Source: Eledone cirrhosa (Eukaryota). Taken from it: 64,000 nt of DNA. Below, piece by piece: positions 1-64,000 of the stretch (position 1 is its first letter; each line of letters starts with the position of its first letter). The stretch is from positions 106,888,001 to 106,952,000 of the forward strand of contig OZ024742.1 of NCBI GenBank assembly GCA_964016885.1, given 5' to 3'. The position numbers and the translations under genes were made by a program. The notes under the pieces are model-generated. The model made no database searches, was not told the origin of the DNA, and worked only from the letters and a program-made list of their open reading frames with translations.

Positions 1-816
1 TAAAATATGCTCCAATCCTCACCCCCTTTGGAATAGTCCCGTAACGGCTAATCGTCTTCACATTATCCGCATCTAATTTGCCGACATTGACAAAATTTTC
101 TTGGTCCGCAGTCTCTTCAGAGTCTTGATTATCTGTCAGTGGCTTGCCCTTCTTAAAACTGGACGACCTGTGGGGTAGAGAAAGGGCAACCTTTGGGTAA
201 ACACCACCATGTCCCGCTGCAGCTTCCATGCTCTCTTCACTGGTGCTCGTCTCTTTGTCTATTTTTGGCCGTTCAGGTCGGTTGTCTGCCGGAATCACAT
301 GGTTCAAATGTCCAGGTGGCGGCCGAGGGGTTTTGTTTCCAAGATCTGAGATTATGTATTTTGATTTATCAATATGGGAACCTTTGAAACTTTCCGTCAT
401 TTGGCGTGGAAAGTTATCATCGGAGTCCTTACTTCCCTGGTACTTATCATTGTCATGGCGTCGGAAGGATTTTGGTGAGCTACCCTTCAGTGACAAATGC
501 TTAGTTTTAGTAAACCGATTGTTGCCAATGTAATTTTCAGGATGGCTCAGTTCTAAAGTGACTTGATGCTCAATTGAGTCTTCGTGAAGGGTTGAGGCCT
601 CAATTTTGGCCTTCTGTTGTTTGATTTTGTTCTTCAGCTCTGACTCCATTTCTGAGGCCGTATCAATTGGTGGACCACGAAATGAAGTTGTTCGCTGAGG
701 TGGAACTGGTGCCGGGCTCTTTTTCCTTGAAGACTTTCTCTGTAGTATCTCCATCTGTCGTTTGTCACAGTCTTCAAGGGGTGGAAGAACACGTCGACCA
801 GCTGGAGGGGTAGCAC
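1..816 (-). CDS. Abl: Abl tyrosine kinase, large C-terminal-region exon (runs off the window's left edge)
   Basis: AG acceptor at 818-817; phase-1 start continues the 3568-3687 exon; open to position 1. Encodes RKKSPAPVPPQRTTSFR (cf. the conserved Abl PxxP/RxxSFR motif) and ISRYGTIPKGVRIGAYF. Confidence 0.9.
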
Positions 817-820
817 CTGC

Positions 821-855
<35 letters not shown>

Positions 856-1959
856 TTGTTTTTACTTTAGGCACAAGGCCAGCAATTTTGGGGGAGGGGA
901 AAGTCAAATCGACTACAGCGTGTTACTGGTACTTTATTCTATCGACCTCACAAGGAATTGAACACAAAACATAAAGGGCCATAACTATATTCTGCAAGGC
1001 ATGGTGCCTGACACTCTATCAATACTGCCAATCCACTGCCCTTAATAATTTCTCCATTCTGAGACAAGGCCAGCAATTTGAAGGGAAGGGGAAATAATGA
1101 TAATAATAATAGATCAAAATTGCTTGAATGTGGTCAATACCAACTAACAGCAAGCTAATTCCAGTTGTCATCAGAGCTTTAGGCTTAATACCACTAAAAC
1201 TAAGAGGGTATATTAAAAAACAGATCTCAAATAAACAAATTGCTCTCTGACAAAAGACTGACCACCACAAGCACCACCAAATGCTATATTGCTTCTCTGC
1301 ACAATCAGTTACACTGTCAACATCAAATCAAAGAACTGCTATGTAGTCCACTAACTTGCTAAACAGAATACTTTGGATCCTTAGATACACTGTATCTAAA
1401 TAAAAGATGGAATAGTCATGGATGGAGTGGAATATAGAGATAAGTAGAGTGTTAGTGAGCGTCGTCCAGAGTAATGGTAAGATAATATTTTAGAGAAGAT
1501 TTCAAGAATTATGTCCCTTGAACTCATAAACACTAAGAGAGGAGTACATCCCGCTTGAGAAATGGAATGGCTAATGAAGAAGGTGTCTAGCTGTTCTGTC
1601 ACAATGCATTCACCTTCTTACCCACAGGATGCAACAGTAACATAACACCTAGATTGGGGTGCCAAGTCTGTTGCTCCCTCCATCTCCATTACTTTATTTA
1701 ATTTTTTGTTCATATTGCAAACATAATTTAATTGAAATGAAAAGCTTCTCATTACTCGTGGCGGGGGGGGAGACTAACAAATATTTGAGAATTTGAAGGC
1801 TTCCATCATCATTTAACTCCTACTTTCCCTGCTAGCAAGAGTTGAATGGATTTTCACACACCAAGTGTGTACTGAAGCAGGGTCACTGATCTCCCAGACA
1901 GGCTGGGGTTCGCATCTTAAATACAGTTCTGCATTGTACTAAGTACACTTTATTGTGGC

Positions 1960-2400
1960 ACCAGCGCCAAAGAGGCTGTCATGTGTCTGACACAACTGGA
2001 GGGTCCTCAAAACCTTTTGTTGGGAAAATTTACTACAGCTGGATGCCCTTCCTATCACCGACCACTTTACTGTGTGTACTAAGTGCGTTTCTCGTGTAGA
2101 TCACCAACACTAAAGAGGTTGTCGTGTCTGACACAACTGAAGGGTCTTCTCAACCCTTTATTTGGCTAGCTTTTCACAGCTGGATGCCCTTCCTGTCACC
2201 AAACACTTTACAGCATATATCGGGTGCATTTCTCATGTAGATTATCAACACAACAGAGGTTGTAGTATCATTGACACAATTGAAAGGTCTCTTTTAGGCA
2301 TCATTTCTACAGCAGGGTGCCTTTCCTGTCATCAACCACCCTTACAGAGTTTACCAGATGCATTTTCGTGTCACCATCTCTTAAGAAGTTGTTGGTCATA
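1960..2400 (-). repeat. Diverged tandem re-duplications (~125 bp) of the RTE LINE 3'UTR
   Basis: Three copies of the motif ctacagctggatgcccttcct...ccactttac, which also occurs in the RTE 3'UTRs at 14.9, 38.7 and 40.2 kb. Confidence 0.65.
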
Positions 2401-3059
2401 GTTTCAATAGTGAGGATATCTAAGGGCTTTAGAGGAGGGAGTAGCTAAGGAGTGGTTCTGGAGGGGTCACGAGTGGTGAGTGCAGCAGTGATGAGGATAA
2501 CTGCTAGGAGTGCTAGTGGAAGAGAAGAGGGACATGGATGGGTCAGGTCATATTATATGGAATTATTCCACTACATTTTGCATTATTGAATCTCATGTTA
2601 GTTAACAGGGCCCTGTACTCCATAATAATTTACATTCAGTAGAGACGGTAATATATAGAGAGGGTGGGGGGCTGCTGTTGTTCAGCCTCAGGTTAAGTCC
2701 TGCCATAGTCAACTTTCTCTTTCATCCATTTGAGGTTGATAAAATACCAGTCCAGTACTGATGTAGATTCTTTCTCTGGAAGAATTTGGCTGGAGAGGGT
2801 AGGGCTCCACCAGGTTTAAGATGCTGCTTAAGACACCATTTGTCAGGACAATGCAGGATTTAACCTTTCTTAAAGGTGTTTTAACAGTGAGATCATATGA
2901 GATCTGAGTCAGTATTACTATGGTAAACATGAGATCAGATGTGCTACATCAGTCTGTGTGGTAAGAGTCTGGAGGCTAGTGATTGGCAATCTAAAAGAGA
3001 CAACATAAAGTCTAAGAGGACACTTCAGTCTGGACAATCATGTGACAACTACTCTAGTG

Positions 3060-3500
3060 TTGGTACTATGATAAAAGACACCCAGTTCACTATGTAAAAT
3101 GGTAGTGCTGATACCATGATAAAATGCACCCAGTCCACTCTGAAAAGCAGTAGTGCAGAAGCCACGATAAAACACATCTCAATTCCACCTCGTAAAGTGG
3201 CAGTGCTGGTTCCACAATAAAACACACCCAGTCCACCCTGTAAAATGGTAGTGCTGGTGATATGATAAAATGCACCCAGTAGACACTGTAAAATGGTAGT
3301 GCTAGTGCCACCAAAAGACGCACCTAGCGCACTCCGTAAGATGGTTGGTTTTAGGAGATGCATCCAGTTGTAGAAACTATGCCAAATATAGAACATATGA
3401 GCAAGATGAGGTCTTCCAACCTATCCAGTCTTAGACCCTGACAACCTGTCCAATTCATGCGAGCATGGAAAGCAAGCCGAAAAAAAGATGATAGGGGTGG
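3060..3500 (+). mobile_element. RTE LINE 3'UTR fragment with ~44-bp internal tandem repeats and (GAT)-type tail
   Basis: Repeated aaaatgcacccagtccactctgtaaaatggtagtgctg units, followed by ttaggagatgcatccagttgtagaa and catgcgagcatggaaa...gatgat. Confidence 0.65.
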
Positions 3501-3567
3501 TAGTTGTGGGGATGGTGATGATCATAATGATGATGTAATTACTTTATGTGTCTGTTGTAAGATTTAC

Positions 3568-3687
3568 CTGTATTAGTTCGACTTTCAACTCCTAGATGTT
3601 CACAACTATCAAGACTTTGAGCTCGTGCTTTCTTAGAAGGCAATCCAGGAGTTCGGCGCTTTTCACTTTCTAATTCTTTTTCAACCT
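3568..3687 (-). CDS. Abl: Abl exon following the kinase domain (EVEKELESEKRRTPGLPSKKARAQSLDSCEHLGVESRTNT)
   Basis: tttcag acceptor, gtaaat donor; 120 bp, phase 1-1; EVEKEL is the conserved post-kinase Abl motif. Confidence 0.9.
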
Positions 3688-5553
3688 CTGAAAGAAAAAA
3701 TGGAATAAATAGTTAAATGTAATTTAATGAAGTCATTTGGTATAAGAGAGTACAGAATTCTAGAAATCAACTATAATAATAGCCAATGTGTATTTTTCTG
3801 TCATGCACTAGAGATGACTGAGAAAGGAAGGGGTGATGACAAACTACAGAAAGCTAGTCTAACATACACTAACTTGTGTATTTATATGTATAGCAAATTG
3901 ACTACACACATTGGCTGCTTATGTGAGTGTTTGTGTGTGTATATATACGTGTGTTTGTATAAATTATGGTTTCTTATACAGCCACAAAGCCAGCAATTTT
4001 TGGGGAGGGGAAAGTTGATTAAATCAACCCCAGTGCATGATTGGTAGTTTATTTTATTGACCCCGTAAGGATGAAAGGCAAAGTTAACCTCTGTGGGATT
4101 TAAACTCAGATCATAAAGGGCTGCAACTCTATGCTGCAAAGTGATCCTCTACCGATACTGCCAATCCACTGGCCTTGTGCTTGTATAAATTATATTTATA
4201 TATAATATTTGTGCGAGTGTATATGTGTTTGTGTGTGTTTATTTAGAAAGATACATAGACAATGGAATTACAAACACACAGGCATATACATATATATAAA
4301 CAGAGAGAGAAAATCATTGTTACATACACACATATATCTATGTGATGACTGAGGAAGGAAGTAGGTGGTGAGAAACTATAGAAGTCCAGGGTTCTAAAAT
4401 TTGTGTGCGTATGTGTAGCGAAATGGCTACACACATTGACTGTGTGTTTGTATCACTTGTGTAAGTGAACGCGAAGGAACCAACCAACAAACAAACATCT
4501 ATTTTATATTATGTATAGATATTACAATTAGCCATCATTTTTGACAGTATGAAGCCAGCTAGTAAAAAAATATAAAGGAAAGTTTGAAATCAAAGTGTTG
4601 TGGTCAGCCACTAAGTTCTCTATCTCAACAACAGCTGTGTCTATTTTTAATACTTCCAGGAAAATATTCATATAAATGTATATTATAAGATGGACCAAAT
4701 GCAGTTTTGTACATCCACTAAGACATGCAGTTTAAATGGGTGCAGAGAAAGCTATGTGAATAAGAATTTCTGTTGCCCAGTTTGGTAACCTCACATGCCC
4801 CATCAGTACTGGCAGCAAAATCAACTGTTGCTACAAACATTTGGATCATGTCTCCAGTTTGAGGATAACTTCCTCCTTTCCTCCCACTAGGTGTGGCTGT
4901 CTAGAGGGCTACCATGAGCACTGCCCTCCATCTTAGCTAGTAATAATAATAATAATAATAATAATAGCAGCAGTAGCAGTGATTTTTAATTTAGACATAA
5001 GGCTTGCAGTTTTGGAGGAGGGGAAAGTCAATTATATCACTTGCAGTACCCTTCAATGGGCTTCTACACAGTCCCCATATACCAAATTTCATTAAGTGAA
5101 CTTTCATCGATGTTATCCCTCTTCTGTATTCAGATACATTTCTAATCATTTTACTTTACTCATGTCTTTGAATTTGAATAGGCTGGGACAAGTATGACAG
5201 ACAAACTGTATAAACTTTTATTAACATGGATGTGATGAGACCCTACAATTTTATACCTGATCAGACAGGAGATGAAGGGTCATTTGAAACATCACTACCC
5301 ATTGAACAAATAAATACCAAGTACAAACAAACACCCAAAATAGTGCCCGAGATTTAATTAAAAGAAATAAGATGTGACCTCCATGCCTTTTCTGTTGGTA
5401 TTACTAAAGAAACTGAAGTGCTGTTAAGTGGAAATTGAAAGCAGGTTGCCAACACAGTTCAACAAGAATTTAGTGTTACAATATGAGACACCTGCCACAA
5501 AAATTAATGGAGCTAATAAAATGGAGAAAGAGCAACGAAGAGTTGAGACCAAC

Positions 5554-5643
5554 CTTCACTTATACTGGATTTTTCAAACATATTTTCTAAAGCATTATGG
5601 ATGTCTTTAAATGTAGGCCTTTCTTTGGCTTCCCACTGCCAAC
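5554..5643 (-). CDS. Abl: Abl kinase C-lobe end (CWQWEAKERPTFKDIHNALENMFEKSSISE)
   Basis: ccag acceptor, gttggt donor; 90 bp, phase 1-1; subdomain XI CW..RPTF. Confidence 0.96.
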
Positions 5644-5989
5644 CTGGATAAAAGATACAGTAAAAATGTTGAAGAAAAAAACATAGTGTTTGTAAACATT
5701 TTTCAAAAGCAGATCAATATTTTATTAATAGCTATAAAATAACTCATTCATAGTTACAATATAGCATTTTGTTATTAGCTAAAAGTACTTAGAAATATCT
5801 AGGCCAAAATCTTTTTTCATTTCAATTCTCACATCTTTCAAATTACAGATGAGAGAATTTTTTCGAATAGCTCATATACAAATATAAAAATTTAGAAAAT
5901 TTTTTGTGGCCAAATTTCTAATGAAATACACTGTACACATGTTTTAATTTTTTAAATAACCAACAATTTGAAGGGGGTGAGTGAAATAC

Positions 5990-6290
5990 CTAACTCTTTC
6001 ATTATTAAGCTGTTGGTTGAAATAATCATCCCATTCTGCGGAAGTAAACTCCTCGTCTGGGATTCCACATACAGCGACACATTCTCTAGCGGCAACCTGG
6101 TGCAGTCTGAGACTAACCCAGGCTCTGCTGCACTTCGGGCTGAGAAGAGTAAACTCTCCAAGTACTGGTTGCTCTCTGACAGGTTTACAGTCAAGCCCCT
6201 AGCAGTGGAGACTTCTGGTGTCCTTGGCCCTAGGGCCACCATAGGCACTGAGCTGGCTAGCCGCAGGTGTGAGCCTTGCGATATGGAATG
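5990..6290 (+). mobile_element. Restriction-like endonuclease fragment of a CRE-clade non-LTR retrotransposon
   Basis: ORF 5968-6324 reads GSKLLVWDSTYSDTFSSGNL...PGSAALRAEKSKLSKY...VKPLAVETSGVLGP, matching the WD.T..DT / AE..K..KY / P.A.ET.G..G pattern of CRE-type RLE domains. Confidence 0.7.
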
Positions 6291-7042
6291 GTTCTTCCAG
6301 CACATCTCCCTCACCATCCTCTGAAATAATTTCTCCATTCTGTCCACTGGGGCTGTCGAGTGGCTAGTGTATGGGACCCCATTTGCTCATAATAGTAAAA
6401 AGATGGGAAGGGCGAGAGAGATGGAGGCGATGACACTGGGAATTTGGCTCCTCTGTATTCAGACCTGGCATACGTGTGTGTGTGTTTGCTTTTATTCATT
6501 TGATAGAAAACGTGTTGCATATATATTTCCATACAAACATAAAAGAGTTATGTTAAGCAAAAATTATAATACAAGAAAAATAACTCTCCCTTAAGTAACG
6601 GTTCTTGCATAAAATGTTGATGAAAGGTTTAGATTTAAATATAAACACAGGCTCTGTATCATAATACCAGAAATAGTGTTTAAAAAGTTTATATCAAAAG
6701 GGTTAAATGTATGAAATATTATTTTTCTCTGCCAGTAGCAATTTAAGAAAATGGTTTATAATTCATATAGCTATAATACATTTTTAAATTTCTAAAATAC
6801 ATCTATTCTGAAGTGCCTAATCCTTTTTGATACCAACTCTGCCAAAAGCCAGCTCTGGTTTCTATTTAAATTAAAATCTTTCAACATAATTTTATACAAG
6901 AATCATATGTTAGGTTGCACTCTTAAAAATGAAATAATAAAATATCTTTAGTAAATCCCTTAAAATTCAACATTAATTAATTGAAACAAATTATATTTTG
7001 TTAGTAATGTGGTCACAGAATAATTAATTCATAATGAATTAC

Positions 7043-7195
7043 ATTTCAGCATAAGCAGATGGACATTAAGTGGACATCCTGCTGGTCGTTCCATACGGTA
7101 ACCACGTTCCAGTAAATGATAGACTTCAGTGAGATCAGCACCAGGGTAAGGGGACATACCATAGGTGGCCAGCTCCCATAGCAACACACCAAATG
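7043..7195 (-). CDS. Abl: Abl kinase exon ([51 protein letters not shown])
   Basis: tttcag acceptor, gtaatt donor; 153 bp, phase 1-1; subdomains IX-X. Not shown in the ORF track. Confidence 0.97.
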
Positions 7196-7339
7196 CTGAA
7201 AATAGAAAAAAAAAACAGAAAATATTTTAAACTGGTGATAGTTATGAAGTGTTAATAATAGTAGTTGTAAAAAAATGGAAGCATGATGATAATGTTGATG
7301 GAGGTGATGGATAAAGATTTTTTTATTTATCATTTTCTT

Positions 7340-8400
7340 CAGCCTCTCTCTGAGCTGTGTATACTTGTTATCTAGTTTCTTTTTTAGCCACCTGGTACCG
7401 GTCTCTGCTACCCCACTTTTCCCAGTCTTTCCATGTCTGACTGTTGGCATTAATGGCTCTATCCACTGTGCTCTCCTCTGTCTGACTGGTGCTTTACTCC
7501 AGCCGCAAGTCTCATCGGTAGTTCACAGAAGGTTGTCACATAAGAATTTCTAGTTGTCCTCTATGTTATATGTATCTTGCTCATCCCCACTCTCATCAAA
7601 TGTATCCTGTAGAGCCTTTCTAAACCTATATTTAACCAAAAGGCCCTTTAGCTTCCAAACTCTTCATCTCAATATTTTCCTGTGTATCTTGTTTTGTCTT
7701 GTGTTTATTTTGATGTCACTAATAATTAACTTGTGTTGGGCAGTCCGTTCTTCCCAAGGGAAGGCTTTAGTGTTTATTATAGTCCATTTATCTCATTGTC
7801 TTACAAGTAACCAACCAATTTGGCTTGTGTATTCGCCTGATTGATATGAGATCAGATGGTTAGCGGGTTTCCTGAAATTTGTGTTGCAAATGGTTAGTTC
7901 AATTGTGTCACAGAATTGCAGGAGCCTCAAACCCTCTTCTTTCCTTAAGCCATAGCCATAGCCACTATGAACTCCAATAAATCCACTCTGGTACTACCCC
8001 ACATGTCCATTGAAGTCGCCTGTCAAGATGATTGAAGTTTCTTTCATCAATACCTCAAGTTGCCTGTAAAAGTTCCTCATAGGTAGATGTAATTGTCACC
8101 ATTCTATTTCCTACAGCTATTCTAAGCTTGATAATTCTATCACTTACTCTACGTACCCATAACACCTTATCCATCCATTTCTCAGCTAGTAAGATGCCTA
8201 CACCTCCTACCCCACTGAGATTTCCTGCCCAGTAGAGTTTATAAGTTGTTTGCCTGTAATTAGTCTCACTGAGGTACCCCTCCATCTTAATTCTTGAACA
8301 CAGCATACATCTACTTTTCTTATCTCTAACAGTTCCACAATTTCACTTGATTTACCTTTTGGGGTGCCAACATTTAGGGTGGCAGTCCTGAGATTTGTAT
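7340..8400 (-). mobile_element. Degenerate RTE LINE, AP-endonuclease region
   Basis: Interrupted frames give TLNVGT...VDVCCVQE, YKLYWAGNLSGVGGVGILLAEKW...VSDRIIKLR, GDFNGHVG and NTNFRK motifs. Confidence 0.85.
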
Positions 8401-9679
8401 TTTATATGAGTCAGGAACTTGAAGTTGAAACGGCAAGAGCTCAGCCATCAGAGTCCCGACTCTTTATAATACATATAAATATTTCACTCTTAGTATTGCC
8501 AACTGTTGAATCTACTTTGTTGAGGATGTCTAATAAGACTGAAACACTACAATATTGCTGTCATCAGTTGACTAAACACCAGATCCACTCCCACCATTAT
8601 TTTCTTTATTTACCCAATTTGTAGGAGTTATCTCCCTTGATTATTTTTTTTTTTTAGATTTTAAACACACCTTCAAAGAGTTTTTATAGATTAATGTCAT
8701 GGGTAACCTCATTTTTTAAAAATACACTATATAACGTATATGGTACCCTATATTAACTGCAGAACACTTCATGAGGTATTTTCCTTCAACCATGTCATTT
8801 TTAAAGCCAAAGTGCTTCATTTTAGAGATTTGTCAGCCATTTTTAGCAGGGTTATGTTGTGGCTATTTTAGTATGTGCAGGCTTTGATGATAGACACCCC
8901 AGTCATAACTATCCCATCCATCGCTCAAGCATTGGATATCTCAGACAACGTTATTCATGTGTTCTCTTTTTGTGGAAAATGCCTTCATTCCTATGTGGCA
9001 TGACACCTGACCACCACTCTCAATGCCTCTCCAGTGTTGGTGCCACAATAAAAAGCAGCCAATCCATGCTGTAAGGGGGGGAGGGTCGATGGAAGTAATG
9101 ATGATGATTATTAATGTATAGTCAAAGGGGGATTTAGCTGCTATTTCTAACAGGACAAGCAACCACAAAAAGGGTGTCAGAATTTCACTGATAGATAAAT
9201 TCTACCACATGAAAATACTACCTAGTTGGTTCAGATGGTTGACATAGTTCTTATGGATATTATGCCATGAAAAAATATCTGCTTTTAAACCAGAGGTCAA
9301 ACTGATATTAACACGTAACATCCTATAATGATTTAGCAGAAAATATCTAAAAGCAGGTTTGTTAATTCAAATGTTTACATACAGTATCTTTACTGGTGGA
9401 GAGGTGATTGCAAACATTTGTAATATTAGAGTCAGAATTTAAATTTTTTATGTGATATAGTCATAGTGTTTTATATTTTTCAAGAATGCATTTCTTATAT
9501 AGTTTCATGCTGTACAGGATATTAAGTGTTCAACAACAATCACTATATATTACTGTCAGGAATACTATGAACATGAGTGAATCTTAAAACCAGAATGACA
9601 GGGCACTGCTGAAATAAAATATGAAAGTGGTTACAAGGATATCTGATGGTGTTGAAGAAATTTAATTCTTAATATTTAC

Positions 9680-9864
9680 CCCAAACGTCAGATTTTGTGG
9701 AAAATTTATTATATGCTAAACCCTCTGGGGCTGTCCATTTGATGGGGAATTTAGCTCCAGCATGGGCTGTGTATGTATCATCTTTCATGAGACGAGCGAG
9801 GCCAAAATCGGCCACTTTCACCAGGTGATTTTCTCCGACCAAACAGTTCCTGGCAGCAAGATCA
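9680..9864 (-). CDS. Abl: Abl kinase catalytic/activation-loop exon ([61 protein letters not shown])
   Basis: gtag acceptor, gtaaat donor; 185 bp; completes HRDLAARN, DFG, and the Abl-diagnostic [17 protein letters not shown]. Confidence 0.98.
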
Positions 9865-10865
9865 CTACAAATAAAATCAAGAAATAATTAACCACGGAAC
9901 ACCTGGATAATGAATGAGAAAAGAGAGGATTATGACAAATAGATTTTCTAGAGGCAGCCTAGTTCTTTAATTCTTTGAATGCCAAATTCATACTGATACA
10001 TCTTTTACCTCCCACCCCATGTATACCAAAGATGTACTGGTACATTCTTTATCCCCCACACTTAGTGCTGCTACTACAATAAAATGTACTCAGTAGAGCA
10101 CAGAATGTATGTAAGAAATGAAGTCCACTCTGTTGTACACATTTAGACCAAGTCAGCCCTTGGTTCCCATACTGCCCACATTTTTGCTGCAAATATTGGC
10201 CTGCAAAATGTTCAAACAGGACATCATTCACATCAATCTCATCAGTCTAATGGGTGCTGTGAAGGTCATGGACACATTCCCTCTTCCATTAATGAACATA
10301 GAAATATAGACACAGGGCACATTAGGTATCTTCTACTATAGCTTCATGCTTGTCAGTGAAATGTGGCAGGTTGAAATTGTAAAGAAGACTGCCATATATA
10401 TACATGTGTCTTTATACCACCTGGTCTAAGAGTAAATTTAACACGTTCACTGTTGCAAACATTCAGACAATATCTCTAATTTTAGGATACCTCCCATCAG
10501 TTTCAGAGGCCCTGAAATTTGTCATGAGTTCTACTCTTTCCTCCTTGACTATGTATGTATGGACCCATAGTAACATACAGCATATCATGGACATTCTAAC
10601 AATGGTAGAGCCCATCCCTTCTCCATTTCTGAATACAGCCTATTTCTTCCAGAGAAAAGGTAAGAGAAAGAAAGAATTGATCCCCAAAGTTGACCTCAGG
10701 GTGCAGAGAACCAGAACAAATACCATGAAGCATTCTAACAACTCTGCCAATTCACTGCTTTCCTCCATGACTAAATAGCAAAAGTAAATAAATAAAGAAA
10801 GTAAAGAAAAAAGAAAGAAAAATTATATTTTAATATATATAAGTGTCATATCTCATGTTTCTTAC

Positions 10866-11043
10866 CGATGAATGTAGTTTTTAGCTTCTAGGTATGCCAT
10901 TCCTGATGAAATTTGTGTTGCCATATACATAAGAACTGTTGGTCCAATATCTTCTCTGTTACTACCACGAAGATAGTCTAATAAATTGCCATGGGTCATA
11001 AATTCAGTAATGATATAAAATGGTGGTTCTCTCGTACACACAC
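10866..11043 (-). CDS. Abl: Abl kinase exon ([25 protein letters not shown]...[10 protein letters not shown])
   Basis: acag acceptor, gtaag donor; 178 bp; contains the gatekeeper Thr (IITEFM). Confidence 0.98.
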
Positions 11044-12334
11044 CTGTTATTAAAAAGATAAACACAAACATTGGAGATACATTAGAAATATTAACAGCAA
11101 TTTCAAATGACGTCCAACTGTAGAAATCATACTAAAACTAGAATATATGTGAGACTTGATCCCCAGCCTTTTTAGGACTGTAGCTCTGATTAAGTCCTGG
11201 CTTGATTTAAGGTGACCTGTCAAACTCATGACAGTATGGAAAATCATTAATTAAATGACAATCACACACACACATATATATAGATAGATATATCATTTTT
11301 ACACTGACTTCTCCATGCTGACATGCATTGGACAAGACTTTTTGAGGCAGTGATTTACCCCCCAGATGTGATTTACTCCCATACTTCTAGCAGGCTGGGC
11401 AACTGCATAGAGGTTTCTCCTCAATAGCTTAGTACTTATTAATTCACTTAGAGAACTGTTAACAATCTTGCATATTAACAAACCACCCCCCACCCCAAAT
11501 TCTTCCTACATGCAGATGAATGGCTATGATAACTATGAAACAGGCAAGCAGAGATTGATAAAAAGCCATAGGATTAGCAAGAAAAATTATTAACGACTAA
11601 GTGGGTTGTTGTAAGATCTGTCGGTAAAATACTGCCTCAAAAAATCCCATCCAACCCATGCCAGCATAGAAAAGTCAACATAAAAACAAGGATAATGATG
11701 ATATACTGTAAGGAAAAAGTTTCAGAAAAAGAACTATTTAACAAGAAAATTACCTTTGTAGATGGGGGGGGGGGGGGGATGAAACGAGACAGAAGAGAAT
11801 GGCAGTAGAACAGGGTTCTCTCCACCCACTACACTTCCTACACAAACACACCCATCACCACAATCACCATACCATTATATCACTCCTCAAGTTTCCAATG
11901 AAATTAATCTAGAAGGAACATATTACAGATGGTAGCTCCCTCCCTAAATATTGTTTGAAAAGGCAATACAGAAATGGAGAGGCAGAGGACAAAACAAACA
12001 TAATAAATAGCACAAAGAGATGAGTTTCACTTCACTAATTTCTCATGCAATGGAACAATGTATAACTAGTACTCTCAAGAAACAATAAGCATCATTATTA
12101 TTATTACAATTTCCATTATTATTATCCCTACTGTTTCCTCTTCAGTGACGCCCTCTTTCTTTACCTTGATGTAAACCTCACCCTGTAAACCCCGTTATAT
12201 TCTTTTGTTTTTGTATCGTCCCCCAACGTCTTGAACTTTGTAGCAAATAAAAGAAACAACAATAATAATAATTATTATCGTCATCATCACGATTATTATT
12301 ATTATTCACCCTGAATTACCATAGTCAAGCTGAC

Positions 12335-12449
12335 CGAGTTAATCTGAATGAGATGCAGTTTGGATTTGTGCCAAGTTAAAGTACCATTGATGCTCTCTCC
12401 CTTGTGAGGCAACTATAGAAGTACCTAGCTAAAAGTAAGTCACTCTACC
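12335..12449 (+). mobile_element. Short RTE reverse-transcriptase fragment
   Basis: Reads [35 protein letters not shown], homologous to [35 protein letters not shown] of the 41.7 kb copy. Confidence 0.85.
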
Positions 12450-13490
12450 CTGACAATGAACAAGTGTGGTCGGTGTTTGCTAGACACATTCTTCCCAGCT
12501 CATCTCCTCGACAGAGCTGCAATCCTGGGTCAAGCTAAGACTGAGAGAAAGCGCTCGGAGACTGGAATGTCTTCAGGTACTCACAGCCCTCGACCAGGCA
12601 GGCACTGCCATTGGTGGAAACGCCACCTTGGCGTTCTATAGAGGGTTAGTGGAGGGAAAGAGCGGCAACATTCTTGGGGAGACTCTTCGGGAGAGCTTTC
12701 GGGCCAGGGTTCATGGACAACTTCCAGAAATTCTTGGCCTGGCAGTGCTACCAAGAAGCTTTGCCAGTTCGGGATAAACTCTACAAGCATGGAGTGCTGT
12801 CAATCAGGCCTGTCTGAGGAGTGCACAGGGCAACAAAACTGTTCTGCACGCACTCGTTGAATGTCCAAGTATTACTGACCTGTGGGTTTATGTTGAGCAC
12901 CTGCTGTCATGTGTAGGATGGATCCGACTATCAACTGAGTCCATTGTGAAGATCACCCCGCTGTCCTCCTTTAGAGGAGAAGGACAACAGGTTTTATCTG
13001 CCTGGTGGCCATGGCAAAAGAGGTCGATGGTGGATGAGTTTGAAAGGGTTGAAGACAGCCATCTTCCTCTTTGGCAAAGCCCTAATTAACTTTTTCAGAT
13101 TTCACTTGAAGAGGAAAATCAGGGTGGAGAAGGAATGTTGCCTTCCAACCAGTTTGTTGAAAGGTGGGTGAGAGTGGCAAGCATGGTCCGTGTGGATGGC
13201 CCTGCCTTGAGCATACGCCTGTAAATTTGAGTTGAAAGACTGGGAGAGGGCATTATGCCCTAGCGGACAGGGTGACCATGGCTTTTGTGGGATTTCTACA
13301 TGAGTGACCCATAGAGACTTCCCACCTTTGGGGAAGTTGTTATGTTTGTTTTAAATATTTATTTTCTTAGTCTCTTTTATAAATTTTATTTTACACAAAA
13401 AAAAACCCACACTGTATCGTTCTGTATCATCTTTAATGTTTCTTTAATGTGAACCCTGTGTGGCTAATAAAGAAATCATTATTATTAGAG
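12450..13490 (+). mobile_element. L1/Tx1-type LINE 3' fragment (RT-associated zinc-binding region, 3'UTR, AATAAA and (ATT)n tail)
   Basis: FQKFLAWQCYQEALPVRDKLYKH...TVLHALVEC resembles the zf-RVT domain; ends ctaataaagaaatcattattatt. Confidence 0.7.
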
Positions 13491-14799
13491 CAGACAAATT
13501 ATTATTAGTGCTGGACAAATCCTTTTGGCTCTTTACACTATGAATTCAAATCCCACCAAAGCCAACTTTGCCTTTCATCCACCTGGGGTCGATAAAATAA
13601 AGCTACCAGTCAAGTACCGGTGTCAATATTTCTAGCCTTGTCACCATTGATCTCACTATTAATTATTTAATTACCATCATTAAAATGTATTAAAATTATA
13701 GTATAGTAGGAGATGGTGTGGAACAGAGAAGCTGTGCAAATCTTATCAGAATTTAAACAATGATAACAAAAAGCAAAAACAAACACAGAGCAAGAAAAAA
13801 AAAAGAAACAACTGAGATATTGGGGGGGGGGGGGGGGGGGGCTTTCCTCATCTCCAGCATTATGTCAAGAAGACCTACTAGCAGAACATGATGGATTCTA
13901 AAGATGCTGAGAACTAGAAATAAAACCATCTATATAGTCTCACACAATTAACTGCCTTGACATGTCTCAGTTGTGTTGTAGACAATACAATGCTACCTGC
14001 AAGACTGATGCTTTCTTACAATAGCTCCATTGAAAAATACAATTCTCTTCAAGCACATGCATGTACATGTGTGACTGTGAGTGTGTATGCATGTGTGTGA
14101 GAGTGTGTGAAAGAGTAGATCAGAGAAGAAATCAAATCAAATCAAATCAACAGTCAACTTGAAAACTGATGTTTCATATGTTTAAATAAATGGAAATGAA
14201 CACATTGGTGAGAAGAAAGGAAGACTAAAGCAAACATCAGTGATATGTCAGTTTAATTGTTAATCATTGTATTCAATAAAGATATTACCAATAGTTATTA
14301 CAGACATAACATAAAATATAATGTGGTGATAATGTACAGACAAGACTAACCCTATTTAAATCTTCCATTGTCATATTTCTAATGACATACACTATATTTA
14401 AATTAATTAATGAACCATTTGGAAGGATTTACTAAAATCATTAATCATTTTAATATTAAGATAGTATTTGTAACATAACTTAAGTTTTTATATCAAAATA
14501 CATTGAAATATTTTAACTTAAGAGAAACCCTTTAAAACAGGTGGTTTTGTTTCATAAAACCAGAGGTGGTTTTGGGTGGATTTGTATCAAAAAGCCATTA
14601 CCAAAGGTTATCAAAGATGTAACACAAGGTATTGTGATGATAGTGTTCATGTCAACCCTTTTGATACAAACTGTTTTGTTTATTTTAAAAGTTTATATTT
14701 ACTTAAACATTTTTCATCATAATTTTAATAGAAAGTTAGTTATGTTGTTAAATCCCTCTAAACTCTTAATTATTTTCAAAATGATGTGAAAATCACAGG

Positions 14800-15945
14800 C
14801 ATCATCATCTTCGTTTAACGTCCATTTTCCACGCTAGCATGGGTTAGACGGGAGTTGTCCCACTTGAGGCAAGGCTGGTCGGGTGACCGTGTCTCGCTCA
14901 TATAGGACTATCTGGCAGGTTTTCTACGGTTGGATGCCCTTCCTAACACCAACCACATTTACAGTGTGGAACTGAACTTTTTACCGTGTTATCTACATGG
15001 CCACATTACAGCATGGACTGTGTGTGTTTTTTGTCGAGACACCTACACGATCTCGATCTCATTTTCTCGTGCTGTTGGTGGGAGTGGGAGGATAGGGTAG
15101 GGGTAGTGGATTGGGGTGTATATTTGGTTAAGAGGTGCCTACTGACTGTAGGTTTCGCTTTGTACATAGGCAAGGCGGGTCTTCTGAATTACTGTGTAGC
15201 GCCAAAGATCTCGGTCCAGAGACATTTTGTCTTAGAGAGATGTAAGTGTGTGAGGTCGGAATTTATCAGATCGTCCCAGGTTTTTCTGGGTCTACCTACT
15301 CCGTAACTACCATCAATTTTGATCGCTCTGCACTTTTTTATGCAGCTGTCATCTTTCATGTGCATCACGTGACCATACCACGTAGTCTTCTCTCAAGCAA
15401 ACAGCATCTGATCCCTCTTATTCCTAATTTCTCACTTAGTTCATTTATGCTTTGCCGTTCACGTATATTACTATTACACATCCATCGGAGCATGCATGCT
15501 TCGTTCCTTTCCAGTCTACACAGTCCTCTGCATGTAATGCCCATGTCTCACTGATATGTAGCATTGCTGTTCGTATACAAGCATCATACAATCTGCTTTT
15601 CATTTTTAGAGAGAAACCTTTTGTGGCCAACAGTGGTATAAGCTCTCTGAACTTTTTCCATCCCGTTCTGACTCTGGCTACTGTACTTTCAGAACACCCT
15701 CCACCACTGCTGATTTCGTCACCCAGGTAATGGAAAGTGTCTACTATTTCTATAGAACCTTCTGAGCAATAGAAGGAGCTAGTATCCTTTGGACACTTGC
15801 TACTTATTGCACCTGAGCATTGGCCACATATAAAGTCTATGTTCTTAGATAGTTTACCTGTGATCCCACTACATCTTTTATGTACCCATACTTTGCATTT
15901 GGGACATAAATGGAATTTCTGCCTACTCCTTTCCTACACACTAAC
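14800..15945 (-). mobile_element. 5'-truncated RTE LINE (post-RT Cys-rich region, C-terminus, 3'UTR, (GAT)n tail)
   Basis: [22 protein letters not shown] etc., with frameshifts; tail catcatcatc at ~14800. Confidence 0.9.
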
Positions 15946-16704
15946 ACTAACCTTGTTTAACTGCTATAACCTAGGGTTATATTACAGATATGTCACTAGG
16001 TACAATTATGAGAGTGTACAGACAAAACTGTTTAAATGTTACTATACTCTAATGACTGCCAATTCACTAACTGTACCTTCCCCATAAAATTTATAGTCTC
16101 ATGTTTATGTTATGAATTATTAATTTCCAGCAAATTTGGAGGAAGGACAAAGTTGATTAAATCACCCTCATTGTCACTAGTACTTTATTTTATCAACTCC
16201 AGAAGAATGAAAGGTGAAGGTAAACTTGATGGGATTTAAACTTAGGATGTTGAGAGTCAAAAGACATACTACGATGACATAATTATTATTATTTATGGCA
16301 CAGAAAGGTGAAAGAGAGAGAGGTTAATTCAAAATATAGCTTGGATAATTTTATCTTTCACGGGTGTTTTGTTTTTTTTCTTAAAAATCTGTGGGTATTC
16401 ACCACTAGAGACAGCTTGACTGGCTGAGTGTAAAATACATTTTGTTTAGGATAAAAACGATGGCAGGGGGGTTAGAGCCATGGAAGGGTTTTACTGAGAG
16501 AGAGAAACGTATTTAAAAAGCATTAATACATTGAAATAATTGAAAATAGAGAACCACAAAAAGGAGAGAGAGAGACGTTAATTTAAAATATAGCTTGGAT
16601 ATATATGAAAGAAAAAAATGCCAGGGTGATTACTATTAGAATATCTTCTTTAAGATGCCTGATCTGGTTTAAAACAATACTACCAATAATAACAAATCAG
16701 TTAC

Positions 16705-16789
16705 CTAATAATTGGACTAAGTTTGGATGCTTCATTTCCTTCATGATGGCAGCTTCTTCAAGGAAGTCTTTTAAAGCCATGGTATCCTC
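16705..16789 (-). CDS. Abl: Abl kinase exon, alphaC helix (EDTMALKDFLEEAAIMKEMKHPNLVQLL)
   Basis: ttacag acceptor, gtaact donor; 85 bp, phase 0-1. Confidence 0.97.
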
Positions 16790-17717
16790 CTGTAACACAA
16801 AAATAACATTTTTAATTGAAATCTTCACAAACCTCCATAACAATTCTAGACTTCCTGGGACACATAAAACTGAAAAAATTTCATGACAGTGTCCAACACT
16901 TTTTTTTTTCCTTTTTTTAACCCTTTTAATACCAGAAACTATCCCTAGTTCTACAATAGTAATTATTTTAATTTTAATATATTTATCATCATCACCGTTT
17001 AATGTCCATTTTTTCCATGCTAGCATACTCCAAACACCAGCTTGATAATGAGAAAATTAGTTATATTATTAAATCCTTCCCAATACCCCCCCCCCCCCCC
17101 CCACACACACACACCAAAAAAAAAAAAAATTAGGCAGTCTTTCATTGGAAATATGGTAAGAAAAGGGTTACTTTCTTTATTATTCTATTTTGGGAGGTGT
17201 ACACATTTGACAAGTGATTTAATCTAAGATCATGTGATGAAACTGAAACATTTACATCATGGAAAAGTTATGACAACTATTTAAAACACACATATATTCA
17301 CTTTTTGTTTTATTTTGTAACATTATTATGCTATCGTTGCAACTCACACCTGCACAGGTTTCACTGGCTCTCTATAATAATGTATTTTATAAGTGATTTC
17401 CAGGGTGTTTTAATGACAGAGACCTCAGTACTATCATGTCACCATTTTCCAGTGATAGAAGGCAAGATTTAAACTCAGAATGCACAGAACTGAAACAAAT
17501 ATTGCAAAGTATCTTGTTGCATGCCCAAACAATTTCACCAATCCATCATCCTGGACTGATACTTTATTTATTAAGCTTAAAAGGATGAAAAGCAAAGTTA
17601 ATCTCAGCTAGATTTGAACTGTATGCAACAAGCTAGAATATATACTGTAAGACTTTCAATCTGATACTCTAACAACTGCCAATTTGCCACCATATAACAG
17701 TATCATATACTATAAAG

Positions 17718-17759
17718 CAGAGGTTCTCAAAGTGGTAGCGCCCACTTTGAGAACCTCTG
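17718..17759. mobile_element. 42-bp hAT (Charlie/Buster-like) micro-MITE
   Basis: 18-bp perfect TIRs CAGAGGTTCTCAAAGTGG / CCACTTTGAGAACCTCTG around a 6-bp spacer; 8-bp TSD CTATAAAG at 17710-17717 and 17760-17767. Confidence 0.85.
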
Positions 17760-17859
17760 CTATAAAGTGTCAGATATTTTGTTGCACATCTTATGCTTTG
17801 ACTATTTCCCTGCATTGTTTAGATTTATAATAGTCTAAAACATTATTTCTTAGACAGGC

Positions 17860-17955
17860 CGAGGTTAACTTTGCCTTTCATCCTTACGGGGTCGATAAAA
17901 TAAAGTACCAGTAATGTACTGGGTAATTGCTGGCCTTGTGCCTAAAGTAGAAACA
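17860..17955 (+). mobile_element. 5'-truncated SINE with 18-bp target-site duplication
   Basis: ttgcctttcatccttacggggtcgataaaataaagtaccagt core, seen many times in the window (e.g. 4.0, 13.5, 34.2, 53.9 kb); TSD attatttcttagacaggc at 17842-17859 and 17956-17973. Confidence 0.8.
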
Positions 17956-19364
17956 ATTATTTCTTAGACAGGCATTAAAGCCTTAACACTGGTTCTATGA
18001 TGAAAAACTGTTCTAGATTTAATTTTAAACCATTCATTATAATTTTATGCAAGAACTGTTATTAAGTTTCAAACACCAGCTTAATAATGAGAAAGTTATT
18101 TATATTACTAAATTCCTCAAAATTCTTCATTATTTTCAAAGCAACTTGAAAATCACAGGCAGTGTTTTTCATTAGAAATATGCTAAGAAAAGGGTTAAGA
18201 TTACAAAATGGGATGGTAGTGGGAAGTTGCAACTAATGTATGCCTTTCCCTAGAGGGCTTAGCAACAAAATAAGCAGAGCTGTTCATTTTAACAATGTTA
18301 ATAAGGAAATACATTGGTGTGTTTTTCATATTCAAACATAATTATAATAATTACTGCTTATTTATATATTTATTCATAATAATAAAAATAATAATAATAA
18401 TTGCTTATTTATTTATTCATAACAACAACAATATTAATTATAAATATAAATTATCAGAAGACTTTGAAGAACAAATAACAATTTGTGAACTTTCTTACAA
18501 GTGTATGTTTTCAAGGAAAATTTAATCACCATTCTTAACTAGCTAACAATAGATATGAACATTTAATTAAAAGCTTAACCTAGCTCTGAATTAATTATCA
18601 AAATGTTCTTTGGTGTTAAACAATCATATAACCTGAATATCTCAATTGTGAGTGGGTCCAGGAAGTTGGTATTGGACCAAAGAGAATGTGAACTCTGTCT
18701 CCCAGAGAAAAAGTACGAATGAAATCTGACACATATTAATTAACAACAGATCCTAAAATGAATTGAATTAAACAATAATTAACCCCAAAATAATATAATT
18801 CCATGAATTAAGTGGGAGATTTGGGGTCTTTGCTACAGTGACACTTTTTCATCTAGCAGCCACAGTTGCCAGATCAATTTCATAAAAAGTAGCACAAAAT
18901 TTTTCAAAAAGTAGTAGTAGATTGTGTTAGGAAGTAGCTCAGAATGAATATTTTGGTAGTAAATTAGTAGAAGGAAGCCGCAGTATATGTAGACCAAGAA
19001 AGACCTGGGCAGAGGTGGTGAGAGCTGATCACAAATCACTGAGACTTACAGAGGAGATGATGAAGGAATGCAGTGAGTGGAGAGATGCTGTGAAAAAAGC
19101 GACCCTTCCGACCCATGCAAGCGTGGAAAACGAATGTAAAAACAATGATAATGATGACGATGAAATTGATGTGATACAGAGATGTGTTTTTACTGACATT
19201 ATTTATTTTGTATATTTTATGAAATCTCTGATGACACAGGGTGGAATTAATTTCCTTGAGTCAATACTCAGATTGTAGTATAAAAGCATATCTATGTATG
19301 TATTAAAAATGGAGCTTAAGTGGGGTTTTTCACTATTTCTATTTTTCCTCACATTATTGTTGAA

Positions 19365-19472
19365 ATAAAGTGTCTTGCTGAAGGACAATGTATAGCCCAG
19401 TCCAGGAATTGAACTCGCGCCCTCACTGTTAGGCAAGTCCAATTCTCTAACCACTAAGCCCCACGCCTTCAC
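19365..19472 (-). mobile_element. tRNA-derived SINE head
   Basis: Pol III A-box-like GGCTTAGTGG and B-box GAGTTCAATTCC, followed by tgtccttcagcaagacactt; I see no complete cloverleaf. Confidence 0.7.
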
Positions 19473-19522
19473 AAAACTTCACACCTTGCTATACAGATTT
19501 TATATATAACTAATGGACTTAC

Positions 19523-19599
19523 CTTAAGTGTTTTCACAGCTACTGTTTTGTTGTATGTCTTCCATACAGCTTCATAAACGTCTCCATATTGTCCTCCAC
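19523..19599 (-). CDS. Abl: Abl kinase P-loop exon ([26 protein letters not shown])
   Basis: tcaag acceptor, gtaagt donor; 77 bp, phase 1-0; GxGxxG loop and VAVK lysine. Not shown in the ORF track. Confidence 0.97.
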
Positions 19600-20004
19600 C
19601 TTGATGAAAACAAAAACAAAAGTTCAATTATAACCACATCTTTTCTTACACAACTCTCACCTATCTTGGAAATTTGGATTTTTTTTATATATATATATAT
19701 ATATATATACTCATTGTAAATGAGGTTGGCGTTAGAAAGGACATCCAGCTGTAGAAACCAAGCCAAAATCAGTCCTGTATGAGCAAGACATGGTCACCTG
19801 ATCTGGCATTGCCCACAACAGGACAACTCATCTAACCCATGCTAGCATGGAAAAATGGACGTAAAACAGTGATGATGATGATAACATCCTCATCATTATT
19901 GTCATTTTTGCATTGAATTTTCCATTGTAGCATAGGTGGCTGAGACTTTTGGAGGCAATGTTTTAAAGCCAAATGCCCTTCCTGACATCAATCCTGTTTG
20001 TCAC

Positions 20005-20920
20005 TTCTTACGACAGTGAAACATGGGCCTTGACTGCAGAAGACCTGCAGAAGCTAGAAAGAAATGAGCTGGGTATGCTCCGATGGATGTGTAATGTTAG
20101 TGTGCTTGAGCGACAAAGTATACACAAACTGAGGGAAAAACTTGGCATAAGAGGAATTGGTTGTTGTGTGAAAGAGAGAAGACTGCGTTGGTATGGCCAT
20201 GTGATGCACATGGAAGATGGCAGCTGCATAAAAAAATGCAGAGAAACCCCAGTGGCTGGGACCCATCGAAGAGGCAGACCCAAGAAGACATGGGATGAGG
20301 TTGTAAGGACTGACATTAAAAAGCTAAACCTTACAACAGAGATGACTAAAGACTGAGAGGGAAGGCGCTACTCAGTGCTGAACAAGACTCAACCAGCAGC
20401 TTACAATGTAACCTGACCTACCCTTCCACTAGCACTGCCTAACAGTAATTATCAACATCACTATTTCATCCCCCACCCCCAACACACACATGCATTCCTG
20501 GCAGCTTCGCCTTTCCTGTGAAGTGGTTGGTGATAGGAAGGGCTTCCAGCCATGGAGTTGCCAAACAAACAAATAAAGGTTTGGGAGGACCCTTCAGTCA
20601 TGTCATGGACATGACAGCCTCCCTAATGTTGGTGATCTACATGATAAATGCACCCAGTACACACTGTAAAGTGGTTGGTGATAGGAAGGGCATCCAGCCA
20701 TAGAAATCTTGACAAACAAAGGGTTGGGTGACCCCCAGTTGTGTCAAAGGCATGATAACCTCTCCTGAGCACCCGATGGAATATGAGACTTTAAATAAGT
20801 GAGACACATATCCCTGGCTTGCTTGGGAGATCAGTGGCTCCACATAGTACGGACTTGGTCTATATAAATCTGTCCAACCCTTGCTAGCAGATGTTAAAAC
20901 GACAATGATGATGATGATGA
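20005..20920 (+). mobile_element. 5'-truncated RTE LINE (C-terminus, 3'UTR, (GAT)n tail)
   Basis: ORF 19973-20356 SETWALTAEDLQKLERNELGMLRWMC...[12 protein letters not shown]...GRPKKTWDEVV; tail at ~20903-20920. Confidence 0.9.
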
Positions 20921-21189
20921 TATGACATGTAGGGATAAAGTTTATCGATTCTAAATCAGATACACATGGCATATAAATGTGTGTGTATGTCTCACTCTCT
21001 CTTTCTCTCTCTCTATAACTCTTCCATGCTAGCATGGGTTAGATAGGACTTTTTGAGGTAATGTTTTGCAGCAGGATGCCCTTCCTGACACCAACTTTTT
21101 TAGTTGCTTCTTATATGCAAGAATAGACCGTACCTATTCTTAACTGGATATGCAGTCTACATATATATATAAAACTTCATCTTGACCCA

Positions 21190-23760
21190 CATATACCTAG
21201 GAAGACCATGGGGGCAGAGTCCTCAAATACTCCTAGCGGATCCTCAAGCAAGACCAGCCAAGCTCATGGATGTTATCCGACCATCTTGCTCAGGATCTAC
21301 CCCTGGGTCTCCTGCTGGTGGGTTTTGCCCATAAAATCTATTCTGTGAGTCTTTCCCGGGACATTTTAATCACATGCCTGGAATATTGGAGCTGTGATCT
21401 CTCAATTTCAAGAAGTAGCAGCTCTCCCTGAGCTATGCACTCTATTGAGGAACCACTTATACTCATGATCATATTCTTTCAGTCATTACCCAAGATTCAT
21501 GACCTTAGGTGAGGGTTGGCATAAATACTGAGTAGAAGATAGTGAGTTTGGCTTTTACACCTACCTCCCTTCTTCTGATTACCAAATGATGAAGCTGGTG
21601 CATTACTGTGCCAGCTCCTGCAATTCTTGCACTTAATTCAGCCTCCTGCATTCCATTACTCATGAACATGACCCCGATATACTTGAACTTCTCTACTTGC
21701 TTCAGTGGAAATCCACTCACACGTAGAGTGTACTGTGCAGGATTCTTTGTGAGGATAAGTGTCTCAATCTTCGCAGCACCAATTTTCATTCCGATCATGC
21801 AGCACTCGGCAGTAAATCTATCAAGTGCATGTCAGAGATCACTTTTTGATGAGTTAAGTAATACCATGTTGTCTGCAAATTCCAGCCAACTGATCTTGCA
21901 CATGCCAGTCTCGATACTACTTCCAGCCTGGCTGTGCATGTCAATCCTGTTCATGATGAAAATGAACAGGAGAGGTGATGAAGTCCAACACCCACATTGA
22001 ATGTTTTCAATTTAGCACCATTTATCCAAACACAAAGAAAAGGGTATTTGTATAGAGACTTTGGGGCAACAAGGAGCTGCGAACCAATCCCATACTCCTG
22101 CAGAACCTTCCACAACAGATCCCATGGAATGCAGTCATATTCCTTTTCAAGGTATATGAAACAAGAATATGCCCATTTAGCAATACTCCAACAATTTCTC
22201 AAAGACCTACTGCAATGTGAATATTTGGTCAGCTGTGCTGCGCCCGGGATGAAAACCCCACTGTCTGTCAACTAGCTTGGACTCGACAATCTCCCTACAT
22301 TTCTTTATCAGACACTTAGCATAGACTTTACTGGGGAGGTTTAACAAGGAGATCCCTCTATATTTGGAACAACCTCTCATCTCCTTTTTTGTAAATTGAG
22401 ATTATCACTCTCGACTGCCATTACTTAGGTGTCTTCCCAGAGATCCAGGCCACCTGTTACACTCAAGTCAGCCAGAGAATAGCTTCTCTATTTAAGTCTT
22501 TTAACATCCCGGGCTGAATCTCATCCTCCTCGGCTGACCACAATTGAGCTTTTTAATTGCTCTTGTGGCCTCAACCACCAAGAGGTTAGTCATCACTCTC
22601 AGATGCACATCAGCAGATGCTGTTGTGACTGGGTTTAGTGGATCAGCAATGTATTCTCTCTGCCTTGTGAGGATGTACTTCTCTGAAAAAAGGAGAACTC
22701 CTGATGTGTTCCTGATAACAGGAGTGGGGGATGACTTCTTATAAAGATTTGCTGATCTGAAGTCAGATTCCAGCTTAACCCCAAAGTCTTCCCATGTCTT
22801 AATCTTGGGTACCTTTACTTTCTCTGCTGCGACTTTTCATTCCTGCTTGTACCGCAAATGCAAGAAGTAGGAATAATTTCTAAGCCAAGCTTTGTAAGCC
22901 TCCTTCTTTGTTTGGATGGCATCTTTAACCACTTGATTGAACCAAGGGATTCTTTAGCGACCCTGCATCACACCGAGCTGCTTTTGCTCACAGCATTTAA
23001 CAGCTGAAGCAAACACTGCCGTGCTGAACAGTCTACTCCATTTCAACATCCTTAGTTTGCTCAGGAAGTTCTCTGAATTTGGATGCAATAGTATCAGCAA
23101 ACCTGTTCCTGACTTTCTTATCTGCCAGAGCTTCCCATTTTACACTATAGGGCAAGCTGGACCTGCAAGTTTTGTGGGCTCTCTTAGCTTTAGATAATCT
23201 CTGGCTGCAGATAACTAGATGATAATCAGTTGACAGCTCAGCCCTTCTTTTAACACAAACATAGAATCAAAGTGATCAGAGACAATAAAAAAAATCAGTT
23301 ATTAATCTCTGTCCCTGATTCCCCTTATACCATGTGTATTTATGGGTATCTTTGTGCTGGAAGAAGGTGTTCATAATAGAGAGCCCATTATTAGAACAGA
23401 AGTCTAATAAGGCCTTTCCATTCATATTTAGATTGGAATTACCGTTCCCTTCAATCACTTTCTTCCATGCCAGGTGATCAGTGCCAACATGTATATTGAT
23501 GTCTACCATGAGGATATATGACTCAGTCTTTACATCTAATGCTACAGTGACTTCATCAGACTCTTTGTTTGGTGCATTAACTTGCACCACCCACAGAGGC
23601 CTATCTTTCAATCTAAGCTTCAAGAGGCAAATCTTCCCTCCCAATGGGATCTAGTTCATAACACATTCTGACAGCCAGGAGCTTGTGAGTATGCCCACTC
23701 TTGACTGTGCAGTCTTTTCTGGCACCATACTTGAATAGTAGAGCTTCCATCCTCCATTCA
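21190..23760 (-). mobile_element. Degenerate near-full-length RTE-clade LINE (endonuclease plus RT), a different subfamily
   Basis: Broken ORFs: VQVNAPN...MNTFFQHKDTHKYTWY (endonuclease); YRGISLLNLP, CFIYLEKEYDCIPW, LEFADNMV and LKQVEKFKYIG (RT). Confidence 0.85.
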
Positions 23761-23765
23761 AATCT

Positions 23766-23821
<56 letters not shown>

Positions 23822-23950
23822 TGTAAAACATTAATTCAGCATGGAAGACATATATATATGTGTGTAAAAGGTAAACAGAAATAACAACACAATCGGTACA
23901 GTATATGGAAGGGATATATTAGGTTAACGCTTGATATAGCAGGAAGAGGG

Positions 23951-23986
23951 TCTTAACGTTTCAGATGCTAGTCCTTCATCAGAAGA
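23951..23986 (-). ncRNA. Candidate minimal type I hammerhead ribozyme (Penelope-like pLTR remnant)
   Basis: UCUU-CUGAUGA-AGGACUAGCAUCU-GAAACGUU-AAGA: intact core, 4-bp stem I, short stem II, palindromic stem III. The cleavage triplet appears to be GUU (suboptimal). Confidence 0.55.
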
Positions 23987-24459
23987 AAGAATGAGAAATA
24001 AGATAGATTGAGGGGACGGGCAGGTTGGAAATGGAAAAAAATGTCTTTAGATAAAAATAACAGGTCCATTCATGTTGACATCTCTTATAAGTCTCCCATG
24101 CTCTCTGACACCAAATCTTTTAGTTGCTTCTTACAACATGCAGTTATACAGTGTACCTATTCTAAAGTACTTACTTATATATTAGATAATCAGATGAGGA
24201 AGCAGTGTCCATGACTTTCTCGGATTCATTTCAATTGAAGATATTTTAAAATTGTGTATGTAGTGTTTATTGGGGTGGGCAATCCAGATTACAATTTTGG
24301 GGGAGAAAGGACTAGATAAAATGTCCAGTGGGGTCAAGGAATTAGATTGTAGTAATTTTACATCTCAACAGCTCAATACTATAATTATAGATAAAATTTG
24401 GCAATTTTCCTCCACCAAAAATCTCTGTAGTTGACATTCACTGCTACATTCTGAAGCTA

Positions 24460-24930
24460 CCACCGGCTTCCCAGCACTACATGTTATAATTATCTCCTTC
24501 CACCACTACAACCTGCAGCTATCTCCTCCATCACCCCTACATACAATAGTTATGCCCCCACTCTTCAATCTATAGCTGTCCTCCACCTCTACACACTATA
24601 GCTATCTCCTACCACCACTACATACTATAACTACCTCCCACACCACTACAATCTATAGCTACCTCCCACCACCACTGCATATTATAACTATCTTCCCCCC
24701 GCCACCACCACCACTACAATCTATAGCTACCTCCCACCACCACAACATATAATAACTATCTTCACCCCCCACCACCACCACTATAATTTATAGCTATCTC
24801 CCCCACCACTATATACTATATCTATCTCGCTCCACCACCACCACCACTATAATTTATAGCTATCTCCCCCACCTCTATATATATATATAGCTATCTCACT
24901 CCACTCTACAACCTATAACTATCTTTTACT
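24460..24930. repeat. Degenerate ~30-bp minisatellite (ctatagctacctcccaccaccactaca-like)
   Basis: Directly visible imperfect tandem units. Confidence 0.8.
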
Positions 24931-25171
24931 ATGACACTTCCTGAAAATGCCCCCCCCCCCCACACACACACACTATATTTCCTTGTTCCCTCACCCCATG
25001 TGACCACTATTTCTACGGTCACCACTACCACCAGCACTATTACTTCATATACTATGGATTGTGTTATCATCAGTGCGTCTTATACTCTAGCATTTAAACA
25101 CAGAGAGCCACTACATCCACTCACCATGCCACCACGGTATCACTGAGAGGCAAGAATGATAAGATCAAAGG

Positions 25172-25188
25172 AACAACAACAACAACAA

Positions 25189-25229
<41 letters not shown>

Positions 25230-25245
25230 GCAGCAGCAGCAGCAT
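25172..25245. repeat. (CAA)n(CAG)n microsatellite
   Basis: Direct reading. Confidence 0.9.
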
Positions 25246-27954
25246 CAATGCTTTGATAACTTTCAATCAGGGAAATAGTTTAATAATAATCAGATTACAT
25301 TATGAAAATGAAGTTACAAGTTGCTATGACAACTGCTGGTTTTCAACAACACAGATGGGGTGATGGTGGTGGGAAGAATATCAGTGCAACCAATTCCAAA
25401 TCCATAATCTCCAAACAAAGCTGTTGTGGGCTTTTTTAATGTTATTTGATATGAGACCAGAGCATAGAACCAAATGGCTGTAGATTTATTTATATGACAA
25501 CAGATTAGACCCCTGGACCGTTTTTGCCAGATAATTTGTTGTTGTTGGTGGTGGTGGTGGTGCTGTCAACTCAAGCCGAACACAGACCTATGATCAAAGA
25601 CATTCCAGTACTGACAAGTCTGTTGTTTTTTGTGGGTTTTTTAGTCATATCCAAGACCACATTATTCATTGTATCCACTCTTTTCATAGGGTGTGGTTTT
25701 AGAAGGTTGCGTGACTACCTAGATGTTCACCTTGTTAGCTCAATAAGGTTTTATTCTGTTGGTGCCACAACAAAAAAGCACCCAGTTTAACCTGTAAGGT
25801 GATTGATTGTATTGGTGTCATGACTAAAAGCAGTCAGTCCATCCTGTAAGATGGCAGTGTTGGTGCCATGAAAAAAGCTTCTAGTTCATGCTGAAAAGAG
25901 GTTGGCATTAGGAAGGGCATCCAGTTGTAGCCAAAAACAGATTGTATGAGGAAAACAAAGTCACCTGAACTGTCTAGCCACATAACATGACAACCCGTCT
26001 AACACATGCAAGCATGGAAAATAGACATTAAATGATGATGATTATGATGAGTTGGTAGTAGAGAGATGGTAACTATGGCATTTTCAAACCAGATTCTTTC
26101 ACACTAGAAGTCAGCTAAAACTTCAGCAGATTTTTTTTTTAACTTGATAGTCAAAGAGAGAGAGAGGCAATGCCTGTGACCCTTTACAGAGCCATCAAAA
26201 ATGATCTGAGAGAAAATGTAAGGTATCCTCAAGCTGAAGACTTCACCCAAATCTTACAATAATGTGAGCTCTGTTAAAAGCACCCAGGGGCCATATTATG
26301 GTATAAAACCAAGCAATGGATTAAGTCTACCACCCCAGTAGGTCGCAGTGGAATTTAAATTTAGGACATAAAGAGGTAAAACCAGTACTCCAAAGTATCT
26401 TGTGTGAAGCTCTAATAAACTCTGTCAATCCACTGCTCTGTACTGGTATTTTATTTTATTGATCGCAAAAGAATGAAATACAAAACTGACCTCAATGAGA
26501 TTTGCAGCCAGAGCACAGAATGCCAGAACTAATACCATAAGCCATTTTGCTCTACACTCTACCAACTTTGCTAATTCATTGCTATTGTTGTTTAACAAGC
26601 AAATATCCCTCAAATAAAAGGACACACTAAATACACTTGTCTGGGAAAAAGAAAATGACTGGGTGTACATGGAATGGGCCTCCATCAGTTTCAATGATGA
26701 GCGTTCCAATTGTTCAACCAATGGAATGGCCAGCACATGAAATTAATGTGTATGTGGGTGACCATTCCACAGATAGTGTACCCTTAATGTAATTATCAGA
26801 TTCAGCATGACACAATGTATGACAAGTCTGACCCTTTGAATTACAGGTATAGTTCATCAGACAGGCTTCTAAACAGTGTCTACCCAATTTCATTCACAAG
26901 GCAATGGGTCAACCTGAAGATATGTTAACTGACACTTGCCCAAAATGACACGGTTGGAAAGCTTCCAACACAGTTGTCTCCTCTGAAAACACACAAAACC
27001 CAGGGTAACATATTAAATCTACCACTCAAGAATAATTAGTCCGACAGGCTTTCTTGAAGTTCCCAGCAGCCCAATTTCACACACATGGCTTAAATTGATT
27101 TGAACCTATGGTAGATGATGATGGTCCAAGATACTATGCAACACCTGAATCATACTTCTTTCCTCCCTTTTCCCCCACTAGGCTTGGAGGCCCTGCAGAA
27201 AGATCATGGGCAGGTTCCTTCCGTTATTGACTAAGCCATAAAAAAACTATACAAACCCTATACAAACCAGTATATTACAGGTATGTCTATGTTACAGATG
27301 ATATATCTGCTATTCTATAGAGATAACAGACAAAAAGAATCTTGGCATGGAACAGCTGCTTAGTTTATTTTAATCTCAGAAACACAAGGAATCCAACTGG
27401 ACACTGTCCAGATCTGACTAAAGAATGACCAAACCTGGAGTGGACATTACCTTGGTCTGAACTTGAGAATTCCATGCTGGGTAAACAGTATTAAGACATG
27501 GACTAGACACTATCCAAACTTGAAATAGGGAGCATTCAGATGTGACAATCTATTATTAGACACCACCCAATTTGGTTCAGCACTTCAACACAATCGACTA
27601 TAGCTGACATTCATAACAATATATCAGGATTCAATAGAAAGGTTGTGAGATGAGGATGGAAGAGCAATAGTGTACAAGAGGGAAAAGTGAGGGATAGAAA
27701 AGTTGAAAGAGCGAAGTAAAATAAGAGAAGCATGTATATATATATATATCCTTTTGTCACCTTACTTCACACTGTTAGAGAGAGAGAGAGAGAAAGAGAA
27801 AGAAAAGCTGAGAGGAGGAGAAATATATATATATATATATATATATCTTTTCCAACCCTTGTTAAAAGGGAAAGCCGGCGTTAAATGATGATAACAATTT
27901 TATATTTATTTATTTATCTATATATATTTTCATTTTACGTCCACTTTTCCCTGC

Positions 27955-28179
27955 TAAGGAAAAGAAACTGAAAATGCAACTGGAGTCTTTTAAAAATATT
28001 TATTTACTTTACCAGTTTCACAGTTCTTATGATTTTCAAAAGTAAAATTGAGATGGAGCATTAGAAACACAAACTCTCCATCTCAATTTTACTTTTGAAA
28101 ATCATAAGAACTGTGAAACTGGTAAAGCAAATAAATATTCTTAAAAGACTCCAGTTGCATTTTCAATTTCTGATCCTTA
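27955..28179. repeat. Long inverted repeat, ~104-bp arms, 17-nt loop
   Basis: 27955-28058 is the reverse complement of 28076-28179, with about 5 mismatches by hand comparison. Confidence 0.92.
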
Positions 28180-28395
28180 TATGTTTACCCATGTGGGACA
28201 TTTTTAAAAAAAACCTCATTTTCATTTATACACAATCTACTTTTAGAAACATTGAGTGATAAAAATTGTTTGAATTTGAAAGAAGCACCAATGTTAAAAT
28301 AGTCTAATAAGTTGTGCATATAAACCCTGAAGTTAGAAAAAAAAATTGTATAAAGAGGGAGGGGAGCAGGTCTAGAAGTGAAGAATTAAGCATAC

Positions 28396-28591
28396 CTAGT
28401 CGATGCTTCATAGCAATCTCCGTCCTCTCCACTTCCCACTTGTCTGGCTCAGGGCTAAAACCAAAAACTGTCGGTTTGTTTCGTTTTGGTGCCGGGTATA
28501 AGAGCGTTGTAACTAAACCATCTGCATGAATAGAATGGTGGTGGACTAATTCAGCCAATGTGTTAAATTTGTGCTCTGCTGTAACATAAAC
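28396..28591 (-). CDS. Abl: Abl SH2 C-terminal half, SH2-kinase linker and kinase start ([65 protein letters not shown])
   Basis: ttccag acceptor, gtatgc donor; 196 bp, phase 0-1; the Abl-diagnostic [12 protein letters not shown] and [10 protein letters not shown] motifs. Confidence 0.98.
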
Positions 28592-30124
28592 CTGGAAGTA
28601 CAGAGTCAAGAGAGAGAGAGAAAGAGAGTGAGAACATAATTAAAGGTTTATATTTCCACATAGATATCAGTGGGTTTAATCAAATTAACAACAACATTAT
28701 CATCGATTTTATGTCTGCTTTTTCCATAGGTTAGAAGAGGTTTTTTTTAAGCCTACCAATATGTTACCCAGGATTTTTAAAAAAATCATTATTTCAAAAC
28801 TGGATGTACCATCACCCAGTGTCTCTTTCAAAGTAGAGTGAAATGATTTAAAGAAACATTATTTCAATACTGGACATTGTGTTGTATAAATGCTGTCTTT
28901 GAACATAAAATGAAGTGATTTAAAGAAATGTTATTGCAATATTGGACATACCATTATCCAGGATTTGAAGAAACAATCTCAAAACTGAGGTGTTCAGTTA
29001 GAGAGAATACCTTGATTTCCAGTAGCAGCATCCTTAGGGGTAGACAGGTACACTGGTTTTCACCTGACTCTCATTTTTGGCTCTGGAACATTTTTCAGAC
29101 AGATCCCAGTAACTGTTTCTGCTGGCAGATTAAACATACTAAAAGGCTGGATGCTTGAAGAGGAGATGTGCATTGTCAAGCATTTCTAAGGCCTACTGAA
29201 ATGCCATGATGGACACACAGTCAAACGTCTAGAGTGACACCCCAACGACTGGCTGAACCAGTTACAGGAATTTAAAGGATTGATGTAGCAGCGACATATC
29301 TTGAACTACTACACTAGGGGACATAATGCATATACAAACATCACTGCTTGCTTTGTACAGCAGTATTGATATGAAGATGTTTACAGTGACTGACATGCAT
29401 ATGCATACAAACATGTGCATATATATATATAGAGGGAGAAAAACCATGCCAAACTGGAATGTAAGAGCAAGACATGGACAGCTACCCTGTCTACTCTAAG
29501 AATAGGACAACACATGGAATAGACATAAAATGATGCTGGCATTGATGATGATAAACTTCCTTACAGTTTCTATCTACCAAATATGGTAAACAAAATATTT
29601 CACAAAATTCAAATAATAAGTTTATATGCCCTGAGGTGATATGCATTCTAACGTTTCACAGGCAGAGCCCTTTTTCAGAGAACTTGAGCACGAATCTAGG
29701 ATGAGATGGGGCATAAAATCTTAAATAGGAACCCTGCCTGTAACATTAGTATCCACAACTCCCTTCAGAATACAAACTTATTCAAATTTAAAAATACAAA
29801 CAACAAAAGAAAAGAAATACAAAAAAAGCAGGGCTAGAGTTGTCAAAACAGATAAATGGTGGCAGTTTCTTCATGTGGTATGTCCATCCTACCTGATGAT
29901 TGACAAACCAGAAACCTTCCTAACTGATAAAATATAATGGGAAGATTTTTTTTAGTCAACCTAAATAAATAAAAAATGGTCTCAACATATTTTTGGGTCG
30001 TTTTTTAATTTTAATTTATTTTTGAAGGTGTTGTATATATATATATATATATATTATATATATTATATATATATATGCACATAGCTTAGTGGTTAGTGCA
30101 TTGGCCTTGCAATCGAAAGGTTGC

Positions 30125-31670
30125 CCGAAAGTGTAGTGGCATGTCGCCGGACCGAGTTTCGGAAAGTATGTCGATGTTGGTAGAGCCGGGTCTTGAAGTC
30201 ACACGCGGTTAATCCTATATAAGCTTTGTTGGAGGTGTCCGTCCTCGTGTTGCACTGGTAGATCACGTTACGTTCTAGGCATTTGTTGTTGAGGGGGCAC
30301 GTAGATCTATCAGGGCAGTTACACCTCCTGGTCGGCTCTCCACTGATGTCTAGGTTATTTCTTCCATAGGGGTTGAGTTTTTTGTTGTTTGAGGAGACGA
30401 TGTTGTGTGTGAAGTTAGGTGTGGTGCTGTAAGAGAGTTTGATGCTGTTTTTGTTGATTATGTTGTGGTAGCGGTGTTATAGTGGGAAGTGTTTTTCGAG
30501 GAGTCTAAAGAAGATTTTCCCTGATAGGTGTTGCCACCTCGGCATTATGGGGAGAATTGAACCACGTTACGTTGCGTCAGCGGTGGTGTCGCCTGCTGGT
30601 TCTGTTAAGGGAAGCTGGATAAAAGGATATTTCCTCCCGGAAGCCACTCCGCTTGAGGGCCTGGTTGTAATGTGGCGCGTGTTCGTCGAATATCTGCTCA
30701 TTAGCGGAAAACGAGATATGCAGAGGGAGATGTTTTTAACCAGGTTATTGGTGATGTTTCTAGGATGGTTAGAGCGGCGGTGGATGTAGTGCAGGTTGTT
30801 GTTTGGTTTTCTGTATGGGTAGTACAGATCATTTTCGAGGTTAATGGTAACGTCCAGGAAATTGACTCGGGTTAGGGACGTTTGTAGGGTGATTTTAAAT
30901 CCCCAGTCCCGGAAGAAGTTGATTAGTTGTTTACGGACCCGGTCTGTACTACTGGGCTTGTACCCTTTGAGGGTGAGGAGCCCATCATCCCAGTACAATC
31001 CACTGCCGAATGCAGGAAATATTTCAGTGAGTTTAAATAGTAGGAATAATCCTATAAGATCTGTGACTTCGGCTGAATCCGTCGCGCCCATACTTACGTT
31101 GAAGGGGGAGTCAGGAGCTCTCTTTATCCACTTGGAGTTGTCGAAAAGAAGGACTGTCTTCCTGGCGTGGAGAATGATATTTCTTTCCTGGTCAGTGATG
31201 GGTGTGAGTGTTTCGGCAAAGTCCAAGGCGGCTGTAAGGAGCAGTAAGGTAATAGATGCATAGTAACTCTCTATGTCAAACCGGATGAATTTTTTTGTGT
31301 CTCATTTGTCCTCCATATTCCTGAACCATGAGATTACTTCCTGGGTGCTGACCCATAGGCTAAGTCTCACGTTTTGCTTAACTTTTGGTATAACTCAGTC
31401 TAGAATCTTTTTACTGATTCTCCCTATGTCCGACTTCGTTGGGCTTATAAGCCTAATGGATGGTTTGCGGTCGTAGTCGGATTTGTGGTCCTTCAGTGTG
31501 AAGTAGGGAGTCCGTGGGTCTAGGGGTTCAGTGCGGTCGGCGACCCCAAGGCTGGAGGTAATTTGTTGTCTATTTCGATTTATGTCCTCGATAATTGAAT
31601 GGTTAGCCTTTTTATAGGTGGAGTTTAGGCTGCTCCTGATCAGTGTGTGGTATCTGTCAGGGTACATATC
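30125..31670 (-). mobile_element. Penelope-like element (RT plus GIY-YIG endonuclease), frameshifted; the Cys-rich linker suggests the Neptune clade
   Basis: YFTLKDHK...RLISPTKSDIGRISK; FNVSMGATDSAEVTDLIG...GLYWDDGL...VNFLDV; RCNCPDRSTCPLNNKC...VIYQC...AYIGLT...FKTRLYQH. Confidence 0.88.
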
Positions 31671-32015
31671 ACTTTAAATGCTTGACCGCTCCACTCACTC
31701 CCCTATTGTTCTACAGGCAAGTTCAGCCACCCCTACCTCCCACCAGATGCCATGATAGACTTATTTGTGTTTACAACAAATCTTAGCCAATCCTCTTGAC
31801 AACTACAATCTTCCCATATAAGGAAGTACCCCCTTGACAAGTTCGGCTATTTATTCACCAGGCTAAACATTCTAATTTAGTCCAGAAATAGCAATCGAAA
31901 CGGCTTGAGCTCTGCCGTCGGGATCATACTTTTTCCTATTTCCCGGTCTACTACTCTAAGTATTGAGTACTCTGGTGTGTTATGGTCCATCTGGTTCCTT
32001 ACCACATTTCCTTTG

Positions 32016-32056
<41 letters not shown>

Positions 32057-33960
32057 TATATATTAAATGGTAATGATGATACAAGTGTATTATCATTTTC
32101 TGGAAATTAAAAAAATGTGTGTGTGTGCGTGCGTGCAATACATATATTATTTCTCTTACAGTAGATAAGAGCACTGAAAAATGTACAGTAAACTACGCAT
32201 CCACTTATAGTGTCCCACATATGCATCAGTAAGTAGTGATAGATCGACCTATCACTAACTATTATATATCACTCTAAAGAAGACACACACATACATGCAC
32301 ACACTTATACACACACACAAGCTTGCAACAACATTGTAATAGAGAAGAATGTGACTTGCTGCAGACCCAGTGAGATGTTTATATTACTACATGACTGTAC
32401 TTGCTTCACCTAACACAAACACACCATGTAGCTCCTGATAACAACAAAGAGAGAAAAAACTTGTTAGTGGCTGGGAATGGGAATACTGGTGGACTAGATA
32501 ATTGAACAAATGATAAGTATTAATGTAAATAATGTTATAAGTATTGATGTAAAAAAAAAAGTATTATCAACAAATAAGAGGGGGGAGAGAGGGGGGGGAT
32601 TAGGAGCACTTAGTGGAGTCAAGATGTTATAGTATAACAGTGAGAGTGAGGTCTTTGTATATTTAAAATTTACACACAAACATGCACACACACATGAATT
32701 TCTTATCTCAGACATGTTGCTACAATAAGAAGTTTGCTTTCCAATCACAAGGTCCTGGCTTAGCCTTACATTTGTACCTGTAAATAGTTATTTGTCCAAA
32801 ACTACTTACACATGTAATCGTGTATGTCATTTATGCTGAAAAGTTATGTAAGTTATGTAAGTTATCCTAGAAAGAAATTATTAAAATATTTTATCTTTAA
32901 TCACTCCCACATGTCAGTAATTAAAATAAACTATAGGGTTTTCAAAACTATTAATTGACCAAAATGCAAATTTCCCAATTTATATGATTATTCATGTATC
33001 CAGTCATACTGGTATATATGGCATACCAGTCCAGGGCTCAAAAATTAGATACATTCAACAATAAGTTCTAAAGCCAAGTGGAACAACTTTCACTGGTTAC
33101 TGGACACCCCCATTGACACCAAGTGTCCAATAGACTGATGCTGAGGTAAAAATGAAGATCTTATCAAGGGCTCAATTGAAAGAAGAGGAATAAAATAAAG
33201 AAAAACAACCAGTCAAAATAACCTCTATAACAAAATAGCATCTACTATATAAAAAATGAATCATCGTCATCATTTTATGTCTGCTTTCCACACCAGCCTG
33301 AGCTGGAGGGTTGTTACAGTCAGAGACCAGATGAGCCAGAGCAACCCATTTTGCTTGTTATGTTACATATTTGGTATGGTTTCTCTAGCTCGATGCTCTT
33401 TCTACTGCCAAACATTACTAGATGTATTGGGTGTTCAACTCTGTCAACGCTGCCCTAATCTCATGGTGGCACTAAACCTACATTGGTTTGAGTCAAAACA
33501 ATAATAACAGAAAAACTAATTGCTATAATTAATTAGTACATCTTTTTACTGCCTATGTCATCACTTTGCTCTAGGAGTGTTAAAATAATGAGTGATATTT
33601 ACCACCAGGCATTGTATAGTTTACCATACACACAACATGCAGTAAAACAGACATTAAATGACGATAACAGACACAGATTGTGTGTGTCCTAGTTTTGAAA
33701 ATAGATACACTGCTTGTCATAAGGACAATGAAAAGATGATCTAGAAGGACATCGGATGTAAAATTTTTGTTCAACCCATGCCAGTACAGAAAAACAGGTG
33801 AAAAAGAAGTATTGTTGGTGGTAGGGGTGGTGATGGCAGCAGTAGTGGTGGTTTTGGAAACGGCAGTGACAGGGAAACAGGACTAGATAAACACTTTCAC
33901 ACCTGAGATGTTTGTTAAAAACTCATCAATGTTTCTATAAATCCTTCTTTGAAAGATTAA

Positions 33961-34199
33961 CCCTTCTGATACCAAATCACCTAAAACCACAGCTGGTTTT
34001 ATATTACTAAGCAGTATATTTTAAGGTGTTTATATTTATCTAAAATCCTTCCATCAAAACTTTAAGTCATGCTCCAAACACCAGCTTAATAATGAGAAAA
34101 TTAATTATATTACAAAATCCTTTCAAATTCTTGATTATATTCAAAATGACTTGAAAATCATATGCAGAGTATTTCATTAGAGATATGGTAATGAAAGTG
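33961..34199. mobile_element. piggyBac-like MITE (~240 bp); related copies at ~6.8, 14.5-14.8, 17.0, 18.0-18.2, 60.3 and 62.4 kb
   Basis: Flanked by TTAA on both sides; begins CCCTT; imperfect terminal inverted repeat; shared internal motif accagcttaataatgagaaa. Confidence 0.55.
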
Positions 34200-37100
34200 T
34201 TAAGAATTACCAAATGTTTCTATGTGGATTAAAATTACCCAGTGCATTACTGGTACTTTATTTTATCGACCCTGTAAGGATGAAAGAAGTTAACCTCGGC
34301 GGGATTTGAACTCAAAATGGCAAGGGCCGTAACCCTACCGATACTGCCAATCCATCGATTAAAATAATGCTAAGCTACAGAAGAGCTAGCAGTCATATTA
34401 TAAGAATTCCAAAGATTAAAAAAACACCAAAAGTGAGAGGACTGATTGAAAAAGAGAATTCTACTTTAGCAACATTTTATCTAGAACTCCAAATATAAAA
34501 CAAGAATGAATAAAAGAAAAACAGCTTCAAAAATAATAAAATACAATCTATACAAACATTTGTTATAAAACAAAGCAGCTTTATATTAGTATTAATGTGT
34601 GTGTGTGTGTGTGTGTTTAATTTTAAAAAAAAAGAGAAAGAAAACAAATATATTTATCTTTGTTTTATCATCTTGGAACATATGCAAGGTTTAATAGACA
34701 GTCAGTAATTAATTAATTATGATAATAGTGCTTTTTATTGTACAAATTGTTTGCTGAATCAGTAAAACGTACCCAGTAGAAGTAAAGAGAACTAAAACTG
34801 TTTCCAGAGGCAGTTATTCTGGAAGTTTTTTCTCGGGTCCCTCATGTACTCTGAAGGGTGGAGTTGAAATAATTCAAGAACAATTCTATAGTATATGACA
34901 TGGAAGACAATGTTGTTAGAATTTTTTTTTTTTTTTGGGGGGGGGGGTTGCTGTAGGTCAGGCATGTCCCAGCAGTCCCACGATCAAAGGCGTTCCAGCT
35001 GTTATCATCTGGTTTTGTATTTCAGATACAATGTCTCTATGACTGCATTATCCTATATCTCTTAACCTTTTTTAACTCAACACTCTGTAATAATTTAGCA
35101 AACATACTAAAAAACTGGTTTGTTAATTCAAATGTTTATAGTATCTTTATTAATAGGCAGATCAATGTGAAGATTTGCAGTATTAGAGTAACAAATTTAA
35201 ATTTCTTTATATAAAGCAGTCATTTTTTTCTAAAAATAATGCATATGTAAATTTGTTAATTGACTAACAACTTGTAATGATTTAGCAGATAATATCTAAA
35301 AACAGGCTTGTTAATTCAAATGTTTATAGAATCTTTAATGGTTTAATGTAATGTAGTCATAGTGATGTTTTACTCTTTTCAAGAATGTTTTACAAATGCA
35401 ATTTCTTATGGTACAGTTAAGACAGTGTAGTGTGATTTGGTGGGGATTTAACTGCTATTTCTAGAAAGCTAAGCAACAGTTCAGATGTCCCTTTGTTGGC
35501 TTGACACATCACTCAAACCCAGAGATACAGAGATTGTAACTGAAGTGAGTAGCTGTAAGCCAAGGTGTTGCAGATCAAATCATACCTAAACAAATTACTG
35601 GTATATAAAGCAAAGAAGTAAAATGTGGATTGGGTAGATAGGATACTGTACTATCATCTATCTCAGCAGCGGAGTGGCAGAGTCGACAGAATATTGGATA
35701 GAATATGATTTATGGCATTTGTTCCAGTTCTCTGAGTCCAAATCCCAACAATGTTCAGTTTCTTTTTTGTCCTCTCAACATCAATAAATAGAGTACCAGT
35801 TCAATACTGGGGTTGGTTCTTCTTTTATACCCTCTCCGAATCTGGAAGAAATCAACTATGTTCTGACTTGGGGAGAAATGGGCTCCACCAGGTTTAGATG
35901 TCCAGTGACACCACCCCCTATAACTCCAGCAGGAGTTAGGGTCACATGACATGTCACTTTCTATTCATAGGTTATGATGTCTGCTGAATAAACACTGCTT
36001 CTTTACTGTCTCACTTCACTTCACTTCACTTAGTTGTTAGCAGTAGGAACCAGATCATTTGGAAATGCTATCTACAACAGACTAGCATCATAACCAGGAA
36101 GTGGTTTATCTTATCACTTGTCTGTTTAACAAACTCATTAACATATTTCTAAAGACACTTACTTTGTTAACTTTGATAGGTTTCGGCCAGTATTGGCCCA
36201 GGCCATGTCTAACTTAATAGCACCACCTGGCTATGGTTTTTAAATCATTTTGAAAATAGTACTAGGATTTAACAATATAACTAACCACCATCATCATTTA
36301 ACATGTTTTCTCTAATAGTATAGACCAAGTCAGTACATAATCAGAGCCACTGACCTTTCAGTTGGGTTGGGGGATGCATTTCTTACATTTGTTTCTGCAC
36401 TTAACAGGGTACACTGGTTGCATTTTTTCATGGCACCAGCCTTAGGGGGATTGTCATACCTTTGACTCAAGTGAAGAGTTACCTCGACTCTTTGTTTAGC
36501 AAGTTTTCTATAACTGGAACCCTTCCTATCACCAACCACTTTAAAGTGTATACTGGGTGCAAGTTATGTCATCAAAACTAGAGAGGTTGATACAAATGAA
36601 GAAATCTCTTGACCCTTTGTCTGGCAAGTTTTCTACAGCTGGATACCCTTCCTTTCACCAACCACTTTATGCAATGTACTATATGCATTTTATCATGTCA
36701 CCAACACTAAAGAGGTTGCCACACTCTTAACACAGTTGAAGAGTCTTCTTGATCCTTTTTGGCATAGTTTCTACTTTTTCATCATTTAACTATTGTTTAG
36801 AACATAACAAAAGTTCTTACATAAAATTATGATGCAAGTTTTTTAGATAAATATAAACATTTTAAAATAACCAGCTTTGTGTTAAAGATCCAGAGGCAGT
36901 TTCATACAATTTGTTGATCAAATGTCCAACAACAATAACATATATTCAAAGTTTAGTAAAGTTATGTGCAATATCTTAATCTGATGACGTTTTAGACAGT
37001 TTAGTGTCCAGCTTGTGTTCCCCAAAAAGGGTTTCATAAAAATATTCTAGCGTTCAACAAGATAAGGTGTCTTTTAATAAAATTTATTATATATATTTTT

Positions 37101-38022
37101 TGTAAAGTGAAACTGCTGGTGCCACAAGAAAATGCACCAAGTACATCCTGTGAGGTAATTGGCATCAGGAAGGGCATTTAACCATTGAAACCATGCCAAA
37201 TATGGAGCAAAATGAAATCACCTGGATCCATCTGATCTCAGACCATGATAACCCGCCCAAACCATGCCAGCATGGAAAGGTGACATAAAATTACACTGAT
37301 GATGATGATGATGATGATGATGATCAACAAATTCTCACTCTAAAAAACATTTGTTTCATTTAATGTTTTAATCAAATTAAGGTGGTGGGTTCCAAATTCA
37401 TATAAGGGTTCTATGACAAAATAAGTTTAGGAACCACCGGTCTAATAGTTGGACAGAAGTTGAACAGGTTGGACACAGTTGCTGATAAGAGCAAGGGTGA
37501 AATTCTACCACTAAGTGCGCTTAAGTTGCTGACACTTGAGAGCAACATATTTGATTCTGCAAGGTAAAAGTGGGGTGGGGGATGATAGTTAAATCTCTCA
37601 TCACTACAACACCACTCAACCAAGTTAATATTTCACACCTACAAGATGGACTAAAAAGAGAACAAATGAAATTGATTGGATGTTTGAGATAACATTGGGG
37701 ATGGTGATGGTAGTTGAGGCTGGGCAATGTTTGAATGACTTACTCATGGTTTTGAATTACAATTTTGCCAGAAATGAGCTCATCCAACTAAAAACTAACA
37801 AATTTACTAGCATACAATCTGAGGGAAAGTGTGCATACATGTCTGGGTATGTGAGTACATGCGTGTGTGTTGTCAATGTTTTTGCATATGTGAATTAAAA
37901 AAAAAAAGTGTGTAGGAGGTTAAGTTTTTAGGCAAATCTTTAGTGCCTCAATGAAACTAAGTTAAGCTTGAACCACATATAGAGGAAACAAACAAAAATA
38001 CAGTTCAATTCCCCAAGTGTAG

Positions 38023-38058
<36 letters not shown>

Positions 38059-38098
38059 TCGTCGTCATCATTTTATGTCCACTTTTCCCTGCTTGCAA

Positions 38099-38141
<43 letters not shown>

Positions 38142-38211
38142 CCACCCTTGCAAGCAGGGAGAAGCGGACGTAAAATGATCATAATGATGATGATGGTGAT
38201 ATCTATCTATA

Positions 38212-38254
<43 letters not shown>

Positions 38255-38526
38255 TATTTAATGTTGTAATTTACTGCTAGCAAGGATTGGGCGAGTCGGC
38301 ATAGTCCAAGCCAATACGCACCTGGAGTCACAGTCCTCCCCAATGGGTGGGGGTGAGAGAGATTAGAGGCATCCTCTTACATATATTCTACTGAGTGCAC
38401 TGGGTGTGTTTTATCAAGGAACCATCACTTTGTTTGGCAACTTTTCTATGGGTGGATGGCCTTATCAATGACCATTTTATACACATACATATATATATGA
38501 ATGCATATATATATATACATGTATAC

Positions 38527-38557
<31 letters not shown>

Positions 38558-38598
38558 CATATATATATACATGTATACATATATATATATACATATAT

Positions 38599-39425
38599 AT
38601 CATCATCATCATCATCATCAACGTTTAACGTCCGTGTTCCACGCTTGCATGGGTTTGGACGGGGGTAGTCCCACTTGAGGCAAGAGTGATTGTCTTGCTC
38701 GCATAGGACTGTCTGGCAGGTTTTCTACAGTTGGATGCCCTTCCTAACACCAACCACATTTACAGTGTGGGTCTGGGAGGTTTTTACCGTGTTGCCTACA
38801 CGGCCACATTACAGCGTGGACTGTGTGTTTTTTTGTCGTGACACCTACACGATCTCATTTGTTTCGGCCCGGATGGCGCGGCACCAACATAACTTTACAT
38901 AGGACGGGGTGGTGTGGATGGGGTGGGGGTGGTGGTGGTGGGACGGGGTGTATTTTGTTAGAGATGCCTACTGGCAAGGCGGGTCTTCTCTGTTACTGAG
39001 TACCGCCAAAGGTCTCGGTCCAGTGACATTGTCTTGGAGAGGTGTAAGTGTGTGAGGTCGGAGTTTATCAGCTCGTCCCAGGTTTTTCTAGGTCTGCCTA
39101 TTCCGTGGCTACCGTCTATCTTTATTGCCCTGCACTTTGTTATACAGCTATCGACTTTCATGCGCATCACGTGTCCATACCAACGTAGCCTTCTCTCGAG
39201 TAAACAACATCTGATCCCTCTTATCTCTAATTTTTTCCTTAGTTCGTTTATGCTTTGCCGTTCACGTATATTACTGTTACACATCCAGCGGAGCATGCAA
39301 GCTTCGTTCCTCTCTAGTCTGCGTATATCCTCTGCACACAATGCCCAGGTCTCACTGCCATGCAACATTGCTGTTCGTATGCAGGCATCGTACAACCTGC
39401 CTTTCATTTTTAGGGAGAACCCTTT
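38599..39425 (-). mobile_element. Young 5'-truncated RTE LINE (copy A) embedded in TA satellite
   Basis: Uninterrupted [15 protein letters not shown]...KTRLASRHL* followed by 3'UTR and (GAT)n tail; both ends abut (TA)n-type repeats. Confidence 0.93.
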
Positions 39426-40104
39426 ATATATACATATATATACATATATATATATACATATATATATACATGTATACATATATATATATACATATATACA
39501 GATATATATATACATACATATATATATATACATATATATATATACATATATATAAATAGATATATATATACATACATATATATATATACATATATATAGA
39601 TATATATATACATACATATATATAGATATATATATACATACATATATATAGATATATATATACATACATATATATATACATACATATATATATATACATA
39701 TATATATAAATAGATATATAAATAGATATATAAATAGATATATAAATAGATATATATATACATATATATAAATAGATATATATATATACATACATATATA
39801 TATATACATATATATAAATAGATATATATATACATACATATATATATATATAAATACATATATATATATATAAATACATATATATATATAAATATATATA
39901 TAAATAGATATATATATACATACATATATATATACATACATATATAAATAGATATATATATACATACATATATATATACATACATATATATATACATACA
40001 TATATACATACATATATATATACATATACATACATATATATATACATACATATATATATACATACATATATATATACATATACATATATATACATATACA
40101 TATA
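39426..40104. repeat. (TA)n-derived satellite block with TACA, TAGA and TAAA variants
   Basis: Direct reading; includes a 12-bp aatagatatata unit repeated about four times. Confidence 0.95.
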
Positions 40105-41760
40105 CATCATCATCATCATCATCATCACCGTTTTACGTCCGTTCTTCCACGCTAGCATGGGTTAGACGGGTTGTCCTGTTGTGGGCAGTGTCTGGTCGGC
40201 TGACCATGCCTTGCTCATACAGGAACTGATCTGGCTTGATTTCTACAGCTGGATGCCTTTCCTAACACCAACCTCATTTACAGTGAGTGCTGGGTGCTTT
40301 TTCGTGGCGCGCCTACACGTCCACTTTACAGTGTGGGCTGGGTGCTTTTTTGCCGTGGCACCTCCACGACCACCTTGCGGTGGGGGGGGGGGGGCATATT
40401 GTTTATATGCTTCAGCATGTACCCATGGGAGGTCGGGTACCCTGTATTACTGCGTGACGCCAGAAGTCACGGTCGTGTGTCATTGACTTTGAGAGGTGTA
40501 GTTGGGTAAGGTCGGCTTTTATCACCTCATCCCAAGTCATCTTGGGTCTCCCCACTCCGCGGTTTCCATCAACTTCTAGTGCTCTGCACCTTTTTATGCA
40601 GCTGTCATCCTTCATACGCATCACATGTCCATACCAGCGTAACCGCCTCTCCTGCACGCAGCATTTGATTCCTCTTATGCTCAGTCTCTCTCTCAATTCC
40701 TTTATGCTTTGTCGTTCACGTATATTACTGTTACACATCCATCGGAGCATGCAGGCTTCGTTTCTCTCTAATCTACGTAAGTCTTCCACCTTCAGCGCCC
40801 AGGTCTCACTACCATGCAACATCGCTGTTCGGATACACGCATCATACAGTCTGCCTTTCATTCTGAGGGAGAAGCCTTTTGCAGCTAGCAGTGGTAGTAG
40901 TTCCCTAAACTTCTTCCATCCCGTTCTTACCCTAGTTATTGTACTTTCTGAGCACCCACCTCCATTGCTAATTCGGTCACCTAGGTAGCAGAAGCTGTCT
41001 ACTGTTTCTACAGGGCCCTCCCAGAGATTGGTGGTACTTGTTTCCTGTGGCTGTTTGCTTGCTGTTTCAGCACAGCTGCTGCATGTGAATCCTACATTCT
41101 TAATTAAGCTTCCTGAGATCCCGCTACATCTCTTGTGTACCCATTGTTTGCATTTGGGGCAGAGAATGGAGTTCCTACCTACACCTTTCCTACATACTGA
41201 GCAAGGCCATTTCCCTGAGGGGATCTGGGTTCTGTTTTCTCGTCTACTTATAAGGACCTTAGTCTTTGTCATGTTGACTTTGAGGCCCTTTCTCTCTAGT
41301 CCCTGCTTCCAGGTTTGGAATTTATTCTCTAGTTCTACCATAGATTCAGCTATGAGTGCGAGGTCATCAGCATACAGGAGTTCCCATGGGCATCCGGTCT
41401 TAAACTCCTCCGTTATTGCCTGCAGGACTATGATGAACAGGAGAGGGCTAAGAACAGAGCCCTGGTGGACCCCAACCTGTACGCTAAATTCCTCGCTATA
41501 CTCATTGCCAATCCTAACTTTGCTGACTGCTCCCCTATACATGGCTTGTACCGCTTTCACAAGCCATTCATCTACTCCTAGTTTTCTAAGAGCCCACAAG
41601 ATTACTGCACGTGGAACTCTGTCAAAGGCTTTCTCAAGTTCGACAAATGCCAAGTAGAGTGGCTTACTTTTAGCTAGGTACTTTTCCTGTAATTGCCTCA
41701 CAAGGAAGAGGGCATCAGTGGTGCCTTTCCCTGGTACAAACCCAAATTGCATCTCGTCTA
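40105..41760 (-). mobile_element. Young RTE LINE, 5'-truncated inside the RT domain, ORF uninterrupted to its stop
   Basis: [18 protein letters not shown]...[14 protein letters not shown]...LLYADDL...CSVCRKG...RRLRWYGHV; (GAT)n tail at 40105. Confidence 0.95.
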
Positions 41761-42692
<932 letters not shown>

Positions 42693-42694
<2 letters not shown>

Positions 42695-44100
42695 CTCTTT
42701 TACTCTTTTACTCTTTTACCTGTTTCAGCCATCCGGCTGAGGCCATGCTGGGGCACCGCCCTTGTTGCTACACATTTTATCTCCAGCCTGTATAGGTTGG
42801 CCACTGGTGTAGGAGGGAGTTTGTTGCTGCTGCCCTTAGGTTTCCCTCGTGTCTTGCTGTGGGCTCATCCGGGATCCTGGATAACAAGGTGTCGAGATGT
42901 TTCTTAAAGACATCCACCTCCACGTCATGCAAGTCTCGCAGATGCCTCGGCAGCCTGTTGAAGAGTTGAGGGCCCCTGAATCCCAGGCTATTGCAATACC
43001 TGCTCCTTATTCTAGTGGAAGACGGGACCTTTGCACCACACAGTGACGTCCTGTTCGACGGTTGGTCCAGCTCCCAATGCCAAAGTTTGGTGCTAGTCCC
43101 TCCAGGATTTTCCACATGTAGATCACTGCGTATCTCTCCCGTCTTCGCTCCAAGGAGTAGAGGTTCAGTTCCTTCAGCCTCTCCCAGTAGCTTGTCTCCC
43201 TCATCTTGGCAATCCTCTTGGTGTAGCTTCGCTGGATTGCCTCAAGCTCTGTGGTTATTTTGACACTATGGGGTGACCACAGCTGGGAGCAGTAGTCCAG
43301 GCGGCTTAGGACAAAAGTCCTCCACAGTGTCAACATGGTGTCTCGATCTCTTGTAAGGAAAGTCCTCAAGATCCAGCCAGCGAATCGTCTACATGCTGTC
43401 GCCACCTTCATGATGTGTGAAGAAAAAGATACATCATCGCTCATGTCTATGCCCAGGTCTCGTATCGATTTTGACACGGGGATATCGGTCCCTCCTGGTC
43501 CTGTGTAGCTGTGTTCCGCTATATTTGTGTTTGTGTTTGCAGGTTTGTATTGTAGGGCTTGGAATTTGCCAGCATTAAACTGCATGTTGTTTTCTTCCGC
43601 CCATCTGTATATGGCATCCAGATCCTGCTGTAAGAGGGCAGCGTCAGCCGGGTTTTTGATTGCCTGTGCTACCTTAGTGTCATCAGCATAGCTAGTGGGG
43701 GATGTTGTTGCATGCACCACAGAAGGCATGTCCGAGAGAGCCACCAAAAACAGTAGTGGTCCCAGGACTGTCCCCTGAGGCACCCCACTTGTTATCGGTG
43801 TCTCCCTCGAGAGGGCCCCATTTGCTGCGACTGCCTGGCTTCTGTCCCTCAGGAAGCCATGCAGCCACTCACCTACTTTTCCAGTTATGCCGAGTCCGTG
43901 TAGTTTGTGACATATCATTCCGTGGTCGACCTTGTCAAAGGCCTTCGCAAAGTCAAGATATATCACGTCTACATGTCAGCTGTCTAGTAGCTGTCTCAGT
44001 ACCCAGTCGTAGTGATGTAGCAGCTGTGTAAGGCAGCTTCTTCCTGGGCGGAAGCCATGTTGCGTGCTAGTCAGGCGGTCATTTTCTTCGAGGAAAGTGA
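42693..44100 (-). mobile_element. 5'-truncated CR1-group LINE RT with (GTAAAAGA)n tail
   Basis: [15 protein letters not shown]...IYLDFAKAFDKVDH...SGVPQGTVLGPLLF...YADDTK...LDYCSQLWSP; one stop and one frameshift; tail tactcttttactcttttactctttt on the plus strand. Confidence 0.92.
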
Positions 44101-44530
<430 letters not shown>

Positions 44531-44531
<1 letters not shown>

Positions 44532-45225
44532 GTGCTCGGTGTGCAGGAAAGGCGCAGGCAGAAACTCCATTCTATGTCCCAAATGCAAAGCACGGGTGCA
44601 CAAAAGATGCAGTGGGATCACAGGTAAGCCAACCAAGAACATAGATTCCACATGTGGCCGGTGCTCCGGTGCAACAAGTAGCAGCAAGTGCCCACAAAAC
44701 ACCAGCTCCTTCAATTGCGCAGAGGGCTCCACAGAAATAGTGGACAGCCTCCGCTACCTGGGCGATAAAATCAGCAGTGGGGGAGGGTGCTCTGAAAGTA
44801 CCGCAGCTAGAGTCAGAACTGGTTGGAAAAAGTTCAGAGAGCTTATACCACCATTAGCCGCCAAAGGGTCCTCACGAAAAATAAAAGGCAGGCTGTACGA
44901 TGCCCGCATACGAACAGCAATGCTGCATGGCAGTGAGACCCGGGCACTGTGTGCAGAGGACACACGCAGACCAGAGAGGAACGAAGCCTGCATGCTCCGC
45001 CGGATGTGCAACAGTAACACACGTGAACGGCAAAGCACAAACGAACCAAGGAAAAAATCAGAGACAAGAGGGATCAGATGTTGTTCACTCGAGAGAAGGC
45101 CACGTTGGTATGGACACGCGACGCGCATGAAAGTCGACAGCTGCACAACAAAGTGCAGGGCAACAAAGATAGACGGCAGTCACGGAATAGGCAGACCCAG
45201 AAAAACCCGGGACGAGCTGACAAAC
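44531..45225 (+). mobile_element. Internal RTE LINE fragment (copy B), truncated at both ends, T>C hypermutated
   Basis: Colinear with copy A, but conserved W, L, I, V, F and C residues read R, P/S, T, A, S and R; no 3'UTR or tail; bounded by TA satellite. Confidence 0.93.
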
Positions 45226-49062
<3,837 letters not shown>

Positions 49063-49209
49063 TTGTTATACTTTGGGAGGGTCATGTTGCCAATAAGAAA
49101 CACACGCACCAGTTGCTTTCACTTCAATTTATTATATATTTATAAATTTACAAACTTATAAAATTCTGGTTGGTTGGTTGGTTCCACAACCAGATAGTTG
49201 TTTATATAT

Positions 49210-49254
49210 AGTCATAGTCCTTTCGTCACACACTCTGTGACCTCTTCAGTGACT
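49210..49254 (-). ncRNA. Candidate minimal type I hammerhead ribozyme within a probable Penelope pLTR fragment (49063-49320)
   Basis: AGUCA-CUGAAGA-G-GUCACA(GAGUG)UGUGAC-GAAA-GGAC-UA-UGACU: 5-bp stem I, 6-bp stem II, short stem III, CUA cleavage triplet; one extra G before stem II. Confidence 0.6.
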
Positions 49255-49348
49255 GGGGATTTTTTTCCTTTGTTTCTGTGCCTTTCCTTTCTTCTATCCT
49301 ACGCCATTTTGTTTCTGTGACACACAGAAACAAAATGGCGTAGGATAG

Positions 49349-49500
49349 GTGTTAGGAAGGGCATCCAGCTGTAGAAAACCCGCCAGACAGTCCTATGCGA
49401 GCAAGACAATCACTCTTGCCTCAAGTGGGAAAACCCCCGTCCAAACCCATGCAAGCGTGGAACATGGACGTTAAACGATGATGATGATGATGATGATGAT
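49349..49500 (+). mobile_element. RTE LINE 3' end with (GAT)n tail running into TA/TACA repeat
   Basis: Near reverse-complement match to the 3'UTR of copy A (38600-38750). Confidence 0.9.
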
Positions 49501-49516
49501 ATACATATATATATAC

Positions 49517-49551
<35 letters not shown>

Positions 49552-50694
49552 CATTTATATATATATATACATATATATATAAGCTATATATGAGCTATTT
49601 ATCTTACTGGTAATAAGGTAGTAATAAATTACTGACCTTCACTGTTTAAGGTTTAAAATATACATAACCATAAATAGTATCCTTAATATTATATATATAT
49701 ATGTTGTTGGTCTCACAATAACAAAAACACCCAGTTCACCCTGTAAGGTGGTTTTACTGGTAATATGACAAAAAGGCATCACCAATCCACTCTGTAAGGC
49801 AGTTGTGCTGATAACAAAAAACACTGTAAAGTGGTCATGCTGGTGAAACGAGAAAAAATACTCAGTCGACGCTGTAAGGTCGTCATTTGGGTGCCATGAG
49901 AAAAAGCACCCAGTCCACGCAATATGGTTGGTGTTAGGAAAAGTATCAAACCATCGAAACCAGCCAAAATACAAATCCATATGAGCAAAATGTTGGGTCT
50001 GAACCTGACTTGTCTCATAACGTGACAACCCACCTAAACCATACAAGCATGGAAAATGTTTGTTAAATGATGTTGATATATGTATGTAACACATACATAA
50101 ACTTAGATGTGCAGACTATTCACAGAAAACCTGAGGTGTGTGAGTGTGTATGTGTGTAATGTATACAGTAAGTGGGTTTGAAATGTAAACTAGTAGTAGT
50201 AGTAGTAGCAGCAGCAACAACAATAGGGGTGGTAATGAAGAGAATGATGTTTGAACAGTATATGCTGATGTAAATCACTTAGTGGAAACTATGGTTTTAT
50301 TTACTGACAAGACAGTGAATTGATACCTATTTCATATACACACACACACACGTGCACAAGATATTTTAAAAGTTGTATAAAGAGTAAAATTAAGCAGGCA
50401 AAGGGTAGCAGTTCATTCTTCTTTAGAGATAGCCATAAACATTTTTTACAGACTGAGTGTATATAGTATATATGTGAATGTATATAGTATAAAGCAACAC
50501 TATCTGTACAAGTTGGTATAATATAAACAATAACAAATTGATAATCAACAGGTAAGTGGTGTGTATATACAAATGTAGACACACACACATACAAATGTGA
50601 TATTCACAGAGAAATAGATACGCATCCACAGTCACATTTACACACACACATGCAAACAAATACATTCTTTCTCACACACACACACAACACTGGA

Positions 50695-51000
50695 CCTCTG
50701 TTGATTTCAACAATAGAGCAGTATGCTCAAGGGCTGAGCATTCTACAGATGTGTCTCCTTTATATAATTCTAAGAGAATCAGCATGACATGATGTGTGAC
50801 AAGGCTGGCCCTTTTAATTTTATGTACAGCACATATGATGGGCTTTCAAACAGTTTCCATTTACCCAATTTCACTCACAAGGCATGGAGTGACCTGAGGC
50901 TATAATAAATGACACTTGCACAAGATGTCATGTAGTGGGATGGAACCTGGGACTTACTGATTGAAAAGCAAAGCAAACTACTTAACAATTCAGCCATGAT
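50695..51000 (-). mobile_element. tRNA-derived SINE (related copies at ~26.6-27.0 and 52.4-52.8 kb)
   Basis: Minus strand reads catggctgaattgttaagtagtttgct...ccaggttccatcccactacatgacatcttgtgcaagtgtc...ccttgtgagtgaaattggg, a head-plus-core layout. Confidence 0.65.
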
Positions 51001-53834
51001 GCATTTACACACACACAAAGTTTGTAAACCATGTATGAGTTATGTTTAGGTAGAAACCTTTTGAGAGAGGGTGTTTAGTTATGAAAGAAATATCAAATAC
51101 ATCAATCACATGTGAGATACTGACATACAAATATTACACTGCCACCACCACCAGCTTGTACTATAGGGATCAGAAATACATTACCACTACCACTGTTGTT
51201 GTTGTTTTGCTGTTCAATCCTAGATCAACCCTGATCCACAAGACTTTTGATCAAATGCATCAATTTTGTTTTTCAAAAACAATGTATCTAGGACATCCCC
51301 TTTAAATGCTGGATGAAATTGTGACACATCCTTCAGTTTACAAACTTCACTTGCCTCACTTTTAGGAGACAGTACACTTATTTGGAGCTTCTTTGAATTA
51401 TTCGGATTAATTATTTCCTTAAGAAGTTCATTCCTTCTGATAAAATCCTAGCTATCAGGGTGGTCTCAAAACTGAGAAGAATTTTATGGTCCATTTAACA
51501 TATAGGCTGAAATGGATATACAATACATGTTTACATATATATTTAATATCTATGTGTGTTTTAATAGATATAGAATTACACCAATTATAAACTTTTATTT
51601 TGGAGAATAACAATATCTACCCAAGATTTTCTGCATTATCAGCATCATTTAAGCCGGATCCGTATATAAGTTGACCCTCCCCACTACTTTATGTTTGAGA
51701 AATGTGCAAAAGTTCAAACCCCATTTATAAACCTAGGCAGCTGTGGAACACACTGTTGAGGTCAGCAGTCGCCAAAACTTTTGTACATCACAGACCACTA
51801 AATTCATGATTTTATATCCCGCGGACCTCTAGTATGAATTTTTTTAATAAGATAAATACATTAAAATTTTTCTGCAGACCACTGGTTGGCAACTGTTGGT
51901 TTAGATGGCATATATAAGCCAACTCCCCATTATACCATAAATTTGTTGTCTTATTCCTTGGCTTATATTCAAGTATATACGGTATAATGGTAATAATGAC
52001 AGTAGAATCAGATGTGTGTCTAATGACATGCATGTGCCAATTAGTTGTAAGAAGGAACTAAAGTTGCCTTAAACCTTTCAGAATACAATAAATACATTGC
52101 CATCTAAAGTATCTTTAACAACAATAAATTATTACCATTATAGAAACAAATATATCTGCTCAATGCAGCAGCTACCTCTTTAAACTGTACCATCTTCAGA
52201 TTAGGAAAGTTTAGATAATAAAAGAAAAGAATTATATATAAAGTTTGCAGAAACATTTTTCAAGGAATCTAAATTAAGACAAAAATAGCAAAATGGCTAC
52301 TAATGTGTGATTAAAATTAACAAATGTGCATTTATATTGGAACTGGGGGTGGCACTATGTTATATAATGTATATGTGAGTGTAGGATGCAGGTACTGCTG
52401 AATGGTTCAAAAACTTGGTTAGCAATCATGAGGTCCTAAGTTTGACCTCATTGTGCAACACCTCCATGTGAAGTGAAACTGGGAAGGTAGAAACTGTGTA
52501 GAAACCTGTCGAAATGAAAGTATCTGCATTCTCTCACCTCTTTCTGTTCAAACTGGCTGTAACCAGCCACTCATACTGATATTAAGGTATTGTTCTCAAA
52601 ATAAATAATATCAAAGTCTCATAGATTAGATATTATGTGAAATAATTATGTGAGGTAAAGCCTTTACCTTGAAAATATAATAGTAAATATAGAGTAATAT
52701 AAATGCTAAAGGGTTAAAGGGCTAGCTGTGTCATACATTGTCATGCTGATATTGCCTTTGCCTGTTAAAGGTACAAGTGTCTGTACAATACACAGACACA
52801 TACATTGTAATTCAATAAATAGATAGTGCCACTGATAAAAAAACTGAAATTCTCATTGATTAACAAATTGAGAGTCTATTTATATATGTATATCATACTA
52901 CTGGGGAACTTTGAATTCATAATTGTTGAGAAGCATCATACTTCTAATACAAAACAGAATAACAAAGTTGACTATAAAGTAAAACCTGTACATGTACTTT
53001 ACTTGTACTTGTGTTGACATTCCCCCCTGATAGTTTGAACCAGTTCCAACCAGTGAATTCAGAGCATTGAGAACAGAGGTCACCCAGGCATAGTGATCAC
53101 AAACATCTGATGTGGATAGTGCCAAATAATTAAGATTCCAACAGTGTGAATACCATATTATGTGAGGAACTGATATCAGTTGAAGATGCAACTTGCTAAT
53201 CTGCATTTTTAACTGTCAACCTCACAGCCAAGAGGGGTTCTGACAGGAATATATCACAGATGGATTCCCATCATGAGCAGTGAAATGCTTGGACAAATCA
53301 ACAACAGGACATTTTGGGTAGCTGTTGGAAGGCAATGGCAAATTTCAGAGGTTGGCACAAAATCTAATTCATGAAACATGGAAGATCAAAAATTTCCAGC
53401 TCACATAAATCTGCTACTTTTGTTGGCCATATCACAGTCACATATAGAAAGAGGTGTGCATGAGCACTCAATGGATGGGTTTTTGTGGCTTGGTGGATTT
53501 CTGACCTAGACATAAAGTTTGACCTAAACTGATAGCAAATCCAGTATGCTAGACTTTTTTAATTGATTGTTTGCATACCACCAGAATACCACTAAAGCAT
53601 GATAACAACAACAATTCTTTCTACTTTAGGCACAAGGCCAGAAATGATTTGGGAGGAGAAAGTCGATTATATTGAGACCAGTACTTTACTGATACTTTAT
53701 TTTGCATGCATGGTCCTGTAACTCCTGACGGAATCGTAGGGGTGCCATATTGACATATGGCATTTCTTGGGCATTTTAAACCTGGAAGAGCACATCCATT
53801 TCCAGATCTGAACACAGCAGATTTATTTCGGAGA

Positions 53835-53887
<53 letters not shown>

Positions 53888-55166
53888 TGTGTGTGTGAAA
53901 AAGAGATATAATGGAAGAATCAAACCCAGTATTAGATCGGTACTTTTTTTTATCGACCTCAAATGGATGAAAGGCAAATTTGACCTCATTTGAACCGAGA
54001 GAGCAGAAAGCTGGAACAAATACTGCAAAAACATTCTATCCAACGTTCTAATGACTCTACCGATTCGCCATCCTCAATAATAATGATTTCTCTTTATTTA
54101 ATAATGATTTCTCAATAATAATAATAACCAAATTTAGTAAAAGTTGTAAAATTAAAAATAAAAAAAAATAAAAACATAAATGATGTCCCCCTCCCCAAGT
54201 CAGCACCAATGAAGATGTTAGATGGAGCCTATAACAAAAAGAAAAACTGCCGGCAACTAGGAGTGCTTTAGCTACCATTTACATAAGTTTCAGCTAGTAG
54301 TTAGTAGGCCTCAGGCTACTAACACCACCATCACCACATCATCATCGGCAACAAAAACATCAACATCTTTTCTGACATATTAATTATGGAGAATGACACA
54401 TTGTGTTATGAAATCTAATAATGCATGTGCCCACACCAACACCAACACACATATACACACTTAATCTTAATGAGCCTTTGTTTAGATAAACAAAGTTTTA
54501 TGATTAGCAATGTTGTTGAAAGCAACAGTAGCAGTAGTAATAGTAGTAGTAGCAGCAGCAGAGGCAGTTAAAATCTAGACAGCCCTACATCATAAGGTAA
54601 TTTGCAAATGTCCATTGTCAGTGGATTGTCAATGTTGGCATTTTACTCATTTTTAAAAAATAAATCCCTTAAACAGATTAAAATTCTATTTAACATGTCA
54701 CATAATCGTATTGCCATAGTTTTATATACTTACGTGTCTGCATGCACGCTAATACACGCCACACGCACATATATAATCATCAACGTCATCATAATTTTCT
54801 CATCCACATTTCTACGCTGGCATGAGTTGGACTAGACATCTTGAGACAATGTTTTACAACCAAGTGTCCTTCCTGATACCAACCCTTTTAGTCACCTCTT
54901 ACGACATGCAGGGTGCACCTACTCTAAAAGCTAATTATTCTTCCACAAACACACCTTGCCCAGGCTTCTGCCTCTGAGGGAAACTTTCAAGGTGCAAAAC
55001 CATGGACATTTGTGACTGAAGGGGGCCTCATATATATACTCCAAATACTAGAGCATTATATATATGTTCCAAACCCATGCTAGCGTGGAAGATGGACGTT
55101 AAACGATGATGATGATATATATATTTATAGCCCTTTTGGGATTTTAGTCTTCTAATTTATTATTAT

Positions 55167-55209
<43 letters not shown>

Positions 55210-55316
55210 CATACATTGAGTTAGAAACTCAAAATAGTCTTTTACAATTAAATAGCTCAAAGAAAGGAATCTTTCCGAGCCATGTAATATAATTGAATAT
55301 ATGAGAGAGATGAACG

Positions 55317-55567
55317 CACATCTGATCTCCGCGAGAGTAAGTGAGAAAGAGGCAGCTATGCCAAAAATCTTTTCCTGAGCGCAGTCTTTTTCGTTGCTAT
55401 GGCAATGCGGCTGGACTGCCGATCGCTATATTTGATTTGCAAAGCTGTCTAAACGTATTGTTATAACTCTGGGGTATTATTCTCCATCGAGTGCTAAAGC
55501 TACATTCCGAATTTGCATTCGTTAGCTTAGCTGCAGCCTAAAGCTTCGTTAATGCTGTACTAAAATT

Positions 55568-55598
<31 letters not shown>

Positions 55599-55637
55599 CT
55601 GCTTCTTTCTCACTTACTCTCGCGGAGGTCAGGCGTG
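55317..55637. repeat. Inverted repeat with 43-bp arms around a ~235-bp CpG-enriched spacer
   Basis: 55317-55359 versus 55595-55637, 4 mismatches, all transitions. Confidence 0.85.
55393..55406. promoter_or_regulatory. RFX X-box-like palindrome GTTGCTATGGCAAT (octamer ATTTGCAT at 55511-55518)
   Basis: Close match to the X-box consensus GTTGCCATGGCAAC, inside a locally CpG-rich patch; function not shown. Confidence 0.35.
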
Positions 55638-56678
55638 TTTTTTTTTCTCGTCCACACCAATCTTGAACTTATGTTCAGTAATTGATGTTGACTTTAATTT
55701 TTCTTTCTCTCTTCCAGTTGCTCACACACCTGCTTCGGGTTTCCCTCTTCGGTTTGTTGCTTCCCATTTTTTTTTGCTGTTTTTTCCTTTTTCTTCCCTC
55801 TTCCATTCTGTTACTATTTTTTTCTCTCCCCCCCCCCCCCCCCCCCCCCCAATAACTTCCTTGAGTTATTGACACCCTGAGGTTAGACATATTGTCTTTA
55901 ATGCACTGAAATGTCCAAGACCCCCAGCAGACAACTGATGAAGAAAAATTTTCTCCCGAACCACCTTACATTCGAAATTCAGAATTTGTTCAATGCTTCA
56001 TGAATATGACAAATTCAATGTTTGCACTTTTTGGCTAATAGATAAAGCTGAAAAATGACAAGAATATGTCCAGTTTCACTTTGGTGCAATGGTAGCACAG
56101 TTGCCCAGCCACTCCACACACCCTACCCGATCCTCCCTTTCCCATTCTGTCCACTGTGTTGATGACAACAGTCCACACTGTAAGGTGGTCGTGTAGCAGA
56201 CATGGAAAAAAGGCTCCCAGTCCACACTGTAAATGTGATTGGTGTTAGGAAGGGCATCCAGCTGTAAAAAACCTGCCAGGGACACTCCCGTACAAGCGAG
56301 ACATGGTCTCCCGACCATTCCCGCATCAAATGGAACAAAACCGTCTAACCTATGCTAGCGTGGAAGATGGACATTAAATGATGATGATGATGATTATATA
56401 TATATATGGTTTGTTGTCAAAACTGTTGTGTATGTGAATGCAGGGAGGGTCACCAGAAAAGGAAATGGTGGTGGAAGAAAATGACTGAAGGGGAATGAGA
56501 GAATGATGTAATACACAATCTGTTATATCTGGAAAGGAAGCTATTTCTTAGATGCACTTCTTGATAAAGGTCAGGTTAAAGTGAACTTATGTAGAAGGGG
56601 ATTTTGCTAGCTATTAAAGTTAAAATTCAGCCATGCTCTCACAGAATGCAAGAAGCATACCCCTTTTTAATTGCAACT

Positions 56679-56718
<40 letters not shown>

Positions 56719-58169
56719 GCTGAGTGGATCAGTGCTTGGCAATGAGGGTGATGTTGGCTAGGAATTAAAACAAAATCCATCATAGAATCAACCTTTGTGA
56801 TTTAAACAGATGAAATAAAACAGTTGTCAGAAAGAGGAAGCTTAAGTTGAGGGAGAATGAAGGAGATATTTTAATGAAGAGTGCATTGTAAAAGTGTGTG
56901 AAGTAAGATAAGAACAGAAAAGGTTCTTGTGGGAACTGGCAAGTCAGGGGATTCTGTGATCTAGGAAGAGGGGCCTCACTATAATTTAATGAATTAAATA
57001 GCTTTATAAAGATTCAAGGCTAATAGCTTTATTGTTGTTAAAGAGGAAAAAAAGAGAAGATTGTTCTTTATAGCAGGTGGTGGCCGTCGTCGTCGTGGAG
57101 GAGGAAGGGTCCGGATCAAGGATCTAAACCGGGTGAGAGACAATCAGTTTAGTTAGTGTAAAATTTGAAACAATGCATTCAGAGAAGAAACAGAGTTTGA
57201 TAGAGTAATATGGTTGCTTGGCAAAGTCACTAACATGTCAAATAGAATGAACTATAATATATATTCTGACTCTCTGTGCTCTAAGTTCAAAAGTCGCTGA
57301 GGTCCACTTTGCCTTTCATCTTTTTGGGTGTCAATAAAGAAAGTACTACCACCATTGTAAATCCAAATTATTTATTCAATTTAAATAGGAACTCTTTAAA
57401 ATAGGTGGCTTTGTTTTATAGAAACCAGAGGTAATTTTTGTTGATTTGGTATCAAAATGGTTAATGTTTGGTATAAGAGTTAGAGGGAGAAACAGTAAAT
57501 GTATTGAAAAGTCTTCAATGAATATTGGTAACATTGGAATGGAGGAGGGGGAATAAAGGTATGGTAGTAATGGGATGAAAGAAGTCTATCTGTCAACAAT
57601 TATTTTAGAATGTTAAATGTACTCTAACAAACCTGAAAGGATATTGCCAGAAAATCCTGTGATAGAAATACCTAATTGAATTATACAGAGGTAATGGATG
57701 GGTGGGGGTAGAACATAGTGATAAATAGAATTATATACTATAATTGTTTCTACTTTTAGCATGAGGCCAGCAATTATCCCAGTGCATTACTGGTACTAAT
57801 AGATAAGCAGCAAATCGTCAGAGTCATTAGAACATCAGATGAAATGCTAGCAATAATTGTTTCAGAGTTTAAATTCCACTGAGGTGAACTTTGACTTTTA
57901 TCCTTTCAAGGTCAATATAAAATGTAAGAGTCCAGTACCTCTACATCTCATTCTCACTTCCTCTCCCTCACTCTCTCTCTCTTTCTCTGGAAGAAATTGG
58001 TTGTGTTCAGACATGGAGAAGGGATGAGCTCCACAAAGTCTAAAATGCCTAAAACTTCAGTAATAAAATTTTTTTTTAAATGAAAAGAGATAAAAATAAA
58101 AAAACACAATAGACTTCTGTATGTACATTGTGGATATTAGATGAGCTAAGTTAGGTAGTTTGAATTCCT

Positions 58170-59884
58170 AGTTGCACAGGTTTAGAGATGACCTTTACAA
58201 GTTCACTCCTTAGAGTGTCTCGACAATATATAAAGAAAATAAACCGAATACTCTGATGGCTGGATAATCTTTAAGATTTTCCTCAATGAAGCAGGAAAAA
58301 ATGCAGGTTTTCACCTAATGCAGGCCCTAATGCATCAAGAAAATGAATTTTTTTTGTGTATAATATGCCTTGAAATTTCGTGAAAATCTGCTAGACGTAA
58401 CGCCTAAAAAAAAAGCCATAAAAAGCTGAAAAAATGAAGTTTTTCACCTGATGCCATAAAAAAGTTGAATTTTCTTTGCTCATGGTATGAAGAAGAGACT
58501 GACTAATACATAGTTACAATTTCAAGGAAATCGGCCTAAAAATACCCCTAAAAAGCTGAAAAAACGCAGTTTTTCACCTAATGCGGGCCCTAGGGAATCA
58601 AAAAATTGAATTTTTTATGTGCATAACACTCCCTGAAACATAACGCGAGCCACCAACAGACTTAATCATGGGAAAACTGAATGCCTGGACAATATGTAAA
58701 GAAAACCGAATACTCTGATGCAATTAGTATTAGTTATGCTTCTCCTTCCACGTGGAGAAAATCGGCTTGGTGCTTTTGTACTTTAATAAAGTGGCATGAG
58801 TCAGCAGGACAGATGTCACCACTTATGTCAGAGGGAAGTCTGCAATGTTTGAGCAAGGCATGACGAGCAATTGCACGGCATGACATGCAATTGGACAGCA
58901 TGTGGAGCCTTCTCGAAGGAGTTCACCTTACCTTAGTAAGTAAACGCAACTGGACAAACGTTTACCAAACTGTGGGTATAATTAACAAATTTAAAGAGGA
59001 ATGGTGCAATAAAATGGGCCCCGAGGCGTGTGCGTGTTCACTGGCAGCCCTAAACGAAAGGGTCGCCATCAGTTATTTCAAGGGCCCTTAAAAGGGCCGT
59101 GTAAGCCATTCACTGACACCCCAGTAAGGAGGGGTAACCATCAACAATTTCCAGTGGTGGCCCTAAAAAGTGCCATGTGAGCGTTTACTTGTAGCCCTTA
59201 ATAGTGACTTTGACTGCATTCTCTGACATTTGAAGGAGGGTGTTACGGTTGCTTCCACTGGTAGCCTTTAGAATGAATCAGAATGCATTCGCGGTCCATT
59301 TAACAGCCATACATTGACGCGCCGAGTGCGAAGCGGAAGATCCATCTCTGAAGGTATTCACCTGAAGCCGAGGGAAAATGTATTTCAGGTAATAGCAGGA
59401 TCGACTTTATTTCACTTGCTCCACTAAAAGTTGGATTTTCTTTGCTCACGGTATGAAGAGACTGACTAATAGATAGTTACCAGCTTTCATTTTTAGTGTT
59501 GTGTGAAATATATAACTGCCTTAGCTAAGCTTAGTATTGCCACAACCACGGCTGGCAAAGAAGTAAGGGTCTGGTGGTACGTAAGTAAGCAACACAGGCA
59601 GCAGACAGCCAGACATACAGACAGATATTATAAGGGCACAACGTTATATGTATGTATCTATCTATCTAAAAAAAGAAAGACTAAGAATTATAGAGAGAGA
59701 TCGCTAAATCGCCTAATGCAGTCCCTAGGGCATTGAAAATTTGAATTTTTTTTTGCTCAGAACACTCCCTGAAACATAAGTATTACATCTGTAAAGTTTG
59801 AAAACAGTTGGTTGGGTGATTCTCGAGTTTTAGGGATTCAAACACACACACACACACACACACCCTCAGTTTTATATATATAGA
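58170..59884 (-). mobile_element. Probable non-autonomous rolling-circle or DNA element with internal repeats
   Basis: Unit ttttcacctaatgc.ggcccta...aaaaattgaatttt recurs at ~58310, 58440, 58570 and 59710; the right end reads A|TCTATATATATAAAA then (GT)n on the minus strand, like a Helitron 5' end. The other end is not defined. Confidence 0.4.
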
Positions 59885-62776
59885 TTACAACTGTTTCGAT
59901 ATTGATCAGCTTGGGTTTGATCAGGCAATCAGATTCAGACTCTTAATCGACACCTCCTCAGATCTGAGTTTACATGGGTGGTCCCATTCAAACGAGAGAG
60001 AGAGAGAGAGTGTGTTACACACAACCCACACACACAATACATGCATAGATACATACATGTGATGTAGTCCTGAGAGAGAGAGAGAGAGAGAGGGGTGGGG
60101 ATTGGGAGCAGCTGCTCCATCCCAGATATATCAGATGTAGTCTCCTGTTGAGCTTTGTAGTAAAGAAAGTCATAGCAAAGATACTTTCTAGCCCTAAAGA
60201 GGAAGTGTAGCTAACTTCTGAGGTGCAGTTTTGGCAATGGTATGGATATGTGATCATAATGTGAGATCTGGGATTGTGAGGGCAAGCATTTGATATGTTT
60301 TTAGAAAGTATTCATATATACATTAAAAGCTTCCATCATAATTTTATGTAAGAAATTTTTATTAAGTTATATTCCAAACAGGAGCTTTATAATGAAAAAG
60401 TTAGATATTTTACTAAGGTTCCCCAAACTGTTGATTATTTTGAAAATTAATTCAAACACATTAGCAGCGTATTTCGTAAGAAATATGGTTATAAAGGTGA
60501 TTTGGCTGCTATTTTTAGTTGGTCAAGATCTACAATAGATCTCCCACAAGCAAGTGAGTGAAGAAAAAGGAAAATTTAAACCCAGAAGTCTCAGGCAGAT
60601 TGACATAAAAAGGGTTATTGAAAAAAAATGCATTTATCATAAATGTTATTTTTTAGCCCCAAGTCAGCCCTGAGTAAGTGATAATGGGTATTCCAGCTGT
60701 AATCATCACAGTTTTTGTGTATTTAGGACTAACATTTACTAATAAATCCTTACTTTTTTTTAATTCCTTCATTACCATATTTCTAATGGAAAACATGGTC
60801 CATGCTAATTTGAATGTTTATAGTATCTTTAATAGTAGAGAGATTGTGAAAACTTGCAACATTGGAGTTAAGACATGAATTTTTAATGTGATGCAGTTAT
60901 AGTGCTATGCTGTTTTATATCTTTCAAGAATGTCTTGTTAATGCTGTTTCATGTGGTTTGTTAATTAAAATGTTTGTAGTAACTTTACTAGTGAAAATTT
61001 AGAGAATTTAAACGAAGACAATTTTTTAATGTCATGCAGGCATAGTGCTGTTTTTTACTTTTCAAGAGTATCTTGCTAATGCTGTTTCACGAGGTACAGG
61101 ATGTAAGAGTTAAATATGTGTCTGTTACTTTCGAAATTTCACTCCACCTCCCGCCCTGTATATCTGTCTCTCAACTCCCACTTTTCCCAATTTTACTTAC
61201 CTAAGATGTCAGTTATCCCACCACCACCACTATTATCTTCACCAACAAAAACAACACTATTCCCACAAAAGCACTTCTGACAAGCACCATCACTTGTAAT
61301 ATTCCTATTACCCCTACCACAACAGATACAGACACCCCCCATAACCCATAACTATAGAACCATATATGTGTACAGAGAGAGAGAGAGAGAGCAGTTAAAA
61401 AATGAAGATACATATATACACACACAGAGCCCATAACTATAGAACTAAATCCCCACCACACCTCAAACAGCCCCTCTAAGACTTAAAGAAAGTTAATCAC
61501 CCCTTCCCACCCTGGTACTAGCTAACTTAATAAATAAATAAATAAATAATACCCCTCCCCTTCATGGAAGTCAAAAATGAGAGGGGCAGGCTGCTGAGAT
61601 GTACACTGGAAGTTGGTAAAGGAGATTATGTATCTTGCATCTACTTTCTTCTACCTTTCCCAGCTTAACCCTTCCCTGGATAACCTGCTTACTACCATGT
61701 ACCCAGTCATACCTAGGTACATACACACATACACATGTTTTATACAGTGAACACACATACACATTGGGGGGGGGGGGGTACAGTTTTACATTAAATTGGA
61801 TCTCCATGAGTCATTAACTAAATATTTTCTTCAAAATCAGTTGAAGGAGGAGTGTGTGTGTGTGTGTGGGGGGGGGGGGGTTACCTAGCTATTTGAAGTT
61901 CTGTTTAATGTCTGCCTGTCCATGCATTCTGTACAAGGCCCTTTCAAAATCAAATTAATGGTTACTACTTTGAGACAATGAAACCTTTCTATTTACAATT
62001 GTGTTGATAGGTCATTTCAGATTTATCCACCTGTGTTGCTCTTGGCCAATGACAACAATGGTACATTCCTATTATATAGATATATGCAAGTGAGATGCAG
62101 GACCCTGACCCATCTGACACTCAGCAGAGTGCAGGAATATATGTGAGAAATAGGTCCATCTAAGAGGTCAGTAGCACAGCTTCTAGCAGGGAAGATGGAC
62201 GTTAAGTGATAATGATGATCATAATTACACACACACACAAGGAGAGAGATAAAGAAAGAGGAAGAAGGGATGGCATTTCCTTTTCACGTGCATCTTCAAT
62301 ATTCTACCTATATGATCTCAGAATGAAATTGTAGGTCTGCTGTTTGATAAAACTGTCTGAAAATCAATTCCTGTGATAGAACATCTGACGGAGGCAGCAG
62401 CAACAAAATAACCCTTTTGATGCCAACCCAACCCACTTTTTATGACACCAAACTGCCTGAAACCACTCTGGTTCTACAATACAAGTTGTATATTTTCAAA
62501 TGTTCATATTTATTTACAAATTCTCCAATCATAATTTTATGTAAGAACCTTTAAGTTATATTTTAAACACCAGATAAATAATGAAAATGTTAGTTACAAC
62601 ATTATTATAATTCCCTCAAAATTCTTGATTGTTTTCAAAGATAATTTGAAAATTATAAACAGACTTTCGTTAGAGATATGGCAAGAATTAAACTGTTTGC
62701 TCTAATGTCAATGGTTTGTTCAAAAGCTAAGAGCCCCAAGTTCAAACACTACAGACATTCTAGATTTAACCTTAGA

Positions 62777-62808
<32 letters not shown>

Positions 62809-62942
62809 CAATTTGAAAATGGCTAAAAACATACAAATGAATAAAAAAAAAAATAAAGGCAAAGACAGGAAAATGAATGAATTCAGACAGGAGTCCCATC
62901 TCATCAGTCAAGCGCTATTTTTTTTATTCATTGTGTGTGTAG

Positions 62943-62989
<47 letters not shown>

Positions 62990-64000
62990 GTGAAGGATGG
63001 TAAAAATTAGTGTGTTGAACATACCCTATAATATTTGTTTCTGTCTCTCATATCCCTTTATGCCTAGGTCGATCAAAGAAATACCGAACACAGGACTGGG
63101 GTTAACATAATTGAATACAAACCCTTGATAGTGATGCCCCAGCTTGGCTGTAGTCCAATAAAAGAATATGTAGTGAAGCTACCAGAAACTATACTTAATC
63201 TTATTAACATTCTGTCCACTTTGCTGCAAAAACACCATTCTGATATATATGTTTCTTTTATGTTTGTTTTATTCTCATAGAATCACAGAAGGTAACTATC
63301 TATCAAGTTGATATAAGCCAACCATAGAGCTGCTTTGTAGTCACTCATTCTACCAAAACAACAGCCAAATCTCCCTCATATCTCACTCTACTATCTTAAA
63401 AAAAAGAGAATGACACATTATCTAAAGAGAGATGGGGTAACTACACCTGGAAAGGGGTAGATGGTAATGGGTAGAATGCCAACATGGAGCTAAACAGCAA
63501 CAATAACAAAAATTATACCTGTGAAGATATTGAGTTCCAGTAAAATGGAAATTGAGATTATTGATTCTTATTCTTGAACAGAATCACTATAGTCCTCAGT
63601 TAATTAAATAATGTTCTATGCTACATCATGATTCTTTTTCTTTTTTTTTTTTGTCTAACAAAAAAAAAATTAAAATAATTTTTTCTCCATCACTGACCTA
63701 CATATTGTTCTGCAGTTACTTCTAACCACACACACTATTAGACAGATGATATCAACCTGTCACTCTTCTGATAACATCTACACAGGTATCACCAAATAAT
63801 CAAACTATACACCTCACTATCAATAAACTTAATCTCACTCTACTGAAGAGTCTTGTCCAAAATGGTGATCCCCACCACTCCCACTCCTCCTCCTGATCAT
63901 CATCATCACCATCACCATCGCTGCTTCATGTCTATTTTCCATGCAAGCATGGGTTAGACAAGTTGTCATGTCTTGAAGCTAGACAGGTCAGATGACTGTG

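Follow-up and report, generated by a model that had tools for sequence, protein, structure and literature searches.

The window analysed here is a stretch of 64,000 nucleotides of Eledone cirrhosa (C3:106,888,001-106,952,000), and the whole assembly of 3.0 Gb in 1,796 contigs was searched with sequences derived from it. The window carries part of a tyrosine kinase gene, which we take to be Abl-like from its motifs, and several copies of a young LINE family, one of which (fragment B) is the subject of this analysis. The relevant features are the following.

5600..28591, minus strand: host exons encoding an SH3-SH2-tyrosine kinase, coordinates approximate
14800..15941, minus strand: older copy of the LINE family (80-82%), inverted to fragment B, in a different intron of the host gene
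30093..31673, minus strand: broken frames that presumably resemble a Penelope-type reverse transcriptase (RT) with a GIY-YIG-like end
38596..39426, minus strand: copy A, young, tailed, 5'-truncated and unedited (A>G 1, T>C 2 relative to L002)
40426..41757, minus strand: the 40.4-kb copy, of another lineage, 76% to the young one, with an open frame
42696..44097, minus strand: unrelated LINE fragment (RVT_1), adjoining the left TA array
44098..44531: left TA array, 434 nt, G-interrupted on the plus strand (C 8, G 27)
44532..45225, plus strand: fragment B, a 694-nt internal ORF piece of a young RTE-like LINE
45226..49061: right TA array, about 3.8 kb, C-interrupted on the plus strand (C 307, G 20), no direct repeat of the left array
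49348..49503, plus strand: short tailed 3' end of the family, unedited, 95-96% alike

Fragment B extends from the PHD finger of the element to near the end of its ORF, with the LINE part beginning at 44532 and not at 44531, and it lacks about 490 nt of the 3' end together with the (GAT)n tail. The next upstream host exon ends near window-equivalent position 101,526 (L115:7526), with exons also at L115:7526-7800 and in L116, and fragment B lies inside a 73-kb host intron, antisense to the pre-mRNA. Because the host gene is on the minus strand, T>C on the plus strand is A>G in the host pre-mRNA. Copy A, which is of another haplotype than fragment B, is inverted to it and pairs with 44863-45225 only; the 40.4-kb copy is likewise inverted, is located 3.3 kb away, spans all of fragment B and shows no ADAR skew. 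The host gene holds three inverted copies, and the rest of the assembly thousands, with which double-stranded RNA could have formed; the edits single out none of them. Self-complementary stretches are also present in the host introns, at 27955-28179 (225 nt), 38024-38231 (208 nt) and 49279-49363 (85 nt).

The left junction of fragment B has the look of ordinary 5' truncation, with a TA array as its flank. The element 3' end and (GAT)n tail expected of target-primed insertion are absent here and present in the edited copies L062-L065 described below. Any target-site duplication is masked by the TA arrays, and the flanks differ in type (G on the left, C on the right), as they do at the ordinary copy L021. 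No TA-like complementarity that could have served in priming extends beyond about 2 nt on either side. Within 38490-49597, five TA arrays are C-interrupted on the plus strand (C:G 10:4, 59:14, 109:6, 307:20 and 10:4) and the left array alone is of the G type (8:27); it may have arrived with fragment B or may have been inverted. The idea that edited TA arrays were part of the same RNA was dropped, as there is no special signal and all long arrays but one are of the C type.

Several simpler origins of fragment B were also considered and rejected. The 3' end at 49348-49503 finds no support as its lost end, being unedited and only 95-96% alike, and neither does a single fold-back insertion comprising fragment B and copy A, in which the haplotypes differ, copy A is unedited and two older elements lie in between. 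Twin priming is excluded by polarity, because both halves would be sense-edited. As a source copy only L111 came into question, the one copy with an identical 5' junction; it was rejected, since four subfamily sites differ and roughly one match of this kind is expected by chance.

Full copies of the family contain one ORF of about 1,036 aa encoding an AP endonuclease, an RT and a PHD-type finger, followed by a 3' UTR of about 400 nt and a (GAT)n end. One such ORF is given below.

L144:2694-5801: ORF with Exo_endo_phos at 26-243, RVT_1 at 556-756 and PHD at 772-815

The anatomy is that of a single-ORF endonuclease-RT element, with the 5' end unmapped and a short upstream ORF possible. We take the family to be RTE-like from this anatomy (single ORF, tandem-repeat tail) and not from a tree. 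The 120 listed homologues, at 34-54% identity, all come without clade names, and the PHD-type finger between the RT and the C-terminal part is common to many of them at 45-54% identity. The short tandem-repeat tail is (GAT)n in nearly all copies, and insertions are mostly in TA arrays or other simple repeats. Tails were found in 97 of 98 ordinary copies (29/29, 29/29 and 39/40, the last set being chosen from the first 100 listed places on C1); tail-less ordinary copies do exist, namely L157 and the L123 copy.

The substitution pattern of fragment B was evaluated against the column majority of 29 young copies (L002-L030), which are the non-self loci obtained in the fragment search when the best 40 of 5,346 candidates were scored, and each of which differs from the majority at 1-3 positions over 694 nt. 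Fragment B has 59 differences and no indel. As many as 57 of the 59 are T>C, so that 57 of its 156 T are changed, corresponding to A>G on the antisense strand; the remaining two, T>G at 44876 and G>A at 44883, are private changes. The C alleles at 44709 and 45138 are also C in 9/29 young copies, and may have been inherited rather than edited, as judged from the alignment.

The original prediction rested on an alignment of 44863-45225 with the reverse complement of 39063-39425 (363 nt, no indels, 34 differences, 30 of 71 T converted to C), and our recount agrees with it, as well as with its antisense 5' neighbour counts (U 19/26, C 6/29, A 4/10, G 1/6). One of the 30 changes, at 44923, is a subfamily variant. 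The bias was also claimed to continue through 44531-44862, and indeed 28 T>C are found within 44532-44862 in addition to 29 within 44863-45225. Against the majority of the young copies the context bias persists, and the signal is stronger than first described. On the antisense strand A>G occurs at 37/56, 9/25, 10/54 and 1/20 of the A preceded by U, A, C and G, respectively, and at 21/38, 17/45, 13/47 and 6/25 of those followed by G, U, C and A. The spectrum (57/59 at p=0.25) has P=5e-32, the 5' context gives a chi2 P=4e-8 (UA versus GA, P=2.5e-6), and a 3' G differs from the rest with P=0.011 (21/38 versus 36/117), with 11/13 edited in TAG. The edit rate is flat along the fragment (13/32, 17/39, 15/49, 15/37).

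ADARs prefer their 5' neighbour in the order U>A>C>G, and fragment B displays the features of ADAR hyper-editing: one-strand A>G density, 5' G avoidance with 5' U preference, and 3' G preference. As far as the letters can tell, the pattern is a textbook ADAR signature, from which we infer ADAR itself as the enzyme. In the same segment of the diverged 15-kb copy only ordinary T>C changes without the pattern are seen (U 6/54, G 0/19), and it is absent from the 40.4-kb copy as well (U 9/55, A 12/25, G 4/20). The frame of fragment B is open and free of stops; 31/230 residues are altered, among them four W>R and five L>P. Conserved W, L and I are hit, in agreement with the earlier view that fragment B is the derived state.

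To our A>G mirror probe the genome returned four matches, of which 4/4 are hyper-edited on the sense strand and 4/4 are tailed. The edited tailed sense copies lie at these places.

L072:6170-8735 (C7:81.24 Mb): edited tailed copy, sense
L064 (C1199): edited tailed copy, sense
L075:7930-8521 (C24:13.73 Mb): edited tailed copy, sense
L077:6640-7288 (C2:377.09 Mb): edited tailed copy, sense

L063 carries 265 A>G among 269 differences over 2,566 nt, L064 has 77 A>G and 3 other differences over 995 nt, and L065 has 18 A>G and 1 other over about 580 nt. For L062, where the reference is the nearest fetched copy, from an older subfamily, 103 of 127 differences over 705 columns are A>G; it has 22 further substitutions, mostly C>T/G>A, plus G-run expansions. 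The trinucleotide rates of fragment B and L063 are closely correlated (Spearman 0.84, P=4e-5), TAG and AAG being at the top in both: TAG is edited at 11/13 sites in fragment B and 37/47 in L063, and AAG at 3/4 and 50/70. In L063, 65/212 A are edited in the 3' A context. L063 and L064 have 30 edits in common, out of 51 and 50, where 15.4 would be expected, implying separate events at the same preferred sites. G runs made by editing in L062 and L064 have been lengthened or homogenised, e.g. a 9-G run by 4 in L064; slippage in DNA, the reverse transcription step or sequencing error may be responsible.

The edits are not evenly distributed along the tailed copies. The last 200 nt before the tail are unedited in L063, L064 and L065 (0/58 each) and lightly edited in L062 (12/58), and in the former three editing climbs over the next 0.2-0.8 kb upstream of the edit-free end. 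The edit-free last 200-400 nt may represent the RNA region that the RT must recognise; alternatively, poor pairing of divergent 3' UTRs may account for it.

Whether these copies could have been edited in place differs among them. No other piece of the family of at least 150 nt is present in the 70 kb around L062, and editing in place therefore fails for this copy. L065 has two 99% inverted neighbours 1.1 kb away, which cover its last 412 and 339 nt and are both unedited; in its last 210 nt 0/63 A are edited, compared with 13/64 beyond the partners (P=1e-4). Since the partner-covered end is unedited and the neighbours are clean, editing in place fails here too, and insertion of an edited mRNA fits both copies. 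The situation of L063 is different. A 93% copy in inverted orientation lies about 22 kb from it and stops about 330 nt short of the tail, near where the edits of L063 fade, and for L063 editing in place may still apply. Among the filtered ORFs in 70, 130 and 80 kb around L062, L063 and L065, no clear exons were seen by eye, and the 5' flanks of L062 and L065 are ordinary and non-array. L064 lies on the 22-kb unplaced contig C1199 (L074, 22,379 bases), which ends inside it and may be a single read. A near-perfect inverted repeat is also seen on this contig (1394-2202/3105-3911).

Edited copies are rare. In the assembly, 7,243 exact matches were counted for a 34-nt motif in its unedited form, located about 510 nt from the tail, and the five edited copies correspond to 0.07% of these, which is a lower bound because the modelled probe sensitivity is 50-88% per covering copy. 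A T>C probe at about 510 nt from the tail (at least 2 of 4 edits) has 5 matches, i.e. fragment B and four copies without skew, and one at about 1,800 nt from the tail has 0. When a second A>G probe was placed about 1,200 nt from the tail, L063 was again the only match, and a skew scan of 8,885 alignments among the fetched loci disclosed no edited element beyond fragment B and L062-L065. Similarity searches with edited queries returned unedited copies only and are a poor detector of edited ones. Taken together, the edited copies look like a rare class of retrotransposed ADAR-edited LINE RNA, with fragment B as its odd member.

Public sequencing data were also compared. No record identified as RNA was found for the segment. 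Seven runs matched, with shares of 0.32 (X1) and 0.05-0.06, and four were compared; their relation to the assembled animal is not on record. One alternative letter is given in the run table for 19/57 fragment B sites, and at 13 of these 19 the B-like letter stays below 1% in both deep runs, X2 and X3. In X1, whose kind is not on record, B-like letters amount to 1.3-15% at 9 of those 13 sites. They occur in low-depth contigs with differing patterns, none equal to fragment B, and the 90% filter of the comparison favours B-like contigs. They hint at antisense-edited family RNA, matching what such RNA would be expected to give. In X2/X3, B-like letters at 44630, 44648, 44732 and 44963 reach 0.00-0.02% and were counted neither for nor against fragment B. 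The four compared runs contained no piece spanning fragment B and no contig with G at 44876, although the filter drops records and this gap proves nothing; polymorphism, low coverage or artefact may each lie behind these results.

We tentatively conclude, with a confidence that falls just short of even, that fragment B is a DNA copy of one RNA molecule, the hyper-edited antisense partner in a duplex of LINE transcripts, and that reverse transcription placed this copy in a TA array. The process would begin with sense and antisense transcripts of the abundant young LINE forming long double-stranded RNA, for which more than 7,000 near-identical copies in both orientations provide the basis. ADAR, as the signature indicates, would then deaminate 30-45% of the adenosines on both strands, and a reverse transcriptase, most likely the family's own, would read inosine as G. 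Edited LINE mRNA would in this way give the tailed A>G copies by ordinary target-primed reverse transcription, as the four sense copies indicate. On a rarer route, which the anatomy of fragment B suggests, the RT would copy the antisense partner strand, from another locus, into a tail-less, TA-bounded T>C fragment, either through template jumping or with a nicked TA array, the preferred target of the family, as primer. As many missense changes, though no stop codons, arise from the edits, the copies would presumably be dead on arrival. At about 0.1% of copies, the phenomenon would be a side product of RNA editing rather than a main defence.

Several observations support antisense capture. The trinucleotide rates of fragment B agree with those of the sense copy L063; the four tailed sense copies are independent events, for two of which editing in place fails; and fragment B is without the tail that ordinary copies almost always have. 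Its edit density is similar where copy A can pair (28/70 T) and where it cannot (28/84), and both copy A and the 40.4-kb copy are unedited. The B-like letters of X1 (kind not on record) are those that antisense-edited family RNA would give. On the other side, the antisense class has a single member, no source copy was found in the assembly (L111 being of another haplotype and the private changes unique), junction complementarity for priming is no more than about 2 nt, and L063 could have been edited in place by its inverted copy. The tail-less ordinary copies L157 and the L123 copy allow later tail loss, and all five edited copies are known from the assembly alone, L064 being at the end of an unplaced contig. 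The original prediction held that ordinary retrotransposition of an edited LINE mRNA cannot explain fragment B, and this holds in view of its antisense polarity and missing tail. Its first hypothesis, reverse transcription of a hyper-edited antisense or intronic RNA into the genome, is retained as the best reading, fragment B being antisense within a host intron, but its expectation of both polarities in tail-less fragments was not borne out, since 4/4 sense copies are tailed.

Antisense capture also has to contend with the polarity of fragment B, which editing of the host pre-mRNA would produce as well, and with the inverted partners that share its intron. A write-back in place might therefore be considered, in which a LINE inserted antisense in the host intron, its pre-mRNA paired with the inverted 39- and 40.4-kb copies and became hyper-edited, and the edited intron RNA templated the repair of a break in the left TA array, so that the DNA was replaced and the LINE 3' end lost. 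We regard this as unlikely, though it retains appreciable weight. The host gene is on the minus strand, as it must be for T>C to be A>G in the pre-mRNA; the 76% inverted copy spans all of fragment B from 3.3 kb away in the same intron; the left end resembles an ordinary 5' truncation into a TA array; and a source copy elsewhere in the assembly was not found. However, the polarity match has a prior of one half, a deletion of more than 1 kb is needed besides the conversion, and the partner arms are unedited. Where fragment B is edited is unrelated to its local identity with any of the partners (0.748 vs 0.744), and a second mechanism is needed for L062 and L065, where editing in place fails. That germ-line RNA-templated repair wrote intron edits of the host pre-mRNA back into their own locus, rewriting about 700 bp of chromosome with the TA arrays as priming and break sites, is a rather doubtful claim.

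It is improbable that the pattern reflects an artefact or a single molecule, such as RNA-based polishing, a stray cDNA read joined via the TA arrays, or a somatic molecule at thin coverage. Such an origin would suit the TA arrays of 0.4 and 3.8 kb that flank fragment B, the position of L064 at the end of a 22-kb unplaced contig, and the RNA-like edited words of the fragment B segment in a public run. Against this, each of the five copies with the signature is on a contig of its own, the 5' flanks of L062 and L065 are ordinary and not arrays, and editing ends where the elements end, fading ahead of the tail in L063, L064 and L065. The all-or-none pattern over 2.6 kb at 10% divergence also seems unlike what a consensus of short RNA reads would produce among more than 7,000 near-identical copies. 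The C>T/G>A changes and G-run expansions of L062, counted against the nearest fetched copy, are such as DNA ageing would give. Fragment B is a true feature of the assembly, and probably of the DNA.

The second hypothesis of the original prediction, an APOBEC-like defence in which ADAR deaminated dA of the nascent cDNA in the RNA:cDNA hybrid during target-primed reverse transcription, with the tail lost later, is in our view very unlikely. Its polarity fits, since sense T>C is a dA change on the minus-strand cDNA, and deamination of DNA in RNA:DNA hybrids by ADAR is possible in vitro (PMC5389660). A 2021 review left ADAR deamination of cDNA open for retroviruses (PMC12925331). Here, however, four probes detected no tailed T>C copy at a modelled sensitivity of 50-88%: the probe at about 510 nt returned fragment B and 4 copies that are not hyper-edited, compared with 7,243 unedited matches, and the one at about 1,800 nt returned 0. 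The sole T>C copy is tail-less, as is only 1/98 of the ordinary copies; its edits are flat along the fragment; and the tailed edited copies have the opposite polarity. The four tailed edited copies are sense A>G, which suggests that the RNA was edited before reverse transcription, and the hypothesis finds no support. That the C alleles are an ordinary subfamily, or that fragment B is ancestral and the other copies decayed by C>T, is almost certainly wrong: 2/57 C alleles are common to 9/29 young copies, but three fixed C alleles of fragment B together match fragment B alone in an assembly probe, neither the 29 best loci for the whole fragment nor the 29 non-self loci for a 116-nt edit-dense query (best 40 of 280) include another T>C-rich copy, the private changes at 44876 and 44883 have no second occurrence in the assembly, 31 residue changes fall on conserved W, L and I, and CpG decay is unable to explain a pattern in which only 10/56 changed T precede G. 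The multicopy C-bearing subfamily that would have undermined the original prediction is thus refuted within the assembly.

Retroprocessing of edited mRNA in plant mitochondria and kinetoplastids also makes RNA edits DNA-encoded through cDNA. Those organellar cases involve C-to-U or U-indel editing with gene replacement, whereas here promiscuous A-to-I editing acts on a nuclear repeat RNA. A close parallel is seen in the A-to-G hypermutated sequences of Rous-associated virus as well as of avian leukosis virus (Felder 1994; Hajjar and Linial 1995, via PMC12925331), where ADAR-type edits of up to half the adenosines likewise passed from RNA into DNA by reverse transcriptase. The avian cases are exogenous, were seen in culture and affect short inverted-repeat/U3 regions in sense, while the present element is a resident non-LTR one edited over up to 2.6 kb; fragment B differs further in representing the antisense strand and in being without the element's own priming end (PMC12925331). 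Endogenous retroviruses hypermutated by APOBEC, reported in a screen by Knisbacher and Levanon (PMC4866542) and also by Zaranek et al. (PMC2873906), are similar in that single copies received a dense, strand-specific and context-dependent burst, were integrated and had their ORF damaged. In these vertebrate LTR elements the change is G>A from C-to-U in cDNA, (PMC4866542, PMC2873906), and the present one, A>G/T>C, affects a LINE whose RNA was most likely what was edited. The screen covered LTR elements only, found other mismatch classes to be very rare and considered invertebrates devoid of DNA editing (PMC4866542).

Hyper-edited repeat RNA shows the same clustered A-to-G changes in repeats and strong 5' G depletion (Porath et al., PMC5625713), with octopus among the highest hyper-editing levels in that survey. 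That pattern comes from RNA reads compared with an unedited genome, and the present one is in the assembly itself. The 3' A enrichment ascribed to invertebrates as a group (PMC5625713) is absent in fragment B (6/25) and partial in L063 (65/212). Mammalian L1 and Alu offer another likeness, since ADAR binds and restricts a non-LTR element (PMC5224506, PMC3415434). L1 RNA was unedited over the 2.5 kb read and the restriction was independent of editing (PMC5224506), and new Alu inserts totalling 52 kb had no editing (PMC3415434); unlike these, edited LINE RNA has apparently been inserted here. RTE-2_OV of Octopus vulgaris (PMC9115989) is likewise a single-ORF endonuclease-RT LINE with a microsatellite 3' end, and is apparently active. 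Compared by description, its length is 1,109 aa, its finger is of the C2H2 type and its microsatellite begins at the ORF end (PMC9115989); in our family the ORF has about 1,036 aa, the finger that follows the RT is PHD-type and the 3' UTR measures 400 nt. Literature on ADAR-hypermutated LINE copies in genomic DNA was not found in a search that left most subscription journals and supplements outside its reach, and the supplements of PMC4866542, in which other mismatch classes are tabulated, may bear on the question.

We therefore place fragment B among the deaminase-scarred retroelements. ADAR acting on RNA is the likely agent, and the proposed antisense capture is unusual. The data suggest that edited RNA occasionally returns to DNA by being copied. 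Provided that the copies are real DNA, they would be direct fossils of A-to-I edits that passed from RNA to the genome, ADAR would be active on LINE double-stranded RNA in cells with retrotransposition, inosine-rich RNA would still be retrotransposable, and a non-mRNA (antisense) strand could be captured. A class of A>G/T>C LINEs would fill a gap, since prior screens concerned G>A in LTR elements and left invertebrates blank, and L1/Alu inserts were unedited in cell culture. A simple three-letter alignment census can test for this class in any genome. Should write-back prove true, heavily editing genomes would hold a countable fossil record of such events. As read from the sequences, the class would comprise about 0.1% of copies with one antisense case, and it is apparently without function.

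Some further traits of the family were observed in passing. One subfamily (L049, L052, L054, L055, L057, L060 and L062) has about 120 nt of its 3' UTR duplicated in tandem; the duplicated 3' segment of L062 had been considered as an RNA template switch, which was rejected because the duplication is subfamily-wide (L049, L052, L054, L055, L060). L103 and L104 (C1:342.35 and 341.60 Mb) have identical junctions 750 kb apart, representing either a segmental duplication or an assembly duplicate. Many young copies at L155-L169 (C1:7.4-9.6 Mb) are inside a short-unit satellite array and not in TA repeats. At L101, a direct repeat of at least 22 non-array bases is present on both sides, a long target-site duplication.
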